Part shown: one piece after another, positions 1-64,000 of the stretch
Layout of the letters: each line of letters starts with the position of its first letter
Position numbering within the stretch: the stretch's first letter is position 1
DNA from: an uncultured Candidatus Saccharibacteria bacterium
Lineage (GTDB): Bacteria; Patescibacteriota; Doudnabacteria; UBA920
Direction: 5' to 3'
Assembly: GCA_964474825.1 (NCBI GenBank)
Contig: CAYYWQ010000001.1
Span: forward strand, 1,033,606-1,097,605
Length of the DNA stretch: 64,000 nucleotides
Program-made: the position numbers and the translations under genes
Notes under the pieces: model-generated
Databases searched by the model: none
The model's input: only the letters and a program-made list of their open reading frames with translations
Told to the model about the DNA's origin: nothing

Positions 1-41
1 TAATTAAATTTAATCTTTTTGGCTTCCCAAGCAACGTTTTA

Positions 42-1136
42 ATGGCTTGGGTCTTTTTGTTTTGGATAATTTTTGCTATTTGGCTAATTGCAAAAAAACA
101 GATATCAGCATTTCTGACGGTCGTCAAAAACACTGATAGTAAAATCCTAATTTTAACCGGATTATTTTTTACATCGGGAATAATCAGCTTGTGGGTAGGC
201 GACCTTGACCGCGCGAAACTGGGACAATTTATTGTTCTTTTCCTTCAGCCGATAGGTATTTTTTTCATCGGAAAATTCCTAAACGAAAGTTTTCCAAATA
301 CAAAATACATAATACATAATACTTTATACGCCTTGCTTGGTCTTGCTGGCGCTTACGCCCTAATCCAATACCTCACCCTCTTAGGCCTGCCTCCCGCGTG
401 GTGGGGGAACAACGAGGAACCCAAACGCGCTTTAAGTTTTTTTATACATCCCAACTTTTACGCCCTGTGGTGCGCACCACTTCTGGCGTTTTTGTTGCCA
501 GATTTAGGATTTAAGATTAAAGATTTACGAAAGAACCATCTTGCCGTTATTGCTTGGGTGCTTGGATCAATCGGATTGTTTTTATCTTTGTCCCGCGCCG
601 GTTGGCTTGGGCTCGCGGCCGCAATTTTAACTTATCTGATTGTTGCTGCGGATAAAAAAATTAGGCAAACAGTTTTTGCCGCAGTTATTATTATGATCAT
701 AATTATTTTTGCAGTCCCTAACTTCCGCTACCGTGTATTACTGCCTTTTTACGGAGAGAAATCCGCTGTGTCGCGTTTTTCGCTCTGGGACACAGGTTAC
801 AAAGGCATAAAGCAGTCGCCTCTAACCGGTCTTGGACTCACAGGCTTTTCCAAACAATGGAATACCTTAAACACAGACCCAGGCCTAACAGAAACCCACA
901 ACTACCCGCACAATATTTTTTTGGACTTGTGGGTAGAAACGGGCTTAATAGGACTAATAAGTCTAACAGGACTCATGGGACTCTATATTTTCCGCGGCCT
1001 TAAAAACAAAAGCAATCTTATTGCGCTATCTGTTAGTCTATTTTTAATAACCCTTCTGGTCCAAGGCCAAATAGACAACCCCTATTTTAAAAACGATTTG
1101 GCAATGGTGTTTTGGATAATTTTGACCTTTATTTAA
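42..1136 (+). CDS. Polytopic membrane protein, O-antigen ligase/polymerase (WaaL/Wzy_C)-like
   Basis: About 10 predicted TM helices. The LSLSRAGWLGLAAAIL segment is typical of the Wzy_C/O-antigen ligase loop. No homology search was run. Confidence 0.5.
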   Translation: MAWVFLFWIIFAIWLIAKKQISAFLTVVKNTDSKILILTGLFFTSGIISLWVGDLDRAKLGQFIVLFLQPIGIFFIGKFLNESFPNTKYIIHNTLYALLGLAGAYALIQYLTLLGLPPAWWGNNEEPKRALSFFIHPNFYALWCAPLLAFLLPDLGFKIKDLRKNHLAVIAWVLGSIGLFLSLSRAGWLGLAAAILTYLIVAADKKIRQTVFAAVIIMIIIIFAVPNFRYRVLLPFYGEKSAVSRFSLWDTGYKGIKQSPLTGLGLTGFSKQWNTLNTDPGLTETHNYPHNIFLDLWVETGLIGLISLTGLMGLYIFRGLKNKSNLIALSVSLFLITLLVQGQIDNPYFKNDLAMVFWIILTFI

Positions 1137-2314
1137 AAAAGACAATTAATAAAAAATTTATGAAATTAAAATTTTTTATTGCCCTTCTAATAATTGCCAC
1201 TGCCTGGGGTCTGGTTTATTTCAAAAATAAAAAAAGCCTACCAAACAGCGAACAGGCGCAAGAAATAAAAATTGGATTTATTGCCCCCTTAACAGGAAGC
1301 GCGGCGTCTTACGGCGAAGAGACGCGCAATGCCGCTTTAATGGCGCAAGAGGAAATTAACTCGCAGGGCGGCATTAACGGAAAAAAGTTAAACATAATTG
1401 TTGAAGATGGGAAATGTGATGCTTCCGCGGCCCTGGGCGCGTGGCAAAAATTAACCGAAACCGACAAAGTCAATATAATTTTAGGCGGTCATTGCAGCAC
1501 GGAAACAGTTGCGCTAGCCCCTAAAACTGCGGGGAAGAAAGTGTTACTGCTGGCAAATATCACTTCCAAATCCGAAATTGCGAATGAAGGCACGTGGGTT
1601 TTTAGGAACTCTCCTCCAAACAGCTATTACGCGGAACAGGCGGCCAAACATGCTTTTAGCCAAGGCTACAAAAGAATGGCTGTAGTAACCGAACTCAAAG
1701 ACTACACTAAAGATTTTAACCAAACTTTTATTAAGGTTTACCAAGATTTAGGGGGAGTGGTAGTGACCGAGGAACAGGTCACCCCTGACAGTACGGATTT
1801 TAGGACAGTCATGGCAAAATTAAAAACAGGTTCTTTTGACGCAGTACAGGCATCTTTTCAAGGCCCCGCCACTATGGGCATATTTGCCAAACAAATGACC
1901 GAAGCGGGAATAGACAAACCCTTGCTCCTAGACGCCGCTTTTAACGGCAAGCAATTCCTTAGCGCTTCGGGCAACCAAACACCCAAAGTTTTTTACGGCA
2001 TCACCGGGTACACAGACCCGATCCAACCGGCAGCTAAAATTTTTGTTGATAACTATAAATCTAAATATAACAAAGATATTAATTTTAGCCTGTTTTACAT
2101 TGCCGCTACATACGACATGGTCTACCGCCTAAAAAACGCAATTGCGAATTGCGGCTCCACGGAAACCGCTTGCATACAAAGCCGTTTTCAAAAAACTGAA
2201 CCAATTTCAGGCGCGGCCGGCACCATTACTTTTGACAGCTTGGGAAGACCTCGGTCACCCATAGCTGTCGCTACTATAGTAGACGGCCTAGCCCAATACA
2301 CTTTAATAAAATAA
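1112..2314 (+). CDS. Periplasmic-binding-protein family 6 substrate-binding protein (Leu/Ile/Val-binding LivK-like), with an N-terminal TM anchor
   Basis: The N-terminus FIAPLTGSAASYGEETRNAALMAQEEINSQGGINGKKLNIIVEDGKCD is the hallmark start of branched-chain amino-acid-binding proteins. A hydrophobic anchor precedes it. Confidence 0.7.
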   Translation: MDNFDLYLKKTINKKFMKLKFFIALLIIATAWGLVYFKNKKSLPNSEQAQEIKIGFIAPLTGSAASYGEETRNAALMAQEEINSQGGINGKKLNIIVEDGKCDASAALGAWQKLTETDKVNIILGGHCSTETVALAPKTAGKKVLLLANITSKSEIANEGTWVFRNSPPNSYYAEQAAKHAFSQGYKRMAVVTELKDYTKDFNQTFIKVYQDLGGVVVTEEQVTPDSTDFRTVMAKLKTGSFDAVQASFQGPATMGIFAKQMTEAGIDKPLLLDAAFNGKQFLSASGNQTPKVFYGITGYTDPIQPAAKIFVDNYKSKYNKDINFSLFYIAATYDMVYRLKNAIANCGSTETACIQSRFQKTEPISGAAGTITFDSLGRPRSPIAVATIVDGLAQYTLIK

Positions 2315-2345
2315 AAAAAACACCCTCACGAGAGGGTGTTTTAAA
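2312..2345. terminator. Bidirectional intrinsic terminator (acaccctc-acgag-agggtgt flanked by A/T runs)
   Basis: A perfect hairpin sits between the convergent genes 1112-2314(+) and 2347-2817(-), with an A-run on one side and a T-run on the other. Confidence 0.5.
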
Positions 2346-2346
2346 T

Positions 2347-2817
2347 TTATCTTTTAAGCCTTATAACCACTTGGCGGTAGGGGTCTTGGCCCAGACTTTC
2401 ACTAAAGACTTCGGGGCAGTTTTCTTGAAGGTAGGCATGGACCAAGCGGCGTTCGTAGTTGGGCATGGGCTCCAGGGCTTGTCCGCGTCCGGTTTTTTTA
2501 AGCTGCTCCACAGCGGCTTTGGCTGTTTCTTTTATATACCACTCGCGCTTACGTTTGTAGTCGTCTACATCGAGCGAAAACCAGAACGGTTCCTGAGAGT
2601 GAAATTTTTTAGAAGCCAGAGCCTGAACTAAAATTTGCAAAGAGTGCAGAGTCGCTCCCTGGCGGCCAATGAGCAAGAAAGAGTCAGGGGAGCTAATGTT
2701 AAATATTAACCCTTTGGTAATGCTTTCTTCAAACTCCACCTGAGCTTTAACACCAAGGTAACCGAGCAATTCATTTATTATTGTTTTTACTTGTTCAATT
2801 TTGTCGTAGTCGGTCAT
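2347..2817 (-). CDS. jag: Jag/KhpB RNA-binding protein (KH + R3H domains)
   Basis: It has the C-terminal R3H motif region RRLVHAYLQEN. It sits immediately downstream of yidC in the conserved rnpA-yidD-yidC-jag cluster. Confidence 0.75.
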   Translation of the reverse strand: MTDYDKIEQVKTIINELLGYLGVKAQVEFEESITKGLIFNISSPDSFLLIGRQGATLHSLQILVQALASKKFHSQEPFWFSLDVDDYKRKREWYIKETAKAAVEQLKKTGRGQALEPMPNYERRLVHAYLQENCPEVFSESLGQDPYRQVVIRLKR

Positions 2818-2900
2818 AGGAATGTAGTTAGTAGTAAGTAGTTAGTAGCCAAAATTCCTGACTACTACCTACCAGCTACTTACTACGGACTAACAGACTG

Positions 2901-3710
2901 TTACTTTGTATTTTTTTCTTCATTTTTTGACCAAATATGACCAGAAGCCATGACCCTAGCCCCTGGAGTAATCCCATCTTTTCCAGTTTTAAGTATCCAA
3001 TACTGCTGGGCTATTGTAAAAACTGTGGTCGCGGTCCAGTAAAGGGAAAGTCCGGTAACAAAGCGGAGTGACAAGTAAACAAAGAATACCGGGAAAAAAT
3101 ATGTCATCTGCATTTGCATAATTTTAGCCGTAGCATCCACCGGGCCTTTGGCTGTTGTCAGCATTAGCTTAGACTGCCAGAACTGGCTAAGTCCGGTAAG
3201 CACTGCCAGCACCACTCCCGGCCAATACCAAACACTACCAACCCAGGGGATTTTAGACAAATCTAAAAAGTGCAAAAACATAAAGCTAATATGTTCCGGC
3301 GCTTTAACAAAAGTATACAGGCCTTCAATCTGTCCGGTACCTAAAGCCGCGCGGAAAACCTGGTTTAAGGCCAAGAGTAAAGGAAGCTGGATTAACAAAG
3401 GCAAGCAGGAAGCAAAAGGGTTAATCTTGTGCTCTTTGTAGAGGTCCATCATGGCTTTAGCTTCAGCCTCTTTATTACCTTTATGCTTTTCCCGCAGTTC
3501 AGTAAGCTTTGGCTGCAAGTCGTTCATGGCCTTTTGGCTTTTGAGAGACTTGTGGAAGCTGGGCGCCAAAGCCAAACGAATAAGTACAGTAAGTAAAATA
3601 ATAACCACGCCAATGTCGTGGCCCGGAATGACATTGTAAAAAAAGATCAGCAGGTTAAGCAGAGGGCGGTAAACGGATTCGTGATATAAAACACTAATAA
3701 AATGGAACAT
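2901..3710 (-). CDS. yidC: Membrane protein insertase YidC/Oxa1 family
   Basis: It carries the conserved YidC core LPLLIQLPLLLAL and has several TM segments. It sits in the rnpA-yidD-yidC synteny. Confidence 0.85.
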   Translation of the reverse strand: MFHFISVLYHESVYRPLLNLLIFFYNVIPGHDIGVVIILLTVLIRLALAPSFHKSLKSQKAMNDLQPKLTELREKHKGNKEAEAKAMMDLYKEHKINPFASCLPLLIQLPLLLALNQVFRAALGTGQIEGLYTFVKAPEHISFMFLHFLDLSKIPWVGSVWYWPGVVLAVLTGLSQFWQSKLMLTTAKGPVDATAKIMQMQMTYFFPVFFVYLSLRFVTGLSLYWTATTVFTIAQQYWILKTGKDGITPGARVMASGHIWSKNEEKNTK

Positions 3711-3720
3711 TCAAATAAAA

Positions 3721-3987
3721 TTAAGGAACTAAATCTACCGAAGGCTCGGCCCAAGGGTGGCAATGAGCTAATCTTTTTGCTGATAAAAACAAACCTTTAA
3801 ACACTCCATGCTTAAGCAAGCTTTGCCTGCTATATTCGCTGCAGGAAGGGTAGTGCCGGCAAAAACCATAAGGAAAACTGGCAGAAAGCCAGCTATGGTC
3901 TGGGGACAGGAGTAGCTGATAAAGACTAATTAACAAAGACAGGGCCTTTGTTGGTAAGCTTATAAAGTTTTGAAAAATTTTTTTCAT
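3721..3987 (-). CDS. yidD: Membrane protein insertion efficiency factor YidD
   Basis: It has the CRHYPSCSEY...HGxxKGxxLxxxRLxxCHPW signature of YidD. Confidence 0.8.
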   Translation of the reverse strand: MKKIFQNFISLPTKALSLLISLYQLLLSPDHSWLSASFPYGFCRHYPSCSEYSRQSLLKHGVFKGLFLSAKRLAHCHPWAEPSVDLVP

Positions 3988-3990
3988 TTT

Positions 3991-4329
3991 TTATGTCAGA
4001 AGCTTGCCGGACCTGCACAGCTCTTCAAATTTTTTTACGAGTTCTTTACTTTCCTTGGCCGCGGCTGCCGGTTTTATAACAATCGCGTAATCGCCTGTGC
4101 GAAAACTCTTTATATTTAAGCGAATAAATTCCCGAATTAAGCGCTTAAGCCTGTTTCTTTTAACAGCGCTTTTGGAAACTTTAGTGGAAACCACAACCGT
4201 GAACCGGGAAGGCTCGTTAGTTATAGCCAAAAATTTTACTGTAAACAATGGGTTAAAAAAAGCCCTCCCTCGCGCAAACACACGCTGTACTGCTGTTGTC
4301 TTGCCCAAGCGATGCTCTTTTTTAAACAT
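3991..4329 (-). CDS. rnpA: Ribonuclease P protein component
   Basis: A small basic protein with the N-terminus KKEHRLGKTTAVQRVFARGRAFFNPLFTVKF, which is the RnpA RNR-like motif region. It sits between rpmH and yidD. Confidence 0.85.
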   Translation of the reverse strand: MFKKEHRLGKTTAVQRVFARGRAFFNPLFTVKFLAITNEPSRFTVVVSTKVSKSAVKRNRLKRLIREFIRLNIKSFRTGDYAIVIKPAAAAKESKELVKKFEELCRSGKLLT

Positions 4330-4339
4330 AAACCTTAAA

Positions 4340-4474
4340 TTAAACCGTCAGTTTCTTGCGGCCTTTTGCCCTGCGGCGAGCCAAAACATTGCGGCCAGTC
4401 TTGGTTTGCATGCGCTTTAAAAAGCCATGCCTGACTTTGCGCCTTTTGCTTTTGGGTTGGTAAGTTCTTTTCAT
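4340..4474 (-). CDS. rpmH: 50S ribosomal protein L34 (missing from the ORF track; 44 aa)
   Basis: Reverse-complement translation of 4340-4474 gives [44 protein letters not shown], a textbook L34 sequence. It lies directly upstream of rnpA, as in most bacteria. Confidence 0.8.
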
Positions 4475-4778
4475 AATAAAGTTAATTATCTTCCTCGCGG
4501 CTGCATCCGCGGCTAATAAATCTTAAATAATTATACAGAAAAAACCTCTTGCAGTCAATTGGCAAAAAGACTAAAACTCAAAAAAATAATTGGACACATC
4601 TTGTCCACAGGATGTTAACAGACTTTGCATTTTCCCTTTTATTTAAGGCCTGTTTTGCCTTGTTTACATGTTGATAACTCCCTGTTACAATGAAATACAC
4701 AACTAAAAAATATTTGAAATCTAACACCTAAACCCTAAGAAACAGAAATAATAATACCGAAAATCCCTAAAGGACATT

Positions 4779-6125
4779 ATGAATAACCAACAACTCTGGC
4801 AAGCAATTTTAGGAAGCATGGAAGTATCCCTTAGCAAAGGGAGTTTTAACACCTGGTTTAAAGGAACAGGCATTATTGAGCATGGGGCGGACTATATCAT
4901 TGTTGGTGTTCCCAGTGATTTCCACAAAAATTGGATTTCCGGAAAATATCACCAGGAAATGCTAAAATCCTTAAAAACTATTTCCCCTGAAATTAAAGAA
5001 ATCCGCTACCAATTAGGCAACACCCCGCAAGCTGCAGCGCCGGCTAAGACCACCAGCAAAAACGAGGGGACCACGCATCACCACAAAGAAGCAGGGGGCT
5101 CTGGGTTTTCCGGCTTAAACCCCAAATACACTTTTGAAACGTTCATTATTGGCAAAAATAACGAATTAGCCCACGCGGCTTCCATTTCCGTGGCCAAAAC
5201 GCCCGGAACACAGTATAATCCGCTATTTATTTATGGAGGTGTGGGTTTGGGTAAAACCCATTTAATGCAGGCTGTTGGCCACAGACTGCTCCAAACCAAC
5301 CCCCAGGCCAAAGCCATGTATGTAACTTCCGAAAAATTCACAAATGACTACGTAGACGCCATAAAACAGAACCGAATGGAAGATTTTAAGAAGAGTTATC
5401 GCCATTTGGATATTTTAATGATAGACGACATCCAGTTTATTGCCGGCAAAGAAGGTACCCAGGAAGAATTCTTTCACACCTTTAACGAACTGCGTGATAA
5501 AGGCAAACAAATCTTAATTACTTCAGACCGTTTGCCAAAAGATATCCCCGCTATTGAGCAAAGACTAGTCTCCCGCTTTGAATGGGGGATGGTGGCAGAC
5601 ATTCAGGCGCCGGACCTGGAAACCCGCATGGCCATACTCCGCACCAAAATGGAAAAACGCGGCACCCAGATTTCCGAAGATATTTTATTTTACATTGCGG
5701 AGAATATTCAGAACAACGTGCGCGAACTGGAAGGTGCCTTAAACCGTTTAGCGGTCTACCAGCAAATGGAAAACCGCGGGCTGGTACTTGACCAGGCTAA
5801 AAGCATTTTAGCCAGCATTATAGGCACTAAAAAGAAGATTACCTCGGCAAAGAAAATAGCTGAATCTGTTGCGGAATTTTACAATATTACCACTGAAGAC
5901 CTTATAAAACAGTCGCGAAAGAAAGAATTTGTTAAGCCTCGCCAGATTGCCATGTACTTAATTCGCAAACAACTGGAAAACTCTTTCCCTTCCATTGGTG
6001 ATTTTTTTGGGGGCCGCGACCACACCACAGTTATGCACGCTGTAGAAAAAGTGGAAAAGCTGGTGATAGAGAAGGACCAATTCAAACAAGAGATGGATTT
6101 AATACTGGATAAGCTGTTCACATAA
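4779..6125 (+). CDS. dnaA: Chromosomal replication initiator protein DnaA
   Basis: It has the Walker A GVGLGKTHLMQAVGH, an AAA+ domain III and a C-terminal DNA-binding domain (QIAMYLIRK...FGGRDHTTV). Confidence 0.95.
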   Translation: MNNQQLWQAILGSMEVSLSKGSFNTWFKGTGIIEHGADYIIVGVPSDFHKNWISGKYHQEMLKSLKTISPEIKEIRYQLGNTPQAAAPAKTTSKNEGTTHHHKEAGGSGFSGLNPKYTFETFIIGKNNELAHAASISVAKTPGTQYNPLFIYGGVGLGKTHLMQAVGHRLLQTNPQAKAMYVTSEKFTNDYVDAIKQNRMEDFKKSYRHLDILMIDDIQFIAGKEGTQEEFFHTFNELRDKGKQILITSDRLPKDIPAIEQRLVSRFEWGMVADIQAPDLETRMAILRTKMEKRGTQISEDILFYIAENIQNNVRELEGALNRLAVYQQMENRGLVLDQAKSILASIIGTKKKITSAKKIAESVAEFYNITTEDLIKQSRKKEFVKPRQIAMYLIRKQLENSFPSIGDFFGGRDHTTVMHAVEKVEKLVIEKDQFKQEMDLILDKLFT

Positions 6126-6313
6126 CTGTTAATAACTTTACAAGTTGGGTATAAAAAATATTCCAGGTGATATTTAAAAAGGTTTCCGGTTTATTATCAA
6201 CAGCTAATTTCACACCAAGTACCATTATTTATTACTTAAGCAAGGCTTATCCCCAAATCCACAAGACTTATTATTACTATCTATTTATACTTTATATTTA
6301 AATACTAAGTAAC
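6126..6313. promoter_or_regulatory. Candidate oriC: the dnaA-dnaN intergenic region has three near-consensus DnaA boxes and an AT-rich unwinding-like stretch
   Basis: TTATCAACA (6194-6202), TTATCCCCA (6247-6255) and AAATCCACA (6256-6264) each differ from TTATCCACA by 1-2 positions. A very AT-rich run (ctatttatactttatatttaaatac) follows. A second weaker cluster (TTGTCCACA at 4601-4609, TGTTGATAA at 4669-4677) lies upstream of dnaA. Confidence 0.4.
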
Positions 6314-7408
6314 ATGAAAATAATTTGTACCCAAGAAAATTTAAAGAACGGGTTACTGACTGTTGGAAGGATTATTTCATCTAGCAACAGTTTACCTATC
6401 TTAAATAATATTTTAATAAAATCTGAAAATGGTTTATTAAAGCTTTCCTCAACAAACCTGGAAATTGGGATCACTACCTATATTCGCTGTAAAATAGAAG
6501 AGGAAGGGGAAATTACCATACTTTGTAAAACCATAACAGAGTTGATTGGTAGTTTTCCAAACCAAAACATTGAGCTTAAAACTGAAAACGGGCAAATGAA
6601 GGTGGAGACCGAAAATTACCATACCCAAATTAAAACCTTGCCGGCCGAAGAATTTCCTTTGATCCCGGTTTTGGAAAACAACAACACTTTGGAGCTGGAT
6701 GCGCAGGAGTTAAAGCAGGCGCTGGATCAAGTGGTGTTTGCGGTTTCCACAAACCAGACCCAGCCGGAGATTTCTGGGGTATTACTTTCTTTTGAAGGCA
6801 AGAATTTAACCATAGCAGCTACTGATCGTTACCGTTTAGCCGAAAGAAAATTGGTTTTACCTAAAAACGACAGCGGCGACCAGCAGATTATTGTGCCGCA
6901 TAAAACCATTTTAGAAATCTCTAGGGTTATTGGCGGACAAAAGGGTAATATAGAAGTTAAATTTACAACCAGCCAGATTGCTTTTAAGTTTAATAACACG
7001 GAAATTATTAGCCGTCTAGTGGATGGACAGTATCCGGACTATAAACAAATTATTCCCACGGAATTTCCTACTCAAGTAACAGTGAAAAAGCCGGAACTTC
7101 TTAGTGCCTTAAAAGCCAGTAGTATTTTTAGTCAAACAAGTAATAGCGTAAAATTTGAATACGGAGATAATTCCCTTAAGCTCAGTACGGAATCGCAGGA
7201 CTTGGGAAAAAGCGAGGTGGATATAGCGGCTACAGTTGAGGGAAAATCCGGCATGGTAATGCTAAATTACCATTATATTATTGACTGTTTAAACAGTATA
7301 AGTTCTGAAAATGTTATAATGAAAATCATTGACGACAGTTCCCCGAGTTTGATTTTGCCCGAAAGCCAAAGCGATTATTTATATTTAGTAATGCCTATTA
7401 AATCATAA
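6314..7408 (+). CDS. dnaN: DNA polymerase III beta sliding clamp
   Basis: Its position is immediately after dnaA. It has the N-terminus MKIICTQENLKNGL and a three-domain clamp length of 364 aa. Confidence 0.9.
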   Translation: MKIICTQENLKNGLLTVGRIISSSNSLPILNNILIKSENGLLKLSSTNLEIGITTYIRCKIEEEGEITILCKTITELIGSFPNQNIELKTENGQMKVETENYHTQIKTLPAEEFPLIPVLENNNTLELDAQELKQALDQVVFAVSTNQTQPEISGVLLSFEGKNLTIAATDRYRLAERKLVLPKNDSGDQQIIVPHKTILEISRVIGGQKGNIEVKFTTSQIAFKFNNTEIISRLVDGQYPDYKQIIPTEFPTQVTVKKPELLSALKASSIFSQTSNSVKFEYGDNSLKLSTESQDLGKSEVDIAATVEGKSGMVMLNYHYIIDCLNSISSENVIMKIIDDSSPSLILPESQSDYLYLVMPIKS

Positions 7409-7409
7409 T

Positions 7410-8495
7410 ATGAGAATAAAAAGCATAGTAATAAAAAACTTTCGCAACTATCCAAGTTTAGACATAGATATAAATAGTGATGTGGTGGTGTTAACCGGCC
7501 CCAACGCTGTTGGTAAGACTAACCTGCTAGAGTCGGTGTATTTTGCCTCGTTGTTTAAGTCTTTTAGGGACGACACCGAATTTATTTTCTTAAAAGACAG
7601 TTCTAATTTGGAACTAAAAATGCTGGTGGAAAAAGGCGATCAAACTTTCAGTTTTGAGGTTTTTTTGGAACGACGTGAAAAGATTTACGCCAATTTTTTA
7701 CTGGACGGAGTAAAAAAGAAAAGAAGGGAAGCACAGGGTTTTATTAGTGTGGTAATTTTTGACCCTACTGACGTGGATATGTTTAGTAAGACTCCAGAAG
7801 CCAGGAGAAAATATTTAAACATGGTTTTGTCCCAAAAGAGGATAGATTACCTGGACGCACTTGTAAACTATAAAAAAGTTTTATTCCAGAAAAACAAGTT
7901 GCTTCAAGATATAAAACAAGGACGTGGGAACCGAGAAGAGCTTGAGTCATGGAACGAACAATTGGTTAGTTTTGGCAGTCTAATAATGTACGAGAGGAAA
8001 AAATTTGTAAATTTTTTGAATAATAGTATTGCAGAAATTTATTCCAGCATTTCCGGGTTCCACCGCCCTGTTGAAGTGGCTTTGGAGAGCCTGCCGGGTG
8101 ACAGTTTTGAGGAATTGGCAGAAAACTTCCGATTAAAACTTGCGGCCGTAGGTCAAAAAGAACAGCTGGTTGGTATGTGTTTGGCTGGACCTCATCGGGA
8201 CGACTTCTTTTTAAAAAGCGAAGGCTTGTATTTGTCCCCGTTTTCCTCCCGGGGTGAGTTACGCAGCCAAATTTTGTCCTTAAAAATTTTAGAACTGGAA
8301 TATTTAAGTAAAGACGGAGAAAAGCCGATTTTGCTACTAGATGACGTGCTGAGCGAATTAGATGATACCCGGAGAACGTTCCTGCTCAAATATTTACAAG
8401 GAAAATTTCAAACCTTTATTACCACCACTCACCCGCTGGAAATGCCTGCCCAGCACATTACCTTAACACCTGCAGTAGAAGAAGAGGCAAAGTAG
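7410..8495 (+). CDS. recF: DNA replication and repair protein RecF
   Basis: It has the Walker A VLTGPNAVGKTNLLESVYF and the SMC-like signature region LLLDDVLSELDDTRR. It sits after dnaN. Confidence 0.9.
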   Translation: MRIKSIVIKNFRNYPSLDIDINSDVVVLTGPNAVGKTNLLESVYFASLFKSFRDDTEFIFLKDSSNLELKMLVEKGDQTFSFEVFLERREKIYANFLLDGVKKKRREAQGFISVVIFDPTDVDMFSKTPEARRKYLNMVLSQKRIDYLDALVNYKKVLFQKNKLLQDIKQGRGNREELESWNEQLVSFGSLIMYERKKFVNFLNNSIAEIYSSISGFHRPVEVALESLPGDSFEELAENFRLKLAAVGQKEQLVGMCLAGPHRDDFFLKSEGLYLSPFSSRGELRSQILSLKILELEYLSKDGEKPILLLDDVLSELDDTRRTFLLKYLQGKFQTFITTTHPLEMPAQHITLTPAVEEEAK

Positions 8496-8676
8496 AATTT
8501 ACACACCGCCGCCTTTTGGGCTGGCGGAGCCAGTCCCTTTAGGCGGCTCTGGCCAATTTCTTCGTTATTTTCTTCCGGTGTTTGTCACCGTAAGTAAATT
8601 ACGTCTCCAAGCATCCTCAGAAAATGCCTCGAACTTGACTCAGTGTTTAAATTCTAACTATCTATAAATAAAAATT

Positions 8677-8988
8677 ATGTCGCCAAAACCAAAACAGGGT
8701 TTTACATCAATCCAAAAAGTTCTGCCAAACAAACTAAAACAATACAAATTAGAAGCCGCGTTCTATAAACACCAGGCCATAAAACACTGGAACGAAGCTG
8801 CAGGAAAATTCATTAACCAAGCTAAAGACCAAACAAAGGCAATAGATTTAAAAAACGGAATTTTAGTAGTCGCCTGTTTGTCCAAAGAGTTGGCTTATGA
8901 AATAAGAATGATTGTAGAAAGAATAGTTTACGAAATAAACAAACTCATAGGAAAATCTGTGGTGTTTGGGATACATATGGAAATATAA
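8677..8988 (+). CDS. DUF721 / DciA-like small protein (candidate helicase-loading factor)
   Basis: A 103-aa protein with the pattern W..aaG..i...t...d.knGiLvV.c.s...a.El......i...iN...G...V..I, typical of DUF721. It sits at the ori-proximal position after recF, where DUF721/DciA genes are commonly found. Confidence 0.5.
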   Translation: MSPKPKQGFTSIQKVLPNKLKQYKLEAAFYKHQAIKHWNEAAGKFINQAKDQTKAIDLKNGILVVACLSKELAYEIRMIVERIVYEINKLIGKSVVFGIHMEI

Positions 8989-9019
8989 AAAAACACCCCT
9001 AGTCAGGGGTGTTTTTTTA
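8986..9019. terminator. Bidirectional intrinsic terminator (acacccct-agtc-aggggtgt + T7)
   Basis: A perfect GC-rich hairpin flanked by A- and T-runs sits between convergent genes. Confidence 0.5.
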
Positions 9020-9469
9020 TATTTTTTCTTTAGCTTTTTTTACCAGCTCGCTCGAGCTTTGTATTTTACCGCTTTTACCAACATTGAAAACTAATTCTAT
9101 TCCCAGTTTTTGGCAGAGGGCTTGCTCGGGGTTTAAGGAAGATGTTGTGGTGTCGGCATCTTTTTTGTCACGGTCCCCGCCGTTGGCGAAAATGTCGGGC
9201 TTTAGGGTTTCCAGTTCCGCGCAGACTGACATGTCGGTAGGGTTTTCCTGGTGGCCTGTAATTACAACCTCGTCTACGTAGCGGATTGCCTCCACAATGG
9301 CTTTTCGCTCGTCCTGGTTCATAAAGACAAAGCCTTTTTTCTTGTTCAGCCAGTTGTCGTTGTTTATAATTACAACTAATTTGTCGCCGAGTTGTTTGGC
9401 TTCCTGCATCATTTCTACGTGGCCAACATGGATTGGGTCAAACCCTCCGGAAATCGCTACGGTTTTCAT
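9017..9469 (-). CDS. Cytidylyltransferase-like nucleotidyltransferase (HxGH family; RfaE domain II / TagD-like)
   Basis: It has the N-terminal motif GGFDPIHVGHVEMMQEAKQLG, which is the (T/H)xGH signature of the nucleotidylyltransferase alpha/beta phosphodiesterase superfamily. At about 150 aa its size fits adenylyl/cytidylyltransferases. Confidence 0.6.
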   Translation of the reverse strand: MKTVAISGGFDPIHVGHVEMMQEAKQLGDKLVVIINNDNWLNKKKGFVFMNQDERKAIVEAIRYVDEVVITGHQENPTDMSVCAELETLKPDIFANGGDRDKKDADTTTSSLNPEQALCQKLGIELVFNVGKSGKIQSSSELVKKAKEKI

Positions 9470-10026
9470 ATTTTTTCATTCTCCCTTCCTTCTTTAGCAA
9501 AGTTGGAATTTTTTTCGTAAAGATCCAGTATAACTCTTTCTATTTCCGCGGGGTTAGGGACGTCAGAAAATTCAAAGCGTTCCACCTTACCCGCGGTTTG
9601 CACAAAAACATCGCCGTAGTTAAAAATTGTTCCAAAAATTCCCGTGGTTTCGCTGGTGACATCTTCTATTTTGTCTATGTGTAGTTCGGAAATGGTGTGG
9701 TTAAACAGTCCGACCTGGTCAATGTCCACAATGCGGATATTGGTAATAATTTGAATGTTTAAATAATAGAAAACAAAAATTAAAAACAAACTTAAGGAAA
9801 GGAACATCGTATAAACCTGGGTGAATAAATGTGTTATGTCGCCGGCGCTGTCCACAAACAAGTCCGGGGCGTAGCGGGGCATGTAATGGTTAAACAACAA
9901 CAGGGCCGCGGTAAAAAAAATCCAAACCAAAATTTTTAGGAAAAAATGAAACCAATGCTCGCGCACCACCAAATAAATGGTTTCTTCTTCTAGCTGGCTG
10001 GGAAAAAGTTTGTGAAATGAAGGCAT
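9466..10026 (-). CDS. Membrane protein with a bacterial PH (bPH_2/YdbS-like) domain
   Basis: It has two N-terminal TM helices followed by RIVDIDQVGLFNHTISELHIDKIEDV...GDVFVQTAGKVERFEF, which resembles the bPH_2 beta-sandwich pattern. Confidence 0.45.
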   Translation of the reverse strand: MPSFHKLFPSQLEEETIYLVVREHWFHFFLKILVWIFFTAALLLFNHYMPRYAPDLFVDSAGDITHLFTQVYTMFLSLSLFLIFVFYYLNIQIITNIRIVDIDQVGLFNHTISELHIDKIEDVTSETTGIFGTIFNYGDVFVQTAGKVERFEFSDVPNPAEIERVILDLYEKNSNFAKEGRENEKI

Positions 10027-10054
10027 AAATTATAACGGACAAAAGTGGTAAAAG

Positions 10055-10267
10055 TTACTGCAAAATAGACTGCAATGTTTGGTAGGATGTGCCAAGAATG
10101 GACAAAAAAATAAAAGCGTAGAACACGCTAATGCTAAAAGAGAGTAAAGTGGATTTGCCGTAGCGAATAAGGACGTAAACGCCAAAAATAGAAAACAGGC
10201 TCAGGATGCCAACAATAATATAGTATATGGAAGCAATAAGCAGGTTTAAGGGTTCCGAAAGATTCAT
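10055..10267 (-). CDS. Small two-TM membrane protein, hypothetical
   Basis: A 70-aa ORF that is hydrophobic throughout. It sits upstream of, and in the same orientation as, the bPH gene. Confidence 0.3.
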   Translation of the reverse strand: MNLSEPLNLLIASIYYIIVGILSLFSIFGVYVLIRYGKSTLLSFSISVFYAFIFLSILGTSYQTLQSILQ

Positions 10268-10271
10268 AAAA

Positions 10272-11321
10272 TCAAATTAACTTTTGTTGGATAGACGCGG
10301 GCATAGAGGCTCCGAGATGTTTATAGCCTGCTTCTGTTGCTTGTCTGCCTTTGGGGGTTTTAGTAATTAATCCTAAGCGGATTAAAAACGGTTCGTGAAC
10401 GTCTGTGATAGTGTCTTCTTCTTCGCCTGTGGCCGCGGCAAGAGTGGTAAGGCCCACCGGCTGCCCGTTAAACTTATGAATCAAAGTTTCCAAAATTCTG
10501 CGATCGTTTTTGTCCAAGCCAAGCTCGTCCACCTCCATTAATTCCAAGGCTTTGGCCACAACTTCTTTGTTAATTGTATCATGGTCGTGGACCTGGGCAA
10601 AGTCCCTTGTGCGCTTAAGAAGGCGGTTAGCAATGCGCGGAGTAAAGCGGCTGCGGACAGAAAGAAGGGCCGCGCCTTCGTGGTCAATTTTGGCGTTAAG
10701 AATTTTAGCAGAGCGCACAATAATTTTTTCCAACTCCTCCGCCGTGTAATATTCCAGCCTATATGTAGCGCCAAAGCGGTCGCGTAGCGGGGAGGAAATA
10801 AGTCCCATTCTTGTGGTTGCGCCAATTAAAGTAAATTTTGGTAAGTCCATTCTAATGCTTCGGGCGCCTGGGCCTTTACCTAAAATAATATCCAGCGCGA
10901 AATCTTCCATGGCAGGATATAAAACTTCTTCCACAACTTTGTTTAAGCGGTGAATTTCGTCTATAAATAACACATCACCCTGGTTTAAATTGGTAAGGAG
11001 AGACGCCAGGTCCCCGGCGCGTTCAATGGCAGGACCCGAAGTAACGCGAATATTAACTCCCATTTCCTTGGCAATAATAAAAGACAGGGTGGTTTTGCCT
11101 AAGCCCGGCGGGCCGTAGAACATTAAGTGCTCTAAAATTTCCCCGCGCTGTTTGGAAGCTTCCATAATAATCCCAAGGTTTTTTTTCACTGATTCCTGAC
11201 CCACATATTCACCCAAAACAGCCGGCCGTAAATTTTGGTCCAGGCCCTTTTCGTCTTCGTCCACAACGGCTGCGTCCAGCGGAGCCGCTATATCACTTTC
11301 TTCTTTGTTAGACTGTATCAT
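10272..11321 (-). CDS. ruvB: Holliday junction branch migration ATPase RuvB
   Basis: It has the Walker [23 protein letters not shown], sensor/arginine-finger regions and a C-terminal winged helix, all typical of RuvB. Confidence 0.9.
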
Positions 11322-11405
11322 ATTACTATAATACTATATTTTTCTGCGCGTTGACAGGTGGCCGAAAACGGCACATACTAAAGACCAGATTATTAAGTTT
11401 TTGAT

Positions 11406-12290
11406 ATGAAAAAACTATTTATATTTGCTACGGTTTTGCTTTTGGCAGCCGCATGCAACAGCTCAAAGCCTGTGGTTAATCCTCCGGCCCCAACCCCGTC
11501 TGACACCGCTTCAAATTGGAAAACTTATACAAATGCTAAGTATGGGTTTGAGGTAAAGTATCCGGCGGCCTGGGGTGTTATTAGTAATACTGAAGCAGGG
11601 GCGAATATTGGAGACCCGGCCAATCCCGACACAGCAAGAATGTCTGTTTTTGTGGAAACAGAAGACCCCGAAGCAAAAATTTTAGACACATATGGAATTG
11701 CTAATTCCGAGGCGTATGTTTTTCAAGGCGTTGAAGGCAAAAAACTTACCGGTGAAAGCGGAGTTACGGGCAAGCCGGTTAATGTTTTGGTTGTAAAAAA
11801 AGGCAACTTATATTATGAAATAAGCACTCCCCCGGAAATATTTGAACAGGTGCTCGCAGGTTTTATGTTTGGGCCGCAAGCAGTAGAATACAAGAATACT
11901 CAGTATGGTTTTACTTTTTCTTTGCCGGCAAGCTGGCAAGGGTATTCGATTTTTACACAGACCAGCGGCGGCTGGAGTTGGCAGGCTCACGACGTCAACG
12001 ATTCGCAAAAGATCGTTGCCAAAGGTCCTGCCTTAGTTATTCGCAACCCTAACTGGACCGTGCAAAAACCCTACCAGGATATTCCAGTCCTTATTTTTAC
12101 CATTCAACAATGGAGCGATATCCAAAGTGAAAAGATTTTATACAGTACAGCAGCGCCTATGTTGCCCAGCGAACTGGGTCGAAACACCAGATATGTTTTT
12201 GCCTTGCCCGCCCGTTATAATTTTGCGGATGCCGATGGTATACGGGAAGTGGATGACATTATTCAAAGTCACCCTTTAAAAGGGTTTTAA
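11406..12290 (+). CDS. Lipoprotein, hypothetical
   Basis: It has a signal peptide with the lipobox LLAAAC. There is no recognisable catalytic motif. Confidence 0.5.
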   Translation: MKKLFIFATVLLLAAACNSSKPVVNPPAPTPSDTASNWKTYTNAKYGFEVKYPAAWGVISNTEAGANIGDPANPDTARMSVFVETEDPEAKILDTYGIANSEAYVFQGVEGKKLTGESGVTGKPVNVLVVKKGNLYYEISTPPEIFEQVLAGFMFGPQAVEYKNTQYGFTFSLPASWQGYSIFTQTSGGWSWQAHDVNDSQKIVAKGPALVIRNPNWTVQKPYQDIPVLIFTIQQWSDIQSEKILYSTAAPMLPSELGRNTRYVFALPARYNFADADGIREVDDIIQSHPLKGF

Positions 12291-12296
12291 AAGGAA

Positions 12297-12335
12297 TAAA
12301 AAAATCCCTCTCGTCATGGCGAGAGGGATTTTTAG
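12297..12335. terminator. Bidirectional intrinsic terminator (atccctctcg-tcatgg-cgagagggat)
   Basis: A 10-bp perfect stem sits between convergent genes, with A/T runs on both sides. Confidence 0.5.
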
Positions 12336-12337
12336 TT

Positions 12338-13567
12338 TTAATTTGTTTTTGGAATTTGTAATCCGCTGCTTGGCGTGCCGGTGGCGCTGACAAAGCTTTC
12401 GGTTTTGTGGTAAAGCGCTGGGGATTGGTAGACAGATTTAAAAACATCTGTTTTAGTTTGGCCGTTGTTGGTAACTTCTCGCGTCCAGGTGGCCTTCATG
12501 GAGCCGTCTGTTTGGCGGTCGTAAACTACGGGTTTTTCTAAGGTGACCTGACGGCTGTCTTTAGTGCCGTAAAAATCAAATATTAGAGTGTTCTTGTCTT
12601 TTAGGTACGGCCAAATTAAAATTGCGGCAGGAGTATTGTTTGTAAATTTTAAATCCACAATGCCTGGGTAAATGGTGGCGTCTGTGCCTTGGGGCGCGTA
12701 ATACTGTACCGCATAAGCGTGGTTGCGGCGTTCTGTAATTGGAAGTCCTGCAGCCATGGCCGCACGGAATGTAGTGGAAGAAACCTGACAAAGGCCGCCG
12801 CCAAATTCCGGCACAGTACCGGTTTTTTTTATTACTAGCTCGGGCAGGAAGCCATGTTCGCCGTCCACATCGCCCAGGTTGTCGTTAAAGCTAAAGGTTC
12901 CGCCTTGGGGCACGATTATCCCTTTCATTTTTTCCACGCCCACGGCAATGTTGTGGCGGCGGTTGTTGGGGCTGCCCGCAAACCCGGAAACCCCCTGAGC
13001 CACCAGTTCGGTGATCCCTAAGTTATTTGTGTCAGCCAAATTTTTGGTTGGCCTGACTTCGTTTACCGCAAGTTCGGCTTTGGTTTGGCGAGCCTCCAAA
13101 GCATTTAAAACATTAAAAGTGCTAGCATAAACATTCAGGCTTAGGCCGGTTTGCGGCGGTGTGAATTTGGTGACGCGTCCGTTCTCTATAATAAGCTCGG
13201 GCTCAACCATGGTTTGGTTGGTGGTGCTGGCAATGGTTGTTTGCAAATATGAATAGATTTTGTCGGGTGAGAAATGGTAAATTTGGAATGCCTGGGGCTC
13301 GGGGCTTGAGGGCAGTCCCAGCCAGGAGCCGATTTGCAGAGGCAGGGAGTTTGGTGATTCCTGCAGCGGGGAAAATTTGGGCCAGGCATTTAAACCCTGC
13401 CAGCCAGTAACTGTGTCGGCATCCACAGTAAAAGTTTTGTCGTCCACTGTTAAAGTAAGCGGCTTGTTGTCATAGTCAAAACCCCGCGGCTGGACTTGCG
13501 CGTGGGAGGCTGGGGCAATTACCAGTGAGCTGATAATTAGTAAAAAAAATAGTAATAGTTTTTTCAT
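12338..13567 (-). CDS. VanW family protein (secreted/anchored)
   Basis: The central segment GGGLCQVSSTTFRAAMAAGLPITERRNHAYAVQYY matches the conserved VanW core. The start is probably the internal Met preceding the signal peptide MKKLLLFFLLIISSLVIAPASHA, so the ORF-track start at 13642 would overlap tsaE. Confidence 0.7.
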   Translation of the reverse strand: MKKLLLFFLLIISSLVIAPASHAQVQPRGFDYDNKPLTLTVDDKTFTVDADTVTGWQGLNAWPKFSPLQESPNSLPLQIGSWLGLPSSPEPQAFQIYHFSPDKIYSYLQTTIASTTNQTMVEPELIIENGRVTKFTPPQTGLSLNVYASTFNVLNALEARQTKAELAVNEVRPTKNLADTNNLGITELVAQGVSGFAGSPNNRRHNIAVGVEKMKGIIVPQGGTFSFNDNLGDVDGEHGFLPELVIKKTGTVPEFGGGLCQVSSTTFRAAMAAGLPITERRNHAYAVQYYAPQGTDATIYPGIVDLKFTNNTPAAILIWPYLKDKNTLIFDFYGTKDSRQVTLEKPVVYDRQTDGSMKATWTREVTNNGQTKTDVFKSVYQSPALYHKTESFVSATGTPSSGLQIPKTN

Positions 13568-13574
13568 TCGGATC

Positions 13575-13970
13575 CTAATGTTCAAAATAAATAAAGCTGG
13601 TTTTTTTGGGTAAATGTTTTTTAACTTTGTCCGCCCATTCAATTACCGTTATGGTTTTGGGCTTTCCCCATAATTCGGTAATTCCTAAAGCTTTTACTTC
13701 TCTAAAATTTTTAGCCCTATAAAGGTCTAAGTGATAAACAATCATGGGTCTGCTTTTGGTCCCGGCCGGGAAGACATTCATTAAGTTAAACGTCGGGCTG
13801 GTGATTTTGTTCCTGATTTTTAAAGCTTTGCCCAAACTTTGCGTAAAAGTGGTCTTTCCGCTGCCCAAAGGCCCGACTAAAGCTAACACTTCTCCGCCTT
13901 TGAGTTGCCCGGCAATTTCTTTCGCAGTTGTTTTTACTGCGGATAATTTAATGAGTTGGGACTTAATCAT
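13575..13970 (-). CDS. tsaE: tRNA t6A37 biosynthesis ATPase TsaE (YjeE)
   Basis: It has the P-loop VLALVGPLGSGKTTFTQSLGKAL and the size and layout of YjeE. Confidence 0.75.
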   Translation of the reverse strand: MIKSQLIKLSAVKTTAKEIAGQLKGGEVLALVGPLGSGKTTFTQSLGKALKIRNKITSPTFNLMNVFPAGTKSRPMIVYHLDLYRAKNFREVKALGITELWGKPKTITVIEWADKVKKHLPKKTSFIYFEH

Positions 13971-14121
13971 AATAGGATTTTAGCATCAATTGACCGAAAT
14001 GGTAAAATCCGATATACTAATCAATCGTACTGATTCTTTGTTAAATAAAATACACCAAAGTTACGAAAGTTTTTAATGTTAGGGTTAGTATTTTTAGTAT
14101 AATTTAGTATTTAGTAGAAGT

Positions 14122-15288
14122 ATGGAAATGTCCGTTCGCCAACAAATTTTTGACCAGCTGCGTAAGAGCGAGAAAATTCTTATTGCCTTGCCGGAAAAAC
14201 TTACAGCCGACAGTCTTTCTGCCGGCCTGGCTTTGCAGTTGTTTTTGCGTAAATTACAAAAAGAAGCTGTGGTGGCCAGTAGCGGCAGTTTGCCGGAAAA
14301 CCTGCGGTTTTTGCCCGGAGCCGATGGGATTAAGTCTAGTATTGGCAGTGGCAGCGGCCTTGTAGTAACGGTAGATGCTACTATAAAAAAACTGGAAGAA
14401 ATAAGCTACCACACCACGGACGACAAAGTCCATATTTATTTAAAATCTAAAAACCAGCCGTTTACTCCGCAAGACTTGAGTTTTACAGAAGACAAGTTGC
14501 CACTGGATTTAATAGTTGTTTTAGAAGCCCAGTCTTTGGAAAGTCTTGGCGCGCTGTTTCGTGACCATGCGGATTTGTTTTACCAAACTCCAAAAATTAA
14601 TATTGACCACAAAGCCGGCAACGAACTTTTTGGCGCTGTTAATTTGGTGGAACTGGCCGCAACTTCTATTGGCGAAATTTTAGCCGGGCTTTTGGAAGAG
14701 TTTGAACAGGGTCTCATAGACGAAGATATTGCCACCTGTCTCTTGGCAGGAATTATTACCAAGACACGCAGTTTCCAGCAGGCCCAAACTACGCCGGAGG
14801 CATTTTTAAAAGCCTCGCGTTTAATTGGCGCTGGCGGCAGGCAACAGGAAATAATTAAAAATATTTATAAAACCAAGTCTTTGGCCTTACTGAAACTTTG
14901 GGGCCGATGTTTGGCTCGTTTAAAAACAGTGGGTGATTTATCTTTAGTTTATTCTTCCCTAAATGCTGGGGACTTTGAAAAGTCCGAAGCTTCGGGCGAG
15001 GAAATTTTGCCTGCCTTAAAAGAATTGTTAGACAATTTGTCCGGGTACCAAGTAGCAGGGATTTTTGCGGAGCAGGTTCAAGGCGTCGTGCGTTTGGTGT
15101 TAGCAATTTATTCCACATTGCCGCTGGAAAAAATAACAGAAGCCTTAGAAATTAAAACCAAACCAGTAACAGAACTGGGACAATACCAAATTTTTGAAGT
15201 TGAGTGGAAGGACTTAAGTTTGGCAGAAGCTGAACAGCGACTGCTTTTTGCCCTACAGCCGCTCAAAACTTTTTTGGGTTCAGTTTAA
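14122..15288 (+). CDS. DHH/DHHA1-family (NrnA-like) protein with degenerate catalytic motifs
   Basis: Its overall layout resembles NrnA, but motif I is LPEKLTADSLSAG instead of HxxPDGDAxGS. The DHH triad reads IDHK, and GGGH is replaced by GAGGRQ. Confidence 0.4.
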   Translation: MEMSVRQQIFDQLRKSEKILIALPEKLTADSLSAGLALQLFLRKLQKEAVVASSGSLPENLRFLPGADGIKSSIGSGSGLVVTVDATIKKLEEISYHTTDDKVHIYLKSKNQPFTPQDLSFTEDKLPLDLIVVLEAQSLESLGALFRDHADLFYQTPKINIDHKAGNELFGAVNLVELAATSIGEILAGLLEEFEQGLIDEDIATCLLAGIITKTRSFQQAQTTPEAFLKASRLIGAGGRQQEIIKNIYKTKSLALLKLWGRCLARLKTVGDLSLVYSSLNAGDFEKSEASGEEILPALKELLDNLSGYQVAGIFAEQVQGVVRLVLAIYSTLPLEKITEALEIKTKPVTELGQYQIFEVEWKDLSLAEAEQRLLFALQPLKTFLGSV

Positions 15289-15379
15289 GGATTTTAAGGA
15301 AGAAGTTTCTAAGCTCTTTGGAAATTTTTTCTTTCAAATCCGCAAGTAGTACAGTGCGGAGAAGGAAGGAGGAGAAGGA

Positions 15380-15889
15380 ATGGAAGCTGAAATTACTCTG
15401 GCAAAGGCAATACATTGGTCAGGGGCGGAAAAGGTAATGGCCCGGTTGGCATGCGAGTTGGTTGCCCGCGATATCCAGGTTGAAACCCTGGGATCAGAGA
15501 TGTCGGCCCTGCGCGCAGAATTGTTGAGGTTGCAGGAGATAAAGCGGGGGCATGAAAGCGAATTGTTGGAAGTCGGGAAGCGCAATTCTGCTCTGGGCCA
15601 GCAGCTCGTGGAAGCACACGCGCAGATTGCGTCTCTCCTGCAGGCTGTAGACTTGTGGAAGTCGCAGCTCACAACTTTGTCGGACCGGAGGTTTGTCTTA
15701 TACGGTTTGTTGGAGGACAAAAATCCGATCTGGAAAACCCGCACAATTTCGTCTAAGGTCATCCGTGACCTATTGCTCGTAATTATGGACACCGGCGCCA
15801 CGCCCCAGGCAGTGTCCGATGCCAAAACTCAGTTCCTGCGGCTCGCGGCGGCCAAGAAGCCGCGCGGCCGCAAAAGCCGCAAGTCCTAG
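15380..15889 (+). CDS. Hypothetical coiled-coil protein on a short GC-rich patch
   Basis: A strong SD (aggaggag) lies 7 nt before the ATG. The protein has heptad-like Leu/Glu/Gln-rich composition and a basic tail KKPRGRKSRKS. The fully overlapping antisense ORF 15334-15825 has a Ser/Cys-rich, implausible composition. Confidence 0.45.
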   Translation: MEAEITLAKAIHWSGAEKVMARLACELVARDIQVETLGSEMSALRAELLRLQEIKRGHESELLEVGKRNSALGQQLVEAHAQIASLLQAVDLWKSQLTTLSDRRFVLYGLLEDKNPIWKTRTISSKVIRDLLLVIMDTGATPQAVSDAKTQFLRLAAAKKPRGRKSRKS

Positions 15890-16012
15890 TTTCGTCGAGG
15901 TTCCTATGGAATCTCCTATCAGCCGGCGCCGCCCACCAGGGACGACGCCGGTATTTTGTTGGCGAAATTATGTTATAATTACTAAAGACAAATCAAATAT
16001 CCAGAAACAAAA

Positions 16013-17668
16013 ATGAGTAAGAATTTTTTAGCTAGCACGCCAAAACAACTGCAGGAAGCGCTGGACGATGTTAACCGCAAAATGGCGGAGGAAGAAACGC
16101 AGGCCAAGGCCGGATCCCTTGGCTTGCCTTATATTGATTTGCATAATTTCCCTGTGGATTTAATAATTTTGGGCATGTTTACCGAAGAAGAGGCTAAGGA
16201 AATAGGCGCGGTGCCTTTCTATAAAGAAGGGAAAGATTTACGTTTGGGTGTTACGAATCCGGACCACCCGCTTCTTTTGGAAAAAATTAATGAGTTTAAA
16301 AAAGAGGGCAACAAGATTACCTTGTACATGATTTCCAAACGCAGCCTGGCTCAGGCTATGCGTTTTTACAGTAAAGTTCTTCGCCCCAAAGCCGCGCATG
16401 AGGAAGCCGTTAGGGTTGGTGAAGGCCGGGATTTTGTAGAGGAGATAAAAATACTTCAAGCAGAGGAAGAGCAAAAGAAAAAAACAGCCAGCGAGCTCAT
16501 GGAAGTAATGTTTGGCGGCGGACTTTTTTACAAAGCTTCAGACATTCATTTGGAACCAGAAGAACATTTTGTTAAACTTCGCTTCCGTGTGGACGGAGTC
16601 TTGCAAGACGTTTTACATATTAGCAAAGACTTGCAGCGCTCTTTAGTTACCCGCATAAAAATTTTGGCGCAAATGAAATTAAACGTGGAGAACGTTCCCC
16701 AGGACGGGCGTATTACTTTTTACTATTTGGACAAACCCATAGACGTCCGTGTTTCTGTGTTGCCTAGTGCATACGGCGAGGAAATAGTTATGAGACTTTT
16801 AGGGACTGGTGCCGTAGAACTTCATTTGAAAGATTTGGGTTTCCGGCAGCAGCATCAGGACGCGGTGCATAGAATTTTAAACAAGCCTAACGGCGCAATT
16901 ATTACTACTGGCCCCACGGGCAGCGGAAAAACCACAACGCTTTATGCTTTTTTAAATGAACTCAATGAGCCAGGCGTAAAAATTATTACTTTAGAAGACC
17001 CGGTGGAATATAAACTGGAGGGGATAGTGCAAACGCCAATAGACCACACAGCAGATTTTGATTTTGCCAAAGGCCTTAGAGCAATTCTGCGGCAAGACCC
17101 GGACGTAGTTATGATTGGTGAAATCCGCGACCAGGAAACTGCTGAGGTGGCGCTTCAGGCCGCTCTTACCGGACACACGGTGCTTTCTACTTTGCATACT
17201 AACGACGCGGCTGGTGCCATTCCTCGTTTAATAAATATGGGAGTAAAACCTTTTATAATCGGCCCCGCGCTTTCTGCCGTGTTGGCCCAGCGTTTGGTGC
17301 GCCGCTTATGCCAAGACTGCAAAACAAAAACAGCGCTTGCTCCAACTGTAATGGAAAAAATAAATTATGTGTTAAAGCAATTACCCAAGGCTTCAGGAAT
17401 TGAATTGCCAAAAGAAATGCAATTCTATCACAGCCCGGGCTGCGAACAGTGTCACAAGCTCGGCTACAAAGGCCGCTTGGGCATATACGAAATTTTGGAA
17501 GTTACAGACGCAGTCCAAAAGTTGGTTATGAAAGAATCTTCCATGTCGGAGTTTAAGGAAGAGGGTATAAAGCAGGGAATGATAACTATGCTGCAAGATG
17601 GATTACTAAAAGCGTTAGATGGTTTAACAGATGTAGAAGAAGTGTTTAGGGTTGCGGGGGAGGGATAA
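16013..17668 (+). CDS. Type II/IV secretion system ATPase (GspE/PilB family)
   Basis: It has the Walker A GPTGSGKTTTLYA, Asp and His boxes, a tetracysteine CxxC...CxxC motif (CQDC...CEQC), and an N-terminal GspE_N-like domain. Confidence 0.85.
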   Translation: MSKNFLASTPKQLQEALDDVNRKMAEEETQAKAGSLGLPYIDLHNFPVDLIILGMFTEEEAKEIGAVPFYKEGKDLRLGVTNPDHPLLLEKINEFKKEGNKITLYMISKRSLAQAMRFYSKVLRPKAAHEEAVRVGEGRDFVEEIKILQAEEEQKKKTASELMEVMFGGGLFYKASDIHLEPEEHFVKLRFRVDGVLQDVLHISKDLQRSLVTRIKILAQMKLNVENVPQDGRITFYYLDKPIDVRVSVLPSAYGEEIVMRLLGTGAVELHLKDLGFRQQHQDAVHRILNKPNGAIITTGPTGSGKTTTLYAFLNELNEPGVKIITLEDPVEYKLEGIVQTPIDHTADFDFAKGLRAILRQDPDVVMIGEIRDQETAEVALQAALTGHTVLSTLHTNDAAGAIPRLINMGVKPFIIGPALSAVLAQRLVRRLCQDCKTKTALAPTVMEKINYVLKQLPKASGIELPKEMQFYHSPGCEQCHKLGYKGRLGIYEILEVTDAVQKLVMKESSMSEFKEEGIKQGMITMLQDGLLKALDGLTDVEEVFRVAGEG

Positions 17669-17700
17669 AAGAGTAATAAAGTTCGTAAAGTTAAAAAGTA

Positions 17701-17727
17701 AAAACCGCTTGTTTAGGCGGTTTTTTT
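17701..17727 (+). terminator. Intrinsic terminator after the GspE/PilB gene
   Basis: aaaaccgcttgtttaggcggttttttt: a hairpin followed by T7. Confidence 0.5.
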
Positions 17728-17738
17728 AATTGGGAGGG

Positions 17739-17767
17739 TTGACAATTAGATTGAAATAATGTATAAT
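17739..17767 (+). promoter_or_regulatory. Perfect sigma70 consensus promoter (TTGACA-N17-tgTATAAT)
   Basis: TTGACA is at 17739-17744, the spacer is exactly 17 nt, and TATAAT is at 17762-17767 preceded by TG. It points into the GC-rich gene at 17993. Confidence 0.55.
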
Positions 17768-17992
17768 TGCGGGTCATAATCCAAAATTGTGGGTTGTGCA
17801 TTTTTTGGTCTTTAAAAGTCTTTAGGAGGATTTTTTAAGGACCCTGAACCAGTCAGCGAAAGCTTCCGGTTTAGGGCAAGGAAGAAATTATATTCCCTGG
17901 GCAGGTTTGGCTATTATTTTAGTACCCAATCCCGCCCAGGGAACAGTCGCGAAGTTCCTTGGTTGTTGTTATCTCACGTTCAAAGGATCCAG

Positions 17993-19030
17993 ATGAAAAA
18001 TTTACTGAAGTTCGGTTTGCTGTGGCTCACGTTCACCACAGTCGTTTTTTCACAGAACAACATCCAGCCAGCCGGGGGCAGTGATTCCCAGCCGAAGGGC
18101 TGCAACGGGACGGTAATGTATGTTACGGAGATCCAATCGCAGACAGTGTATCAAGTCTGCATTGAGAAGAACGGGACGCGTTTCCGTTCTGTTGGGTACT
18201 CCGGCTATTCTTATCGGCTGGCCCTGACGAATGACGAACAGGTCGCCGCCTACGAAGCGACCGGACGATTGTTCCGTTACTGGACGGGCGTCTTCCAGGG
18301 ACAGCACTATCTCCCGGGGAACGGCCGCATTACCCAGCTCGAAGGCAACACCATCTCGTTCGAGTATCCCAATGCCGCACCCCGCACTTTCGCCCTGTAC
18401 TACGACGGCGAATTTTCCACGTTCCGGACAGGTCCTATTACCGGCTTTCCGAAGCCTACCCAGAATTGCCTCAGAGCTGTCGACAACGGCGGCTACTGGT
18501 GTCTGATGCCAGACCGCAAGCTGTTGTTTTGGCAGCGTGGGTTCGCCGGGTTCAACACGCTGGAAGGGGCCCGGGTGGTTGCTGAGGGGGTGGGAGGGTT
18601 GGTCTCATTGGAGTTGGGTTCCGTGCTCTACACGACCGTTAACGAACTCAATTGCGGCGTACCTAGCTCCAGGCCCCAGCCTTGCAGGTTGCAGAAGCCG
18701 GCCCAGATAATTCGGGCAAGCTTCAACTACGGCAGCTTGCAGTTCGACCGCAAAACTTTGGGGTCGGGGTATATAAACGACAACCCCTACTCCGATGGAC
18801 TTGCGGTGTCGGACGGCAACCTGTACTACATTGACTACGACCCCTCCATCGGATCCCGCATCATTCAGTTCGACCTGAAGACCAACCGGTCCAGGGTTGT
18901 TCTGGACGGCAACCTGTTCAGGCTTCGCCGTGATGATGGTACGCGCATTATGCCGGGGTTTGGCGCACTTGTTGTTGCGCCGAATCTCAATCCGGCGATG
19001 GCCGCGCCTGCCCTTCCGACCGTTCGGTAG
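17993..19030 (+). CDS. Secreted hypothetical protein, GC-rich, possibly beta-propeller-like
   Basis: It has the signal peptide MKNLLKFGLLWLTFTTVVFSQNN; the ORF-track start at 17963 is upstream. G+C is much higher than in its neighbours. The blade-like segment GNLYYIDYDPSIGSRIIQFDLKTNRSRVV is weak evidence only. Confidence 0.5.
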   Translation: MKNLLKFGLLWLTFTTVVFSQNNIQPAGGSDSQPKGCNGTVMYVTEIQSQTVYQVCIEKNGTRFRSVGYSGYSYRLALTNDEQVAAYEATGRLFRYWTGVFQGQHYLPGNGRITQLEGNTISFEYPNAAPRTFALYYDGEFSTFRTGPITGFPKPTQNCLRAVDNGGYWCLMPDRKLLFWQRGFAGFNTLEGARVVAEGVGGLVSLELGSVLYTTVNELNCGVPSSRPQPCRLQKPAQIIRASFNYGSLQFDRKTLGSGYINDNPYSDGLAVSDGNLYYIDYDPSIGSRIIQFDLKTNRSRVVLDGNLFRLRRDDGTRIMPGFGALVVAPNLNPAMAAPALPTVR

Positions 19031-19105
19031 TTTCTTCTCCCAGCCCGACTCCATCAAACATTTTTCGTGTAGAGTCGGGGCCGTTCTCGGCGGTTTTCTC
19101 GAGGT

Positions 19106-19138
19106 GCAGGCAATCCAAGTGGTTGCCTGCGTTTTTTT
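19106..19138 (+). terminator. Intrinsic terminator (gcaggcaa-tccaagtgg-ttgcctgc + T7)
   Basis: A perfect 8-bp stem followed by a T-run, immediately after the GC-rich gene. Confidence 0.55.
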
Positions 19139-19167
19139 ATTGTCATAAATAGTTTATAATACTGAAT

Positions 19168-21951
19168 ATGACATCTCCCAAAACTGCCCGCTATATGTTA
19201 ATAGACGGTAACGCGTTAATTCACCGCGGTTACCATGCTATTCCGGTTTTAAATACTAAAAGTGGTGAGCAAACCAACGCGGTTTATGGCTTTAGTTTAA
19301 TTTTGCTAAAAGCCATGGCCGACATTAAGCCCACGCATATTGCCTGCACGTTCGATTTAGCAGGCCCGACTTTTAGGCATGAGCAATACAAAGAATATAA
19401 AGGCACGCGTGTTAAGGCCGACCAGGAACTTTATAACCAAATTCCTCGGGTAAAAGAAGTGGTGCGAAGTTTAAATATTCCAATTTTTGAAAAGCAGGGT
19501 TTTGAGGCGGACGATTTACTCGGGACTTTGGCTTGCGGCATTCACAAAGGTTTTCCTGAAGCAGAAGTTTTAATTGTTACCGGGGATTTAGATACGCTGC
19601 AATTAGTGAATCATAAAATCAAGGTGTATACCATGCGGAAGGGTATTTCTGACGTGGTAATTTATGATGCTAAGGCAGTGCGGGAGCGTTACGGCCTTTT
19701 GCCTGAGCAAATGGTGGACTATAAAGCCCTCCGCGGCGACCCCAGTGACAACATTCCTGGCGTAAAAGGTATTGGAGAAAAAACTGCTGAGGAATTAATT
19801 AAAGAATTTAAATCTTTGGACGGTTTATATCAAGCGATTAGAGAAAAGAGAGTAGAGAATAGGATAAAGCCACGGATATTGAATTTACTTACTGAACAGG
19901 AGGAGCAGGCAAGGATGTCTTATAAATTATCCGTAATAGACTGCAACGTACCGGCAGACATAACTGTTCCGGCCTACGATTTTGACGCGCCGCATTTACA
20001 GCAAACAGTAAAGCTGTTTCAGGAACTGGAGTTTAGGAGTTTGATAAATAAGCTGCCGAAACAAGATTCAAGATTTAAGATTCAAGATTCAAGTCAGACC
20101 GACACAGAGCTATTAGCTTCTGAGGAAGACGTCGTTTCACAAAGTAAGATAGGGACACAAGATTATAAGTTAATAGATACAGAAGAAAAACTTGAGCAAA
20201 TTTTAAAAGTATTATCTTCCGCAAAAGAAATTTCTGTAGACACTGAGACAACAAGTTTAAATACTATAGACGCTAAATTGGTTGGTGTTGGTTTGGCTAT
20301 GGAGCCTGGGCAAGCCTATTATCTTCCGGCCAATATTGTGTTTAATTCCCCTGACTTAAAGCAAATTTTAGAAAATCCGGAAATAAAAAAAATCGGCCAC
20401 AACATAAAATACGACCTGCAGATCCTGAGCACTGAGCACTTAGCACTGAGCACTGTTTCTTTCGACACCATGATAGCCTCCTACCTTTTAAACGCGGGCA
20501 CTCGCCAGCACGGCTTGGACGCTTTGGCTTTTAACGAATTTGGTTACCAAATGCAGCCAATAGAAGATTTAATTGGCAAAGGTAAAACGCAGATTACCAT
20601 GGATAAGGTGGACCCGGAAAAAGTTTCCTGGTATTGCTGTGAAGACGTAGACATAACCTTGCGCCTTAAAGAATTGTTTGAGCCGCAACTGAAAAAAGAA
20701 GGTTTGGAAAAAGTTTTTTACGAAATAGAAATGCCTTTGCTGGAAGTTTTATCTGCCATGGAGATGGCGGGCATTAAAGTAGATGCTAAGTTTTTAAACA
20801 AACTTTCCTCGGAAGCGGAAATTGAAATTAAAGATCTAGAAAGAAGTATTTATAAGCTCACAGGCGAGGAGTTTAATATAAACTCGCCTAAGCAAATGAA
20901 GGAAGTGCTGTTCGACAAGCTAAAGTTGGAACCCATTGCTAACAAGAAGAATAAGAGTGGACTTAGTACTGCCGCGGGAGAGCTGGAAAAAATGTTGGGA
21001 CAGCACCCGGTTATTCCAAAAATTTTAGAATACCGGGAAATTTCCAAGCTGCAAAATACTTATTTGCTCGCTTTGCCTGAATTGGTTAACAAAAAAACTG
21101 GACGTATTCACACCAGTTATAGCCAAACTATTGCCGCAACAGGCAGGCTTTCTTCTATAGACCCAAATTTACAAAATATTCCTGTACGCGGTGAAGGCAT
21201 GGGCAGTAAAGTGCGCCAGGCTTTTGTAGCGGAAAAAGGTTATAAACTTTTAAGTTTGGACTATTCTCAAATTGAACTGCGCATTGTGGCACACTTAGCG
21301 CAGGACAAAACCATGCTGGAAGTTTTTAAGAATGACCAGGATATTCACAGTAAAACTGCAATGGAAATTTTTGGAGTGAGCGCAGACAAAATTACACCAG
21401 ACATGAGGCGCGACGCTAAAACTATTAATTTTGGAATTTTATACGGTTTATCATCTTTTGGACTTTCGGCCCGCATTGGTGAAGTTAATCGTGCCGAAGC
21501 CAAAGAATTTATTACCAAATATTTTGCGGCTTACCCAGGTGTGGCTGAATATATAGAGCAAATTAAACTTCAAGTTAACGAAGAAGGATTTGTAAAAAAT
21601 GAGCTTGGACGCATACGCAAATTTCCGGAAATAAAATCTTCTCAGTTCTTTATTCGAGCCGCAGCAGAAAGAGCAGCTGTTAATTTTCCAATTCAAAGTT
21701 TGGCAGCAGATGTAATTAAGGTGGCGATGATAAATATACACAAGCTAATCAGCGAATCAGCGAATCAGCCGATCCGCATGCTACTGCAGGTGCACGACGA
21801 ATTGGTGTTTGAGGTTCAAGAAGATAAAGTGGAAGAATGGGCAAAAAAGCTCATACCTTTAATGGAAAATGCAATTAAACTCTCTGTTCCCATTAAAGTA
21901 GAAGGTAAGGTCGGGGATAATTGGGGAGAAATGGAGAGGTTAAATGAGTAA
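19168..21951 (+). CDS. polA: DNA polymerase I
   Basis: It has a 5'-3' exonuclease N-terminus, 3'-5' exo motifs (ISVDTETTSL, YDLQIL...FDTMIASYLLN), and polymerase motifs A/B/C (LLSLDYSQIELRIVAHL, RRDAKTINFGILYG, LLQVHDELVFEV). Confidence 0.95.
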   Translation: MTSPKTARYMLIDGNALIHRGYHAIPVLNTKSGEQTNAVYGFSLILLKAMADIKPTHIACTFDLAGPTFRHEQYKEYKGTRVKADQELYNQIPRVKEVVRSLNIPIFEKQGFEADDLLGTLACGIHKGFPEAEVLIVTGDLDTLQLVNHKIKVYTMRKGISDVVIYDAKAVRERYGLLPEQMVDYKALRGDPSDNIPGVKGIGEKTAEELIKEFKSLDGLYQAIREKRVENRIKPRILNLLTEQEEQARMSYKLSVIDCNVPADITVPAYDFDAPHLQQTVKLFQELEFRSLINKLPKQDSRFKIQDSSQTDTELLASEEDVVSQSKIGTQDYKLIDTEEKLEQILKVLSSAKEISVDTETTSLNTIDAKLVGVGLAMEPGQAYYLPANIVFNSPDLKQILENPEIKKIGHNIKYDLQILSTEHLALSTVSFDTMIASYLLNAGTRQHGLDALAFNEFGYQMQPIEDLIGKGKTQITMDKVDPEKVSWYCCEDVDITLRLKELFEPQLKKEGLEKVFYEIEMPLLEVLSAMEMAGIKVDAKFLNKLSSEAEIEIKDLERSIYKLTGEEFNINSPKQMKEVLFDKLKLEPIANKKNKSGLSTAAGELEKMLGQHPVIPKILEYREISKLQNTYLLALPELVNKKTGRIHTSYSQTIAATGRLSSIDPNLQNIPVRGEGMGSKVRQAFVAEKGYKLLSLDYSQIELRIVAHLAQDKTMLEVFKNDQDIHSKTAMEIFGVSADKITPDMRRDAKTINFGILYGLSSFGLSARIGEVNRAEAKEFITKYFAAYPGVAEYIEQIKLQVNEEGFVKNELGRIRKFPEIKSSQFFIRAAAERAAVNFPIQSLAADVIKVAMINIHKLISESANQPIRMLLQVHDELVFEVQEDKVEEWAKKLIPLMENAIKLSVPIKVEGKVGDNWGEMERLNE

Positions 21952-22657
21952 TGAGGGGCAAAATCTAGGCCGAGTTCCTTTTGAGCTTGGTGAAAAAATT
22001 GGTTCTGGTACGACTGCGGAAGTTTTTGAGTCCGTGAAGAATCCAAATTTGGTTGTCAAAAAATTTAAAATAATTTGGGCAGAAGGAGATGAGTCAGAAA
22101 ATTATTCTGAGGAGACTTTTAAAAGGATTTTTAAAAGAAATTTTGACCAAATGGCTGAAGCTTTTGGTGAGTATTTTCCAAAAGGACAGTTGGTGTTTGG
22201 AGAAGAGGAAAAAGGGCAGACTGTAGGTTACTTAATTCAGGAGAAGATATTTAAAGACCGCCCCTTGTTTTTTACCAAGGAAAAAAAACAGAAACTAGAG
22301 GCTTTGGATAGTGTTCTTAGTCATATTGTAGAAAATTTTAAAAGACTAAGTGCGGAAAAAGAGAAGGTGTCCGGAAAATTAGGCACACGGACTTGGAATT
22401 ATTTGCCAGAGATGTTGTCGCAAGATGAAAATAAGGAAACGCGGGTTACTATGCCGGACTTTATGGGTCCAGACGATATGGTATATGGTCACACTGCGGA
22501 CAATCCAAAACCACGATATCTTTTACACGACATTTATCGTTTCGTGGCAATAAACCAGGATAATTTGCTAAAGTTTGTTAAAAGTACAGTGGCTTTTAAA
22601 ATTTATGATTTTCCTAAAACCCGCGCTGCTTTGGAATCATTAAAAAGTATTGAATAA
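21944..22657 (+). CDS. Hypothetical protein, possibly with a protein-kinase-like fold
   Basis: The N-terminus LGEKIGSGTTAEVFESVKNPNLVVKKF resembles a kinase Gly-rich loop followed by a VxxK lysine. I found no clear catalytic HRD/DFG motif. It overlaps the polA stop by 8 nt. Confidence 0.3.
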   Translation: MSNEGQNLGRVPFELGEKIGSGTTAEVFESVKNPNLVVKKFKIIWAEGDESENYSEETFKRIFKRNFDQMAEAFGEYFPKGQLVFGEEEKGQTVGYLIQEKIFKDRPLFFTKEKKQKLEALDSVLSHIVENFKRLSAEKEKVSGKLGTRTWNYLPEMLSQDENKETRVTMPDFMGPDDMVYGHTADNPKPRYLLHDIYRFVAINQDNLLKFVKSTVAFKIYDFPKTRAALESLKSIE

Positions 22658-22662
22658 AGTTT

Positions 22663-23265
22663 ATGGATTTAACTGAGTATCATCAAAAATATATTAACAT
22701 GCCCCAAGATTGGGTGGAGTTTGGTCTTAGGGCCAAAGATGCCCAATTAAAACAGGTCTTTGAGGAAATTAACTGGCAGCCAGCGGCCGACGCTGTAAAG
22801 ATTGCGGTTTTAGGCTGCGCGGACAAGCGCTTTGTTGCTGGCCATAAACAACTTTTTAAAAAGTTTCTAAAAAAAGAAGTAGAGGTTACAACTTTTGACA
22901 TTACAACCGAGCATCTTTCTGGCGCGGAAAATGTAGTTGAGCACGACTGCACCAAACCTTTTCCCGGCGCGTCGTTTGATTTAATTTTTTCTCACATTCT
23001 ACTTAAGTTTATGCCTGCAGATTCGCAATGGTTGGTTTTAGAAAACTCTTTTAACGCTTTAGCGCCAGGTGGTGTGGCATTACATTTTATGGACGTACAA
23101 GGCCAGACCGTGCCAACAAGCATGATAGCAGAAGGTTTTTTTCAAATTCCTTTGGCGGAATTTAAAAATCGTCTTACAGAAAAAGCAATTAAATTTCAAA
23201 GCTGTATAGTCAAGTCTAAGGCAGAACAAAATAGAGATTTGGAATGCCTGGCGTTGTTTAAATAG
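22663..23265 (+). CDS. Putative class I SAM-dependent methyltransferase-like protein
   Basis: IAVLGCADKRF looks like motif I and DLIFSHILLKF like post-II, followed by LAPGGVALHF. The assignment is weak. Confidence 0.3.
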   Translation: MDLTEYHQKYINMPQDWVEFGLRAKDAQLKQVFEEINWQPAADAVKIAVLGCADKRFVAGHKQLFKKFLKKEVEVTTFDITTEHLSGAENVVEHDCTKPFPGASFDLIFSHILLKFMPADSQWLVLENSFNALAPGGVALHFMDVQGQTVPTSMIAEGFFQIPLAEFKNRLTEKAIKFQSCIVKSKAEQNRDLECLALFK

Positions 23266-23266
23266 T

Positions 23267-23914
23267 ATGCAAATATTAGAAATTTATAAAAAATATAAAA
23301 TAATGCCGCAATTGGCTGAGCATCAGTTTGCTGTTGCGGCAGTGGCTGATGTTATTTGCGAGAATTTTAAAATTGATATCGATCGTGAAAATATAATCAA
23401 AGCGTGTTTGCTACATGACATGGGGAATATTGCCAAGTTTACTTTTGACGAACCTAGTAAATATTTAATTCCAGAAAGTGAACAGGGTAGACTCGAATAT
23501 TGGCAACAGGTAAAAGACGAATTCATACAAAAATACGGCAGCGGCAGTCATAATGTAACCATGAAGATAGTGGGGGAGCTGGGGGTGAGCGCAAGAATTA
23601 TAGAATTAGTAGACTGCGTGGGGTTTGAGCAGGGCGTGGACAACGAGGCAACAAATGATTTTGGTAAAAAGATTTGCGCTTACAGCGACATGCGGGTGGG
23701 GCCGAAAGGAGTGTTCAGTTTGGAAGAAAGGCTGGCGGATTTAAGGGTGCGTTATAAAAACCACAGTGAGGGAACGCCGGAGAGGGATTCTTTTGAGCAA
23801 GCTCTGCGGCAAATAGAAAAACAAATTTTTGAACATTGCAGTATAAAGCCGGAAGACATCACCGCACATGCAGTAGGGGAAAGGAAAGAGGGGCTTAAGA
23901 GTTTTGAGATTTAA
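23267..23914 (+). CDS. HD-domain phosphohydrolase-like protein
   Basis: It has the ACLLHDMGN (H...HD) metal-binding motif and a later D residue region, which fits the HD superfamily. Confidence 0.5.
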   Translation: MQILEIYKKYKIMPQLAEHQFAVAAVADVICENFKIDIDRENIIKACLLHDMGNIAKFTFDEPSKYLIPESEQGRLEYWQQVKDEFIQKYGSGSHNVTMKIVGELGVSARIIELVDCVGFEQGVDNEATNDFGKKICAYSDMRVGPKGVFSLEERLADLRVRYKNHSEGTPERDSFEQALRQIEKQIFEHCSIKPEDITAHAVGERKEGLKSFEI

Positions 23915-24069
23915 ATAATTTTAAAGTGGATAAATAAGGCAGAAAATATATTTTTGCCTTATTTTATTGGGTTTGACTAACGGTGAACGATTGTATACTA
24001 TAATAATATAGCGAAAAGGGAATAGCGAAGAGGGAAGAGGAAAGCGCAAAGATTAAAGTATGTTCCAAA

Positions 24070-25155
24070 ATGGAACATAGTGAAAAACCTCATAAACAAG
24101 CCAATGTGCAAAAAATGCATATTGGCTTAAACAAAAGGAGCTATATGCAAGAAGAAATAAAAAAAGGAGAAATTGTTATCTATAAAGCCCCAGAAGGCCC
24201 GGAATTACAGGTGCAGATGGATGGGGAGACAGTTTGGATGACTCAAGATCAGATTGCTAAGCTTTTTAGTACCCAAAGACCGGCAATCACAAAACATTTA
24301 AATAATATTTATAAATCCTCTGAGTTAAGCGAAAAAAGCACAAGTTCCATTTTGGAACATATGGGTGGCTTAGGGCAAAGATATAAGACCAAGTCTTACA
24401 ATCTTGATGCCATAATATCAGTGGGTTATAGGGTTAATTCTGCAAGAGCTACTCAATTTCGTATTTGGGCAACGCAGAGGTTGAAGGATTTTTTGCTTAA
24501 AGGTTATGCAATTAACCAGCACAGGCTGGACCAATTAAAGCAGGAACATAATAGCCAGGTAAAGGAACTGCAGTCTACGGTTAAGCTTTTTCAGAATGTA
24601 ATAGAGGCACAGAGGACTGAGGGGTATGAAAAGGAATTTTTGAATATTATTGTTGACTACGCTAACACGTGGACGGTCCTTCAGGAATACGACGAAGGCA
24701 AATTAGAAATTTCTAATGTTAGCAAAAAAACTTCTAAAGCTTTAGACCATAAAGAAATACAAAAATCCATTCAGCGGTTTAAAAAACGCTTAATGGACAA
24801 AAAACAGGCCAGCGGTTTGTTTGGCCAGGAAGTTGGCGGCAAGTTTGAAGCTGTGCTTGGCAGCATTTACCAAACTTACGGCGGTAAAGAATTGTATGCA
24901 AGCCTGGAAGAAAAGGCCGCGCACCTATTTTATTTTGGTATTAAGGACCACCCGTTCGTGGACGGTAACAAACGCATTGCCAGCTTACTATTTTTATTAT
25001 TTTTAATAGAAAATAACTATTTACTCAACAAAAAAGGCGAACGTAAGGTTAATGACACCGCGTTAGTTGCATTGGCTCTCCTTATTGCAGAGAGTAAGCC
25101 TCAGCAAAAAGATGTAATGGTAAAGTTGATAGTAAATCTTATAAACAAAAAATAG
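24070..25155 (+). CDS. Fic/Doc family protein with an N-terminal RhuM-like (virulence protein) domain
   Basis: The N-terminal half has the RhuM-family pattern IAKLFSTQRPAITKHLNNIY...AIISVGYRVNSARATQFRIWAT. The C-terminal half has the Fic/Doc core HPFVDGNKRIASLLF (HxFx(D/E)GNxR). Confidence 0.65.
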   Translation: MEHSEKPHKQANVQKMHIGLNKRSYMQEEIKKGEIVIYKAPEGPELQVQMDGETVWMTQDQIAKLFSTQRPAITKHLNNIYKSSELSEKSTSSILEHMGGLGQRYKTKSYNLDAIISVGYRVNSARATQFRIWATQRLKDFLLKGYAINQHRLDQLKQEHNSQVKELQSTVKLFQNVIEAQRTEGYEKEFLNIIVDYANTWTVLQEYDEGKLEISNVSKKTSKALDHKEIQKSIQRFKKRLMDKKQASGLFGQEVGGKFEAVLGSIYQTYGGKELYASLEEKAAHLFYFGIKDHPFVDGNKRIASLLFLLFLIENNYLLNKKGERKVNDTALVALALLIAESKPQQKDVMVKLIVNLINKK

Positions 25156-25224
25156 GGCTTGTTACTTGTCTTTAACTTTAACAAAGAGTAAATTAGTGGT
25201 ATTATATAAGGGACAAAAAATCTG

Positions 25225-26940
25225 TTGAAACAAAAAATGTTCCTCTATAACTGGTACCAAAAATTTAAAGTAATTAAGCGTTTTAATTATATTTTGATAG
25301 TCCTGTTTCGGGCGGGGTTTTCGGCGTTCTTGTATAACGCGGGACTTAAGAAAAATATTCCAGTTGCTCAGAGGCTGGACAGGCACGGAAAAACCGTAGA
25401 TGAATCTATTTTGCCTGTAAAGCTTCGCCAAACTTTGGAAAAATTGGGTCCGGTATTTGTAAAGTTCGGGCAAATTTTAAGCACTCGCACGGACTTGTTG
25501 CCAAAGCCTTATATTGAAGAATTAACAAAGCTCCAGTCGCAAGTGCCGCCGTTTTCCTACAAAGAGGCGGAAAAAATTATCCAGAAGAATTTGGGCAAAC
25601 CGGCCGGGGAGATTTTTAAACATTTTGAAACAGTGCCTTTTGCTTCAGCCTCTTTGGGGCAAGTTTATAAAGCTGCTTTAACAACCGGGGAAACTGTGGC
25701 GGTTAAAGTCCAGCGGCCAAAAGCCAAGGAACAAATTAAGTTGGATATAGCGGTGCTTTTAATGCTGGCGCATTTTGTTGAAAAACATATACCCGGAGCA
25801 AAAGAACGCGGCATTGTAGGCGTGGTAAAAGAGTTCCAGCGCTGGACAGTGAATGAAATAGATTACCGCAAGGAAGCCACAAATTGCGAGGTTTTTGCCA
25901 ACTTTTTTAAGGACGACAAAAATGTTTACAGTCCAAAGGTGTATTGGGATTATTCCGGCGACAGTGTTTTGTGTTTAGAATACGTGGAAGGAATGTCCTT
26001 GGGAAATGTGGTAAAAGACCTGAATAATAAAAAGCTTAACAAAAAGCTAATTGCCCACCGCTTGGCTGACTCATTCATAAAGCAGTATTTTGATTACGGC
26101 TACTTCCACGCGGACCCGCACCCCGGAAATATTTTTGTGCTTCCGGGCAATAAGTTAATGTTTTTGGACTTTGGCATGGTGGGCCTTTTGGATAGCCAAC
26201 TTACTGCTTTGGCTTCCGGAGCTTTTTTGGCGCTGCTCCAGCGTGACGTGGAAAAAATTGTGGCAATACTTGTGCAAATTGAGCAGAACTATGACGAGCG
26301 CGCGCAGACTAAAGACGTAAGGGATTTGGTAAATGTTAATGGCCTGCGGAAAGAAATTACACAAATTGTACTTCAGTGGGCCAGCGTGGGCCAAGCGGGG
26401 CAGTTTACTAAATTGTTTTACCAAATAGTGGACGCGGCCATTCAAAACGGTATTGCCGTGCCTGTGGACTTAACTTTGTTTAGTAAATCCATAATGACAC
26501 TGGACGCCGTGGCTCATGACTTGGACCCGGGGCTAAAAATAGAAGAGTGGGAGAAGCCACTGGTTGAAAAAATTGTAATGGAGCGGTTTAAAGCGGAAAA
26601 AATAAAAGACCGTACTCAAGGCGCGGCGCTGGCCTTGGACGAGCTTCTTAAAAAATTGCCGGATTCCACGGCTACTATAGTTAACAATTTAGAACGCGGC
26701 AAGTTTGGTATGGAAATAAATACCGACCAACTTTTGGAATATGAAAAGCTTCTTAATGCCAATTCCCACTTTAGCACTTACGGGACATTTTTTGCGGCCA
26801 TACTTATTGCCGGCGCCTTAATTTACCAGAGCGGCACGCATCCGTTAGTTTGGGACATTGCCATACCTGGTTGGGGGCTTTATGTTGGCTTAGGGTTGAT
26901 TATATTATTTTTCTTCCGAGTCCGCAGCCGAAGCGTCTAG
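25225..26940 (+). CDS. ABC1/UbiB-family atypical kinase with a C-terminal TM region
   Basis: FETVPFASASLGQVYKAALTTGETVAVKVQRP is the ABC1 Gly-rich/Lys motif. It also has catalytic HADPHPGN and DFG-like LDFGMVG motifs, and two C-terminal TM helices. Confidence 0.8.
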   Translation: MKQKMFLYNWYQKFKVIKRFNYILIVLFRAGFSAFLYNAGLKKNIPVAQRLDRHGKTVDESILPVKLRQTLEKLGPVFVKFGQILSTRTDLLPKPYIEELTKLQSQVPPFSYKEAEKIIQKNLGKPAGEIFKHFETVPFASASLGQVYKAALTTGETVAVKVQRPKAKEQIKLDIAVLLMLAHFVEKHIPGAKERGIVGVVKEFQRWTVNEIDYRKEATNCEVFANFFKDDKNVYSPKVYWDYSGDSVLCLEYVEGMSLGNVVKDLNNKKLNKKLIAHRLADSFIKQYFDYGYFHADPHPGNIFVLPGNKLMFLDFGMVGLLDSQLTALASGAFLALLQRDVEKIVAILVQIEQNYDERAQTKDVRDLVNVNGLRKEITQIVLQWASVGQAGQFTKLFYQIVDAAIQNGIAVPVDLTLFSKSIMTLDAVAHDLDPGLKIEEWEKPLVEKIVMERFKAEKIKDRTQGAALALDELLKKLPDSTATIVNNLERGKFGMEINTDQLLEYEKLLNANSHFSTYGTFFAAILIAGALIYQSGTHPLVWDIAIPGWGLYVGLGLIILFFFRVRSRSV

Positions 26941-26989
26941 ACAAAAAAATAATTAGGGTTATAATTAAGGCAATTAACCAACTATTACC

Positions 26990-27235
26990 ATGGACAAAAG
27001 AGTAGAAAAAGCGTTTCGTATCAGTGATGGGCTAGCTAGTCTGGCTCATAAAAAAGTTACGGGTCTTGTTAAGGAGCTGCAAGGCGAAGGGGTGTTAACT
27101 GCCGCTGAAGGCCAAAAAGTTTTAAAGGGTCTGGGCAAAGTTAAAAAAGCTTTGTACGACGACGTTAGTGGCGAACTCAAGAAAGCTTTGAATAAGAAAG
27201 CTCCTGCTAAAAGTAAAGCTAAGAAACGAAGATAG
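26990..27235 (+). CDS. Small basic hypothetical protein
   Basis: An 81-aa Lys-rich protein followed by a clean terminator. There is no clear SD. Confidence 0.35.
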   Translation: MDKRVEKAFRISDGLASLAHKKVTGLVKELQGEGVLTAAEGQKVLKGLGKVKKALYDDVSGELKKALNKKAPAKSKAKKRR

Positions 27236-27237
27236 AA

Positions 27238-27270
27238 TAAAAAAACCACCCTTATCAGGGTGGTTTTTAA
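27238..27270. terminator. Bidirectional intrinsic terminator (accaccc-ttatc-agggtggt)
   Basis: A hairpin flanked by an A-run and a T-run, between convergent genes. Confidence 0.5.
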
Positions 27271-27272
27271 AT

Positions 27273-27536
27273 TTACTTAAGCTTGGCCAAAGCTTTGGCC
27301 ATTCTGGATTTTAAGCGGGAAGATTTGCCTTTCTTAATCACGTTTTTCTTGGCGGCTTTGTCTAAGCTGGACATGGCTTTTTTCATGGCTTCCATTGCAT
27401 CGCTCTTTTTGCCGGCAACAATAAGTTTGCGGACTTCCTTTACGGCTTCTTTGAAAACATCTTTAGTCTTTAAATTCCGCACATGGCGGCGAATGCTTTG
27501 TCTCATGGCCTTAGCGGCCGACTTGGTATTAGGCAT
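27273..27536 (-). CDS. rpsT: 30S ribosomal protein S20
   Basis: It has the N-terminus MPNTKSAAKAMRQSIRRHVRNLKTKDVFK and an all-helical basic 87-aa protein. Confidence 0.85.
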   Translation of the reverse strand: MPNTKSAAKAMRQSIRRHVRNLKTKDVFKEAVKEVRKLIVAGKKSDAMEAMKKAMSSLDKAAKKNVIKKGKSSRLKSRMAKALAKLK

Positions 27537-27704
27537 AAATAGTATTTAGTAGATAGTAATTAGTAGTTAGATTGTTGCGACACGCTTGTCCCGTAAAGTT
27601 TGCAGCAACTTTTACTGGGATAAAAAGAGTTTAGCAGAAAATAATAAAATAATCAAGGGTGGGTGGGAGGCGAAACGTTAGACGTCCGCCTCCACCGAAG
27701 CGAT

Positions 27705-28382
27705 CTACCACTCGAGCGAGACGCCGAACTTGGCGCCGAACTTGGAAGGGCTGTGCTCCTCTTCCTTGTGCTCGAAGGGCGATCTATAAACACTGTGAGT
27801 GACACCGGCCGTGAGCCGGTACTTTAACCTGTTGTGGAAATGGGCTTCCCAACGGACCGCGCCGACGGCCTCCGCCTCCCATTTTTCGTTGATTCCGAGG
27901 TAGCCGCCTTCAGCTACGGCAAAGAAGTTGTGGTACAGGTGCCGTGCGTATTCGGCTCCAGGATTGCCGATCTTTATAGAGCTTGATCGGAATTGGAGAT
28001 GGCGGTAGTTACCGGTCAGTTCGTGGAGTGGATGGTGGCTTTTGTCGAAGAATTCCACGTAGGCACCCGCTTCCACCATGGCGCCAACCAGTCCTTTCTC
28101 TGAGAACAAGGGACCTGCATTGGCCCGAATTCTCCATTCCCGGTCTTCTTTCCCTTCAGGGTTCTTCCAGGAATAACCTAGAGTTGCTGCCCCAAACTGC
28201 TGGGGATGGCCCTCGTCGGCTAAGCGGAGCCAGGTGGCTCCGACGGAAACGTTTCCAGTTAGCTTTTGGTGTGTGCTAACCAGTTGCGTTCCGCTCTGGT
28301 AGATGGCGTTGATCTGGTAATCCTCGGCAAACATCTCCGAAGACAAAATAAAAACTGCTACAGTCAGCAGTGTTAGTCTCAC
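27705..28382 (-). CDS. Predicted outer-membrane-type beta-barrel protein (OmpW/PagL-size), GC-rich
   Basis: It has the signal peptide MRLTLLTVAVFILSSEMFA, alternating hydrophobic beta-strand patterns, and a C-terminal beta-signal ...KFGVSLEW ending in an aromatic residue. Its G+C is well above that of its neighbours. Confidence 0.4.
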   Translation of the reverse strand: MRLTLLTVAVFILSSEMFAEDYQINAIYQSGTQLVSTHQKLTGNVSVGATWLRLADEGHPQQFGAATLGYSWKNPEGKEDREWRIRANAGPLFSEKGLVGAMVEAGAYVEFFDKSHHPLHELTGNYRHLQFRSSSIKIGNPGAEYARHLYHNFFAVAEGGYLGINEKWEAEAVGAVRWEAHFHNRLKYRLTAGVTHSVYRSPFEHKEEEHSPSKFGAKFGVSLEW

Positions 28383-28442
28383 TCGCGTCTCTCCTTAGAG
28401 TTTTTTCGGTATCGTATAATACCACCAAAATATTAAATAAAA

Positions 28443-28475
28443 TACGCACTTGTGTCAAGACATAGGGGGGTTGAC
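28443..28475. promoter_or_regulatory. Perfect 11-bp-arm palindrome ACTTGTGTCAA-N12-TTGACACAAGT upstream of the beta-barrel gene (candidate operator)
   Basis: The inverted repeat is seen directly in the sequence. Each arm contains a TTGACA hexamer. It lies between the gene start at 28382 and the terminator of the upstream SBP gene. Confidence 0.4.
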
Positions 28476-28476
28476 A

Positions 28477-28501
28477 CAAGTAGAAAAAAGCCCTCAATGA
28501 G
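28477..28501 (-). terminator. Intrinsic terminator of the SBP gene (aagccctca-atg-agggctt + T-run on the - strand)
   Basis: The hairpin lies immediately after the stop of 28512-29609(-) and is followed by ttttttct on the - strand. Confidence 0.5.
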
Positions 28502-28511
28502 GGCTTTTAAG

Positions 28512-29609
28512 TTATTTTACCAATTCCGGTTTCCCGTTTGTGATTTTAAATATTTTTTCTACTTTTTCCGAATACTGTTTTCCGTCCATGTTAATTGGAG
28601 AGCCTGTACCTTGTATTTTTACCTGTGTTAGAGCGTCTCTAAGAGAAATGCTTTTATTTAAAGATATTCTATGAGCTTCCCCTATGGTTTTAATGCCATC
28701 GTATCCAAAGGTGACAAATTCTGCCGCCGACGCTTCTGTTCCGTACTTGGCTTTATATTTAATTAGCAAATTAGTAGCGTTGTCCGCAAAAATATTTGTT
28801 TGGTAAACATTTTCCGCAGCTTTCCCGGCCGCATCAATTTCGTCTTGAATTAAGCCGTCCGCGCTTAAAAGTTGTCCGTTAAATTTAAGTTCTTTGGCTT
28901 GGGTAATAATGCGGCTCCCTCCGGGAGGATTTACCGGAAAATAAATACCTTGAGCTCCGGCGTTTTTTGCCTTGGTAATTAAAGTCCTGAAGTCTTGTTC
29001 TGTAACTATAACTTTTTCATTCATTACCACCACGCCTCCCAAAGCTTGGAATTTTTTTATAAATGCCGCGGAAATCAATTCTGACCAGGCGTCGATTTGT
29101 TCTATTACTGCCACCTTTTTTACTCCAAGTTTGTTAAAACCATACTCAGCCATTTTTTCACCAGTGGCCTCTGTGTTAAAGCCAATGGAAAATATATAGT
29201 CTCCCGCTGTCTTCATGTAGTCATTGCTGTCCCAGGTTCCTAATATTGGTATTTTAGCTTTATTAAATATTGGCGCTACCGGCTTAATTTCTTCTATGGC
29301 CATGGTAAACACCGCGTCTACTTTGTTTCGTGATATCAGCTTATTGGCGGCATTTACAGAGTCGGTTGCTTTAAACTGGTCGTCTTCTACAATGTACTCG
29401 ATTTTTTTCCCAGCTGTATTTTCTTCTTCCACGGCCAATAAAGCACCCCGGTTTACTTCTTCCGCTATAGAGCTGTAGCCTCCTGTCATTGGCAAAATAG
29501 CTCCAATTTTCAGGGTAGCGGTGGTTGCGCTTTGTTTGCTATTATTTATTTTTATGACCACGAAGGCCAAAATCGCTAATACCGCAATGACTAAAATTTT
29601 GTTTCTCAT
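28512..29609 (-). CDS. Periplasmic-binding-protein family 6 substrate-binding protein (LivK-like), second copy
   Basis: It has an N-terminal anchor and then IGAILPMTGGYSSIAEEVNRGALLAVEEEN. Its architecture is the same as the gene at 1112-2314. Confidence 0.7.
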   Translation of the reverse strand: MRNKILVIAVLAILAFVVIKINNSKQSATTATLKIGAILPMTGGYSSIAEEVNRGALLAVEEENTAGKKIEYIVEDDQFKATDSVNAANKLISRNKVDAVFTMAIEEIKPVAPIFNKAKIPILGTWDSNDYMKTAGDYIFSIGFNTEATGEKMAEYGFNKLGVKKVAVIEQIDAWSELISAAFIKKFQALGGVVVMNEKVIVTEQDFRTLITKAKNAGAQGIYFPVNPPGGSRIITQAKELKFNGQLLSADGLIQDEIDAAGKAAENVYQTNIFADNATNLLIKYKAKYGTEASAAEFVTFGYDGIKTIGEAHRISLNKSISLRDALTQVKIQGTGSPINMDGKQYSEKVEKIFKITNGKPELVK

Positions 29610-29674
29610 TTTGTTTTTATGAAGCTTTTTAACTTATGTAATCTAATTTTACTTAATTTAAGCCAAATTAGCAA

Positions 29675-31765
29675 TTATTTCTTTCCTTGCAAATGTTTTA
29701 TCTTTTTTATTTCTTCTATTCTGTCGCGGAGGCGGGCAGCGAGTTCAAATTCCAGGTTTTGGGCGGCTAAGTCCATTTGTTCTTCTAGCTCGCTTACGTA
29801 GAATTTTAATTCTTCCGGAGTCATTTTGGAGGAATCTACCTGGCGTTCTTTTTCGTCTTCTATTTCTTTATGACTACCGGCAAGGCGTGAGTCGGCTATG
29901 GCTTTTTGAATACTTTGGGGGGTTATGCCGTGTTTGGTGTTGTAAATTTCCTGAAGTTTTCTGCGCCTATTTGTCTCATCTATCGCTCGTTTCATTGAGC
30001 CGGTAATTTTGTCCGCGTACATTACCACATGGCCTTTAAGGTGCCTGGCGGCGCGGCCCATCATTTGCATAAAGAAAGTCTCGCTGCGTAAAAAACCTTC
30101 TTTGTCGGCATCTAAAATTGCCACCAAAGAAACTTCTGGTAAATCTAATCCTTCCCTAAGCAGGTTAATGCCAACTAGTACATCGTAAATACCTAGGCGT
30201 AAATCGCGTAATATTTCCAAGCGTTCAAATGTGTCTACATCAGAATGCAAATACTGAACTTTAACCCCGTCTTCTTTTAAGTATTCGGTAAGTTCCTCAG
30301 CCATGCGTTTGGTTAGGGTTGCCACTAACACGCGCTGATGTTGCCCAACTCTTTCTTTAATTTGCTCTATTAAATCATCCACCTGGTTTTTAATGGGCTT
30401 TATTTCTATGCTTGGGTCTAAAAGGCCTGTGGGTCGAATAATTTGTTCTACAATTGTGGGAGGTTTTAACTCCTTTAGTTTTGGCCGCGCGTCTATAATG
30501 CTTTGTTCTTCTTCGGTGCGCTTGGATTTAGAAATAAATTTAATGTCTTTTTGGGTCAGGCTTCTTTCTATTTCAAATTCCGCTGGGGTGGCCGAAACAA
30601 ACACGGCTTGGGTAATTTTTTTCTCAAATTCTGTAAATTTTAATGGGCGATTGTCTAAAGCACTGGGCAGTCTAAAGCCGTAATCTACTAAGGTTGTTTT
30701 TCTGCTTTTATCTCCTTCGTACATAGCGCCAATTTGGGGGATGCTCTGGTGGGACTCGTCTATAAATAGCAGGAAGTCGTCCGGGAAATAATCTATTAGC
30801 GTAGAAGGTGGATCGCCGGCATTTCGGCCGTCTAAGTGCCTGGAATAGTTTTCTATACCCGCAACAAAGCCGGTGTTGGTGAGCATTTCCAAGTCAAAGT
30901 TGGTTCTTTGTTCCAGTCTCTGGGCTTCTAAAAGCTTCCCTTCTTTTTTAAATTCTTTGAGTCTTTCAGCAAGCTCCTCGCGTACTTTTTCCATGGCTTC
31001 TTTTAATTGCTCCTCAGGAGCAACAAAATGCTTGGCAGGGAAAATTGTGAATTCTTCTAAGGTTTCCAGTTTATGTCCGCTGACTGCGTCCAGGCGTTCT
31101 ATTTTTTCCAACTCGTCGCCATTAAAATCCATGCGGATTATTGTGTCTTCGGAAGACAGGATAATTTCTAACACATCTCCTTTGGCTCGGAAGCTTCCGC
31201 GTTCAAGTTCTAGGTCGTTCCTATGGAACTGCAAATCTGTAAGCCTTCTTAAAAGCTTGTCGCGTTTAAAGCTTTCTCCCCTTTTTATTTTAAGGGAAAG
31301 CTCCAAATAGTTGGCCGGATTGCCTAAACCGTAAATGCAGGAAACACTGGCTACAATCAACACATCTTTTCTAGAAAGTAGCGACTGGGTAGCAGCGTTA
31401 CGAAGCCTGTCTATCTCTTCGTTAATTTGCGTGTCTTTCTCTATGTATGTGTCTGTGCGGGGAATATAGGCTTCCGGCTGGTAGTAGTCGTAGTAGGAAA
31501 CAAAATAGTGAATGGCATTGTCCGGGAAAAATTCCTGGAATTCCGCGGCCAGTTGCGCGGCTAAAGTTTTGTTGTGGCTAATGATTAAAGTAGGTTTTTG
31601 AAAATGCTGAACCACATTGGCCATAGTAAAAGTCTTGCCGCTTCCGGTAACGCCAAGTAAAGTTTGGTATCTGCGTCCGGCTTCTATAGACTTAATTAAG
31701 CCCGCAATTGCAGCGGGTTGGTCGCCAGCTGGTTTAAATTTAGATTGTAATTTAAATTTACTCAT
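29675..31765 (-). CDS. uvrB: Excinuclease ABC subunit B
   Basis: It has the Walker [10 protein letters not shown], helicase motifs, a beta-hairpin region, and the C-terminal UVR domain [22 protein letters not shown]. Confidence 0.95.
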
Positions 31766-31811
31766 AAAATATATAAAGAGAATACGACTTATATCATAAC
31801 ATCATAGACGC

Positions 31812-31850
31812 ACAAAAAAAAGTGCCGAACGGTGGATCAAACCGTTCGGC
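31812..31850 (-). terminator. Intrinsic terminator on the - strand (gccgaacgg-tttgatcca-ccgttcggc + T8)
   Basis: A perfect 9-bp hairpin is followed on the - strand by an 8-T run, 45 nt upstream of the uvrB start. It ends a - strand transcript coming from the 31.9-32.4 kb region. Confidence 0.5.
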
Positions 31851-31859
31851 GTAGGCCAT

Positions 31860-32420
31860 CTCGCATAAGGATGGCTAAAAAGGAGTGGCCCAATAGGGCC
31901 ATGGAGGAGCCAGTGGAGGCCAGAGGATTATGTGGGGGATCCTCACGAAATGGGGCAAAAGATTTTTTTCATCACTCACCAACCCAGGAAAGTGATTACT
32001 CATCTCTAGTCTCAGTTCCGTATGACCTCCGGACAGATACTATGCGGATTGGTGTGCAGGCACCATTCGGTACAGTAACTGCTTTTCAGGTTATGATGAA
32101 CGCGAGGCTGCGTTCCTCAAGCCTGATATCCCTTCTTTGAATTATTTGTGAGCGGACGCTCTTGCAAGCGCCCGCTCCAAATCCGGTTGCAGAATGTGCC
32201 TCATTCCATCCTGCTATCCTGTGGAGTCTCGAGCCACAAGAAACCGGAAAACTTTTTGGTGCCGGACGACTGTAGAGTTCTTCCTCGTACAACCTTAGGA
32301 AGGTCTCTAGTTTGCCGTCCGGCGTGTTAAGCCGGGCTTGGGTGGTCGCGCAACCACCATATTCTGCCTCGGAGGTGGCAGAAAAGACCCGGCTTGTCGG
32401 AGTTAGACCATTTTTGCATT
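31860..32420 (-). ncRNA. Candidate structured non-coding RNA; identity unresolved (RNase P RNA, tmRNA or other)
   Basis: The region is GC-richer than the flanks and densely self-complementary. It contains only short, mutually overlapping ORFs with poor composition. It carries an RNase-P-P4-like AGACCCGGCTTGTCGG (+ strand, about 32385) and ends in the - strand terminator. The strand is uncertain. Confidence 0.3.
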
Positions 32421-32565
32421 TGCCGGCCGCTTTGTCAATGGTGGGTATTGGTGTTAAAATATTATAAGCTAATCAGTAAATCAGCTGATCAGTTAATTAG
32501 TAGAGGGATCCAGTTATGTAGTGCTGATCCGCTGATTAGCTGACATACTGATGCGTTTTCCCTAT

Positions 32566-33123
32566 ATGATTGCTTATTTAAAAGGAACAATTTTAGAAAA
32601 AGGATTAACATATCTCATTGTTTTAAATGGAGGCATGGGTTATAAGGTTTTTGTAACGCCTGAGAATTTGGAAAAAAAGATTGGCGACGAAGTTTCCATG
32701 TTTACCTACCATAAAGTCTCGGACGACGGACAGAGTTTGTTTGGCTTGCCGGATTTTTCTACGCTGCAGTTTTTTGAAATGTTAATTACTGTTTCCGGAG
32801 TTGGCCCTAAGGTTGCACTGGCGATTTTATCTGCGGCACGCGTAGACGCGGTAAAGTCCGCCATTGCCAACCAGGACGCCGGAGCGTTTACAAGAATTGC
32901 CGGTGTGGGAACAAAAACGGCGGAAAAAATTATAGTTGAGTTAAAATCTAAAGTTGGGGTTTTGGGGACAGATAATCAGCAATCTAATAATGACGTGTTC
33001 GACGCATTGTTGGCTTTAGGTTATGGCCAGAAGGAAGTTCGCGAAGTAGTAAGTAAATTAGACGGCAAACTTTCTCAGCAAGAACAAATTAGGGAAGCGT
33101 TAAAAATACTGGGAAAGCATTAA
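32566..33123 (+). CDS. ruvA: Holliday junction DNA helicase RuvA
   Basis: MIAYLKGTI... is the canonical RuvA N-terminus, so the true start is probably the internal Met at 32566. It has OB domain I, a helix-hairpin-helix domain II (GVGPKVALAIL) and a C-terminal domain III. Confidence 0.85.
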   Translation: MIAYLKGTILEKGLTYLIVLNGGMGYKVFVTPENLEKKIGDEVSMFTYHKVSDDGQSLFGLPDFSTLQFFEMLITVSGVGPKVALAILSAARVDAVKSAIANQDAGAFTRIAGVGTKTAEKIIVELKSKVGVLGTDNQQSNNDVFDALLALGYGQKEVREVVSKLDGKLSQQEQIREALKILGKH

Positions 33124-33127
33124 ATTA

Positions 33128-34183
33128 ATGAAGTTAGTTGAATTAACATCTTCAGATAAAGAACAATACAACCGCTTTGTTGCCTCGCAGCAAGCGGGTA
33201 GTTTTTTGCAGGCTTGGGAATGGGGAGAGTGGCAGGTTCGCCTTGGACGAACTGTTAGCAGATTTAAGATTTCAGATGACAGTGGGAATCAGGCCGGATC
33301 TATCCAGCTAATTAAAATGCCCTTGCCGTTTGGGAAGTATTATTTATACGCGCCATATGGACCGGTTGTAAGTGGGCAGTGGGCAGTGGGCAGTGGTCAG
33401 TTGTTAGACCAATTAAAACAGAAATTTCCGGAAGCAATATTCATTCGCCTTGAGCCAAAAACCTCTTTTCTATCCACTACTCACTATCCAGTACTCACTA
33501 AGTCCGCCAACATTCAACCCACAAAAACTTTAGTTTTGGATTTAGCCAAGACTGAGGAGCAGTTACTTGCAGAAATGCACCCAAAGACACGCTACAACAT
33601 TAAGTTGGCGCAAAGGCATAACGTAGAAGTCAGTTGCGATTTAATGGTAGTTCCCGGATATGGTTTGTATTTAAAGGAAGCGCTGGATTTGTTAGTACAA
33701 ACTGCCGGAAGGCAAAGCTTTCAAACTTTTCCGCGAAGTTATTATGAACAGCTTTTAAACTTCTTCGCACTTCACAATTCAAATGGTGATGTAAAACTTT
33801 ATGTTTATAAAGCGTTAAAAGACAAAGAGCTTTTGGTAACCGCGGTTATGGTAGACTTTGGGGGAACAAGGACTTATTTGTTTGGCGGCAGCAGCCCGCA
33901 CCATAGGGAAGTTATGGCGCCGTACGCGCTACACTGGCAGGCAATTTTAGATGCCAAAAATTTAGGATTAAAACTTTATGATTTCTGGGGAATAGAAACT
34001 AGCTCTGGCGACACTCCTGGGTTTGTTAGGTTTAAAATGGGTTTTGGGGGAGAGGAACTGGTTTATGCAGGCGCATACGATATTAGCAACAAGAAATTGT
34101 GGTATCATGGCTACAAGGGATTGCGCGGAATTAATAGGTCTTTATTACATATCAAAAATTTTACCTCCAAGACTTATAAATAA
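33128..34183 (+). CDS. FemAB-family peptidoglycan interpeptide-bridge aminoacyltransferase
   Basis: It has the conserved KTRYNIKLAQRHNVEV block and a two-GNAT-like-domain layout of about 350 aa. Confidence 0.7.
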   Translation: MKLVELTSSDKEQYNRFVASQQAGSFLQAWEWGEWQVRLGRTVSRFKISDDSGNQAGSIQLIKMPLPFGKYYLYAPYGPVVSGQWAVGSGQLLDQLKQKFPEAIFIRLEPKTSFLSTTHYPVLTKSANIQPTKTLVLDLAKTEEQLLAEMHPKTRYNIKLAQRHNVEVSCDLMVVPGYGLYLKEALDLLVQTAGRQSFQTFPRSYYEQLLNFFALHNSNGDVKLYVYKALKDKELLVTAVMVDFGGTRTYLFGGSSPHHREVMAPYALHWQAILDAKNLGLKLYDFWGIETSSGDTPGFVRFKMGFGGEELVYAGAYDISNKKLWYHGYKGLRGINRSLLHIKNFTSKTYK

Positions 34184-34211
34184 AAGAACCCCTTCTGGGG
34201 TTCTTTTATTT
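34183..34211. terminator. Bidirectional intrinsic terminator (agaacccc-ttct-ggggttct)
   Basis: A perfect hairpin with A/T runs on both sides, between convergent genes. Confidence 0.5.
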
Positions 34212-34778
34212 AGTATTATTTCTTAATTCCTTATCAATGTCTTTAATACTATCCTCTATGTCTTCCCTAAAATTTTTTATTGATTCCATCCATAGGTCAT
34301 CTCTCGAAGTTTCTTTTATCCGTTCTAGGAAAAGCTTTAATGTCGGTTTATTTTTATCTTTTATTTGCTCAGGAATTTTATTTAGGGGAGTCCAAGGGTG
34401 TACATCCAAGCTTTTAATTTCTTCCACCAGCTTAGTCAGTCGTTCTTTGCGTTTAATCAAATCTTTTTTTTGTTGTCTTTCGTTACCAGATCGTGTTTCA
34501 TTTCTATCTTTAGTTGCCTTTTCTCCGTCCTTAGTGCTGTACTCAATAACTTTGTCTATATCATTGGTTCCAAGACGCTTATTTAATTCTTTTCCTAGCT
34601 GCGTTGGAGTTTTTTCTCCCAGTTCCCCCAAGGTCTTCTTAAAAGACCCTGACTCAGTCGACGAACCAAATAACTCTTGATCAATTTTTTCATCGGCTCC
34701 TGGGGCAGTTAGGTCGTCAAGCTTAGGATACCCACGTTTTTTAAAGGGATTAGTAAATATATCTCTTCTGTTGAACAT
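34206..34778 (-). CDS. Hypothetical, highly charged protein
   Basis: A Lys/Glu/Asp-rich 190-aa ORF with no motif I could recognise. It is bracketed by a terminator and has a coding-like composition. Confidence 0.35.
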   Translation of the reverse strand: MFNRRDIFTNPFKKRGYPKLDDLTAPGADEKIDQELFGSSTESGSFKKTLGELGEKTPTQLGKELNKRLGTNDIDKVIEYSTKDGEKATKDRNETRSGNERQQKKDLIKRKERLTKLVEEIKSLDVHPWTPLNKIPEQIKDKNKPTLKLFLERIKETSRDDLWMESIKNFREDIEDSIKDIDKELRNNTK

Positions 34779-34871
34779 ATTGGTGTTTTAGTCTATGTTT
34801 TAAAGACTTTATGTTTATTAAGTATATAATATTTTTTCTTATTTTGCCATTTCAGTTATAATGTTATTGTT

Positions 34872-36191
34872 ATGGTTAATCTTATAAAAAGTTTTATTCC
34901 CAAAAGTTGGTTAAAAATTTTCAGGCCTTGGTATCACGGCATGGTTGCCTGGGATGCTAATATTTATTATGACCAACCGAGTGAACATTTAACAGTAATT
35001 GGTGTTACTGGTACAGCAGGGAAGTCTACCACTGTGGCAATGCTGGCTCATATTTTAAATTTTGCCGGTAAAAAAACCGGCTACATTACTACGGTAGATT
35101 TTTTTGACGGCAAACACCAGTTTATGAATAAGCACGGGCTTTCCATGCCCAATGAAATTAAGCTGCAAAAACAGCTTAAAACTATGGTAACGCGCGGTTG
35201 CAAATACGCAATTGTAGAATGCACCAGTGAGGGCCTTGAGCAGAACCGTCACATTGGAATTAATTTTGACGTAGCTTTGTTTACTAATTTGTCCCGCGCG
35301 CATTTGGAAGCACATGGCGGTTATGGAAATTATCAGGAAGCAAAGGGCAAGTTGTTTACATCCTTGTCCCGCGGCAAACGCAAAAAGTTTTTTCCGGAAA
35401 AAATAATTGGTGTGAATTTTGACGACCAGACTTCCGGATACTTTTTTAGTTTCCCGGCCGACAAAAAATTCGGAGTAACTTTTAGTGGTATTCAGCTAAC
35501 AGGCGGGCAAAAAGTTTTCTTTGCGGAAACCACAAAGTCCAGTCAGGGCTTAGGGTTTATTTTAGAAGGCCAGCAGTTTAATTTGGAAATGCTGGGAGAG
35601 TTTAATGTAAAAAATGCCGCACTTGCCTCGGCCTGTGCTGCTTCTTTGGGTGTAGACTTAGCTAAAGCTGCTGAAGCTTTAAAGAATTTTCATGGCGTTC
35701 GTGGCCGTATGGAACAAGTGCAGAATAATAGAGGTTTAAAAATAATTGTGGACTACGGCTGTGAGCCCGAAAGTTTTAAAGCCGCCGTGGAAGCTGCGGC
35801 TTTGCTGCCACATAACCGTTTAATACATGTTTTTGGCAGCACAGGCGGACACAGAGACACCAGTAAACGCTTTGAGTTCGGTAAAATTTCCGCCGCCTAT
35901 GCCGACCATATTATTATTACCAATGACGACATTTACGACTCTGACCCAAAAGAAATTGCGGCAAATATTGAACAAGGGATAAAAAGCAACGCGCTCCGCA
36001 AACCTTCCTATGAAATAATCTTAGACAGAAGATCGGCCATTACCAAAGCATTATCTACCGCTCAAAAAAATGACATAGTCCTAATTACCGGAAAGGGGAG
36101 CGAACAGTTCTTGGTCTTGCCTGGGAATAAAAGGGTAGAGTGGGACGAAGTTTCCGTGGTTAACCATGAATTACTAACACCTAACACCTAA
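34872..36191 (+). CDS. Mur ligase family protein (MurE-like UDP-N-acetylmuramoyl-tripeptide synthetase)
   Basis: It has the ATP-binding P-loop VIGVTGTAGKSTTVAMLAHIL, central-domain motifs (DVALFTNLSRAHLEAHG) and a C-terminal domain. Its specificity was not determined. Confidence 0.7.
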   Translation: MVNLIKSFIPKSWLKIFRPWYHGMVAWDANIYYDQPSEHLTVIGVTGTAGKSTTVAMLAHILNFAGKKTGYITTVDFFDGKHQFMNKHGLSMPNEIKLQKQLKTMVTRGCKYAIVECTSEGLEQNRHIGINFDVALFTNLSRAHLEAHGGYGNYQEAKGKLFTSLSRGKRKKFFPEKIIGVNFDDQTSGYFFSFPADKKFGVTFSGIQLTGGQKVFFAETTKSSQGLGFILEGQQFNLEMLGEFNVKNAALASACAASLGVDLAKAAEALKNFHGVRGRMEQVQNNRGLKIIVDYGCEPESFKAAVEAAALLPHNRLIHVFGSTGGHRDTSKRFEFGKISAAYADHIIITNDDIYDSDPKEIAANIEQGIKSNALRKPSYEIILDRRSAITKALSTAQKNDIVLITGKGSEQFLVLPGNKRVEWDEVSVVNHELLTPNT

Positions 36192-36499
36192 TGACTCTTT
36201 ACATAGACACAACGGATTTTAATAAAATGGTTTTTGGTGTTTTTGATGGGAAAAAAACTATCAAGCGGACATATAAAATAGATCCGCACAAATCAAACGA
36301 GACTTTGGGAAAGCTAGATGAATTTATAAAGGGATTAAAGATTAAGGATTTAGGATTAAAGATAAAACAGATTGTAGTTAACAAAGGCCCTGGTTCCTAT
36401 ACCGGCGTGCGCGTGGGCGTAACTATCGCCCAAGCTTTGGGGTTTGCCTGGAACGTACCGGTAAAAGCTGTGGTAAAAGATAAATTTATCATTAGTTGA
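36191..36499 (+). CDS. tsaB: TsaB (YeaZ)-like protein, short form
   Basis: MTLYIDTTDFNKMVFGVFDGK...VNKGPGSYTGVRVGVTIAQALGFAWNVPV matches the N-terminal ASKHA half of TsaB (GPGSFTGxRIG). It is only 102 aa. Confidence 0.55.
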   Translation: MTLYIDTTDFNKMVFGVFDGKKTIKRTYKIDPHKSNETLGKLDEFIKGLKIKDLGLKIKQIVVNKGPGSYTGVRVGVTIAQALGFAWNVPVKAVVKDKFIIS

Positions 36500-36511
36500 T
36501 TGTTGTAAATA

Positions 36512-36545
36512 AAAACGCTGATCTTTTGAGATCAGCGTTTTTTAG
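36512..36545. terminator. Bidirectional intrinsic terminator (acgctgatc-ttttga-gatcagcgt + T-run)
   Basis: A perfect 9-bp hairpin between convergent genes. Confidence 0.5.
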
Positions 36546-36555
36546 TATTTATCGA

Positions 36556-37299
36556 TTATTCCTTTAATCTAAACAACCAAAAAGTCAAAACCAGCATTAC
36601 CGCCAGCCATATGGCGAGAATTAAAATATCAAAACCAATTGTGGCAAAGTTAAATGGGTATAAATAGGCTTGGCGCAGGCCGTCGGCCAGGTAGGTAATG
36701 GGTAGGAAGCGCGCCACAACTTGCAGGCCGTGCGGCAGGGTTTCAATAGGGTAAAAAATATTTCCTAAAAATGTTAATGGCAGGCCAATGGCTGAGGTAA
36801 TAGGCGCGGCAGAGTCATAGCTTTTGGCAAAAGTGGAAATGAGCAGGCCACAGAGCAGAAAAATAGAACCGCCTAACAGGACAAGAATCAGCGTAGAAAT
36901 TATATTGCCAACAAATTGGGCTTTAAAAACTAAAGCGCCTAACAGGGTTAAGATAACCACTTGGGCAATAACAATAGTTAGCCTGGCGCAAACCAAACTC
37001 AAGGCCAGTTGCCATTGTTTTAATGGAGTGGCCAAAAGGCGTTTAATAATTCCCCGGGCTTTTAAGTCCACCATCCAGTAAGCCAGGGAATAAATGCCGC
37101 CTTGCATAATGGTCATGGCAATTATTCCGGGCAAAACGTAATTGGAATATTTTAAATTGGTGTTTATTATTTTACCAACCGGTAAAACTGAAAGCACAAT
37201 ATAAATAAAGGAAGGCATTAGCACAGTCCAGTAAAAGCCTTCTTTTTCCCGGTAAAACATTTTGAAGTTGGATTTGAAAAGTTGCCAAAAGCTATTCAT
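36556..37299 (-). CDS. ABC-2 type transporter permease
   Basis: It has six TM segments and the ABC-2 layout. It overlaps the upstream ATPase gene by 8 nt. Confidence 0.7.
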   Translation of the reverse strand: MNSFWQLFKSNFKMFYREKEGFYWTVLMPSFIYIVLSVLPVGKIINTNLKYSNYVLPGIIAMTIMQGGIYSLAYWMVDLKARGIIKRLLATPLKQWQLALSLVCARLTIVIAQVVILTLLGALVFKAQFVGNIISTLILVLLGGSIFLLCGLLISTFAKSYDSAAPITSAIGLPLTFLGNIFYPIETLPHGLQVVARFLPITYLADGLRQAYLYPFNFATIGFDILILAIWLAVMLVLTFWLFRLKE

Positions 37300-38251
37300 T
37301 TTCCTCCTCTTCCCCGTAAGCGCGGCCTGTTAAGTCCAAGTAGACGTCTTCCAGAGTTGCTGTTTTAACAGTAAAGCCGTAAAAAACAATGTTGTGGGTT
37401 TTTAATAAATTAACAACGGCGGAAATTTTGTCTAAGCTGGTAATTTCCAAAATAACTTTGGGAAAATCAGCGTGGACTTTTTTTATTTCCGGCATTTTAG
37501 AAAAAAGTTTTTCGTCCACCTGGTTGTCCGTAAAAAAAGAAATCTGCGTAGTGTCGGAAAGTCTGTCTATTAGTTTTTTTGGCTCGTCTATTTCCAGTAT
37601 TTGCCCTTGGTCCATAATAGCCACGCGGTGGCAAAGGTATTCCGCCTCTTCCATGTAATGAGTGGTAATAATAATTGTAATGCCGCGGGAATTTATTTTT
37701 TTAATTAACTGCCACATGTCCCTCCGGGCTTTTGGGTCCAGTCCTGTAGTGGGTTCGTCTAAAAACAAAATTTCCGGTTCGTTAACCAGGGAAGTGGCAA
37801 TTGTAAAGCGCTGTTTTTGCCCGCCGGAGAGGTTGGAAAACTCCTCGTGCTCTTTGTCTATTAAATTTACTAAGCCAAGCAGTTCTTGTTTGTCGGCCTT
37901 TAGGTTATAGAAAGAGGCAAAGAGGTCTAAGAGTTCCCATAAACTTAAATGGTGCAGGTATTGGCTGCTTTGAAGCTGAATGCCAATCCGTTTTTTTATT
38001 TCTTCAACCTGTTTTAGGTTATCGAACCCTAAAACTTGCACAGTTCCGGAAGTCTGCGGCTTTAATCCCTCTATAATCTCTAGTGTTGTGGTCTTTCCAG
38101 CTCCATTTGGCCCTAAAATCCCAAATATCTCCCCCTTCTCTACGTTAAAGCTTGTTCCCTTAACTGCCTCAAAAACCCCTTTGCCTTTTGGCAGGGGGTA
38201 AGTTTTTTTAAGATTTGTAACTTCTATAACTTTGTCCATTGTTAAATGCAT
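37292..38251 (-). CDS. ABC transporter ATP-binding protein
   Basis: It has the Walker A GILGPNGAGKTTTLEII, the signature LSGGQKQRFTIA, the Walker B ILFLDEPTTGLD and a C-terminal accessory domain. Confidence 0.85.
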   Translation of the reverse strand: MHLTMDKVIEVTNLKKTYPLPKGKGVFEAVKGTSFNVEKGEIFGILGPNGAGKTTTLEIIEGLKPQTSGTVQVLGFDNLKQVEEIKKRIGIQLQSSQYLHHLSLWELLDLFASFYNLKADKQELLGLVNLIDKEHEEFSNLSGGQKQRFTIATSLVNEPEILFLDEPTTGLDPKARRDMWQLIKKINSRGITIIITTHYMEEAEYLCHRVAIMDQGQILEIDEPKKLIDRLSDTTQISFFTDNQVDEKLFSKMPEIKKVHADFPKVILEITSLDKISAVVNLLKTHNIVFYGFTVKTATLEDVYLDLTGRAYGEEEENE

Positions 38252-38288
38252 TATAGCATTTTGTCTTTTTTATAGGTATAATAATTTT

Positions 38289-40601
38289 ATGAATACAGAA
38301 TTTAATCCCATTGAGAAATATGGGCCAACTACTTTACCGGAGTCAAAATCAGAGCATGAACTGCGGGAATCAAAGGCAGAAGTTTTGGAATTAGGGAAAA
38401 GATTTATTCAAGGACGGGATTGGAAAGCACTGGAAGATTTAGTTAGATCTTTGCCGGACAATGATTTTCTTGTCACTCAAACTACTTTGTTACAGGAGTT
38501 AAATGATGGTTTATTTGATGTTCAACTGAAGCCTGGACCTGCCAATAGATATTTTGAAGAAGGGGACGGTTGGGAAACTTTACGCTGCGCCACAGAAATT
38601 ATAAGGAAAATGGGAAATAATCCCAGCTCATCCAAATATTTGCATAAGGTTATGGAGATGGACAGGATTCCTAAGGTTGTTTTAAAAGAAGGGCAAGCTG
38701 CCATTACTAATGATATAAATGCAGGAGCTGATTTAGATATTGATGTTCGTTGGTTTTATTATAGGGCATTGACAGAGGCTTTTTTAAAATTTCCAGACGA
38801 TCGAGCCCTGCTCGCGGTAAAGCAAATTTTAAATAAGATTGACCAGCAGGTACTTGAAAATACCAGACATTATTACTACCCTGAGGGAAAAGATATAACA
38901 GGGAGTTTTGAAGAAACGCCACAGGAGTTGTTTGACTATCAGTTCAAGGCTGCGGAATCTAATATGCCCAGTGACTTAATTGCAGGCATATCCGCCGGTG
39001 ATATGGCAGTTGGCACTAAGTCTTTTATAATAAAAAAATTAGGGGGAGCCAAACAGCCGGAATCACTTCCTATGTTTTTAGAAGTGATAAAGCTCGAAGG
39101 CTCAGATGCCCCAATATATTTTCATCCTATATTGGAGGCTCTTAGGCAATTGGACCAAAATTTGGTGGCGGACAAGCTCTTAAATTTGGTTAAGAGCGGA
39201 AACCCATTTGAAAAAAGAAGCGCATTATGGCTGCTATATAGGTTGGAAATTGGACAAGTTGGGGTTTCTGAAGAAGGCGTACATTATTTGCATAAAGTTT
39301 ATGACGTGGGAAACTATAATAATCCTAATTATTATGTACAACGCTTAACTTCCGGTGGGCAGGTTGGTATTTTTTCCCAAGAGGGAAAATTTGAGAAATA
39401 TTTTAATTTGGAGGGATTGGGCAGTGAAGAACAGCGCATTAGAGCTAAATTGTTGGACATTACCTACGCTACTTTGTTTGGGCATCACGCTAAGGAGAAG
39501 CCGGAAGAACGCAAACAAAGAACAAAGTTATTAGAGGAGTTTCAGTTAAAATATTTTGAATTTTTACAACACGATTTTTTCAATGATCTTCCAGTAAAGT
39601 TTTCTGATTTAACTTTTCCGGAACAAGGGCAGTTTTTAAAATTTTATTCTGACTCTGAGGAGTCAGAAAGAGCGAGACTGAAAGATTATTGTAAGAAGTT
39701 TGGGCTAACTGGGTTTCGTTCATTAATGTCTTTGGATTATGATGGGGGTGTCGCCGCCAAGCTTTTAGACATGGCCGAAAGTTTGCCTCAGTCACGAATG
39801 CAGATGATTTTAGATAAATATGTGGCAATAGTTTCCGCAGCTGATACCGCGGAAATGGCACTTTGGGAAAACTTACCTCAATCCGCAAATGCTTCTCCAG
39901 ATTTAAAAGAACGGGTAAGAGAATTTATTATGGAAAAAGGTAGTAGATTTTTAAGGCATTTAGGGCTGGACGAATCTGAGGCATTTTCACACAAAGACAC
40001 AATCATGTATTTAAGTGGAATTCGTACAGAAGTAATGATTTATGCCGCTTTATTTAAAGAACTTTCTAAAATTAACAAACTTTCTATAACTGACATTAAA
40101 GACGCTAGGTTTGACATCGTCCCAGCTAAATTACTTTCTGAAGATGATAAAAAACAGATGTTGGAAATTTTTGCAAATAATAGAGACGAGAGCTATCCTT
40201 TAAAGTTGAGAGAAGCGACGTTAAGAAGTTTTGAGCAAACTTTACAAGCAGAAGGGCCGGTTTTTAGAGTGCTAAAGTACAAAGGAAGTATTGTGTCGTT
40301 TTTCCACGCTCAACCACAAGGAGAGGATGCTATTTATGTTGGATCTTTGAATTTGAGTCCTGACGCCCAAGACAGCTCTATTGCAGTTAGTATGGTAGTT
40401 GCGGCTTTGGAACAGGCCGGGACAGAAAAAAATATAACAGCTAAGGTTTGGTCTAAAAATGAAAAACTTTATAAATTTTATAAGCGCTATCTACATTTTC
40501 AAGATGATGGGGTAGAAGAGAATTATGAAGGAACGGGGGAAAATTATTACAAGCTAAAAAAACCAAAGCAGGAAGAATCTACTTTTGCAGTAGCGGCTTA
40601 A
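38289..40601 (+). CDS. Large hypothetical protein
   Basis: A long ORF with coding-like composition. The likely start is MNTEFNPIEK at 38289; the track start at 38232 overlaps the divergent ABC gene. I recognised no motif. Confidence 0.5.
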   Translation: MNTEFNPIEKYGPTTLPESKSEHELRESKAEVLELGKRFIQGRDWKALEDLVRSLPDNDFLVTQTTLLQELNDGLFDVQLKPGPANRYFEEGDGWETLRCATEIIRKMGNNPSSSKYLHKVMEMDRIPKVVLKEGQAAITNDINAGADLDIDVRWFYYRALTEAFLKFPDDRALLAVKQILNKIDQQVLENTRHYYYPEGKDITGSFEETPQELFDYQFKAAESNMPSDLIAGISAGDMAVGTKSFIIKKLGGAKQPESLPMFLEVIKLEGSDAPIYFHPILEALRQLDQNLVADKLLNLVKSGNPFEKRSALWLLYRLEIGQVGVSEEGVHYLHKVYDVGNYNNPNYYVQRLTSGGQVGIFSQEGKFEKYFNLEGLGSEEQRIRAKLLDITYATLFGHHAKEKPEERKQRTKLLEEFQLKYFEFLQHDFFNDLPVKFSDLTFPEQGQFLKFYSDSEESERARLKDYCKKFGLTGFRSLMSLDYDGGVAAKLLDMAESLPQSRMQMILDKYVAIVSAADTAEMALWENLPQSANASPDLKERVREFIMEKGSRFLRHLGLDESEAFSHKDTIMYLSGIRTEVMIYAALFKELSKINKLSITDIKDARFDIVPAKLLSEDDKKQMLEIFANNRDESYPLKLREATLRSFEQTLQAEGPVFRVLKYKGSIVSFFHAQPQGEDAIYVGSLNLSPDAQDSSIAVSMVVAALEQAGTEKNITAKVWSKNEKLYKFYKRYLHFQDDGVEENYEGTGENYYKLKKPKQEESTFAVAA

Positions 40602-41380
40602 ACAGCTTTTGCATTTTGCCACAGTGCTTCAAATACAGTTTTGTGCATTTTGTAAATTGCAGGGTGTTCTATGGTCATACTGACAATTTTTCCGGCTTCC
40701 ATGCTAATGTAAGAAATCTTGCCGTCGTAAATGTACATTATGGTGGAAAAGGCCGCGGGCGCCGGTATAACGCGAACCTGGGTAACGTTGGGGTTAAAAG
40801 TTTTAGCGTGCTGCCGCACAAAAGCGGAGTCCACCATAATAATTTTTTTCTTTATGCCTTTAGTTGTCCGCGCTTCCGTAAAGTTTTTGTTAAGTTCAGG
40901 AAATTGTTTATTTAGCGCCTCGCTGTCTATGTAAGAATAAATTTCCGTAGCTGAAGTTAAAGAATCCTCCACGACCTGTTGTGCTCCGTCCAATCCTTCG
41001 AAAAATTTAATTGTTGGTTTGGTTGCCGCGAGTTGATAAAGACTTCTAAGTCCCGGTAAGGTTTTGCCCAATTCTTCCTCCGCCGTTGTAATGGCGGATT
41101 TTTGTTTAGCTAAAAGAAGTTCCAGGTGCTCTGGATGTTTGGCTATAAATTTGGTGGTGGTTTTTGGCAAGTCTTGTTTTTCTACTAATCCTTTGGCTAC
41201 TAAGCTGTCCAGGTGGTAGTAAGCGTTGCCGCGCTTTAACTTGGTGTGGAATAAAATTGGCTTCATGCTTTGCGGACCCAAGTTTAAAAGCAGCTCGTAG
41301 ATTTGGGCTTCGTTTTTGTTGAGGCCTAGTTTTTCCAGGAGGGGGATATAAGGGGATTGTTGTATTTGATTATTATCCAT
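40598..41380 (-). CDS. TrmB-family transcriptional regulator (N-terminal wHTH)
   Basis: The N-terminus KNEAQIYELLLNLGPQSMKPILFHTKLKRGNAYYHLDSLVAKGLVEK matches the TrmB winged-helix pattern. Confidence 0.55.
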   Translation of the reverse strand: MDNNQIQQSPYIPLLEKLGLNKNEAQIYELLLNLGPQSMKPILFHTKLKRGNAYYHLDSLVAKGLVEKQDLPKTTTKFIAKHPEHLELLLAKQKSAITTAEEELGKTLPGLRSLYQLAATKPTIKFFEGLDGAQQVVEDSLTSATEIYSYIDSEALNKQFPELNKNFTEARTTKGIKKKIIMVDSAFVRQHAKTFNPNVTQVRVIPAPAAFSTIMYIYDGKISYISMEAGKIVSMTIEHPAIYKMHKTVFEALWQNAKAV

Positions 41381-41500
41381 ATACCCTTATTATGCGCCCT
41401 TTTTAGAATTTTGTCAAGTTAAAACTGACATTTTACTATTAATTTAAGCCATTTATTTAAAAGAAATATAGAGTTTATATATTATTACATCAGTATATTA

Positions 41501-41529
41501 TTGACATTTTGTCAAATTTAGACTACAAT
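41501..41529 (+). promoter_or_regulatory. Near-consensus sigma70 promoter (TTGACA-N17-TACAAT) pointing into the GC-rich island
   Basis: TTGACA is at 41501-41506, the spacer is 17 nt, and TACAAT is at 41524-41529. Confidence 0.5.
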
Positions 41530-41536
41530 GCGTAGT

Positions 41537-43240
41537 TAACATAAAAACAGCAAAAAGCACCTTTTACAATATATATGACTTTCTGAGGAGAGAGTCGGCA
41601 ATAGGCGCCGAAAAGCCTGGTAAATTAAGTCTTTTTGTCGCAATAAGCGGCTAATTGGTTATCTCTCCCAAAGAAATAGCTTGTTAGCCGCTTTTTTGGT
41701 AGAAGGGGATTTGGAGAAGAATACACCACATATTTCTTCTTCAAGTCTCTCTCTATAAAGAGGAGAGAGCCTGCGCTTAAAAAGAGCAGGTAAAAAATTC
41801 TTTTAAAACCATTTGTCTTGCTCAAAGGTTGGAGTAAGGATTAGAAACCCTAAAACAACCCCGCTCCATGCTCAGCATGGAGAAAGTAGACTTTAGCTAG
41901 AGTAGGTAAGTTACAGTGTTAAGCGCTTCGGCTTACAGGAAGCCGCGGCCCTGACCGCTTACCTATGGACCTAGCAATGAGTGCACCCTTCATAACCCAA
42001 AAGGTTGTGAAGGGAACAGTCATTGTTATAAGTAGAATATAGAATCTAGAAGATAGAATTTAGGAAATAGGTGCGTGCGGAAATTTTTATCGCCTGTGGT
42101 AAATATTTCTGCCCTCGCTACTACAGGAGTAGTGAGGTAGCACCTTAAAATTTTCAAATAAGATTTTAATTTTTGCTTAAGTTCGTCTTAAGCGTATTAG
42201 ATTTTGTCGGCAGCGTTGAGCAGCAAAGCTATGTCTTTGCTTTTTTAAGCTGCCGACAAGCCATGCATCTTTTTGGCGCATGGCAGCAGAAAAGGAGGCG
42301 GATATCGTGGAATACCCGCCGGGCAAGCAATAAAATTGCCGGGGTACAGCGTGAACCCTATCCCAAATTCGCTCGACAACTTCTGTGGCCTTTGCAGAAG
42401 ATCGTATTGATAAGGCAACCGGCAAGCAATTCTTGCCAAAGGAGGGTGGAAATGAAAACTCCACCTGGAAATAGGGGTAACTGGAAGAGGCCCAAAAAAC
42501 CAGCAACCGGAAACCTAGGGTATTAGTTGTCCCTAAGTGGAAGGTAAAAACCCGTCGCCGACAACTAAATGTGCTGCAGGAGTAAGGTAAGACTAGTAGT
42601 TATATTAGTAGGCTTGGATAAGGGCGTATGATCCTGGACTGAGTTAAAAGTATAATGAAGTGCTTATCTGAAACTGCACACATGGCAAGGAAGAGTCCTC
42701 CCTCCAGGAGGTGAGCGAGCTTGGGATAGTATCTCCGGGCCGCCTGCCTGGAGAAACTGCTCTATACCCCGAGGATCCGATGCTTCATGATTTGGGGTGA
42801 ACTTCCAGACGCCCAGGCACTTTGTTTTAGGAGGTGTGTTATGTTGAAACTTCCGTTTTAGCCCGGTCTCTGGATCCGGGCGAAGCCTGCCGCAAGGTAG
42901 GAAAACCAGCAACCAACCTATAGCAACAGATAGCTATGGGAAGGTTTACCCTAGGCCGTGTCTGTATGTTTTGTTAAGTAGTTTACGGAAAGGCGGATGA
43001 TCTGGAACGTAAACGAAAGGCGAGGCATGGTCGTGTGGTCCCGTGCGGCAACGGGACAAGGAAGAAAGTCTCTCCGCGTCTGTGGAGAGGATGGGCGAGC
43101 TCGGGACACAATTCCGCGGCTCGGCCTGTCCGAGTCCGCGGGAGAATGCCCAGAATCTTTCAGACGCCCGAGCGTTTTTGTTGTAAAAATCAAAACCGCC
43201 CGCGGCGCCGGATGATGCGCCAAGGGCAAAGGAGCTTGTC
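41537..43240 (+). other. About 1.7-kb non-coding, hairpin-dense leader / candidate large structured RNA preceding the Ubl-conjugation operon
   Basis: There is no ORF with credible composition. I saw at least ten perfect 5-10-bp hairpins by eye. Two 26-nt direct repeats lie at 42803-42828 and 43158-43183. G+C rises sharply from about 41830 onward. Confidence 0.3.
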
Positions 43241-44308
43241 ATGGTTGAGGTAAAATGGGGTGCAAATGCGGATCGTCCGTATTGGTTTCCCTTTAGTGAT
43301 CAGATAAAAGAATGGCTCTCTAATAACGAGAGCCTGCCAGACACTTTGTTGTACCTGCGCCCAACGTATAAGGAGGGGCAGCAGGAGCAAGTGGCTGGAC
43401 GTTTGGTTGTTGTGCTGGGTCGTGATGATTGGCCGAGCACAAAAGGGACCCTTGAGGCGGAAGGGAGCTTGAAGATTGACTTCATTCCGCAGGGTAATTT
43501 TCTTCGGATTTGGGGGCTACCAAATTGTCCCGACCGGAGAGACGGCGAGGAGGTGGTGAGGATTCTGAGTCGTCTGTTGCCCGAGGTTGCAAAGACTGAC
43601 CCACAAAAAAAACTTGCAATAATGGCAATGGTCTCTGAGGCCTATGTTAAAGAGTGCTCGAAGAGATTTGAAAAAACCCTTGAAGGAACCCGCAAGGCGA
43701 TCAAAGACGGTAACGCAGCCGTGGCCAAGCTCCAAGTGGAGCTCGTGAAAAAGATTCGCGAGACCCGAGGGGCTGAGCGCAAGCTTGAGCAAATGGAGTC
43801 CTCGCGCGAAGCGCAGACCGAAGGATACGCGCAGGAGTTTAATAAACTCCTGCAGGTCCCTAAAGTCCGTAGGGTGGAGGCAAAGGAGGGCAAAGTGATA
43901 GTTTACACCGACGTTCTTTTTTGTACGGATCCCCGGACGGGGATATGTCACGAGATTGGCGCGTTCAGGATTGAACTAGTTGCGGATATGGGGATCCCGT
44001 ACTGGTTTAACTTAACCCGTTCCGTTGACGGGTACAACAATAGAATGCAGGCACCACATATTTACTCGAACGGGCAGGCCTGTCTGGGTAACGCCGCGGA
44101 AATCTTCCCGGAACTCATAGGTAACTATGAGTTTGCGGCCGCAGCCATGGTGGCTATCCAGTTCGTGGAGTCGGTGAACACCGACGACACGGCTGGAAAA
44201 CACATTGACAAGTGGCCGGTGGCGAAGGAGCAACCGGTCAAAATCGCAACCGCAACAAAGGTGGCAAATTTAGTGCCGCCACAACCGTCTTGGAGGAGCA
44301 ATGGCTGA
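43241..44308 (+). CDS. E2-like (UBC-fold) ubiquitin-conjugating enzyme homolog with a roughly 200-aa N-terminal coiled-coil extension
   Basis: The C-terminal segment IPYWFNLTRSVDGYNNRMQAPHIYSNGQACLGNAAEIFPEL parallels the E2 core YPF.PP...F.T.IyHPNI..nG.ICLdiL, with the catalytic Cys in the xCL position. An SD (aaggag) precedes the ATG. Its stop overlaps the next gene. Confidence 0.5.
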   Translation: MVEVKWGANADRPYWFPFSDQIKEWLSNNESLPDTLLYLRPTYKEGQQEQVAGRLVVVLGRDDWPSTKGTLEAEGSLKIDFIPQGNFLRIWGLPNCPDRRDGEEVVRILSRLLPEVAKTDPQKKLAIMAMVSEAYVKECSKRFEKTLEGTRKAIKDGNAAVAKLQVELVKKIRETRGAERKLEQMESSREAQTEGYAQEFNKLLQVPKVRRVEAKEGKVIVYTDVLFCTDPRTGICHEIGAFRIELVADMGIPYWFNLTRSVDGYNNRMQAPHIYSNGQACLGNAAEIFPELIGNYEFAAAAMVAIQFVESVNTDDTAGKHIDKWPVAKEQPVKIATATKVANLVPPQPSWRSNG

Positions 44309-45035
44309 AAAGTTAAGGCGTGAGTGGGGCGGCGCCAAGAAGTTTGCGCCTCATGAATTTTCCTCGCGAGTAGAACTCGCGGGAGGCTTGCCTCGGGTTC
44401 TCGTGACCCGCGATGCGTACGAAGATATGTACTGCATCGTTGACGCGGTCGACAAAGAGGTAGGTTGGCTTGGCGCTGTCCAGCGTCTCGGAAATGATTT
44501 TCTGATCACGGAGGTTTTCCTCTTTGACCAGGAGACGCACGCGACAACGTGTGAGATCACGCCCGACGGCATGGCGGAGTTCGCCATGCAGCTCATGTCG
44601 TCCCGACCGGACGGCATGGAAGTAGCCAACTCAATCCGCTTCTGGGGGCACAGTCACGTGAATATGGGGACCAGCCCTTCGGGGCAGGACGAGACCCAAT
44701 TGCGTGAGCTGGCGGCTTCGTGTGGTGATTTTTTCGTTCGGGGCATTTTGAATAAGTCCGGACGGATGGAGTGGACCATCGTACTTGCTTCTGTTGGCGT
44801 CGTAATCCGCGACGCCGCGTGGGAGCTTTACGAACCCGCCGCCGATGCCCGCCGCCGACAGCGGTGGGAGGCGGAAATCGCAACTAAAGTCCGGGAAAAG
44901 ACCTACCCGCAACCGACCTTCGGGTCGGAACGTCGGTGGTCATCAACGATTATTCCCGGACCGGTCGCCTCCGCGGTCCCGCTCTCCAAGCGGGCACAGC
45001 GGCGGCTAGAGAAAGCGGGCAAAAATGGCCATTGA
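44301..45035 (+). CDS. JAB/JAMM (MPN+) metalloprotease-family protein, a putative Ubl-processing/deconjugating peptidase
   Basis: It has a complete JAMM motif: E (LITEVF) ... HSHVNMGTSPSGQD, which is HxHx7Sx2D. It overlaps both neighbours, indicating translational coupling. Confidence 0.65.
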   Translation: MAEKLRREWGGAKKFAPHEFSSRVELAGGLPRVLVTRDAYEDMYCIVDAVDKEVGWLGAVQRLGNDFLITEVFLFDQETHATTCEITPDGMAEFAMQLMSSRPDGMEVANSIRFWGHSHVNMGTSPSGQDETQLRELAASCGDFFVRGILNKSGRMEWTIVLASVGVVIRDAAWELYEPAADARRRQRWEAEIATKVREKTYPQPTFGSERRWSSTIIPGPVASAVPLSKRAQRRLEKAGKNGH

Positions 45036-45732
45036 TCCGCTTCGGCATCTAAGCGTCTTTTCGCCGCATGCCTTTGGGCAGCGGCGGGTAGACGTAATTG
45101 GCTGCGGGGCCACAGGGTCCCGTATTGTGCTTTCTTTGGCGAAGCTCGGCGTGGAGAACATTCACGTGTGGGACTTCGACGTCGTCGAAGAGCACAACAT
45201 TCCGAACCAAGCGTTCTGGCAGGAAATGCACGTCGTGCACGATTCTGCCAAACCGAAGCTGGCGAAGGTCTCGGCCATGGCCGAGATCGTCGAGATCGCC
45301 ACGGGGACCAAAATCACCGTCCATCAGGAGAAGGTGGACGGCACCCAAAGCTTGGGTGAAGTAGTTTTTCTTCTCACCGACACCATGTTTTCGAGAAAGG
45401 AGATTTGGGAAGGAGCCTTGAAGTTCAAGCTCCGGACCGAACTCTTAATTGAGACCCGCATGGGTGCGGACTCGGGCCGGGTGTATAGCCTGGACCCGAA
45501 TAAGCTCGGCCAAATCAAAGCATACGAGGAGACTCTGTGTTCTGACGAAGAGGCCGAGGTTAGCGCTTGCGGCGCAAGTGTGTCGGTGGGGTCAACCGCG
45601 GAAGTGATTTCCGGACTCGCGGTCTGGCAAATGATTCGATGGTTTTCCATTGAGCAGGGAGGCGACGATGAGCTCGACAACGAGATCATTTTTGGCCTCC
45701 GCCCAATGCTGACCATCAGCAGGAAGTTTTGA
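45025..45732 (+). CDS. ThiF/MoeB-type E1-like activating enzyme
   Basis: It has the Rossmann/ATP motif VDVIGCGATGSRIVLSLAKLGVENIHVWDFDVVEEHNIPNQ, with Gly-rich GxGxxG and acidic DxD, and a downstream Cys-containing block ACGASVSVGSTAEVISGLAVW, which is the E1 catalytic-Cys region. Confidence 0.7.
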   Translation: MAIDPLRHLSVFSPHAFGQRRVDVIGCGATGSRIVLSLAKLGVENIHVWDFDVVEEHNIPNQAFWQEMHVVHDSAKPKLAKVSAMAEIVEIATGTKITVHQEKVDGTQSLGEVVFLLTDTMFSRKEIWEGALKFKLRTELLIETRMGADSGRVYSLDPNKLGQIKAYEETLCSDEEAEVSACGASVSVGSTAEVISGLAVWQMIRWFSIEQGGDDELDNEIIFGLRPMLTISRKF

Positions 45733-45733
45733 T

Positions 45734-46051
45734 ATGGGCTGGCTGGCGGGCCGTAACGAGATAATTCAACTTCGTCTCCAACCACCAAAGCCAACGGCCT
45801 ATGTTAATTTTGGTTCAGGTATTGAGTTCACTGCCGACTTCATTGTTGGTATGACACTTCGCAACCTGATCCAGTTTTTGCAGCAGAACTGTAGCTATCG
45901 TTCTATTCACGGCGATGAAATCCCGTGGTTGCATGACTTCCTGCGAACCGGCGACCTTAAGAATTTCCCGGCGGATTTGGACTATGTTATCCAGCCGGGT
46001 GACAAAATTGTTCTGGACTTAACGAAGTTGTTGAGTCCGGTAAGTAAGTAA
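45734..46051 (+). CDS. Small beta-grasp (ubiquitin-like/ThiS-like) protein without a terminal Gly-Gly
   Basis: It has the C-terminal beta-grasp-like DYVIQPGDKIVLDL pattern. Its start is 1 nt after the E1 stop. It ends ...LLSPVSK, with no GG. Confidence 0.4.
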   Translation: MGWLAGRNEIIQLRLQPPKPTAYVNFGSGIEFTADFIVGMTLRNLIQFLQQNCSYRSIHGDEIPWLHDFLRTGDLKNFPADLDYVIQPGDKIVLDLTKLLSPVSK

Positions 46052-46183
46052 ATGTAGTATAGAGGCCGGCATTGCCGCCCGTCGAATGTAGACGTTAAAA
46101 AATATGGGTCCCAAAGGGATTAAATTTAAAACCCATCCGCAGTTTGTAGAGCATTGGCAAACAGCGAAGACAGGAGTAAAACA

Positions 46184-46966
46184 ATGCGGAGTTTCATTAA
46201 CGTCAGAATCGGCCGGCTCCCCGGTCGGATTTCGGAAATTGTGCTTAATGGCGACCGCACGGTCGCTACCGCGTTGATGACCGCCGGCCTGGACAGCGCT
46301 GGCTACGATATCCGGGTGCAGGGTGCACCCGCGAGCATGACAACCGGACTCAACGAGGGGGACATTGTCCTCCTCGTGAAGAAGATCAAGGGGAACGGCG
46401 GGATTGAGGGCGCAACCTTCGTTCACGTCGGCCGCGTCCCCGGACCCGGTCTTGTCCAGTTTGCACTGGATGAGCCCACGGTCTTCATGGCTTTGTCTGC
46501 CGCTGGTCTCAATCTGGGGCCGGATGAGGTGGTTTACCGCAACGACCAGCTTTCTTCCATCGGGGAACCGGTGGAAGACGGCGACAAGATCGTCGTCCGG
46601 CATCCGATGCCGGCGATGGTCGCGGCTTCGCCGGAATTGCCGTCCGGCTTGCACCAGACTGCGCCGGTAGTTTCTGCCACGTTCGATTTCTCGGCCGTGG
46701 TCGGCACCGACCCGGCCCAGCTCTGCTCCAGCGCGGAACGGCTGACCCGCGAAGCGGAGGAGCTCGAGGCGGGAGCTCGCGCCGCGCTCGCCAGCGCGGC
46801 CGAGAAGAAGGTTGCGGCCTCGGCCCATTGGGCCAAAGCCGCGGCTATCGAGACCGCCAACGAGGCGTTGGCAAATGCCAGCGCCCAGCTCGAAACCCTT
46901 GGGGTTATTCGCCCCAAGGGCGAAGGACGGTGGACTGATATCCGCCGCCTCTTCGGCCTCTCGTAG
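46184..46966 (+). CDS. Tandem beta-grasp (multi-ubiquitin-like) protein with an internal KGNGG and a C-terminal Ala-rich coiled coil
   Basis: Module 1 is INVRIGRLPGRISEIVLNGDRTVATALMTAGL...EGDIVLLVKKIKGNGG, with a diglycine at the module end. Module 2 is ...GPDEVVYRNDQLSSIGEPVEDGDKIVVRHP. The SD (aggag) favours the ATG at 46184 over the track start at 46154. Confidence 0.5.
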   Translation: MRSFINVRIGRLPGRISEIVLNGDRTVATALMTAGLDSAGYDIRVQGAPASMTTGLNEGDIVLLVKKIKGNGGIEGATFVHVGRVPGPGLVQFALDEPTVFMALSAAGLNLGPDEVVYRNDQLSSIGEPVEDGDKIVVRHPMPAMVAASPELPSGLHQTAPVVSATFDFSAVVGTDPAQLCSSAERLTREAEELEAGARAALASAAEKKVAASAHWAKAAAIETANEALANASAQLETLGVIRPKGEGRWTDIRRLFGLS

Positions 46967-47376
46967 TAGACGAGGTGCGCGAAATTTTGTCACCGTCTTA
47001 GCAACAGATGGCGAGACAAGCAGGGGCAGACCTGCAAACATCAAATTAATAAAAAGGAAAATAAAAAAAGGTAAAAAAATAAATCTTCCCGCAAGGGTTG
47101 CCTGAAACCTTAAAGCACCACAGGCGTAAAAGCACGGGTACACTGATCGTAATGTCAACGAGTTTAATAAAATAGGTCTCTGCCACAAGGCGGAGGCCAT
47201 CGAGTCAAGAAGTAAATGGCAGGGTGATGCCCACCTGCCAGCCACGAAGTTGTGGCAAACAAAACGGGACAATGCACCAAGATTGGGGAGAGGTAGACTG
47301 CACACCTACCTTTCCTCTTTCCAATTTAGCGCACAAAATTTTTGTGAGCTGGATTGGGAGGTGAAGTATTAAAAAA

Positions 47377-47622
47377 TTACCAGAACTTCTTTGCCAGTTC
47401 TGCCAGCGCAAGCTGGAGGGCTGGGAAGATTACCGGCAGACGCACGAATGCGTCTGCGGAGCTAAGTACTTTGTCGTCTCGCATGACGACTTGTGTATGG
47501 CTCCGAGTTTGGCCCACGATGCCTTTGGTATTAAGGAAGAAGGCGCGGTCGAAGTCAGGGTCATCGAGAAGTTCGATGTCCTGACCGATGAAGGCCAGGT
47601 TCCGGAAGATGGGGATTGGCAA
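47377..47622 (-). CDS. Small hypothetical protein on the island
   Basis: An 81-aa ORF with an SD (aggaaggg) 9 nt upstream of the ATG on the - strand. It has no recognisable motif. Confidence 0.25.
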   Translation of the reverse strand: MPIPIFRNLAFIGQDIELLDDPDFDRAFFLNTKGIVGQTRSHTQVVMRDDKVLSSADAFVRLPVIFPALQLALAELAKKFW

Positions 47623-47699
47623 GACATGGTCTTTGCCCTTCCTAAAAAATAAAAAGCCCGGTTGGTGGACCGGTTAAATAAAACCGCTAAGCACTCAAA

Positions 47700-47752
47700 T
47701 TTGGGACGAGTGAGTTAACAGTCATTCGTCCCAAATTTATTTATTATTTATC
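47700..47752 (+). terminator. Intrinsic terminator (ttgggacga-N14-tcgtcccaa + T-rich tail)
   Basis: A 9-bp perfect stem at about 47703-47736, followed by tttatttattatttatc. It probably ends the Ubl operon transcript. Confidence 0.4.
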
Positions 47753-47918
47753 TTCAATCACCTGCCGGAATGACGGCTTAAGAGTAGTTGGGGAGCTGTA
47801 TGGTTTAGCCAATTAATTTTGGTACAAATCTCTCTCCTCAAGCGGCTCCTTAATGCTTTTAAACTTTTCATTTCGGCAGTTGGGTGGAGGAAAAATAAAA
47901 AAAACAAAGGTGAACAAA

Positions 47919-48500
47919 ATGTTTAGTTGGTTGTTAAGATGGTTGAACTTGGACAAACCAACGGCCACAGGTGCGGCCGTTGAACAAGTGACGACAGAAG
48001 TTGCGGTCGTCGAAAAACCAAAAACGTCAGAGCCCCCGCCTGCCCCGCGGGAGGAGGCGGACCGGGACACGCATGTACTTAATTCCCAGTATCGCAGCAT
48101 TCGGCCGTTTGTGCCGGCGGCTGAAGTTCCCAAGGCCGTTGTGGCGGCGGATCTTGTGGAGTTTGAGGCTATTCCCGCTGGAGACGGGAAAACGGCGCCC
48201 GGGGATTGCCGACCGACGCGATTCCCCAATGGGGCGATCCTTGAGGTTGTCCAGAAAAGGGAGGGGGTAGTAATGGTGCGGTGCTATGTGCCGTACCACT
48301 ACACCAACAGGAGGTGGTGGCGGCCAGAAAAATTGATGGGTCAAATTTTTTTGATGCCAACAGAGAGATTTTGTTGGCTGGCCCAGCAGAAGTACCCGCC
48401 GGGCCACTGGGCTTTGCGGGACTACCGGGACGAGGTGGCCCGTCGGCAAGCTCAGGGCTTGCTGGATTACATCAACCTGCCCCCGCCTGGGGGCAAATAA
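47919..48500 (+). CDS. Hypothetical protein on the island
   Basis: The start MFSWLLRWL is preceded by an SD (aaggtg). The track start at 47853 has no SD. It is Pro/Ala-rich N-terminally, and I could not identify a domain. Confidence 0.4.
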   Translation: MFSWLLRWLNLDKPTATGAAVEQVTTEVAVVEKPKTSEPPPAPREEADRDTHVLNSQYRSIRPFVPAAEVPKAVVAADLVEFEAIPAGDGKTAPGDCRPTRFPNGAILEVVQKREGVVMVRCYVPYHYTNRRWWRPEKLMGQIFLMPTERFCWLAQQKYPPGHWALRDYRDEVARRQAQGLLDYINLPPPGGK

Positions 48501-48517
48501 ACGAAGCATTCAGTTTT

Positions 48518-48565
48518 GGCCGAAAGCACGCACTTTCGCTTTCGGCCACTTCTTTCAGATTACGA
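48518..48565 (+). repeat. Copy 1 of a roughly 48-nt direct repeat (GC hairpin ggccgaaagc/gctttcggcc + ctttcagattacga), followed by a TTGACA promoter-like site at 48657
   Basis: It is more than 90 percent identical to 50052-50099. Both copies are followed about 80-100 nt later by ctgaaag and a TTGACA -35-like hexamer. Confidence 0.5.
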
Positions 48566-48789
48566 CTCATGTCGCGGTCTGAAAGTTGTCGAGGTTATAG
48601 TTTGGAACATCTGCTTTGTGAGCGCCCTTGCTTGGTAGATGTTCCGCATTTTGGCCTTGACAATAACAGTAGTTTGTGATAAATTAAGTAGTTAAAACTT
48701 AATATTTCTCAAGGGCGCATTTTGCGCCCTTTTTTTGTTTGCCTTTTTCTTTTAGCCCGCAGTGATGGCGGGTTGGAAGAAGGAGGAAT

Positions 48790-49104
48790 ATGGATAAGAG
48801 TGTTTTTGGATTTGTGTCCGCCTTTTTGGTGGACTCGGGATACAACTTGGAATGGAAAACCCAGGAAGGGCGGACATTCGAGGTTTCCGGTGACCCCAGG
48901 TTTCCGGAAATGTATTACGAGGTTTTTGATTCGGCCAAAAAGGTGATCCGTAAGCAGGAAGCGGATTTTGCTTTTGAGGCCGCTTCAGGAGATTTTTTTC
49001 TCTTTCTTTTCTCCGGCGAGGAGAAGAAAGGAGAGTCTTTGTCCAGGGAGCAATTTTTGGACCAGGTGCAGAATCGGTTCCCGGCATTTGTCCGGATCCG
49101 ATAG
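48790..49104 (+). CDS. Hypothetical small protein
   Basis: A strong SD (gaaggagg) lies 6 nt upstream of the ATG. The 104-aa protein is acidic. Confidence 0.45.
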   Translation: MDKSVFGFVSAFLVDSGYNLEWKTQEGRTFEVSGDPRFPEMYYEVFDSAKKVIRKQEADFAFEAASGDFFLFLFSGEEKKGESLSREQFLDQVQNRFPAFVRIR

Positions 49105-49142
49105 GCTAAGATGCTGGTACATAATTTAAAGAAGAAAGCAAT

Positions 49143-50027
49143 TTGAGAAAAGAAGGAGAGGTTTTGACTGTGCCGCGAAAAAAAGGGCCGCAGGCTAAAC
49201 AGAAACAGCGGGAGGCCGACGAACGGCGCAAAAAAGGTACGGCCAAACCGGCTAATGAGTCGGCAAGGGCGTATCTTAACAACAAGGAAATGGCGATGCC
49301 GCTCGACAAGCTGCATCAATATCTTCGTGACAAGAAGGGGTTTAATGTTTCCAGGGCGACCGCCTGGCGCGCCAAAAGGACGGGGTATTTTTATCCGCAA
49401 CACGTGCCGACGTTTGGCGCTAAGCGGATTAAATTGACCCTGGATGAGAGGTCTGCTTCGGTGGATTTTTTGGTCAAGCGGTTTGGCTTTACCCGTCAAA
49501 CCGCCCGGGAAGCCAAGCGGCGTGGGTGGTTTACGGTCGACGTGAACACACGCGGCCGTATTAGGATTCCGGCAGACCGTTATGTTCCGCCGGCGGAGCT
49601 CAAACCTGAGCTGGTGGTGGAAAGGGTAGACCTCACTCAGGAGGAGAGGCAGGCTTTTCCGGATTTTTTGGCAAAGCGGTTCGGGATTTCCCGTCGTACC
49701 GCCGCGGTAGCCAAGGAGCGCGGCTGGTTCAAAGTTTTGCCCGCAATGAGGGGGAAGCTGCGAATTCCCAATGACCGCAAAATGCCGAGCATTTTCCCGG
49801 GGAAAAAGGTGGAGCTGACCACCTCGGAAATGCAGACCAGCCTGGATTTCTTGGTTAATCGGTTCGGCATTCACCGCACTACTGCCGCGGTAGCCAAGGA
49901 GCGGGGGTTCTTTATTGTCATGTCGCAACATATGGGCAAGACAAGGATTCCCGTGAATCGAGTGGTGGGCATGGATGAGACGCGGTATTTCCGTCGCGGC
50001 CGGCCCCCAAAGCCTGGAAAAAAATAA
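49143..50027 (+). CDS. Protein with four tandem excisionase/AlpA-type HTH (HTH_17-like) repeats
   Basis: There are four repeats of about 35 aa: FLVKRFGFTRQTAREAKRRGWFTV...GRIRIP, FLAKRFGISRRTAAVAKERGWFKV...GKLRIP, FLVNRFGIHRTTAAVAKERGFFIV...GKTRIP, and a diverged first copy YLRDKKGFNVSRATAWRAKRTGYF. The real start may be the GTG at about 49170, after an SD (aaggagagg). Confidence 0.5.
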   Translation: MRKEGEVLTVPRKKGPQAKQKQREADERRKKGTAKPANESARAYLNNKEMAMPLDKLHQYLRDKKGFNVSRATAWRAKRTGYFYPQHVPTFGAKRIKLTLDERSASVDFLVKRFGFTRQTAREAKRRGWFTVDVNTRGRIRIPADRYVPPAELKPELVVERVDLTQEERQAFPDFLAKRFGISRRTAAVAKERGWFKVLPAMRGKLRIPNDRKMPSIFPGKKVELTTSEMQTSLDFLVNRFGIHRTTAAVAKERGFFIVMSQHMGKTRIPVNRVVGMDETRYFRRGRPPKPGKK

Positions 50028-50051
50028 GGAGGGGGCATGAGACTTGCAGCA

Positions 50052-50099
50052 GGCCGAGAGCACGCACTTTCGCTTTCGGCCATTTCTTTTAGAATACGA
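50052..50099 (+). repeat. Copy 2 of the roughly 48-nt direct repeat, followed by a TTGACA-N16-TATATT promoter (50132-50159)
   Basis: The match to 48518-48565 is seen directly in the sequence. The promoter hexamers are near consensus. Confidence 0.5.
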
Positions 50100-50399
50100 T
50101 AAGTATCGTGACCTGAAAGAAGTTCTAGTACTTGACAAACCCCCAATTCGTGCTATATTAGGTATACACATTGCACGATTTGGGGATGATATGTGCGCTT
50201 CCGATTCACCCGCTTTAGGCGTAAATATCGGATAAAATAATAAAACCTTAGACCGAAAACATTAAGTTTTCGGTAGGGTTAGTTTGTCGCCAGTTTTTAT
50301 TTTAATGGTAAAAAATCTGATAAACTCTTAATTTTAATAATACCTTTTATTTAAGCCATAAAAGGTATATTTTTAGTGTCTCTGCAACTTTCTTTTGTT

Positions 50400-50491
50400 G
50401 TCATCCCGAGCGACTGCTGAGTGCATCCGAAGCAGGAGTCGAGGGATCCCTCCACTCGCCCTCGGATGCACTCGGGCTCGGTCGGGATGAC
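50400..50491. repeat. Roughly 92-bp GC-rich imperfect palindrome centred on GGATCC, immediately upstream of rpoB (MITE/REP-like element or attenuator)
   Basis: The arms gtcatcccga...gagtgcatccga...gaggga and tccctc...tcggatgcactc...tcgggatgac are reverse complements apart from an internal indel. G+C is far above the surrounding AT-rich intergenic DNA. Confidence 0.5.
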
Positions 50492-50550
50492 ATCTGTAAA
50501 AATTTTTAATTTTTGTTTGTCAATTAATCAACTAATTAAAGGATATATAA

Positions 50551-53500
50551 ATGCCCGCCAAAGCATCAAACGTCGCCTTAGCTAAGCCTGAGCGCAAAAT
50601 CGTCCGCAAGTTTTTTACCAAAGACCACGAAACCAAGTTGCTACCCAACCTTATAGAGGTGCAGCTCGACTCTTATAAATGGTTTTTGGAAAAAGGCCTT
50701 AAAGAACTTTTAGGGGAAGTTACTCCTATTAGAGACTTTACTGGCAAGAATTTAGAATTGTTCTTTGGCGATTACTTTTTTGACAAAACCAAGTACGACG
50801 AATTCCTTTCCCGCGAACGCAACACCACTTTTGAAGCTCCTTTGTACGTGAGCGCTAAGCTTATTAACAAAGTTACGGGCAAAACGAAAACTCAAGACGT
50901 TTACTTTGGCGATTTTCCTTTAATGACCCCGCGCGGAACTTTTATAATCAACGGTGTAGAACGCGTTGTAGTTAACCAGCTTATAAAATCCCCGGGTGTA
51001 TTTTTTACTTCGGAAAATGTCCGCGGAAAAGTTTTGTACGGCGCGAAAATTATTCCTAACCGCGGCGCATGGCTGGAACTAGACACTGACAGCAGCGGCG
51101 TTATTGGCGTAAAAATAGACCGCAAACGCAGAATTCCTATTACAGCTTTAATCCGCGTGTTTGGTTTAACTTCTAACGAAGACATTTTAGCCGCTTTTAA
51201 AGATGTAGACACAGACCCGGACGTAAAATACATTCAATCCACTTTAGAAAAAGACGCTTCCACTAACGCAGACGAAGGTTTTAAAGAAGTTTATAAAAGA
51301 ATCCGCCCGGGAGACTTAGCCACAGTAGACAACGCTAAATCCCTCATCAGTGGTATGTTCTTTAACCTAGAAAGATACGATCTTTCCCCGGTTGGCCGCT
51401 ACAAATTTAACCAACGCTTGCATATAGACGAAAGCCGCGACAACGCACTGCTTCTTTTGGAAGATTTGCTCGCGGTTGTTAAAGAAGTTATTCGTTTAAA
51501 CAACACCCAAGAAACTCCGGACGACATTGACCACTTAGCCAACCGCCGCGTGCGCGCCGTGGGTGAATTAATCCAAACTCGCTTCCGCGTAGGTCTTGCT
51601 CGTATGGCCCGTATTGCCAAAGACAGAATGAGCTTGGCGGATTTAGAAAGCGTAACTCCGGCTCAGCTTATTCATGTCCGTCCTATTGTGGCCACTATGC
51701 AGGAATTCTTTTCCTCTTCCCAGTTGTCACAATTTATGGACCAAACAAATCCTTTGGCCGAACTGGAACACAAAAGAAGGCTCAGTGCCATGGGCCCTGG
51801 TGGTCTTAGCCGTGAACGCGCTGGGTTTGAAGTTCGTGACGTGCACCATAGCCATTACGGCAGGCTTTGCCCAATCACCACTCCTGAAGGACCAAACATT
51901 GGTTTGGTTGCCCACTTGGCTACTTATGCCAGAGTAAATGATTTTGGTTTTATTGAAACTCCTTACCGAAAAGTTAAAAAGGTCGCCAAGAACGACGGCA
52001 AAGACGCGGTAGGGGAAATTGCTTCGTTCGATATTAAAGACGAAAAAGGTAATGTTATTGTAGCTGCCGGAGCGGAAATTTCTGCTACCGCTGCCAAAGA
52101 AATTGCCAAGAACGAACAACTTTTGGAAGTTCCGGTTAAAGCCCGTGTTCTGTTTTCCGAAGTAATGTATTTGGATGCTTTTGAAGAAGAAGAGCTTATT
52201 ATTGGTGCGGCCGGTATTGCCTTTGACGAAAAAGGTTACTTTATAGAGCAGCGTGCTTCTGTAAGACTGCACACAGTGCCAAGTATTGCCGCCACTTCCG
52301 AAATAGACTGCATAGACGTGTCCCCAAAACAAATTATTTCCGTAACCACCTCCCTCATTCCATTCTTGGAACACGATGATGCTAACCGTGCGTTAATGGG
52401 CAGCAACATGCAACGTCAGGCCGTGTCCTGCATTAAGCCGGACGCGCCTTTAGTGGGTACTGGTATGGAAGCCAAAGCCGCGCGCGACAGCGGCACGGTT
52501 GTAGTTTCCGAAGAAGACGGGGAAGTTGTTTCTGTAACCGGCGACAAGATTGTAGTTGTTGGCGACAAAGGCAAAAAGAAAGAGTATCACTTATTAAAAT
52601 TTTTACGTACCAACTCAGCCACGGCTGTTAACCAAATCCCTAGAGTAAACAAAGGCCAAAAAGTTAAGAAAGGCGATTTGCTCGCAGACGGCGCCTCCAC
52701 CGAAGACGGAGAATTGGCTTTGGGACAAAACGTTTTAGTGGCTTTCCTTTCCTGGGAAGGTGGTAACTATGAAGATGCTATTTTGGTTTCTGAGCGCGTA
52801 GTTCAGCAGGACCGCTACAGCTCCATTCATATAGATGACTTTAAAATAGACGTGCGCGACACAAAACTCGGGCCCGAACAAGTTACCCGAGACATTCCTA
52901 ATGTTGGTGAAGAAAAGTTAAAAGACTTAGACGAAAACGGAGTCATCCGCATTGGCGCGCAAATTAAATCCGGTGACATTTTAGTCGGTAAAATTACGCC
53001 AAAAGGTGAGACCGATTTAACCGCAGAAGAAAAACTGCTTCGCGTAATTTTTGGTGAAAAATCCAGGGACGTAAAAGACACTTCCCTTACGCTTCCTCAC
53101 GGTGAATACGGAAAAGTTGTTAACATCCGCGAATTTACCAGGCAGGCCGGGGACAAATTACCTTCCGGTGTTATTCGAAGCATTCAGGTTTCTGTTGCTG
53201 TGCTTAGGAAAATCCAGGTAGGGGATAAAATGGCCGGACGCCACGGTAACAAAGGTGTTATTTCAAAAATTATTCCAGTTGAAGACTTGCCATTCATGAA
53301 AGACGGCCGCGCCGTGGACATTGTCTTAAACCCGCTTGGTGTTGTGTCCCGTATGAACCTGGGACAAATTTTGGAAACCCATTTGGGTATGGCCGCTTAT
53401 AAACTCGGCTACCATGTGGCTACTCCCGTTTTAGACGGAGTCACAGAAGGCGAAATTAAATCGGAACTCAATCGTGCCGGCGTGCCGGAAGACGGTAAAG

Positions 53501-54045
53501 TTGTTTTGTACGACGGAAAAACCGGCGAGGCTTTTGACGAAAAAGTTACGGTTGGTGTTATGTACATGTTAAAACTCCACCACTTAGTAGACGACAAAAT
53601 GCATGCCCGCTCAACCGGTCCGTACAGCTTAATTACCCAGCAGCCACTTGGTGGTAAAGCGCAGTTCGGTGGACAACGTTTTGGAGAAATGGAAGTCTGG
53701 GCTTTGGAAGGTTATGGCGCGGCTCACACTTTGCAGGAAATGTTGACCATAAAATCCGACGACGTAGTCGGCAGAAGCAAAACCTACGAAGCTATTGTTA
53801 AAGGCGAACCAATTAAGAAGCCAAACATTCCGGAAAGTTTCCGTGTTTTAGTTAAAGAATTACAAAGTTTAGGATTAGACGTAGAGCTGCTGGGAGCCGA
53901 CGGCAGCATAACTACTGCGGCGCAGGAACAGGAAATAGTAGTGCCGGGCGGCATGCAAATGCCATCCGCTGTCCCTGACCTTTCTCTGTTTGAGGATGAG
54001 CCAAAGAAAGAGAAAAAGTATAAAAAGGAGAAAAAAAGTAAATAG
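50551..54045 (+). CDS. rpoB: DNA-directed RNA polymerase subunit beta
   Basis: It has canonical RpoB blocks (FFGDYFFD..., [61 protein letters not shown]). Confidence 0.97.
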
Positions 54046-54097
54046 CGATAAGGCAATAGTCAATCTAAGAACTTATCACTAATCACTATATACAATT

Positions 54098-57000
54098 ATG
54101 TTAACTCAAACAGAAGATTTCAAAGGTGTCCGCATTAAACTGGCCAGCCCGGAAACCATTATGCAATGGTCTCACGGCGAAGTTACCAAGCCGGAAACCA
54201 TTAACTATAGAACACAGCGTCCGGAAAAAGACGGTCTTTTTGACGAGAAAATTTTTGGTCCTATTAAAGACTGGGAATGTTACTGTGGTAAATACAAGCG
54301 CATTCGCTACAAGGGGATTGTTTGCGACAAGTGTGGCGTAGAAGTTACAAAATCCAGTGTGCGCCGTGAACGCATGGGCCACATTAAACTGGCTGTGCCT
54401 GTTGGCCACATTTGGTTTTTGCGCGGCGTTCCTTCCCGCTTAGGGTTGGTGCTTGATTTAGGCGTGCAGGAATTGGAAAAAGTTGTTTATTTTGCTTCCT
54501 ATATTATTACAGAAGTAGATGAAGAATCCAGGCTGCAGACTTTGGAGCAGATTGAACGCGAATTTAAGGCTAAGAAAAAAGAAATAGAAGACAAGTTTGA
54601 AACTTTAATTGCCAAGACCAGAACCGCAGTCCAGCAAAAAGCCGGCAACAAAGACAAAGATTTGGTTGCCGCGGAAATTGATTCTGAAGTTACTAGACTC
54701 AAAGACGCCTGGAGCAAAGAACTGGAAGCTTTGGAAACCATTCGCGACCAAGCCCGCTCTGAACTTAAAGCCATTAGAAAAATGCAGGTTATTAGCGAAC
54801 TGCAATACCGCGACTTGTCTTTAAAATACGGACCGGTGTTTAGCGCTGGTATTGGCGCCGAAGCTTTAAAAGGACTTTTAGAACAAACTAATTTAGAACA
54901 GCTGGCTCAGGACTTGCAAACTAGTTTGCCGGAACTTGAAGGCCAGGCAGAACGCAAAGTTTTAAAGCGCCTTAAATTAATAAAATCTTTAATCAATGCA
55001 GGACTCCGCCCGGAATGGATGTTAATTACCATGCTGCCGGTTATTCCTCCGGATTTGCGCCCTATGGTGCAGTTGGACGGTGGCCGTTTTGCCGCATCTG
55101 ACTTAAACGATTTATATCGCCGCGTCATTAACCGTAACAACCGCTTAAAGAAACTTTTGGAAATTAAAGCTCCGGAAGTTATTACCAGAAACGAAAAAAG
55201 AATGCTCCAGGAAGCTGTGGACGCGCTTATCGACAACAGCATTCGCCACGGTAAAGAAGTAACGGCGTCAACTGGGCAAAAAAGAAAACTGCGTTCCTTG
55301 GCAGACATGCTTAAAGGTAAGCAGGGTCGTTTCCGTCAGAACCTTTTGGGTAAACGCGTAGACTATTCCGGACGTTCCGTAATTGTCGTAGGTCCTCACT
55401 TAAAATTACACCAGTGTGGTTTGCCGAAAATGATGGCCTTGGAATTATTCAAACCATTTGTTATTTCCAAATTAATTGCCCGCGAATACGCGCATAACGT
55501 AAGAAGCGCTAACCGCCTTATTGAACAGGCTCGCACTGAAGTTTACGACATCTTGGAAGAAGTTACCAAAGACCACTACGTATTACTTAACCGCGCTCCA
55601 ACCCTGCACCGCTTAGGTTTCCAGGCGTTCCAGCCGGTATTAATAGAAGGAAAAGCCATTCAGCTTCACCCCATGGTCTGTGCCGCTTTTAACGCTGACT
55701 TTGACGGTGACCAAATGGCCGTACACGTGCCCCTTACCGAACTTGCGCAAAAAGAAGCGCGCGAAATTATGGTCTCTGCCCATAACTTGCTTAAGCCTGC
55801 CAGTGGCGACCCGGTTATGACTCCTGACAAAGACGTAGTTGTAGGCTGTTACTATATTACCCGTATGCACCCAGGTGTTAAGGGCGAAGGAAAAATTTTC
55901 AGCAGCCCCGGCGAAGCCATAATGGCTTACAATAACAAGTATGTCCACATCCAGGCCAAAATTAAAGTTCGTTTGGAAAATGGCGAAATGGTGGAAACTT
56001 GTGTTGGCCGCTTAATTTTTAACAAAGTTGTACCTCCGGAACTAGGGTTCCGCAATGAAAATTTTGACAAAAAGAAACTCCAGGCTTTGGTCCGCGAAGC
56101 TCACCGCGCATTGGGCAACGAACGTACCGCGGAATTAATCGACGAAATTAAGCGCACGGGTTTTTACTACATGAAGCAGTCCGGTTTGTCCTGGGGTATG
56201 GATGACTTAATGGTTCCCCAAAGCAAGCACGCATTGTTCTTGGAAGCGGACAAAGAAGTAGACGCTACTTACCAGCAATACCGTGAAGGTCTTTTGACTG
56301 AAGAAGAACGCAAAAACCGCGTGGTGGAAATTTGGGCAGACATTTCTGAACAAATTGCCAAGAGTGTTACCGGCACAGTTACGGAATACGGTTCGGTTAA
56401 CTATTTCGTATCTTCCGGTGCTCGTGGTAGTTTTTCCCAAATTACCCAAATGTCCGGTATGAAAGGCTTGGTGGTAAACCCGGCCGGAGACGTTATTGAA
56501 CTTCCTGTTAAAGGCAGCTTTAAAGAAGGTCTGGCTGTGTTGGAATACTTTATTTCCACTCACGGTTCCCGAAAAGGTATGTCCGACACCGCTTTAAGAA
56601 CTGCCGATGCCGGTTACTTAACAAGACGTTTAGTAGACGTAGCCCAGGACATTGTTATTAACGCGGAAGACTGCGGTACGGAAGAATTTGATTACATTAC
56701 TTTGGAAGACAGCAAGAAAATGGGTAAACCATTTGACCGCCGTTTGTTCGGCCGCGTGTCCGCGGAAACAGCCAAAGACAAAGACGGTAATGTCCTAATA
56801 GAAAAAAACCAGGGCATAGACGACCAACAGGCAAAGGCTATTGTGGAAGCCGGCCTTACGGAATTAAAATGCCGCAGCGTGCTTAAGTGCAAACTGTCAC
56901 GCGGTATTTGCCGCTTGTGCTATGGTTACGACTTGGGTTTTAACGACATGGTCAAATCCGGAGCTGCCGTGGGAATTGTGGCCGCCCAGGCCATTGGTGA

Positions 57001-57994
57001 GCCTGGAACTCAGCTGACCATGAGAACTTTCCACACTGGTGGATCTGCTTCCGTAAAAGATATTACCCAGGGACTTCCCCGCGTAGAAGAATTATTTGAA
57101 GCCCGTGAACCTAAAGGTCAGGCCACGGTTTCCGAAGTGGACGGACAGGTTTATATTGCCAAGCCAAACAACAAAGAATATATAGTCAGAATCCAGGGAG
57201 CCGACGTTGCCAAAGACAGTTACGATTTAAGCGGCGCCAATTCCGTGCTTAAAGACGGCAGTAAAGTTGTTGCCGGAGAAACTTTATTCACAGACGGCAA
57301 AAATGAAAGCGTTAAAGCCAAGACCGCCGGCCACGTTAGGGTTGAAAAAAACAAGTTAATGGTCATTCACGAAAGTGATGACATTAAAGAATATGTTGTC
57401 CCGGCTTCTTATTCCCTTGCAGTTAAGGAAGGGGACTTGGTGACCAAAGGACAGCAGCTGACAGAAGGCAATTTAAACCCCAACCAAATTATGCAGCTCA
57501 GAGGTTTAGAAGCAGCCCAGCGTTACATTGTAAAAGAAGTCCAGGACATTTACGTTTCCCAAGGACAAAACATCCACGATAAACACATTGAAGTTATTGT
57601 CCGCCAAATGTTTAGCAAAATGCGCATGCAAGACGGCGGTGACAGCGAATTTGTGGTTACCGAAATTGTGGACAAAGCCAAGTTTAACTACATCAACGAA
57701 GAATTGGTTAAATCCGGCAAGCGTCCGGCCACTGCGGAACAGTTGCTTATGGGTATTACCAAAGTTTCCTTAAATACCGAAAGCTTCCTGGCCGCAGCGA
57801 GTTTCCAGGAAACCACCCGCGTGCTCATTGAAGCGGCGGTTACCGGCAAGACCGACTATTTGAGAGGTCTTAAAGAAAACGTTATTATTGGTAAGCTTAT
57901 TCCTGCAGGTACCGGTTTTACAGACCAAATTGCTAAAGAGAACTTAACTGTTCGGCACGAAGCAATTTTGTCCGCCGAACCTACAGCTGAATAG
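54098..57994 (+). CDS. rpoC: DNA-directed RNA polymerase subunit beta'
   Basis: It has the zinc-binding [23 protein letters not shown], the catalytic [12 protein letters not shown], and the bridge-helix and trigger-loop regions. Confidence 0.97.
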
Positions 57995-58008
57995 CCTGTT
58001 TCAAAAAG

Positions 58009-58043
58009 AAAACTCCTCCCTTTGATAGGGGAGGAGTTTTTTG
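58009..58043 (+). terminator. Intrinsic terminator after rpoC (aactcctcccc-tttgata-ggggaggagtt + T-run)
   Basis: An 11-bp perfect stem followed by tttttt. Confidence 0.55.
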
Positions 58044-58105
58044 ATATACTATAAATAGATAAAAAGTATGACAACATCATACTTTTAAATATTAACAAAT
58101 ATCAA

Positions 58106-59305
58106 ATGCCCAAATTAGAAGTTTCCAAGCGAGCTCAGAATGTTATTGCTTCCCCAATCAGAAAATTTTTGCCATATATGCAGCAGGCGGAAAAAGACGG
58201 GGTCAAGGTTTATAAAATAAACGTGGGCGATCCGGACTTGGAAGCGCCGCCGCAGTTTTTTAAAACAGTAAAATCTTACGCGGCTAAAACTTTAGGCTAT
58301 GCCCCTTCCCCCGGAATAATTTCGCACATGAAGGCCTGGCAAAAATATTACCAGCAGTTTGGGGTTAAGGTGGAATTAAATAACATGCTGCCAACCGTTG
58401 GCTGCGCCGAAGCTATTATGCTTGCTCTTCAGGCAGTGGCAGACCATGGCGATGAAATAATTGTTTTTGAGCCTTTGTATGCTTCGTATAAATCTTTTTC
58501 TGTTATTGCCGGAATCAAGCTTGTGCCGGTATTGCTTCCTATAGAAAAAAACTTTGCTCTTCCGGACGAGAAAGAAATTACCAAGCACATTAGCAAAAAA
58601 ACCAAGGCCATTGTGGTAATTAACCCGGACAACCCCACAGGCAAACTGTGGAGTGAAAAAGAACTGGCGACAATTATCAAGATAGCCAAAAAGCATAATC
58701 TGTTCATTATAAGCGATGAGACTTACCGCGAAATCCGCTTTGACGGCAAAAAACCTTCCTGCCTTTTAACTAACGTTTCTGCCAGGCAAAATATAATTGT
58801 TTGCGACAGTGTTAGTAAAAGGTTTTCTATGCCAGGCGCTCGCTTAGGCTGCGTGGTTAGCTTTAACAAAGAAGTAATGAACTCTGTTCTTAAATTCGCT
58901 CAAGCGCGATTATCAGCAGGTACATTAGAGCAACTTGGTACAGTCCCATTACTTTCCAACTCCAAAGGCTATACCACAAAAATTACCAAAGAATACAAGC
59001 TTAGGCGCAATGTGGTAGCTGAGGGCTTAAGCAAAATGCCAACAGTATTTAAGCCGGCAATGGGAGCGTTTTATCAGGCTGTTGGTCTTCCTGTTAAAGA
59101 TGCGGAAGATTTCGTAAGGTTTATGATTGGCGAATTTCGCTACAACAACCAAACCGTAATGGTGACCCCAATGCAGGATTTCTACATAACTCCAGGCCGC
59201 GGCAAAAACCAAATCCGCATTGCTTATGTTCTAAACGTAACAGAACTTAAAAAGGCTATGGATGTGCTTAAGAGGGGGTTGGAAGCATTTTTGAAAACGA
59301 AATAG
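58106..59305 (+). CDS. Class I/II PLP-dependent aminotransferase (aspartate/aromatic aminotransferase-like)
   Basis: It has SDETYREIRFDG, the PLP-lysine block SVSKRFSMPGARLG (SxSKxxxxxGxRxG), and an N-terminal INVGDPDL. Confidence 0.8.
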   Translation: MPKLEVSKRAQNVIASPIRKFLPYMQQAEKDGVKVYKINVGDPDLEAPPQFFKTVKSYAAKTLGYAPSPGIISHMKAWQKYYQQFGVKVELNNMLPTVGCAEAIMLALQAVADHGDEIIVFEPLYASYKSFSVIAGIKLVPVLLPIEKNFALPDEKEITKHISKKTKAIVVINPDNPTGKLWSEKELATIIKIAKKHNLFIISDETYREIRFDGKKPSCLLTNVSARQNIIVCDSVSKRFSMPGARLGCVVSFNKEVMNSVLKFAQARLSAGTLEQLGTVPLLSNSKGYTTKITKEYKLRRNVVAEGLSKMPTVFKPAMGAFYQAVGLPVKDAEDFVRFMIGEFRYNNQTVMVTPMQDFYITPGRGKNQIRIAYVLNVTELKKAMDVLKRGLEAFLKTK

Positions 59306-59361
59306 CTGGTAGCTGGCTTGCCCTGAGCATGTCGAATGGGTAGTGAGTAGGCAGTAGCCAG

Positions 59362-59396
59362 AAAAAAACCACCCCGCCAGGCGGGGTGGTTTTTTA
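59362..59396. terminator. Bidirectional intrinsic terminator (accaccccgcc-ag-gcggggtggt flanked by A7/T5)
   Basis: A perfect GC-rich hairpin between convergent genes. Confidence 0.5.
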
Positions 59397-59951
59397 AGCA
59401 GTAGCGGAGAATGATTTTGGTTTCATAAGTTTTGAGTGTTCTTTTGCGGTGTCTTGGTAAGCGACTTCCATGATTTTTGCAACCAGTTGGATTATTTGTT
59501 TTACCCTTTGTACTTCCTCAAAGGTAAGTTTTAAATGTCCACCGTTTTTTCGGTTTTTTCCCTCACTGTCAAAATTGGTAATTTTTTCCAGCTCCTGGGC
59601 GTAAAGTTTCAATGTGGATTCGTCGTCTAAACTTAAAGGTAGTCGTTCTAGCTTTAGAGTATTCCCAATTTCCAGGATGACTCCATTAATCAATCCTACG
59701 CGACACATATAACGGTTGTAGTTTTTGTCGCCAACTTTTAAAATTTCTGCTGGGGTGTTGTAAATAAATCCGGGCTTGCTGCCATCTTTGTCATCTTCAT
59801 CTGATGCGCCTTTTTCTAATAAGCGGTTTTGGAAAAAAGCCAGCTTATTTAAAAATTCCGGATTAGAATATTCCCGGTCAAAACTACTTTCAGCATGAGA
59901 ATGGCCTAAACTTGTTTCTCCAAAACCTCGCTGGTGTATTTTGAATGTCAT
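59394..59951 (-). CDS. Hypothetical protein
   Basis: A 185-aa ORF with coding-like composition and no recognised motif. Confidence 0.4.
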   Translation of the reverse strand: MTFKIHQRGFGETSLGHSHAESSFDREYSNPEFLNKLAFFQNRLLEKGASDEDDKDGSKPGFIYNTPAEILKVGDKNYNRYMCRVGLINGVILEIGNTLKLERLPLSLDDESTLKLYAQELEKITNFDSEGKNRKNGGHLKLTFEEVQRVKQIIQLVAKIMEVAYQDTAKEHSKLMKPKSFSATA

Positions 59952-59969
59952 AAAAAACTTTTTTATTAA

Positions 59970-62129
59970 TTACCTAGGCCACTCGGCGACCATTAATAAA
60001 TCTGTTTTTGTCAGGCTTCTTTCTTTCAACAGTTGCCAAATGTGTTCGGTTACAAAGGGCATGTAGGGGTGGAGGAGTTTTAAGACCATTATGAGGTTGT
60101 GGAGCAGGACTTTTTGGGTGTTCTCCTTTAATTTCCCATCATTTAGCTGTCCTTTACTGGCCTCTAAATAAATATCTGCCAAGTCATGCCAAGTGAATTG
60201 GTAAATGTCCTGGGCGGCTTCGTGAAGGTGCAAGCCTTCCATGTTTTTAGTGGCAGATGATATAACGGCTTCAAGTTTGGAAATTATTTCTTTGTCGGCA
60301 TCTGTTATTGCTTCCCATTTGTTATCACTCTTTTCCACATTAGTCATAATAAACCTGGCAATGTTCCAGAGCTTGTTGGCAAAGTGCTTCATGCCTTTAA
60401 TTTTGTCTTCTGCCAAGGGGATGTCGTTGCCCGCTGCTGTAGAGAAGATCAGTGCAAAGCGCAGTGCGTCTGTACCGTAGGTGTCTATAACACCTAACGG
60501 GTCCACCACATTGCCTTTGCTTTTGGACATTTTTTGTTTGTCTTTGTCGCGGACCAAACCGTGCAAATAAACTTTTTCAAACGGCGGCTTGCCGGTTTTA
60601 TAGTAGGACATCATTACCATTCTGGCTACCCAAAAGAATAAAATGTCCCAGCCGGTTTCCATTACTTGCGTTGGAAAATAAGTTTTTAAGTCTTTTTCGT
60701 CATGCGCTAAAAGCGTTGCATAAGGCCACTGACCACTGCTAAACCAAGTGTCAAAAGTATCCGGGTCTTTTTCTAAGTTTGCAGATGAGCATTTTGGACA
60801 AGCTGTTATATTATTAGCCGTGTCAACAACCACTTCTTGGCAATCGGCGCAGTATTTTACGGGAATGGGAATACCCCACCAAATTTGCCGGGAAATGGGC
60901 CAGTCGCGGATGTTTTCCATCCAGTGCATAAAGATTTTTTCAAACTTTTCCGTAACAATTTCCACTTCTTTGTTTTGTACAGCCTTCACTGCCATGTCGC
61001 GCAAGCTGGGTCGACCATCTTTAAGCGGTTTAGTCATGGCAATATACCACTGCGGAATAACTTGAGGTTCAACAACCTGGCCGCATTTGTAGCAAACATT
61101 TACATTGTGTTTGTAGTTTTCGTCTATTTTTTCCACTAAGCCTTTGCCCTGTAGTTTTTCTACAATTTTTGCTCGGGCCTCTGTAATTTTCATGCCAGCG
61201 AATTCTTCGGCAATAGGCAAAAGTTTTCCGCGTTGGTCAATAACTTTAACAATGGGTATATTATGGCGCTGGGCAATTTCGTAGTCTACTGCGTCGTGCG
61301 CTGGGGTTATGGTCATAACGCCGCTGCCGAATTCCATGTCTACGGCTTCGTCTTTAATAACTGTGGCGGTTAGGGGACCGTTAATCCATTCCAGTTCAAT
61401 TTGGTCGCCGTGTTTGTATTGGCTGTAGCGTTTATCGGCCGGGTGCATAACCACGTGTTTGTCCCCAAATTTGGTTTCCGGCCTGCTGGTGCCAATGGTA
61501 AAGGGCCCGTATTTAAAGTAGTAAAACGGCTCAACTCGTTCTTCGTATTTGGTTTCCAAATCTGCCAATCCCGTTTGATGTTTAACGCACCAGTTACAAA
61601 TTCTGTTGCCGCGGTAAATAAGGTCATCTGCATACATTTTTTGGAATGTGTCGTAAACAATTTCCACAATCCGTGGGTCCAGCGTGAAAATGTTGCGGCT
61701 CCAGTCGCAAGAAGCTCCTAGGCGTTTAATACCTTGTTCACTAATGTGTTTGTTCTCCTGCACAAAATCCCAGGTGCGTTTGTAAAATTCTTCGCGCGTC
61801 ATTTTAAAGCGGCTAGTACCTTCTTTGTCCAGCTTTTTTTCAAACACCACTTGGGTCTCAAACCCGGCGTGGTCTGTGCCCGGCAGCCACAGCGCTCTTT
61901 TGCCGTTCATTCTGTTGTAGCGAATTAAAATGTCTTCTATTGTCATACCCAAAGCATGCCCAACGTGCAGGGGAGCATTGGCATTCGGCGGCGGCATTAT
62001 TATAGTGTAAGGCTTCCGGCTTTCCGCGTTCGGCAAATTGTCCGGATTAAAATACCCTGACTCTTCCCACTGCTTGTAAATTTTTTCTTCGACCTTGCTG
62101 TGGTCGTAGGCTTTTTCTAGTTCTTGCAT
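59970..62129 (-). CDS. valS: Valine--tRNA ligase (short form lacking the long C-terminal coiled coil)
   Basis: It has the HIGH motif PPPNANAPLHVGHAL, the KMSKS motif KMSKSKGN, and the editing-domain signature GTSRPETKFGD (class Ia ValS TxRPET). Confidence 0.85.
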   Translation of the reverse strand: MQELEKAYDHSKVEEKIYKQWEESGYFNPDNLPNAESRKPYTIIMPPPNANAPLHVGHALGMTIEDILIRYNRMNGKRALWLPGTDHAGFETQVVFEKKLDKEGTSRFKMTREEFYKRTWDFVQENKHISEQGIKRLGASCDWSRNIFTLDPRIVEIVYDTFQKMYADDLIYRGNRICNWCVKHQTGLADLETKYEERVEPFYYFKYGPFTIGTSRPETKFGDKHVVMHPADKRYSQYKHGDQIELEWINGPLTATVIKDEAVDMEFGSGVMTITPAHDAVDYEIAQRHNIPIVKVIDQRGKLLPIAEEFAGMKITEARAKIVEKLQGKGLVEKIDENYKHNVNVCYKCGQVVEPQVIPQWYIAMTKPLKDGRPSLRDMAVKAVQNKEVEIVTEKFEKIFMHWMENIRDWPISRQIWWGIPIPVKYCADCQEVVVDTANNITACPKCSSANLEKDPDTFDTWFSSGQWPYATLLAHDEKDLKTYFPTQVMETGWDILFFWVARMVMMSYYKTGKPPFEKVYLHGLVRDKDKQKMSKSKGNVVDPLGVIDTYGTDALRFALIFSTAAGNDIPLAEDKIKGMKHFANKLWNIARFIMTNVEKSDNKWEAITDADKEIISKLEAVISSATKNMEGLHLHEAAQDIYQFTWHDLADIYLEASKGQLNDGKLKENTQKVLLHNLIMVLKLLHPYMPFVTEHIWQLLKERSLTKTDLLMVAEWPR

Positions 62130-62130
62130 A

Positions 62131-62330
62131 AAGAGTAGTTAGTGCTTAGAGAATAGAGATTAGGATAAAACAAAACACCACAAAAGTGGTGTTCACAAGC
62201 CCTCGCGGGCGGTACCATCGTGAAATTAACTTAATTTAATCGGGTAACGGTTGAATGCCGGCCAAGTCTACTAATCGATACTTCGATTTTCTTTTGGCGC
62301 TATTCCGGTGACAGCCGGAACATAAGCTTG
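62131..62330 (-). promoter_or_regulatory. Candidate T-box leader / transcription attenuator upstream of valS
   Basis: The - strand leader contains ...AATTTCACGATGGTACCGCCCGCGAGGG..., which is similar to the T-box AAUUAGGGUGGNACCGCG, with UGGU able to pair with the tRNA-Val ACCA end. This is followed by the hairpin acaccac-tttt-gtggtgt + tttgtttt, which ends about 50 nt before the valS ATG. Confidence 0.35.
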
Positions 62331-62335
62331 CCTAT

Positions 62336-62364
62336 ATTATAAATGAACGCGAATAAAGTATCAA
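62336..62364 (-). promoter_or_regulatory. Sigma70 consensus-like promoter TTGATA-N17-TATAAT on the - strand, driving the valS leader
   Basis: On the - strand the -35 TTGATA is at 62359-62364, the spacer is 17 nt, and the -10 TATAAT is at 62336-62341. Confidence 0.5.
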
Positions 62365-62376
62365 GGGTGAAAAGGT

Positions 62377-62408
62377 GATGGCGGCAGAACTGGGAGTTCT
62401 GCCGCCAT
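62377..62408 (-). terminator. 14-bp perfect-stem hairpin (atggcggcagaact-ggg-agttctgccgccat); probable terminator of the small - strand gene upstream
   Basis: A perfect palindrome seen in the sequence. On the - strand it is followed by caccttttcacc. Confidence 0.4.
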
Positions 62409-62447
62409 GATAGCGGACTAGCGAATTTGGGGCTTTTGCGTTGTCTC

Positions 62448-62675
62448 TTAGGCAACGACTGCTTCGGCAATGGGGACGGCCCTTACGGCTACCCATTTCA
62501 GGCCTGGTATTGCTTCGGTCCAGGCAAGTAGGTCTTTGCCGAAATGCTCACTGCAAGTCCTTTTTACATCTTCCAGTGACAGGCTGGGCATGAGCGTTTC
62601 AGAGTTTGGCCCGGTACTGTAAGCTTGCCAAACGCCTTTCTCTAAATTGATCACGTAGAGTGTTTTCATTTGCAT
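62448..62675 (-). CDS. Small hypothetical protein
   Basis: A 75-aa ORF followed by the strong hairpin. I could not assign it to a family. Confidence 0.3.
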   Translation of the reverse strand: MQMKTLYVINLEKGVWQAYSTGPNSETLMPSLSLEDVKRTCSEHFGKDLLAWTEAIPGLKWVAVRAVPIAEAVVA

Positions 62676-62966
62676 CCTCCTAAATTGATTTAGACGATTT
62701 TACTTCCCAAAAATTGGATTCCTTTGCCCAATTTTTGAAAAACAAAAAACCGCTCTTAGCAGAGCGGTTTTGATATCTTAGAAAATCAAAAACCTCACTC
62801 TGCGAGAGCAGTAGAGCAAGAGGAGGAGAAGCTGATCATGAATTGCAGGGAGGACTTTATCATTTATTTGGAGAAAGAGTTAACGTTGAAATTCATATAG
62901 GTAATATAGTAAAAGGTAAAAATTGTGTCAAGCCGCAGGCCCTGAGCAAAGTCGAAGGGTGGATAT

Positions 62967-64000
62967 CTAAAGGCTTAAATTTGGATCAGCTTTTATGGTT
63001 TTATAGCTTTTGGGTTTGTAGCCGTTGTACAGCATAAAGGCCGCGGCTAGGCCTATCATTTCGGCGTTGTCCGTGCATAAATTCATGGGCGGAGCCATGA
63101 ATTTAACATTTAACCTTTGACATTTAACATTTAACTCATCGCGCAGTTTTTTGTTAGCGGCAACTCCGCCAGATAAAGATATAGACTTGGCTTCAAATTC
63201 TTTAACTGCCTTAAAAGTTTTGCTTACTAAAACGTCTACCGCCGCCTCTTGGAAAGCTTTGCATAAATCAGCGGGTTTGGTTTTTGGGAAATCGCGGGTG
63301 CGGTAAAGAACCGCGGTTTTGAGTCCTGAAAAAGAAAAGTTATAATCTTTGCTATTCATCATGGGTCGTGGCAGTTGAAAATCTGGTTCGCCTTTTTCTG
63401 CTAATTTAGAAACTTCTGGTCCGCCCGGATAGGGGAGTCCTAGTAATTTTGCGACTTTGTCAAAAGCTTCGCCAGCTGCGTCGTCTACAGTTTGTCCTAG
63501 GACTTTGTAGTTTTTTTCGTCTTTCATTAGTACCAACAAAGTATGGCCTCCTGATACTATGAGAGCAATTTGTGGAAAAATATCTTTAATCTTTAATCCT
63601 AAATCTTCAATCTTGCCCATAGGGGAATAAAGATGTCCCGCCATGTGATTGACTGGGATTATTGGCTTGCCCGAAGCGAGTGAAAGCGCTTTGGCAAATT
63701 CTACTCCAACAATTAGGGAGGGGATTAAGCCAGGTCCTGCGGTAACTGCAAAGTAGTCTATGGCTTGTAGTGAGTAGGGAGTAGCTTGTAGGGCTTTTTC
63801 CACAACGGGGCGGATCCATTTAACGTGGGCTCTGGCCGCGGCTTCAGGAACAACGCCGCCCATTTTGCTGTGGAGTTTTATTTGGGATTTTACTATGGAC
63901 GATAAGGTTTTTATTTGTGGCCATTTTCCATTATCTGTCACAGACAAAATAGCCGCGGCAGTTTCGTCACAGCTGGTTTCTATAGCTAAAATAGTTTTAG
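62967..64000 (-). CDS. tsaD: tRNA N6-adenosine threonylcarbamoyltransferase TsaD (Kae1/YgjD), with the 5' end running off the window
   Basis: It has IPVNHMAGHLYSP, GGVAANKKLRDEL and the metal-binding HxxxH region. Reading upstream of the track's TTG start gives ...LILAIETSCDETAAAIL, the canonical TsaD N-terminus, so the gene continues beyond 64000. Confidence 0.85.
   Translation of the reverse strand, partial: KTILAIETSCDETAAAILSVTDNGKWPQIKTLSSIVKSQIKLHSKMGGVVPEAAARAHVKWIRPVVEKALQATPYSLQAIDYFAVTAGPGLIPSLIVGVEFAKALSLASGKPIIPVNHMAGHLYSPMGKIEDLGLKIKDIFPQIALIVSGGHTLLVLMKDEKNYKVLGQTVDDAAGEAFDKVAKLLGLPYPGGPEVSKLAEKGEPDFQLPRPMMNSKDYNFSFSGLKTAVLYRTRDFPKTKPADLCKAFQEAAVDVLVSKTFKAVKEFEAKSISLSGGVAANKKLRDELNVKCQRLNVKFMAPPMNLCTDNAEMIGLAAAFMLYNGYKPKSYKTIKADPNLSL

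Follow-up and report, generated by a model that had tools for sequence, protein, structure and literature searches.

A candidate one-gene replacement island between pilB and polA in Candidatus Doudnabacteria

An attached life on other cells is assumed for bacteria of the CPR/Patescibacteria, and very little is known of their exposed proteins and gene expression. We analyzed a 64-kb stretch of DNA (here called the window) whose source genome is that of a Candidatus Doudnabacteria (Patescibacteria/CPR) and which carries an uncharacterized gene between pilB and polA. The gene order DHH-pilB-[gap]-polA was kept in ~30 Doudnabacteria loci, and the pilB-polA gap ranged from 50 nt to 9 kb in size. 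The initial annotation had pointed to this junction as a place where related genomes might differ, and the locus comparison confirmed its variability. The junction is a hot spot of genes for exposed proteins. We refer to the site as the slot, to the gene that it holds as the cargo, and to the promoter with the first part of the leader as the platform. The features are as follows.

16013-17668: pilB (Pfam T2SSE, 7e-125)
17700..17725, + strand: intrinsic terminator of pilB, AAAAACCGC-loop-GCGGTTTTT, where the conserved left flank ends
17739..17767, + strand: resident sigma-70-type promoter (-35 TTGACA, 17739-17744; 17-nt spacer; -10 TATAAT, 17762-17767)
17775..17798, + strand: hairpin HP1, 1-2 nt from the predicted 5' end, with a U-rich tract (17799-17806) behind it
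17807..17843, + strand: conserved block (pyrimidine tract GGTCTTT, 17807-17813; Shine-Dalgarno (SD)-like motif; purine tract AAGGACC, 17837-17843)
17823-17831, + strand: SD-like motif TAGGAGGAT (UAGGAGGAU), not followed by a start codon
17842..17876, + strand: extra hairpin CCCTGAACC...GGTTTAGGG, at the start of the GC-rich, putatively exchangeable segment
17893..17943, + strand: long hairpin HP3, basal helix TTCCCTGGGC/GCCCAGGGAA, present in 15/15 slot loci
17982..17987, + strand: ribosome-binding site AAAGGA, genuine but weak, 5 nt before the ATG as read from the sequence
17993..19030, + strand: cargo ORF, family A, uncharacterized (ATG start; 345 aa; 36 kDa)
17993-18052, + strand: signal peptide, residues 1-20, predicted cut VFS|Q
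19044..19091, + strand: two 3' UTR hairpins ahead of the terminator (3' UTR fold, z = -3.64)
19101..19142, + strand: intrinsic terminator (15-pair stem, 19101-19135, then TTTTTTT), closing the GC-rich segment on the right

The perfect TTGACA-N17-TATAAT promoter claimed by the initial annotation was present (12/12 consensus matches) and was the sole such site in the window, where 0 were expected (100 dinucleotide shuffles); the gene's own intrinsic terminator was likewise confirmed by the stem and T run at its 3' end. The extended -10 element (TGnTATAAT) did not hold up, since the TG directly abuts TATAAT (..AATG|TATAAT) and there is no TG at -15/-14. Unlike the slot promoter, neighboring surface-protein promoters of relatives contain TGCTATAAT. 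From the position of the promoter, transcription is predicted to start at ~17774.

A perfect or 11/12 promoter, together with the conserved start of the leader, was found at the same place, just 3' of pilB, in 15 Doudnabacteria loci, i.e., the window and 14 relatives (L004, L006, L009, L012, L015, L020, L021, L023, L047, L050, L096, L196, L203, and L204), the cargo genes being unrelated among them. Among 11 aligned relatives, the -35 and -10 hexamers were invariant and the spacer was variable. The promoter, the first hairpin, and the SD-like motif lie in an AT-rich stretch (G+C, 0.31 to 0.34). The promoter had been taken as phage-like and imported with the gene; it is instead AT-rich resident DNA, conserved in position across 15 loci with unrelated cargo. 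A metagenome scan with the promoter + GGAGGA pattern gave mostly nonspecific matches (true matches, L096 and L196 only). In a scan of viral contigs, the SD-block pattern was nonspecific, no viral locus fitted the platform profile, and no phage or plasmid copy of the slot was found. Within the window, no part of 17731-19145 recurs. Small divergent helix-turn-helix genes adjoin the slot promoter in L004 and L006.

The leader is 225 nt long and structured (17774-18000, z = -4.97), and all 15 slot leaders fold, with z values from -4.3 to -8.8. In 15/15 leaders, folding was stabler in the sense than in the antisense strand (mean difference, 16.9 kcal/mol), and G-U pairs numbered 173 in the sense strands vs 47 in the antisense strands. 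The leader structure is one of the RNA, in the sense strand. At its 5' end, a hairpin starting at nt 1-2 was present in 12/15 leaders, with differing sequences and followed by 4 to 10 U within 12 nt; in the other 3/15, a counterpart of HP1 was missing. The stems are weak and rich in AU and G-U pairs, and HP1 was scored as terminator-like by a terminator scan. We take HP1 to be a hairpin that protects the 5' end; it could alternatively be an early attenuator.

The conserved block behind HP1 occurs once per locus and nowhere else in 1.4 Mb (profile search), and its G24, G27, G28, and A29 were invariant in 13 sequences. Its SD-like motif, UAGGAGGAU, sits behind the terminal hairpin, ~50 nt into the predicted transcript, and is complementary to the anti-SD over 7 to 8 nt, a stronger match than that of the genuine site AAAGGA, at whose equivalent position relatives have (T)AGGAG. 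In the window, no ATG, GTG, or TTG stands at initiation distance after UAGGAGGAU, and relatives have no conserved small ORF behind it. We propose that UAGGAGGAU is a decoy ribosome-binding site that stabilizes the mRNA. Part of the motif may be base-paired. Pairing in the inner stem of the SD-like hairpin did not exceed that of shuffled controls (69.2% vs 68.7% of cells paired). RNAalifold paired GUUCUUUU with AGGAGGAU, and in the minimum-energy fold of the window leader the pyrimidine tract paired with the genuine ribosome-binding site. Searches against Rfam 15 gave no match in the window at gathering thresholds and only chance-level matches in 17600-19250 at E values of ≤10. A reading frame that stays open from 17816 into the ORF was rejected as coding: it has no start codon, and stop codons in several frames were seen by eye in the leaders of relatives.

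The 10-bp inverted repeat that had been noticed in the 5' UTR is real, but it is slightly displaced (10-bp cores at 17893-17902 and 17934-17943) and belongs to a larger structure, HP3, with arms of 24 nt (17893-17916/17920-17943) that are 83% complementary around a 3-nt loop. The position and structure of HP3 were conserved in 15/15 slot loci, its sequence and top being variable. MAFFT and RNAalifold were unable to align it because of the variable top, and we therefore used arms extracted by hand; with this choice, which biases the pairing count upward, 148/150 cells of the basal 10-bp helix paired, with 3 to 5 pair types per position. When the arms were re-dealt among loci, a mean of 80.6 ± 8.0 cells paired, and 0/2,000 trials reached 148. 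Many compensatory changes thus preserve the basal helix. No other hairpin of this kind was found within the window. The extra hairpin at 17842..17876 has a counterpart in L203 only, the carrier of the closest cargo homologue.

The high G+C content noted in the initial annotation was confirmed: the gene has a G+C of 0.57 vs ~0.42 in the flanks, its GC3 is 0.72 vs 0.40 to 0.45, and the GC-rich block spans ~17840 to ~19135. Third positions are rich in both G and C, unlike those of the native, highly expressed rpoB and rpoC, and codon usage differs from the native high-expression pattern. Horizontal acquisition, as suggested on these grounds, stands in part, in that the coding body looks foreign by composition but a distant donor was not found. 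The description of a compact, self-contained import does not fit, since the promoter, together with ~100 nt at the start of the leader, forms a resident platform in 15 loci. Moreover, the homologues all lie in the same slot of other Doudnabacteria, also with raised GC3, which comes close to the conserved synteny at similar GC that the annotation had set against acquisition. Cargo GC3 was above that of both flanking genes in 12/14 comparable loci (L025, read out of frame, was left out) and lay between the flanks in L012. Further GC-rich orphan genes are present within the window.

The signal peptide predicted for the cargo was confirmed by inspection as a Sec/SPase I n/h/c layout (MKNLLK + FGLLWLTFTTVVF + S|Q), with hydrophobicity by a Kyte-Doolittle window, small residues at -3/-1, and no lipobox; this layout recurs in homologues and in other cargo proteins. 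Homologues share three conserved Cys pairs, and the mature target has 6 Cys. No match was obtained in Pfam, NCBIfam, and PDB sequence searches with the protein and the family profile, and S-layer anchoring or lattice domains (SLH, CWB2, etc.) were absent by Pfam/NCBIfam. An exhaustive phmmer search found P0003 and P0004, whereas word-indexed searches returned only the query and two relatives that the query alignments had contained from the start. In a set of 1.84 billion representative proteins, the target had no detectable homologues other than those that occupy the same slot in other Doudnabacteria, with 25 to 30% identity. The gene itself is present in SRR14271372 and SRR14271365. Secretion and an all-beta structure are very probable for the protein. 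A beta-propeller, as the blade-like repeats had suggested, is possible as a low-confidence candidate fold: QFD[RL]KT and DGNL do recur, weakly, but self-BLASTP gave no significant internal repeat; an AlphaFold2 model from five sequences was all-beta, but with a pLDDT of 43 and a pTM of 0.41; and the top Foldseek PDB matches were nearly all propellers, yet with TM scores of only ~0.2. A diversity-generating retroelement target was considered and rejected, there being no repeat copy in the window and no reverse transcriptase among the ORFs at 14000-23000.

The cargo ORFs fall into at least six families, assigned from sequence alone such that a shared fold is possible, and these do not track pilB/polA relatedness (compared by identities and UPGMA clustering). 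Family A comprises the cargo of the window, L203, L204, L020, L004, L009, and L021; family B comprises that of L006, L023, L047, L050, and L025; and L012, L015, L068, and L096 carry singletons. Profiles of families A and B align over the signal peptide only. All cargoes have the ..F[AS]|Q style of signal peptide and a size of ~230 to 400 aa, and that of L068 has a PEP-CTERM sorting domain, which is absent from the others. The nearest relatives compared share only ~75 to 83% PilB identity. Across genome pairs, pilB identity was 71.1% for pairs with the same family vs 70.0% for pairs with different families, and the closest pairs carry different families. In the closest pair (L204 vs L012), similarity spans pilB, the promoter, and the SD-like block, then stops, and returns ~30 nt past the cargo stop codon. 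These breaks match the GC steps at 17840 and 19135 in the window.

The anatomy of the platform, its conservation in 15 loci, the diversity of cargo uncoupled from host relatedness, and the agreement of the boundaries with the GC step lead us to favor, at somewhat better than even odds, a replacement island of one gene, in which a resident platform and an exchangeable segment serve a highly expressed, fast-diversifying exposed protein. The platform would consist of the consensus sigma-70-type promoter, the 5'-terminal hairpin, and the startless UAGGAGGAU between pyrimidine and purine tracts, and the GC-rich exchangeable segment, beginning right after UAGGAGGAU, would bring HP3, the weaker genuine ribosome-binding site, the ORF with its Sec signal peptide, and the intrinsic terminator. 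Expression from the platform would be very high and stable, with the terminal hairpin and a 30S subunit stationed at the decoy site shielding the mRNA from 5'-end-dependent decay. By analogy, the leader is probably an mRNA stabilizer of the STAB-SD or S-layer-leader type. The start site, abundance, and half-life of the cargo transcript are predictions from sequence. The cargo itself may be an abundant exposed protein that is swapped by homologous recombination in the conserved flanks, with phages or the host-cell partner exerting the pressure for its replacement.

Other explanations have to be weighed against the one-gene replacement island. One is that the whole gene, from promoter and leader to ORF and terminator, was acquired in one horizontal step, the source being either a phage or a high-GC donor. 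The GC3 of 0.72 vs 0.40 to 0.45, the non-native codon usage, the restriction of homologues to a handful of metagenomic proteins, and the other GC-rich orphan genes in the window would fit such an event; the sequence from the promoter through the SD-like block, however, is AT-rich and occurs at this position in 15 relatives regardless of which cargo follows, every homologue found occupies the same Doudnabacteria slot, and no phage or plasmid copy was found. Synteny largely refutes this explanation, and we consider it extremely unlikely. Strictly vertical descent would instead have one ancestral slot gene diverge beyond recognition, with a local mutational or conversion bias keeping GC3 high and no replacement at all. 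Homologues of 25 to 30% identity in the same slot, the common signal-peptide style and size range, and a GC3 above both flanks in 12/14 loci, which suggests a cause in the locus itself and not in a single donor, are what one would expect; against this, cargo family is independent of pilB/polA identity and differs in the closest pairs, similarity between L204 and L012 breaks sharply, the PEP-CTERM sorting domain occurs in the L068 cargo alone, and the family A and B profiles do not align past the signal peptide. On balance, vertical descent appears improbable.

The role of the leader is a separate matter. It could be a regulatory switch, with HP1 and its U tract as a factor-controlled early terminator, with the GGA-containing SD-like hairpin and the genuine ribosome-binding site as two joint target sites of a CsrA-like translational repressor, or with the pyrimidine tract alternately masking the decoy and genuine sites. 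Such a switch is suggested by the terminator-like HP1 with U-rich sequence behind it in most loci, the RNAalifold pairing of GUUCUUUU and AGGAGGAU, the minimum-energy fold joining the pyrimidine tract to the genuine site, and the helix-turn-helix genes by the promoter in L004 and L006. The HP1 stems, however, are weak, AU- and G-U-rich, and missing in 3 loci; upstream of HP1 there is no sequence from which an antiterminator could arise; covariation is absent from all of these pairings; and there is no Rfam match. We regard a switch as unlikely, if the least so among these alternatives. Integron-like, site-specific exchange, with HP3 as the recombination site and the conserved promoter as Pc + attI, would account for HP3 travelling with the exchangeable segment at its boundary, for its conserved base and variable top (as in attC hairpins), and for one promoter fronting unrelated cargo genes. 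It is nevertheless very unlikely, given that no integrase or other recombinase was found near the slot in the window or relatives, RYYYAAC/GTTRRRY cores are absent from HP3 as read from its sequence, HP3 lies upstream and not downstream of the ORF, the sense-strand G-U excess speaks for RNA rather than DNA, and each locus holds a single cassette, with no promoterless copy in 64 kb. A bolder version of exchange, which we think rather improbable, is a dedicated Doudnabacteria expression slot that would work like an integron or an antigenic-variation expression site but have no integrase; its fixed platform by pilB would take mobile, HP3-led secreted-protein cassettes traded between species. Such cassettes could capture foreign genes, e.g., that of the PEP-CTERM protein; HP3 could be a recombination or RNA-processing signal of the cassette; and the constant GC3 excess might have been left by GC-biased gene conversion in the course of very frequent recombination.

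Known systems resemble parts of the one-gene replacement island. In STAB-SD elements, a bound 30S subunit keeps RNase J from degrading the mRNA in the 5'-3' direction and extends its half-life, and the Bacillus subtilis aprE leader is a further precedent for a protective 5' leader. The S-layer cassette types of Clostridioides difficile illustrate cassette switching of a surface antigen. The STAB-SD of Bacillus thuringiensis cry3A was reportedly described by Agaisse and Lereclus (1996) and Mathy et al. (2007). Like it, the slot motif is a strong SD-like sequence far 5' of the start codon that does not initiate translation; unlike it, the slot motif lies behind a terminal hairpin, may be partly paired, belongs to a CPR host, and is known here from sequence, and cry3A is very highly expressed, whereas high expression from the slot is a prediction. 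Like integrons, the slot has a resident promoter driving interchangeable, promoterless, unrelated ORFs, each with an imperfect hairpin; it differs in having no integrase or core sites, a hairpin 5' of the ORF with an RNA-type G-U signature, and a single cassette. With S-layer leaders such as that of Lactobacillus slpA, the slot shares a strong promoter, a long folded leader, a secreted surface protein, a strong terminator, and rapid divergence, but its protein has no anchoring domain, is small (36 kDa), has codon usage unlike the native high-expression type, and is abundant by prediction. STAB-SD and RNase J1 provide the precedent for the decoy site (PMC4113751), and S-layer genes have long structured 5' UTRs and mRNA half-lives of 14 to 15 min (PMC3666127).

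Replacement flexible genomic islands provide the precedent for the exchange (Lopez-Perez et al. 2014, PMC4033161). As in these islands, the slot holds differing exposed-protein genes at the same chromosomal position between conserved flanks, its content is uncoupled from core relatedness, and exchange presumably proceeds via homologous recombination. The slot differs in that its unit is a single small gene, its left crossover zone falls within the 5' UTR (one promoter and leader thus serving unrelated ORFs), its cargo is consistently GC-richer than the host, and it was compared between species of an uncultivated phylum, not strains. Accessory genes that are GC-richer than the core genome are the opposite of the usual rule. 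The locus flags a likely major, rapidly replaced exposed protein together with its exact regulatory context, including a phylum-specific leader RNA, not in Rfam, with a 5' hairpin, a putative decoy site, and a cassette-borne long hairpin. The conserved platform could become a strong expression element for the genetics of Doudnabacteria-type organisms.

An 18-nt direct repeat (17712-17729/17821-17838) was also observed at the locus. Taken as a candidate insertion scar, it was rejected, as it is more probably a chance likeness between the tail of the pilB terminator and the conserved SD block.

The secreted-protein gene of the window (the cargo) occupies the junction between pilB and polA (the slot), which is arranged as follows.

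14122–15288, +, DHH-family gene (ORF and domain search)
15380–15889, +, GC-rich orphan ORF between the DHH gene and pilB (169 aa, coiled-coil-like, GC3 of 0.68)
16013–17668, +, pilB (Pfam T2SSE, 7e-125)
17700–17725, +, pilB terminator
17739–17767, +, perfect promoter, TTGACA-N17-TATAAT
17775–17798, +, hairpin at the predicted 5' end of the transcript (HP1)
17807–17843, +, block GGTCTTT...TAGGAGGAT...AAGGACC
17842–17876, +, hairpin
17893–17943, +, long leader hairpin with 24-nt arms (HP3)
17982–17987, +, weak ribosome-binding site, AAAGGA
17993–19030, +, cargo ORF (345 aa, ATG at 17993)
19101–19135, +, intrinsic terminator, followed by a T run
19168–21951, +, polA (ORF and domain search)

The initial annotation of this gene was largely right as an observation, with small corrections. 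The promoter, which occurred once in the 64 kb and in none of 100 shuffles, is a perfect consensus, although not of the reported TGnTATAAT class (TG directly abuts TATAAT). The inverted repeat is present, not with a 10-bp extent but as HP3. Downstream of the ORF, two small hairpins precede a strong intrinsic terminator, and the gene has a terminator of its own, as claimed. The 225-nt leader folded well above shuffles (z = -4.97). The G+C content was 0.31 to 0.34 from the promoter to the TAGGAGGAT block, stepped up at about 17840, stayed at 0.5 to 0.66 up to about 19120, and then fell again.

The interval holding the orphan ORF is just ~90 to 270 nt in relatives, none of whose loci showed a homologue of the orphan. 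The pilB terminator tail (17712–17729) and the conserved Shine-Dalgarno (SD)-like block (17821–17838) share an 18-nt direct repeat with 16 identical positions, probably a chance resemblance. At the polA start (19140–19170), TTGTCA-N9-TATAAT ends only 7 nt before the ATG and an SD sequence is absent; the related locus L018 has the same layout just upstream of polA. These layouts suggest that both polA mRNAs are leaderless or nearly so.

The N-terminus of the window protein, MKNLLKFGLLWLTFTTVVFS/Q (slash, predicted cut), fits the classic signal-peptide layout, in agreement with the initial annotation, and the mature protein contains six cysteines. Because the 1.21-Mb contig and two independent Logan assemblies carry the gene with identical neighbors, an assembly chimera was ruled out. 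Sequence searches of Pfam, NCBIfam, and PDB returned no relatives, and, among 5.8 billion clusters, a word-indexed search recovered the protein alone. An exhaustive phmmer search of 1.84 billion representatives yielded only P0003 (30% identity; E, 1e-27) and P0004 (25%; E, 7e-7) as homologues. The family, from a poorly known phylum, is without a match in any library searched. An AlphaFold2 model from a five-sequence alignment was all-beta at low confidence (pLDDT, 43; pTM, 0.41). Beta-propellers made up nearly all of the top Foldseek hits to this model in PDB, with TM-scores of only ~0.2, so a propeller is a plausible guess; for the blade repeats proposed earlier, self-comparison gave no significant internal repeat.

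PolA relatives at 62 to 80% identity were all from Candidatus Doudnabacteria or unclassified Patescibacteria MAGs, and the order DHH-pilB-[gap]-polA was kept in ~30 of them, with gaps of 50 nt to 9 kb. Gap content varied by genome: some gaps contained secreted proteins of 230 to 400 aa, and some contained large dockerin-, He_PIG-, PKD-, or TIG-domain proteins, an EpsG-like membrane protein, or small genes of the PDDEXK_3, Bro-N, or helix-turn-helix type. This makes the junction a hot spot both for genes encoding exposed proteins and for small genes of selfish appearance. The larger proteins begin alike, with MNPY[VT]Y... and then a membrane helix; they carry the above domains, and the promoters ahead of them are perfect, with a genuine extended -10 (TGCTATAAT). 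The small genes are insertions that separate pilB from the slot promoter; helix-turn-helix genes divergent from that promoter could be regulators.

Larger gap proteins: L004, 3979–8895; L006, 4094–9912; L007, 1125–9895; L027, 4238–8308; L042, 3949–7374; others
Small inserted genes: L047, 4518–4910; L023, 7315–7698; L204, 5208–5618; L012, 6301–6693; L006, 2086–2397 (-)

In 15 loci (window, L004, L006, L009, L012, L015, L020, L021, L023, L047, L050, L096, L196, L203, and L204), one common module precedes the first secreted-protein gene after pilB. Its promoter follows the pattern cTTGACAAAAAG.T.AAAA.AG.GTATAAT (12/12 in most loci, 11/12 in L012), with invariant hexamers and a variable spacer. 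An HP1-type hairpin begins at nucleotide 1 or 2 of the predicted transcript in 12 loci; its sequence differs from locus to locus, and a U-rich stretch follows. The conserved block GTTCTTT..(N)TAGGAGGAT..AAAGAGAAGA then presents an SD-like motif with no start codon behind it (the proposed decoy SD); across 1.4 Mb, the profile of the block matched exactly once in each locus and nowhere else. The base of HP3 is TTCyyTGGG.../...CCCArrGAA in some loci and quite different elsewhere (e.g., TTGCCCCCG/CGGGGGCAA), its top varies greatly in length, and the translation signals follow: a genuine ribosome-binding site, (T)AGGAG, and then the start codon. In the more distant L025, the same promoter is present but TTCTTTGGAGGAAC is the real ribosome-binding site, 7 nt 5' of the ATG, which suggests that the decoy descends from a formerly genuine site. 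Insertions in the HP3 top include a ~150-nt palindrome (L203, 5780–5990) and short units of GTAACA or AGTTACTAAT type repeated in tandem (L023, 7880–7960; L050, 3260–3330). The L068 leader retains the promoter and pyrimidine tract and lacks the decoy SD and HP3.

All 15 leaders folded strongly (z = -4.3 to -8.8). The sense strand was more stable than the antisense strand in all 15 (mean difference, 16.9 kcal/mol) and had 173 G-U pairs versus 47; the structure therefore belongs to the coding-strand RNA. In the basal 10 bp of HP3, 148 of 150 cells were paired, with 3 to 5 pair types per position (the arms were extracted by hand, and the count leans to pairing); arms re-dealt among loci gave a mean of 80.6 ± 8.0, and none of 2,000 trials reached 148. 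Pairing of an inner stem around the SD-like motif was no better than chance across the slot leaders. This leader RNA is not represented in Rfam.

Behind this shared platform, the cargoes differ. Family A comprises the window protein and those of L203 (P0003), L204 (P0004), L020 (24.7% identity to the window protein over its full length), L004, L009, and L021; the P0003 and P0004 genes occupy the same slot behind the same platform. Family B comprises L006, L023, L047, L050, and L025, and L012, L015, L068, and L096 are singletons. Profile-profile alignment of A with B was confined to the signal peptide. The first mature residue after the predicted cut is Gln in nearly all slot loci (..F[AS]/Q; missing in the L068 and L009 cargoes), reminiscent of N-terminal pyroglutamate formation. 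The L068 cargo (8971–9735) carries a C-terminal PEP-CTERM sorting domain (TIGR02595; 20.8 bits; cutoff, 16), unexpected in a Patescibacterium.

PilB identity was 71.1% in same-family pairs and 70.0% in different-family pairs, and the closest genomes differ in family (L204[A]-L012[C], 83%; L004[A]-L006[B], 81 to 82%); cargo family is thus uncoupled from host relatedness. L050(B) and L068(E) likewise differ at 85% PolA identity. Between L204 and L012, nucleotide similarity runs from pilB through the promoter to the SD block, breaks, and returns ~30 nt past the cargo stop codon. Because these limits coincide with the G+C step of the window, the promoter, HP1, and SD block appear to be resident, and HP3, the ribosome-binding site, and the ORF (with the terminator) appear to be the replaced part. 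Pure vertical divergence in the slot is unlikely given this uncoupling and the sharp exchange boundaries; within a cargo family, it is compatible with the slot evidence. As an interpretation, the initial annotation, in which the whole gene arrived as one self-contained import, was half right. The cargo does look foreign and secreted, but the host lineage, not the import, is the source of the textbook promoter, and with a conserved AT-rich platform and homologues bound to the same slot, we give such an import hardly any credence.

The high G+C content noted initially was evident in the GC3 of the window cargo (0.72; flanks, 0.40 to 0.45). Of the 14 loci that could be compared, 12 had a cargo GC3 above the values of both flanking genes (e.g., L020, 0.69 versus 0.32 to 0.35; L015, 0.77 versus 0.64 to 0.67) across a host range of 0.31 to 0.67; L012, with its cargo between its flanks, is an exception, and L025 was left out (value from a wrong reading frame). 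Native high-expression codon bias was rejected as the cause: rpoB/rpoC favor C-ending two-fold pyrimidine-ending codons (0.66 to 0.67) but avoid G-ending codons (0.28 to 0.30; four-fold G, 0.14 to 0.15), versus 0.71, 0.77, and 0.34 in the cargo, whose usage resembles that of other GC-rich orphans of the window. Possible causes are a donor pool rich in G+C, GC-biased conversion where recombination is frequent (a hot spot), and selection on the mRNA.

Stabilizers of Bacillus subtilis mRNA include 5'-terminal hairpins and ribosome-binding sites near the 5' end (aprE and ermC leaders). In the platform, a consensus promoter is joined by a terminal hairpin and by a decoy SD stronger than the real ribosome-binding site, and on this basis the platform may be a high-output device giving long-lived mRNA. 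In the STAB-SD of cry3A, a 30S subunit on a non-initiating SD blocks RNase J1 (PMC4113751), and the platform likewise has an SD-like motif without a start codon; S-layer mRNAs owe half-lives of 14 to 15 min to long folded 5' UTRs (PMC3666127), which the folded leader of the window resembles. The whole locus fits the replacement flexible genomic island, in which exposed structures are exchanged by homologous recombination under phage-pressure or partner-recognition selection (PMC4033161); cargo for an exposed structure would be swapped in the same way here. Whatever we say of expression, mRNA stability, abundance, and selection at the slot is what we infer.

We somewhat favor a combination of these known kinds, i.e., a replacement island with a 5' stabilizer leader. 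The leader could instead regulate expression, through early attenuation at HP1, binding of a CsrA-like repressor, or alternate pairing of the pyrimidine tract; we regard such a switch as doubtful. With HP3 as its recombination site, a site-specific system of the integron kind is attractive; given that a recombinase near the slot and core motifs are absent, the hairpin is wrongly positioned, and the G-U signature is of the RNA type, it is very improbable.

Foreign DNA is usually AT-rich; the window, from a 42% GC genome, shows the reverse, with orphan and accessory genes consistently GC-richer than core genes. A second GC-rich orphan (27705–28382, -; GC3, 0.63) encodes a signal-peptide protein of 225 aa with no Pfam match, behind its own promoter-like region, different from the slot promoter. 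A GC-rich island (43241–50171; 0.52 to 0.60), in which unknown genes surround a ThiF/E1-like protein (45025–45732; Pfam, 3e-17; weak PADLOC E1-E2 matches), may be a ubiquitin-like conjugation or defense module.

Follow-up and report, generated by a model that had tools for sequence, protein, structure and literature searches.

Palindromic operators with long arms that overlap promoters include those of CIRCE/HrcA (9-nt arms, 9-nt spacer) and NikR (6-N16-6), and type-1 sites of CsoR/RcnR carry a G/C tract between AT-rich inverted repeats. The palindrome described here resembles these operators in being a perfect inverted repeat whose arms are separated by about one helical turn, in its overlap with a core promoter element, in its conservation at the orthologous promoters of different species and in the G/C tract of its spacer, but its sequence is unrelated to their consensus sites, and the DNA examined contained a single site and no regulon. 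The mRNAs of abundant envelope proteins, such as E. coli ompA and S-layer genes, are stabilized by 5′ stem-loops. The gene behind our palindrome similarly has a hairpin a few nucleotides from the predicted 5′ end of its mRNA, a near-consensus promoter, a strong Shine-Dalgarno (SD) sequence and a strong terminator; it differs in that the hairpin and U-run of most relatives (a U-rich tract follows the hairpin in nine) look like an intrinsic terminator or attenuator, whereas an A-run stands there in the gene studied. The encoded protein recalls the small 8–10-stranded outer-membrane proteins (OMPs) of diderm bacteria (OmpX/Ail, OmpW, the OmpA N-domain, PagP/PagL; Pfam MBB clan) in its Sec signal peptide, mature size of ~205 aa, ~10 predicted amphipathic strands, lack of Cys and beta-signal-type aromatic C-terminus. 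In contrast to those OMPs, the protein is His/Glu-rich and Asp-poor, has no sequence or profile similarity to them and belongs to a phylum reported to lack an outer membrane and BAM. Flexible (replacement) genomic islands and hypervariable surface-protein loci, which occupy set places beside housekeeping genes, share with the locus fixed anchors (here uvrB and rpsT), variable presence, unrelated content among close relatives, atypical composition and fast-diverging exported proteins. Unlike such islands, the module is tiny (one ORF, ~0.8 kb) and has no mobility genes, and its class retains promoter and leader even though the coding part has become unrecognizable.

CPR bacteria (Patescibacteria) make up a large share of bacterial diversity, and little is known of the architecture of their cell surface or of their contact with hosts. 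The window, meaning the whole 64-kb stretch of DNA that was analyzed, is part of a 1.21-Mb genome of Candidatus Doudnabacteria (CPR). Relatives of its UvrB at 66–87% identity were nearly all from Doudnabacteria or Patescibacteria MAGs, in agreement with the CPR-like organism considered in a preliminary description of this DNA. The locus offers a testable handle, a small surface-protein gene that is probably highly expressed and tightly regulated: its palindromic promoter motif is new, its control region is conserved across Doudnabacteria, and its protein, with OMP-like termini, has changed beyond recognition. We consider it moderately probable that the locus is a self-contained single-gene expression unit for a member of a fast-evolving, lineage-specific class of surface proteins, and not a recent import from a diderm. 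An assembly chimera was excluded, since the window contains, letter for letter, a 3,582-nt contig that was assembled independently (Logan, SRR14271365) and spans both GC boundaries.

Promoter, palindrome and coding sequence

The features of the module and its neighbors, in window coordinates, are:

27273..27536, minus strand, rpsT (ribosomal protein S20; PF01649 on the Logan contig), the conserved downstream anchor
27662..27696, minus strand, the gene's own terminator, a GC-rich hairpin folding at −27.2 kcal/mol (z = −2.8)
27705..28382, minus strand, CDS with GTG start, 225 aa, a predicted exported, all-beta, His/Glu-rich, Cys-free sequence orphan
27708..27740, minus strand, C-terminal amphipathic strand FGAKFGVSLEW, beta-signal-like, ending in Trp
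28326..28382, minus strand, signal peptide (residues 1–19, MRLTLLTVAVFILSSEMFA) with hydrophobic core, read by eye
28391..28396, minus strand, SD sequence AAGGAG, 8 nt ahead of the GTG (sequence reading)
28407..28424, minus strand, 5′-proximal leader hairpin of the predicted mRNA, GGUAUUAUACGAUACC type
28430..28435, minus strand, −10 hexamer TAATAT (promoter scan; TAAAAT or similar at the aligned position in relatives)
28448..28481, no strand, perfect inverted repeat ACTTGTGTCAA-N12-TTGACACAAGT, putative operator, core GTCAA-N11-12-TTGACA
28453..28458, minus strand, −35 hexamer TTGACA inside the gene-proximal arm of the palindrome (promoter scan, 10/12 matches, 17-nt spacer)
28486..28508, minus strand, intrinsic terminator (10-bp stem, 3-nt loop, T-run) belonging to the periplasmic-binding-protein gene upstream
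28512–29609, periplasmic-binding-protein gene, the upstream neighbor, matching Peripla_BP_6

The terminator at 28486..28508 forms the left edge of the expression unit. At the other end, the gene's terminator hairpin, with a T-rich tract (27640–27661) after it, marks the right edge of the GC-rich module; the hairpin is followed by CCCTTG, a T-rich stretch and TGCTAAACT, the rpsT promoter region, which is kept even in relatives that lack the module.

The promoter, TTGACA-17-TAATAT, is of near-consensus sigma-70 type, and the dyad symmetry of the palindrome overlaps its −35 element. The arms (28448–28458 and 28471–28481) are 11 nt each, 100% complementary and 12 nt apart; the spacer carries a G/C tract (G6 here, G3–G5 in relatives). 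The preliminary description had recognized a perfect 11-nt repeat and read it as a transcription-factor site. The repeat itself stands, its coordinates (28443–28475) lay 5–6 nt too low, and the reading gains from the overlap with the −35 box and from conservation across genomes. The end that had been given for the whole finding, 28480, cuts off the last base of the palindrome.

An 11-nt perfect repeat alone is not rare: inverted repeats this long or longer number 42 in the window, and most of them are terminators. The core TGTCAA-N10-14-TTGACA, however, occurred once in 64 kb versus 0.02 expected, and this single copy, together with the TTGACA −35 in the arm and the invariance in 12 relatives, marks the palindrome as non-random. 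Since palindrome and promoter are kept at the same locus in these 12 relatives, the palindrome is a conserved, locus-specific cis-element, most likely a repressor operator. The operator reading draws wholly on architecture and conservation, because no regulator was found and one site was present per ~20–60 kb examined: a search for the palindrome elsewhere, as would define a regulon, returned the single site in the 64-kb window and one per relative locus. No cognate regulator gene is adjacent to the site, and the only TrmB-family gene in the window lies 12 kb away (40598–41380). TrmB of the relatives, common in their gaps between uvrB and rpsT, was rejected as the regulator, having no counterpart in the gap here. 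Eighteen metagenome matches to TGTCAAGNCATAGN4-6TTGACA were rejected as chance, with promoter/ORF context missing from all 18, as were matches in the relatives' loci L006, L035 and L064, where promoter context was missing.

Once transcribed, the repeat would fold into an 11-bp stem, and the palindrome might instead be a structural or mutational element, either a hairpin or cruciform that insulates against read-through or a recombination or cassette-exchange site at which GC-rich ORFs are swapped, as in an integron-like hotspot. The same promoter architecture precedes genes for no fewer than four or five protein families without relation to each other, the ORF content between uvrB and rpsT is highly variable, and the foreign-looking codon usage described below fits exchange from a separate pool; moreover, the conserved spacer GACATAGGGGG was found in both orientations relative to the gene, as would result from pairing of the arms and flipping of the loop. 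We nevertheless judge such a role clearly unlikely. A terminator was rejected, since no T-run (U-tract in RNA) follows the repeat in this gene or in most relatives and a canonical terminator already stands 5 nt upstream. No recombinase or integrase is located nearby in the window or in the inspected loci, the 3′ ends carry ordinary terminators only and no attC-like repeats, and inversion by a recombinase would need a spacer longer than 12 nt; the flips are better explained as rare hairpin-templated events. Finally, the arm coincides exactly with a consensus −35, which argues for a transcriptional role.

With the palindrome as operator, the promoter would be strong unaided, a dimeric or tetrameric repressor on the palindrome would block access of sigma to the −35, and departure of the repressor would switch the gene on. 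The 5′ hairpin, which was seen at the same place in 10/12 class leaders including this one, and the GC-rich body would stabilize the mRNA, and the strong SD sequence and Sec signal peptide would bring an abundant mature protein to the cell surface.

The gene proposed in the preliminary description is real, with an SD sequence, a GTG start, a 225-codon ORF and coding-type codon-position GC (0.59/0.42/0.63). A chance ORF within a GC-rich structured non-coding RNA or junk would also yield a sequence orphan, stop codons are few in GC-rich DNA, and the other GC islands of the window contain several long spurious ORFs. That the module is not a gene is barely credible all the same, since an ORF of 225 codons would arise by chance at this composition with a probability of ~1e-4 (estimated from base frequencies), promoter, SD sequence and start codon are correctly placed ahead of a signal peptide, the pattern GC1>GC2<GC3 is that of coding DNA, the positional counterparts show coding-type substitutions, and known RNA families (Rfam) gave no match in the region.

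The signal peptide, read by eye, is of Sec type without a lipobox, and cleavage is predicted between MRLTLLTVAVFILSSEMFA and EDYQ, leaving a mature protein of ~205 aa. The context of this site, A followed by ED(Y/H), matches that of relatives, in which A is followed by EDHS, QEDHS or EEHES. The translation ends in ...SKFGAKFGVSLEW, as read previously. Its last eight residues, KFGVSLEW, fit the pattern polar-x-G-x-x-hydrophobic-x-aromatic, with hydrophobic residues at positions 1, 3, 5, 7 and 9 from the end, and the beta-moment table gave strong amphipathic two-residue periodicity in ~10 segments. All three protein features that had been pointed out at the start (signal peptide, beta periodicity, beta-signal C-terminus) were thus recovered.

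The uvrB-rpsT class in Doudnabacteria

In 12 relatives, a GC-rich ORF of ~210–245 aa with a signal peptide is located just upstream of rpsT and downstream of uvrB. These loci share GTCAA-N11-12-TTGACA, the downstream arm of which is the −35, as well as a −10, a 5′ hairpin and a strong SD sequence, and are referred to as the Doudnabacteria uvrB-rpsT palindromic-promoter class, which was defined in this analysis. The core motif occurs once per ~22-kb locus, ~95–150 nt upstream of the ORF preceding rpsT; its GTCAA and TTGACA columns were invariant in 12/12 aligned promoters, in which mean column identity was 45%. The gene studied has the position and strand of the class before rpsT, the palindromic promoter and a GC-rich signal-peptide ORF of class size. 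Most relatives encode S20 downstream of uvrB, and only four distant ones do not have it on the same strand; the uvrB-rpsT gap measures 0.13–9.6 kb and varies in gene content.

Divergence among the ORFs of the relatives is greatest at third codon positions, smaller at first and smallest at second ones, which is a coding signature. Those class ORFs that can be aligned are 27–59% identical versus 77–91% for UvrB, and the members split into several clusters with no detectable relation to each other. Clusters of His and Glu recur across the class at the mature N-terminus and ahead of the last strands, and may hint at metal binding or host contact; one group of members, cluster B, has two conserved Cys, which suggests a disulfide.

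Links between the protein and the class are weak at the sequence level. A cluster-B profile matched the protein with E = 6.8e-4 (36-sequence set), and a class profile placed it, L009 and L026 within the top 15 of 2,641 ORFs, among which an antisense ORF also scored high. Shared composition may inflate weak class-profile scores of this kind. A motif, (N/E)P-x-AE-x-x-RH, is shared by the protein and the class at the same relative position. Comparison of protein and class by hhalign was non-significant (E = 0.077, probability <1%), phmmer all-against-all gave no link, MAFFT alignments with class members were unstable, and a mixed-alignment profile search of a large database returned only 7 proteins. 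Taking locus and promoter into account, we infer that the gene is part of a lineage-specific class that is maintained by vertical descent and diverges rapidly, of which its protein would be a local, extremely diverged member.

A second family defined here, cluster A, comprises hypothetical exported proteins of ~195 aa with 73 database members, all from Patescibacteria where named. It occupies the same uvrB-rpsT hotspot in L005, L011, L014, L020, L027 and L031. Its members are GC-rich relative to their genomes, carry a signal peptide and end in G-x-G-x-x-Y-T-F; the −35 of the family's own promoter is also inside an inverted repeat (TAGTCA-N7-8-TGACTA). In contrast to the hypervariable class, cluster A is well conserved (31–69% identity to its first sequence). 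It has no detectable sequence relation to the protein studied, and its promoter motif is absent from the window.

Base composition and origin

G+C was 0.53–0.57 across 27625–28370 versus 0.33–0.44 in the flanks (ORF ~0.55, flanks ~0.40), and GC3 of the gene was 0.63 versus 0.38–0.48 in core genes. Codon usage differed likewise from that of rpsT and core genes (ATC, 0.57 vs 0.09; CTC+CTG, 0.64 vs 0.19; CGG, 0.33 vs 0.05) and resembled that of other GC-rich islands of the window. Composition, called foreign-looking in the preliminary description, and codon usage are atypical; the codon usage looks like foreign DNA, and vertical descent does not account for it. Translational selection was rejected as the cause of the high GC3, as the codon choices of the gene are absent from rpsT. 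For the large GC island of the window, a PRTRC origin was rejected: identity to PRTRC ThiF proteins was only 27%, and therefore this island has no recent donor.

The protein features and the G+C of the gene had been taken to mean that the organism itself is diderm or that a classical BAM-dependent outer-membrane barrel was recently acquired from a GC-richer diderm, perhaps its host. The GC island is sharp and limited to the ORF and terminator, its codon usage looks foreign beside that of the core genome and resembles the other GC islands, and the protein combines a signal peptide with a beta-signal-type C-terminus. Moreover, the closest UvrB relatives L004, L006 and L007 have no gene between uvrB and rpsT, and L002, L003 and L005 hold different ones there, from which it follows that this spot gains and loses genes.

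Homology searches returned no donor. An exhaustive phmmer search of 1.84 billion (1.84e9) representative proteins and a search of a word-indexed database of 5.8e9 clusters each recovered the query itself only. Pfam (E ≤ 10) and NCBIfam gave 0 matches each, OMP families included; PHROG and PADLOC gave no match to the protein; a PDB sequence search gave one match, non-significant and unrelated; viral contigs held no homologue; tblastn against plasmids gave a chance match only; and GTDB genome contigs searched with the protein gave no match. A recent transfer from a sampled phylum should have left a homologue in one of these protein, plasmid or viral collections. At the same locus, 12 Doudnabacteria also have the AT-rich promoter, palindrome and leader, and their ORFs are equally GC-rich whatever the genome GC: G+C exceeded that of the own genome in every class member, and GC3 exceeded that of uvrB from the same genome by 0.09–0.27 in 10/11 members, the exception being L009. 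High G+C is therefore common to the whole positional class and not the sign of a one-off import. No integrase, mobility genes or flanking repeats were seen around the module, and no OMP profile matched. Judged as an island, then, the module is atypical in composition and codon usage, but it has no donor homologue, has counterparts with the same promoter in 12 relatives and carries neither mobility genes nor att repeats at its flanks. The reading as recent transfer or as a diderm organism we consider very improbable; transfer is unsupported, given a class of genes that is kept vertically and diverges rapidly.

Fold and the outer-membrane question

The preliminary description had suggested checking for similarity to OMP families. 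No profile match to any OMP family was obtained in Pfam, NCBIfam or PDB, and class members had no Pfam OMP matches. CPR bacteria have been reported to lack an outer membrane as well as BAM-type machinery and the PilQ secretin (PMC12102498; bioRxiv 10.1101/335083), so a classical OMP would have nowhere to go. The window encodes FemAB, VanW and PilB, and no outer-membrane biogenesis genes were seen within its 64 kb of the 1.21-Mb genome, a gene set compatible with a CPR-type wall. The outer-membrane-barrel reading of the protein is plausible but unproven. If true, it challenges the simple picture of CPR as monoderm or indicates a host-directed porin; if false, the locus is still a clean hypervariable surface-protein hotspot with a lineage-wide G+C anomaly.

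In its strongest form, which we regard as decidedly improbable, Doudnabacteria, and possibly CPR more widely through cluster A, would encode hypervariable OMP-type beta-barrels with a bona fide beta-signal despite their monoderm, BAM-less reputation. If so, either Doudnabacteria cells have an unrecognized outer-membrane-like layer, or the barrels are exported and enter a diderm host's outer membrane by way of the host BAM, to serve as a nutrient conduit or attachment point. In the case of host insertion, the extreme divergence would follow from diversifying selection on the part of the host, and the lasting G+C excess from GC-biased gene conversion during frequent exchange of alleles.

Under the same class assignment and regulation, the protein could instead be a soluble or wall-associated secreted beta-sandwich or lipocalin-like barrel (a metal or ligand binder, or an adhesin), its aromatic C-terminus being merely the last core strand. 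Soluble beta proteins also give two-residue periodicity. The composition (His 6.3%, Glu 9.7%, Asp 1.9%, no Cys) is unlike that of classical OMPs, His/Glu clusters recur, cluster B has its two conserved Cys, no membrane-barrel family matched, and the reported lack of an outer membrane in CPR (PMC12102498) points the same way. This alternative is possible but rather unlikely: terminal F/W is enriched tenfold in the class (6/11 complete class proteins vs 5.9% of background ORFs, p = 1.5e-5), the match of the protein's last eight residues to the beta-signal is exact, canonical ends (...GVRYKF or ...GLGVAYTF) occur in other Doudnabacteria ORFs of this size class, and no soluble family matched either.

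The most likely fold would be a small beta-barrel in which ~10 antiparallel strands end with an OMP-like closing one, an estimate that is close to evenly balanced, though a little on the doubtful side. AF2 run on the single sequence gave ~10 strands and one helix (pLDDT 35), and a Foldseek search of PDB with this model returned TM scores <0.2, which are meaningless at that pLDDT. For class member P0002, AF2 with a 6-row MSA gave pLDDT 31, like the first value too low for a usable model. Both models placed their single helix at the (N/E)P-x-AE-x-x-RH motif.

The gene and its palindromic promoter

The GC-rich gene lies between uvrB and rpsT, ~23 kb away from dnaA, with the following elements upstream.

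27705-28382, minus strand: ORF of 225 codons with a GTG start
28407-28424: short hairpin, opening the predicted 5′ leader of ~45 nt
28448-28481: perfect inverted repeat, ACTTGTGTCAA-N12-TTGACACAAGT
28486-28508: terminator of the preceding periplasmic-binding-protein gene, directly adjoined by the inverted repeat

AAGGAG is placed 8 nt before the GTG, and a GC-rich hairpin 3′ of the stop codon (27662-27696; −27 kcal/mol, z = −2.8) is followed by a T-rich tail. The signal peptide, beta periodicity and beta-signal-type C-terminus named in the preliminary description were all present in the ORF: the N-terminus is a typical export signal (MRLTLLTVAVFILSSEMFA, followed after cleavage by EDYQ), two-residue hydrophobic periodicity is strong in ~10 segments, and the C-terminus, ...SKFGAKFGVSLEW, is hydrophobic at positions 1, 3, 5, 7 and 9 counted from the end and matches the pattern polar-x-G-x-x-hydrophobic-x-aromatic. 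The protein contains no cysteines.

The inverted repeat is perfect, as had been described, but the coordinates given for it were 5-6 nt off. A perfect TTGACA lies inside the gene-proximal arm, with TAATAT 17 nt on. Among the inverted repeats of the window, 42 reach 11 nt or more, and most of these are terminators; taken alone, the palindrome is barely beyond chance. It is set apart from the other repeats by its 12-nt spacer, by having no T-run after it and by exact coincidence with the −35 box of a near-consensus promoter, and the core TGTCAA-N10-14-TTGACA occurs once in 64 kb (0.02 expected). Conservation in other genomes settles the matter: the palindrome is non-random.

When compared with one genome per GTDB species, the neighbouring UvrB matched MAGs of Candidatus Doudnabacteria and other Patescibacteria at 66-87% identity, and CPR bacteria, according to a preprint passage (bioRxiv 10.1101/335083, citing Luef et al.), seem to have neither a Gram-negative envelope nor the PilQ secretin; the earlier guess of a CPR-type host was right. 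Window gene content includes dnaA-dnaN-recF, yidC, a PilB-type ATPase, FemAB, VanW and a Mur ligase, and no outer-membrane biogenesis genes were recognizable within the 64 kb. No tRNA, rRNA or Rfam family was found at gathering threshold in this stretch, though it spans the dnaA origin region.

G+C is 0.53-0.57 over 27625 to ~28370 versus 0.33-0.44 on both flanks, a contrast that had been attributed to possible recent transfer from a diderm. Exhaustive phmmer against 1.84 billion representatives and a search of a 5.8-billion-cluster database each returned only the query itself, and no match was found in Pfam, NCBIfam, PHROGs, PADLOC, PDB sequences, plasmids or viral contigs; as judged by sequence, the protein is a strict orphan. 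The searches thus point to no donor, and a recent transfer out of a sampled diderm lineage is difficult to reconcile with them and is unsupported. Mis-assembly was also considered, but an independent Logan assembly (SRR14271365) reproduces positions 26187-29768 of the window exactly, which excludes an assembly chimera as the origin of the GC-rich segment.

The uvrB-rpsT locus in relatives

In most of the Doudnabacteria loci fetched with UvrB (given below as L numbers), rpsT lies downstream of uvrB. The gap between them ranges from ~130 bp (L004, L006, L007) to 9.6 kb (L002), and its gene content differs from genome to genome. Many relatives carry a GC-rich signal-peptide ORF of ~190-250 aa immediately upstream of rpsT (ORF G+C 0.49-0.63 versus locus G+C 0.38-0.53). 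In 12 relatives (L009, L012, L015, L017, L018, L019, L020, L022, L023, L025, L026, L029) the same promoter architecture was found ~95-150 nt upstream of the ORF: GTCAA-N11-12-TTGACA, ~17 nt, a TAAAAT-like −10 box, a 5′-proximal hairpin and an AGGAG-type SD. These promoter-linked ORFs are referred to below as the class. In an alignment of 12 promoter regions (the window and eleven relatives, L018 omitted), the GTCAA and TTGACA columns were invariant and overall column identity was 45%, bearing out the operator-like palindrome as real and conserved.

The motif was present once per ~22-kb relative locus, always at the same position; together with the single core site in the window, this gave no regulon of the kind that a palindrome search had been proposed to define. 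Matches in L006, L035 and L064 were discounted for want of promoter context, and 18 metagenome-collection matches to a more specific pattern, all without promoter/ORF context, were assigned to chance. Because the architecture is conserved at one place in 12 relatives, the palindrome is a conserved, locus-specific cis-element of Doudnabacteria, and the gene fills, in this genome, a slot whose position is conserved. It fits best as the local member of a class, specific to Doudnabacteria and not described before, of hypervariable GC-rich genes at the uvrB-rpsT hotspot that encode exported beta proteins and share the palindromic promoter.

Across L002-L054 the gap is a gene-content hotspot. It often opens with an opposite-strand TrmB-like regulator and, depending on the genome, carries ABC transporter genes, PEP-utilizing-enzyme-like ORFs and either one or two exported GC-rich ORFs (tandem in L012, L020, L029, L031). 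Most Doudnabacteria relatives have, just past rpsT, a homologue (51-74% identical) of the RhuM/Fic-domain gene that lies near rpsT in the window (24070-25155), a gene that thus belongs to the conserved frame around the hotspot.

Kinship and fold of the class proteins

In alignable class pairs, divergence was greatest at third codon positions and least at second, so the ORFs are real genes. Their protein identity in these pairs is 27-59%, versus 77-91% for UvrB in the same genome pairs; class ORFs evolve very fast. The sequences form several clusters, between which neither phmmer nor hhalign gave links.

Class membership of the window gene is established by position and regulatory DNA, and homology of its protein to the class is likely. 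The sequence connection is weak: the profile of cluster B, one such grouping, scored it at E = 6.8e-4 (36-sequence set); a class profile ranked it 15th among 2,641 ORFs (promoter-class ORFs of L009 and L026 ranked 8th and 10th); hhalign to the class gave E = 0.077, and multiple alignments that included it were unstable. Common to the window protein and the class are the cleavage context (A before, ED(Y/H) after), His/Glu-rich patches and, at equal relative position, an (N/E)P-x-AE-x-x-RH motif, where the sole helix falls in both AlphaFold models. An aromatic C-terminus is also shared, with a final F or W in 6/11 complete class members versus 5.9% of background ORFs (p = 1.5e-5).

AlphaFold gave no usable model, either of the window protein alone (pLDDT 35) or of class member P0002 from a six-row alignment (pLDDT 31), and Foldseek with the window-protein model gave nothing meaningful. 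The low-confidence model of the window protein is nearly all beta plus the helix; that of P0002 is beta in the first two thirds only. The ~10 strands derived for the window protein would place both termini on the same side, compatible with a barrel. An OMP-like reading from end-signals and periodicity is reasonable, but soluble beta proteins can mimic both, and the protein, His/Glu-rich and Asp-poor, differs in composition from classical OMPs. A membrane barrel is a tentative assignment, which we would put just short of an even chance.

Other Doudnabacteria ORFs of similar size have canonical OMP-like ends, such as ...GLVGVRYKF (L049) and ...GLGVAYTF (cluster A); none matched a family in Pfam or PDB searches. 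The ~195-aa exported "hypothetical proteins" of cluster A form a conserved family with 73 database entries (P0008-P0080), and the only organisms named for them are Patescibacteria, including Yanofskybacteria. Examples, among others, are:

L005, 13247-13834: cluster A ORF
L014, 13129-13722: cluster A ORF
L031, 13019-13606: cluster A ORF

Cluster A proteins end in G-x-G-x-x-Y-T-F, and their genes are GC-rich relative to the member genomes and have their own promoter, with the −35 box within the inverted repeat TAGTCA-N7-8-TGACTA. The depth of the cluster A alignment (A7) would suffice for structure prediction. Exported ORFs of ~200 aa with canonical OMP-like ends also lie near the locus in Doudnabacteria without the palindromic promoter: L044 12532-13167 (...FRVSRTFSF) and L049 7927-8529, minus strand, which has the end already cited.

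Proposed working of the unit and its base composition

Several features come together in the window gene: a near-consensus promoter with its −35 box in the conserved palindrome, a hairpin at the 5′ end, a strong SD, a signal for export and a strong terminator. With a promoter that would be intrinsically strong, the palindrome covering the −35 box would most plausibly bind a dimeric or tetrameric repressor, which would exclude sigma. The spacer GACATAGGGGG is conserved, with a G/C tract beside one arm, which suggests that the palindrome center may be contacted too. Relative to the gene, both spacer orientations occur, as would be expected if the hairpin loop between perfect arms flipped occasionally; the same is known for minute inversions in chloroplast DNA. 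A TrmB-family gene is frequent in the gaps of relatives, not strictly tied to the class, and absent from the uvrB-rpsT gap of the window.

The leader hairpin probably stabilizes the 5′ end. Leaders of L017, L015, L020, L023, L025, L026 and L009 carry a stable hairpin plus U-run (e.g., L025 16265-16300), in most relatives within ~35 nt of the predicted transcription start, and their stems vary by genome (AAAUCCGCU/AGCGGAUUU, ACCGCC/GGCGGU, AACAGCC/GGCUGUU). This hairpin looks like a terminator/attenuator or a 5′ stabilizer; where the U-run follows, transcription attenuation may operate instead. The product would be a surface protein, exported, abundant and quick to evolve.

High G+C marks the class as a whole: its ORFs have G+C of 0.49-0.63 in loci of 0.38-0.50, and GC3 exceeds that of same-genome uvrB by 0.09-0.27 in 10/11 members (exception, L009). 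G+C by codon position in the window gene is 0.59/0.42/0.63, versus a GC3 of 0.38-0.48 in window core genes, and codon shares also differ sharply (ATC, 0.57 versus 0.09; CTC+CTG, 0.64 versus 0.19; CGG, 0.33 versus 0.05). High-expression codon bias was rejected as the cause, since rpsT also differs; the choices resemble those of other GC-rich islands of the window. The class G+C might reflect gene conversion biased toward GC at a recombination hotspot, modules circulating within a gene pool internal to CPR, or selection for GC-rich, nuclease-resistant mRNA.

Core genes (e.g., rpoBC, 50551-57994; uvrB, 29675-31765) strongly avoid NTC codons (ATC 0.09, GTC 0.09, CTC 0.06, TTC 0.24 of families) and use GAC, CAC, AAC and GCC freely; the avoidance is absent from the GC-rich islands. 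One of these is a large block of orphan genes at 42700-50200 (G+C 0.52-0.61), which starts ~1.3 kb after a TrmB-family regulator (40598-41380), ends ~0.4 kb before rpoB and includes:

43241-44308: gene without family
44301-45035: gene with a JAMM-like HSH...S..D motif, read by eye
45025-45732: ThiF/E1-like gene, with weak PADLOC E1-E2 matches

The 45025-45732 protein is 27% identical to PRTRC-system ThiF proteins of Alteromonas plasmids, and the long opposite-strand ORFs at 46019-47305 and 48915-50171 look like artifacts. A second isolated GC-rich gene (17740-19030; G+C 0.57, GC3 0.71) encodes a ~345-aa signal-peptide orphan, with a consensus promoter (TTGACA-N17-TATAAT, ~17740-17768) and an unusually long leader of ~230 nt containing a 24-nt imperfect inverted repeat (17893-17943).

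Follow-up and report, generated by a model that had tools for sequence, protein, structure and literature searches.

A candidate structured non-coding RNA between uvrB and ruvA in a Doudnabacteria genome

What occupies the roughly 0.6 kb of sequence that separates uvrB from ruvA in this Doudnabacteria genome? Genomes of candidate-phyla-radiation bacteria measure about 1 Mb. Genes are packed closely in the 64,000-nucleotide stretch analysed here (the window): 61 are predicted, and just 13 gaps reach at least 150 nt. The uvrB–ruvA gap is the most G+C-rich among the long gaps of the window (0.48–0.55 over 31800-32499 vs 0.44 for the whole window), and its edges are poorer in G+C (0.38 at 31600-31799 and 0.365 at 32400-32599). 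An earlier note, made from the letters alone, described a G+C-rich, highly self-complementary segment of about 0.6 kb between these genes, with no credible protein reading frame and with a strong minus-strand intrinsic terminator; each of these observations was borne out, and Pfam identifies both flanking genes. The note also proposed a structured non-coding RNA (ncRNA), possibly RNase P RNA, transfer-messenger RNA (tmRNA) or signal recognition particle (SRP) RNA. The candidate RNA stands, as a minus-strand unit of about 589 nt that runs towards uvrB from its own promoter to its own terminator; the three identities do not. On balance, and with slightly better than even confidence, we regard the segment as a real, separately transcribed structured ncRNA, the product of a candidate gene on the minus strand.

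The Pfam-called neighbours encode a periplasmic binding protein, UvrB, RuvA, a FemAB-family protein and a Mur ligase. None of these neighbours would supply the gap with a transposase, a reverse transcriptase or a Cas protein as partner. A guide or partner RNA of a mobile element (omega RNA, bridge RNA, retron msr–msd or tracrRNA) was rejected because Pfam found no adjacent IscB/TnpB, IS110 recombinase, reverse transcriptase or Cas.

The segment could encode a small orphan protein, for example from a 102-amino-acid frame on the plus strand or from frames of 42–68 amino acids on the minus strand. Reading frames are present, but they are short and overlap on different strands (102, 68 and 60 amino acids), and a 75-amino-acid version of the plus-strand frame is called in the NCBI record (P0121). 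Pfam matched none of the five short frames of the segment, the 102-amino-acid product matched itself alone among 5.8 billion proteins and six-frame tblastn of the segment detected no similarity to related loci. Neither a ribosome-binding site nor a promoter is suitably placed, the plus-strand frame begins within the terminator and runs antisense to the promoter/terminator frame, and the Logan gene caller made no call in the segment. A protein product is, in our view, highly improbable.

Read as RNA, the segment folds far better than its shuffled versions. Positions 31812-32410 reach -252.4 kcal/mol (z -8.5) on the minus strand and -244.3 kcal/mol (z -6.3) on the plus strand, and on either strand 0 of 100 shuffles were as good. 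Local 120-nt windows have z of -3.6 to -5.9 at 31780-31940 and 32060-32420, compared with a mean of -0.56 (sd 1.6) for control windows elsewhere in the 64 kb; 31900-32060 has no local folding significance. Throughout 32060-32420, local z is more negative on the minus than on the plus strand. Taken one by one, the 120-nt windows of the segment are surpassed elsewhere in the 64 kb; what stands out is that structured non-coding sequence continues unbroken for about 600 nt. A nested hairpin pointed out earlier exists at about 32151-32178, although its letters were slightly off and should read GAGCGG-A-CGCT-CTTGCA-AGCG-C-CCGCTC. Watson–Crick pairs make up 92% of predicted pairs and G–U pairs number 15 on each strand, which leaves G–U asymmetry uninformative as a strand test; thus, the fold alone proves neither RNA-level selection nor strand.

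The generic features of an ncRNA gene are found on the minus strand at the level of consensus matches: its own promoter, its own intrinsic terminator and no coding frame (Table 1). A sigma-70-type promoter beside the ruvA promoter would start a transcript of about 589 nt, which is predicted to fold as a chain of hairpins with two three-way junctions and to end at a strong intrinsic terminator, placed just ahead of uvrB's own extended -10 promoter. The divergent RNA and ruvA promoters stand back to back; at the other end of the unit, the -35/UP region of the uvrB promoter shares sequence with the stem and U-tract of the terminator.

Table 1 Features in and around the uvrB–ruvA gap, in window coordinates; promoters and terminators were called by consensus match.
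Feature	Coordinates	Strand	Elements and remarks
uvrB	29675-31765	-	Pfam; no Shine-Dalgarno sequence before the ATG (31765)
uvrB–ruvA gap	31766-32550		
uvrB promoter and short leader	31766..31813	-	Extended -10 TGTTATGAT, TATGAT at 31806..31801
Main intrinsic terminator	31814..31850	-	GCCGAACGG-UUUGAUC-CACCGUUCGGC, then AC and U8; stem 31850..31824, 10 bp, 7 G-C; U8 at 31821..31814
C/U-rich region	31876..31920	-	Anti-Shine-Dalgarno-like motifs GGCCUCCAC and GGCUCCUCCAUGG; hairpin UGGCCCUAUUGGGCCA then CUCCUUUUUA, possibly an upstream terminator that would yield a shorter, ~525-nt isoform; second terminator-like site at 31901..31886
Linker, stem and long hairpin	32029..32139	-	Purine-rich linker AAAGAAGGGAU, stem UCAGG/CCUGA, long hairpin; sole place weakly resembling the A-type core of related genomes (see text)
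Second three-way junction	32148..32247	-	CCGGUU/AACCGG with two hairpins, then GAGCGG...CCGCUC hairpin; local z -4.4 to -5.8
Long irregular hairpin	32261..32323	-	CCGGACGGCA...UGUCGUCCGG; minimum-free-energy and centroid structures; local z -3.9 to -4.9 (-) vs -1.9 to -2.0 (+)
5' three-way junction	32329..32395	-	Stem AAGCCGGG/CCCGGCUU around two hairpins, the first with loop ACCUCCGA; minimum-free-energy and centroid structures
Predicted transcript, ~589 nt	31814..32403	-	Start inferred ~7 nt past the -10 box; end in the U8 tract
RNA promoter	32410..32438	-	-35 TTGACA 32438..32433, 17-nt spacer, extended -10 TGcAAAAAT 32418..32410; scores 10/12 plus TG (consensus scan)
ruvA promoter and 5' UTR	32432..32550	+	TTGTCA-17-TGtTAAAAT at 32432-32460; outside the RNA; the 5' UTR holds a long imperfect palindrome
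ruvA	32551-33123	+	Pfam

Known RNA families did not account for the segment. None of the 4227 families of Rfam 15 matched the 64-kb window at gathering thresholds, OLE, ROOL, GOLLD, HEARO, raiA and other large ncRNAs included, and a search of 31600-32700 at E ≤ 10 returned chance snoRNA and terminator-like matches alone. The models that the earlier note had singled out for searching, RNaseP_bact_a/b (RF00010/RF00011), tmRNA, Bacteria_small_SRP and 6S, gave nothing at gathering thresholds or at E ≤ 10, and ARAGORN, which it had also named, found no tRNA or tmRNA (tRNA-like domain plus tag frame) in the window. Among related loci, the ruvA–uvrB gap contained no RNase P RNA, tmRNA, SRP RNA or 6S RNA at Rfam gathering thresholds in any of 35, ARAGORN found no tmRNA in 23, and RNase P RNA models had no match at E ≤ 10 in two (L030 and L126).

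A diverged member of one of these families, RNase P RNA above all, has its attractions. The predicted size lies within the range of RNase P RNAs, the segment is likewise G+C-rich and followed by a terminator, and it contains short strings that resemble CR-I and, on the plus strand, CR-V and the P5/P7 region. RNase P RNAs of candidate-phyla-radiation bacteria may also score under Rfam thresholds, although 25 of 35 in the study that reports this were found at normal thresholds (PMC8172020). The strings themselves are present: AGACCCGGCTTGTCGG at 32386-32401 (+), ccaatagggcc at 31890-31900 (+) and GTCCGGAGG at 32026-32034 (-). However, the string that had been likened to the 3' strand of P4 does not behave as one: AGACCCGGCTT has its pairing partner, AAGCCGGGC, some 50 nt along the chain, and the helix they form closes a local junction, the 5' three-way junction of Table 1. 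Where P4 would join CR-I (GGAAAGUCC...) with CR-V (ACAGAAnCCGGCUUA), AGACCCGGCUU here pairs locally with AAGCCGGGC, so that the CR-V-like string has no P4 partner; no distant CR-I partner was found for it, and on direct reading the plus-strand AGGAAAGUGAUU is unable to pair with it. No P1 helix joins the 5' and 3' ends in the minimum-free-energy structure, no P4 pseudoknot forms, and the strand that carries the resemblance is the wrong one, where the segment has no promoter or terminator that fits an RNase P-like gene. The P5/P7 reading of ccaatagggcc found no backing from Rfam at E ≤ 10. On the minus strand, the SRP-like string (GUCCGGAGG) sits within an ordinary helix, again with no SRP match at E ≤ 10, and a 589-nt RNA with a multi-junction fold is unlike 6S RNA, which is one long hairpin of about 180 nt with a central bubble. 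These identities are effectively refuted. For annotation, a tempting mis-call is removed: the segment is not rnpB, ssrA or ffs.

Searches for homologues of the segment itself pointed the same way. Comparison by blastn and nhmmer with 80, then 171, related loci returned two contigs alone, one identical over its full 2523 bases (L081) and the other 100% identical over the 629-nt RNA query (L082). Phage and plasmid collections yielded nothing by blastn, nor did viral contigs searched with two exact 18–22-mers, and the 10-mers shared with 36 other RNAs of the same gap in relatives were terminator-like words alone. Judged by sequence, the RNA is most likely an orphan that belongs to no described family. 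As it has no homologue in the loci searched, there is no covariation for its own helices. Our literature search found no report on Doudnabacteria ncRNAs, nor on a lineage-specific large ncRNA in candidate-phyla-radiation bacteria.

The setting of the RNA is far more widely shared than its sequence. A block, ATTTTAACA..TTGACAAAG-17-nAnAAT-yTTTAC, is kept beside ruvA in dozens of Doudnabacteria loci, and in 43 loci (duplicate contigs included) an insert of 0, 223 or 360–1045 nt lies between this promoter block on one side and uvrB on the other. In most close relatives a strong terminator lies 36–75 nt ahead of the uvrB ATG, and the uvrB promoter block T8-GTnnGCCGATGATGTTATGATATAAGTC is kept. Numbered in the uvrB direction, the gap of the window aligns to the promoter block at positions 90–120 and to the uvrB promoter block at 716–765. 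This promoter/terminator frame is kept across many genera-level relatives. The insert bodies are hypervariable, mosaic and mostly unalignable between loci. Several related gaps fold strongly (z -5 to -7); that of L053 folds no better than chance. Seven loci carry tRNA genes within the unit and in its direction, which fits a stable-RNA transcription unit. On our reading, Doudnabacteria maintain an RNA slot between ruvA and uvrB, and the segment is what fills it in this genome. The slot keeps its promoter, its terminator and the uvrB promoter, and the body appears to be replaced almost entirely between lineages, with tRNA genes alongside in some genomes. A hypervariable slot of this kind could also reflect weak constraint.

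The same layout suggests a second explanation, in which the insert serves uvrB as a long 5' leader or as an insulator and its RNA has no role of its own, the upstream promoter having originally been that of uvrB; insert and terminator would then set read-through into uvrB or shield its promoter from transcription on the ruvA side. The insert does lie directly upstream of uvrB in the same direction, its terminator intrudes on the uvrB promoter as described above, the promoter block of L110 directly drives uvrB with no insert and two distant relatives (L040 and L041) have gaps of just 82 nt. However, the terminator is strong (10 bp plus U8), and with a conserved extended -10 promoter immediately after it, uvrB has no need of read-through. 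Sensor leaders are usually conserved in sequence, whereas the body of the slot is hypervariable. The unit of some relatives includes tRNA genes or a covarying RNA of about 400 nt, which suggests that RNA is itself the product. We regard a leader as unlikely.

No more likely, to our minds, is a non-functional remnant or a cluster of DNA-level palindromes in a permissive intergenic hot spot, with promoter and terminator as leftovers or as property of the neighbours. Orphan sequence, mosaic and largely unalignable bodies in relatives, nearly complete and strand-symmetric Watson–Crick pairing and the unremarkable fold of the L053 gap would all suit such an origin. Against it, the genome is so tightly packed that idle DNA seems unlikely to persist. 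The window holds no second copy of the segment, the segment has no terminal inverted repeats and shows no six-frame similarity to related loci, the frame around it is widely kept and one other occupant of the slot shows strand-specific covariation.

That occupant, which we define here as the A-type, is a subgroup of slot RNAs from 12 distinct loci that is absent from Rfam. Compensatory changes occur in 13 of 24 pairs, and 87.7% of cells are paired, compared with 31–48% when the partners are slid; 0 of 500 shuffles equalled this value. In its helix Pd, GGGGUC/GACCCC has the variants UGGCC/GGCCA, GUGGGU/ACCCAC and GGGGAUC/GAUCCCC, by reading rather than by count. The MAFFT alignment of the A-type 3' half is out of register for RNAalifold. 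A covariance model of the core (R2; 134 positions, 24 pairs) scores its training members at 83–122 bits on the uvrB-direction strand, with a best reverse-strand match of 26 bits, and true A-type members at 36–122 bits.

Could the RNA of the window be a highly diverged A-type member (as in L001, L003 and others) with the same function? Both have the same slot, orientation, promoter block, terminator and downstream uvrB promoter, their sizes are comparable (376–528 nt for the A-type) and both are strongly structured and non-coding. The best R2 match in a 2-kb search falls within the RNA, on the correct strand, at 32029-32139 (11.3 bits, E 0.012), and on direct reading AAUAAUUCAAAGAAGGGAUAUCAGGC resembles the AGUAAUUAAAGAGGAAUUGGGC of L001. 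However, R2 gives five matches of 10.8–12.6 bits across the 64-kb window, which places 11.3 bits at noise level, and with filters off it gave six matches of that strength in nine other singleton loci (85 kb), none of them within gaps. The chance of a match falling in the 600-nt strand is about 0.02, suggestive but not significant. The A-type models R1 and R2 together found nothing in the window beyond such a noise-level match, an iterated A-type nhmmer profile was negative at E ≤ 10 and the A-type signature motifs (UAGGAGGAAUUGGGC; AAAUCCG..CGGAUUU; CCCCAAGACCCCACCGGAUA / GACCCCACCGGAUA) are missing from the RNA, as are AGGAGG and GGAGGAA from the whole ruvA–uvrB gap. In viral contigs, the 14-mer AGGAGGAATTGGGC had at least 120 chance matches, none confirmed by R2. 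With no detectable sequence or profile similarity between the two, we consider membership in the A-type quite improbable. A looser kinship has better prospects, although we would still bet against it: the slot occupants, the A-type and the RNA of the window included, may all belong to a single new class of large structured RNA (0.4–1 kb) that evolves fast, is restricted to candidate-phyla-radiation bacteria and is sometimes co-transcribed with tRNAs.

If the segment is indeed a separate RNA gene, its likeliest role, although still a tentative and rather doubtful guess, is that of a stable trans-acting RNA, by analogy with multi-hairpin riboregulators: its fold and exposed CCUCC/CUCCUCC loops might pair with purine-rich sequences or hold a protein. 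The suggestion comes from CCUCC, present in 3 copies in 599 nt (nt 36, 492 and 504 of the predicted transcript) against about 0.6 expected by our own estimate, and from CUCCUCC, which several relatives carry in their terminator loops. Most genes in the window have no Shine-Dalgarno sequence, which weakens the case for ribosome-binding sites as targets of anti-Shine-Dalgarno loops. RNAIII-type RNAs of Staphylococcus aureus are multi-hairpin riboregulators of about 0.5 kb with C/U-rich loops, some of them in or near the terminator. The RNA described here has a similar size, many hairpins and C/U-rich loops that could pair with purine-rich ribosome-binding regions; it differs in having no homology to them and no embedded reading frame, and in a host whose genes seem mostly to do without Shine-Dalgarno sequences.

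A conserved frame holding structured RNAs of 0.4–1 kb implies that scarce genome space is spent on RNAs. The window contains a candidate for a second RNA of the same layout (41536-42250) that, if real, would suggest that such RNAs are regular in these tiny genomes, and the A-type already combines solid covariation with the lack of an Rfam family. Parallels are also offered by OLE, ROOL, GOLLD and raiA, large structured bacterial ncRNAs whose functions are unknown or have begun to emerge recently. The RNA of the window differs from these in having no Rfam match, in its phylum, in showing no family-wide conservation here and in the absence of their characteristic partner genes. It resembles them in a length of hundreds of nucleotides, an ornate multi-helix fold, G+C content above that of the surrounding genome and bounds set by a promoter and a terminator. 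In addition, tRNA genes frequently lie close to ROOL and GOLLD, as they do to some slot occupants. If functional, the slot RNAs would be an example of very fast sequence turnover within a fixed promoter/terminator frame, and would offer new material for the discovery of RNA structure and function comparable to OLE, ROOL and GOLLD.

The segment between uvrB and ruvA (31812-32420) is, we consider with moderate confidence, a candidate stand-alone structured RNA. Coding signal is absent: as the earlier note held, the segment has no credible protein open reading frame (ORF) and its G+C content is elevated (0.48–0.55 over 31800-32499, compared with 0.44 for the whole window; lower at both edges), and the strings quoted there are all present at their positions. 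The ORFs are short and overlap one another, none has a Pfam match and the longest (102 amino acids, plus strand) found only itself among 5.8 billion proteins searched; a small protein is therefore a very improbable explanation. Flanking genes and predicted signals are listed in the table. The gene order ruvA–FemAB–Mur ligase also occurs in relatives L083-L091, and the 5′ untranslated region of ruvA (32469-32545, plus strand) contains a long imperfect palindrome, GCTAATCAG...CTGATTAGC, with a local z of about −4.5 on either strand.

Genes and predicted transcription signals in the window
Feature	Position	Strand	Details
uvrB	29675-31765	minus	Pfam
uvrB extended −10 promoter		minus	TGTTATGAT, directly after the U-tract
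Terminator	31850..31814	minus	10-bp hairpin with 7 G–C, then U8; ~590 nt downstream of promoter
Weaker terminator-like hairpin	31901..31886	minus	
Predicted promoter	32438..32410	minus	TTGACA-17-nt spacer-TGcAAAAAT
ruvA	32551-33123	plus	Pfam
FemAB-family gene	33128-34183	plus	next after ruvA; not ruvB
Promoter of second region	41501-41529	plus	TTGACA-17-TACAAT, 11/12
Terminator of second region	42222-42241	plus	

On the minus strand, the segment is framed by a predicted promoter, the strong intrinsic terminator already noticed by eye and, beyond it, a promoter for uvrB, the ATG of which lacks a Shine–Dalgarno sequence. No promoter or terminator was found on the plus strand of the segment. A leader or insulator of uvrB, which is read in the same direction, is an unlikely alternative; a stand-alone RNA is favoured because the strong terminator closes the unit and a separate uvrB promoter follows, and because the corresponding unit of relatives contains tRNAs and an RNA with covarying pairs. 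The analysis shows the frame of promoter, terminator and downstream uvrB promoter, the propensity to fold, the lack of coding signal and the conserved position; that the RNA is made, is stable and acts on its own we infer.

Folding of 31812-32410 yielded −252.4 kcal/mol (z −8.5) for the minus strand and −244.3 kcal/mol (z −6.3) for the plus strand, which bears out the description of the segment as structured and self-complementary. In 120-nt windows, the minus-strand signal is concentrated in 31780-31940 and 32060-32420 (z −3.6 to −5.9), and is greater than that of the plus strand in the latter interval; no local significance was found in 31900-32060. Each strand has 15 wobble pairs, so the strand was assigned from the promoter, the terminator and comparative evidence. 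The RNA, predicted to run from about 32403 to about 31815, folds in the model into two three-way junctions and several long hairpins, and contains 3 CCUCC motifs, compared with about 0.6 expected by our own estimate. That these hairpins are a non-functional remnant or a cluster of palindromes is also unlikely: only 13 gaps of at least 150 nt occur among the 61 predicted genes of this gene-dense window, and therefore idle DNA seems unlikely to persist.

The earlier note had wavered between RNase P RNA, tmRNA and a novel RNA, and had pointed to an SRP-RNA-like string on the minus strand. No match to Rfam 15 (4,227 families) was found at gathering thresholds in the whole window. At E ≤ 10, searches of 31600-32700 returned only two chance matches of snoRNA type, which lie outside the region or extend across it, and a ‘ctRNA’ match that is the terminator itself; two related RNAs searched at E ≤ 10 returned nothing. 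ARAGORN found no tRNA or tmRNA, and RNase P RNA, tmRNA, SRP RNA and 6S RNA were found in the ruvA–uvrB gap in 0 of 35 related loci. RNase P RNAs of the candidate phyla radiation can be divergent, but 25 of 35 were found at normal thresholds in one study (PMC8172020). The string likened to the 3′ strand of P4, AGACCCGGCTT, pairs locally with AAGCCGGGC, ~50 nt away, closing a three-way junction, and is therefore not a pseudoknot strand; AGGAAAGTGATT is also present on the plus strand, but is unable to pair with AGACCCGGCTT. A known housekeeping RNA is scarcely tenable; the named families fall away and the structured RNA candidate stands.

The best relatives of the UvrB protein (up to 86% identity) are metagenome-assembled genomes of Candidatus Doudnabacteria. 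The RuvA of the window occurs on three contigs: a 1.21-Mb one from NCBI and two from Logan, of which one is identical to the window along its entire length and one is 100% identical to the RNA. The next-best RuvA shares just 78% identity, so there is no close relative in the data searched. We collected 171 loci for comparison, in many of which ruvA adjoins a conserved block of promoters arranged back to back (ATTTTAACA..GTTGACAAAG-17-CATAnAAT-yTTTAC). Where uvrB lies within 1.7 kb of this block (43 loci, duplicate contigs counted), the sequence between them measures 0 nt (locus L110), 223 nt (three identical contigs) or 360–1,045 nt (the rest); the gap is 82 nt in the distant Doudnabacteria loci L040 and L041. 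In L110 (784-860), the block (−35 TTGACA, 17 nt, TGTTATGAT) directly drives uvrB with no RNA insert: either the RNAs of this slot entered an ancestral uvrB promoter between its −35 and −10 elements, or L110 lost its insert.

The position is conserved. In most close relatives, a strong terminator and its T-run lie 36–75 nt upstream of the uvrB ATG, and the uvrB promoter block that comes next is conserved; several related gaps fold well beyond chance (z −5 to −7). Seven loci (L006, L013, L015, L028, L107, L125 and L127) carry tRNA genes inside the unit, always in the direction of uvrB. The tRNA-Trp of L127 follows the AGGAGGAAU motif, at the place of the A-type core domain described below, and ARAGORN assigns a four-base anticodon (aatt) in an enlarged anticodon loop to the tRNA of L006 (427-506; 58.6 bits with the Rfam tRNA model). 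RNA bodies can be aligned just within small groups, in a mosaic fashion, and that of the window aligned neither to other related loci nor to phage, plasmid and viral collections.

One group of occupants, which we term A-type, was recovered by iterated nhmmer from 12 distinct loci (L001, L003, L010/L111, L084/L085, L089-L091, L093, L098, L101, L102, L119, L126 and L152). These RNAs share conserved motifs and helices, and measure 376–528 nt from predicted start to terminator in the eight distinct members of which both ends were mapped. In a 10-sequence alignment of the 134-position core, fitted to the model and thus favouring structure, compensatory changes occur in 13 of 24 pairs (shuffle mean 4.6; 0 of 500 shuffles as high), and 87.7% of cells are paired, compared with 31–48% when partners are slid. 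Training members score 83–122 bits on the forward strand, and the best reverse-strand match scores 26 bits. The slid controls and the difference between strands speak for a genuine RNA fold. A-type RNAs were not found in Rfam 15 or on the viral contigs tested; they carry a perfect AGGAGGAAU and a perfect Shine–Dalgarno-like UAGGAGGAAUU with no ORF behind it.

When 2 kb were searched, the covariance model of this core, R2, scored best at 32029-32139, within the RNA of the window and on the correct strand (11.3 bits, E 0.012). The full window contains five matches of at least 10.8 bits, nine other loci contain six of like strength, none inside their gaps, and such a match would land in this 600-nt strand with a probability of roughly 0.02. 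The match is suggestive, not significant; A-type signature motifs are absent, and a very diverged A-type member is a doubtful reading, less probable than a leader or a remnant. The slot appears to hold unrelated RNAs, or RNAs diverged past recognition. Noise-level R2 matches also fall at 8475-8569 and 17821-17942 (both minus strand), in gaps 8496-8676 and 17669-17962; 17841-17960, in the second gap, and 8921-9080, near the first, are among the strongest folds of the window by G+C-corrected folding energy.

A second ORF-free region of ~700 nt (41536-42250, plus strand) folds more strongly than the target (z −10.4) and has no real Rfam match at E ≤ 10. It shares the layout of the target but no sequence similarity with it; this layout and the stronger fold suggest that RNAs of this kind are no rarity in the genome. 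The region is bounded by a strong promoter and a terminator, and is arranged back to back with the minus-strand promoter of the gene at 40598-41380. Elsewhere, at 46761-46960, local G+C is 0.64–0.70, compared with 44% for the window, and both strands are predicted to fold very stably.

As to function, we speculate that purine-rich and pyrimidine-rich single strands might pair, within the RNA or with targets; this is proposed because of the C/U-rich loops here, the CUCCUCC terminator loops in relatives and the perfect AGGAGGAAU of A-type RNAs. Shine–Dalgarno sequences are missing upstream of most genes throughout the window, so the RNA is not an evident candidate for simply blocking ribosome-binding sites. 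A TATAAT-like box lies 7–12 nt before many ATGs; both features suggest that leaderless or very short-leader mRNAs are widespread in this organism.

The predicted RNA of the window is an orphan, with neither homologue nor covariation in the data searched. The more interesting result is the A-type family, absent from Rfam, along with a slot that is conserved while what fills it is hypervariable. As a family the window’s RNA is undescribed; as a kind—a large structured non-coding RNA bounded by a promoter and a terminator—it is familiar.
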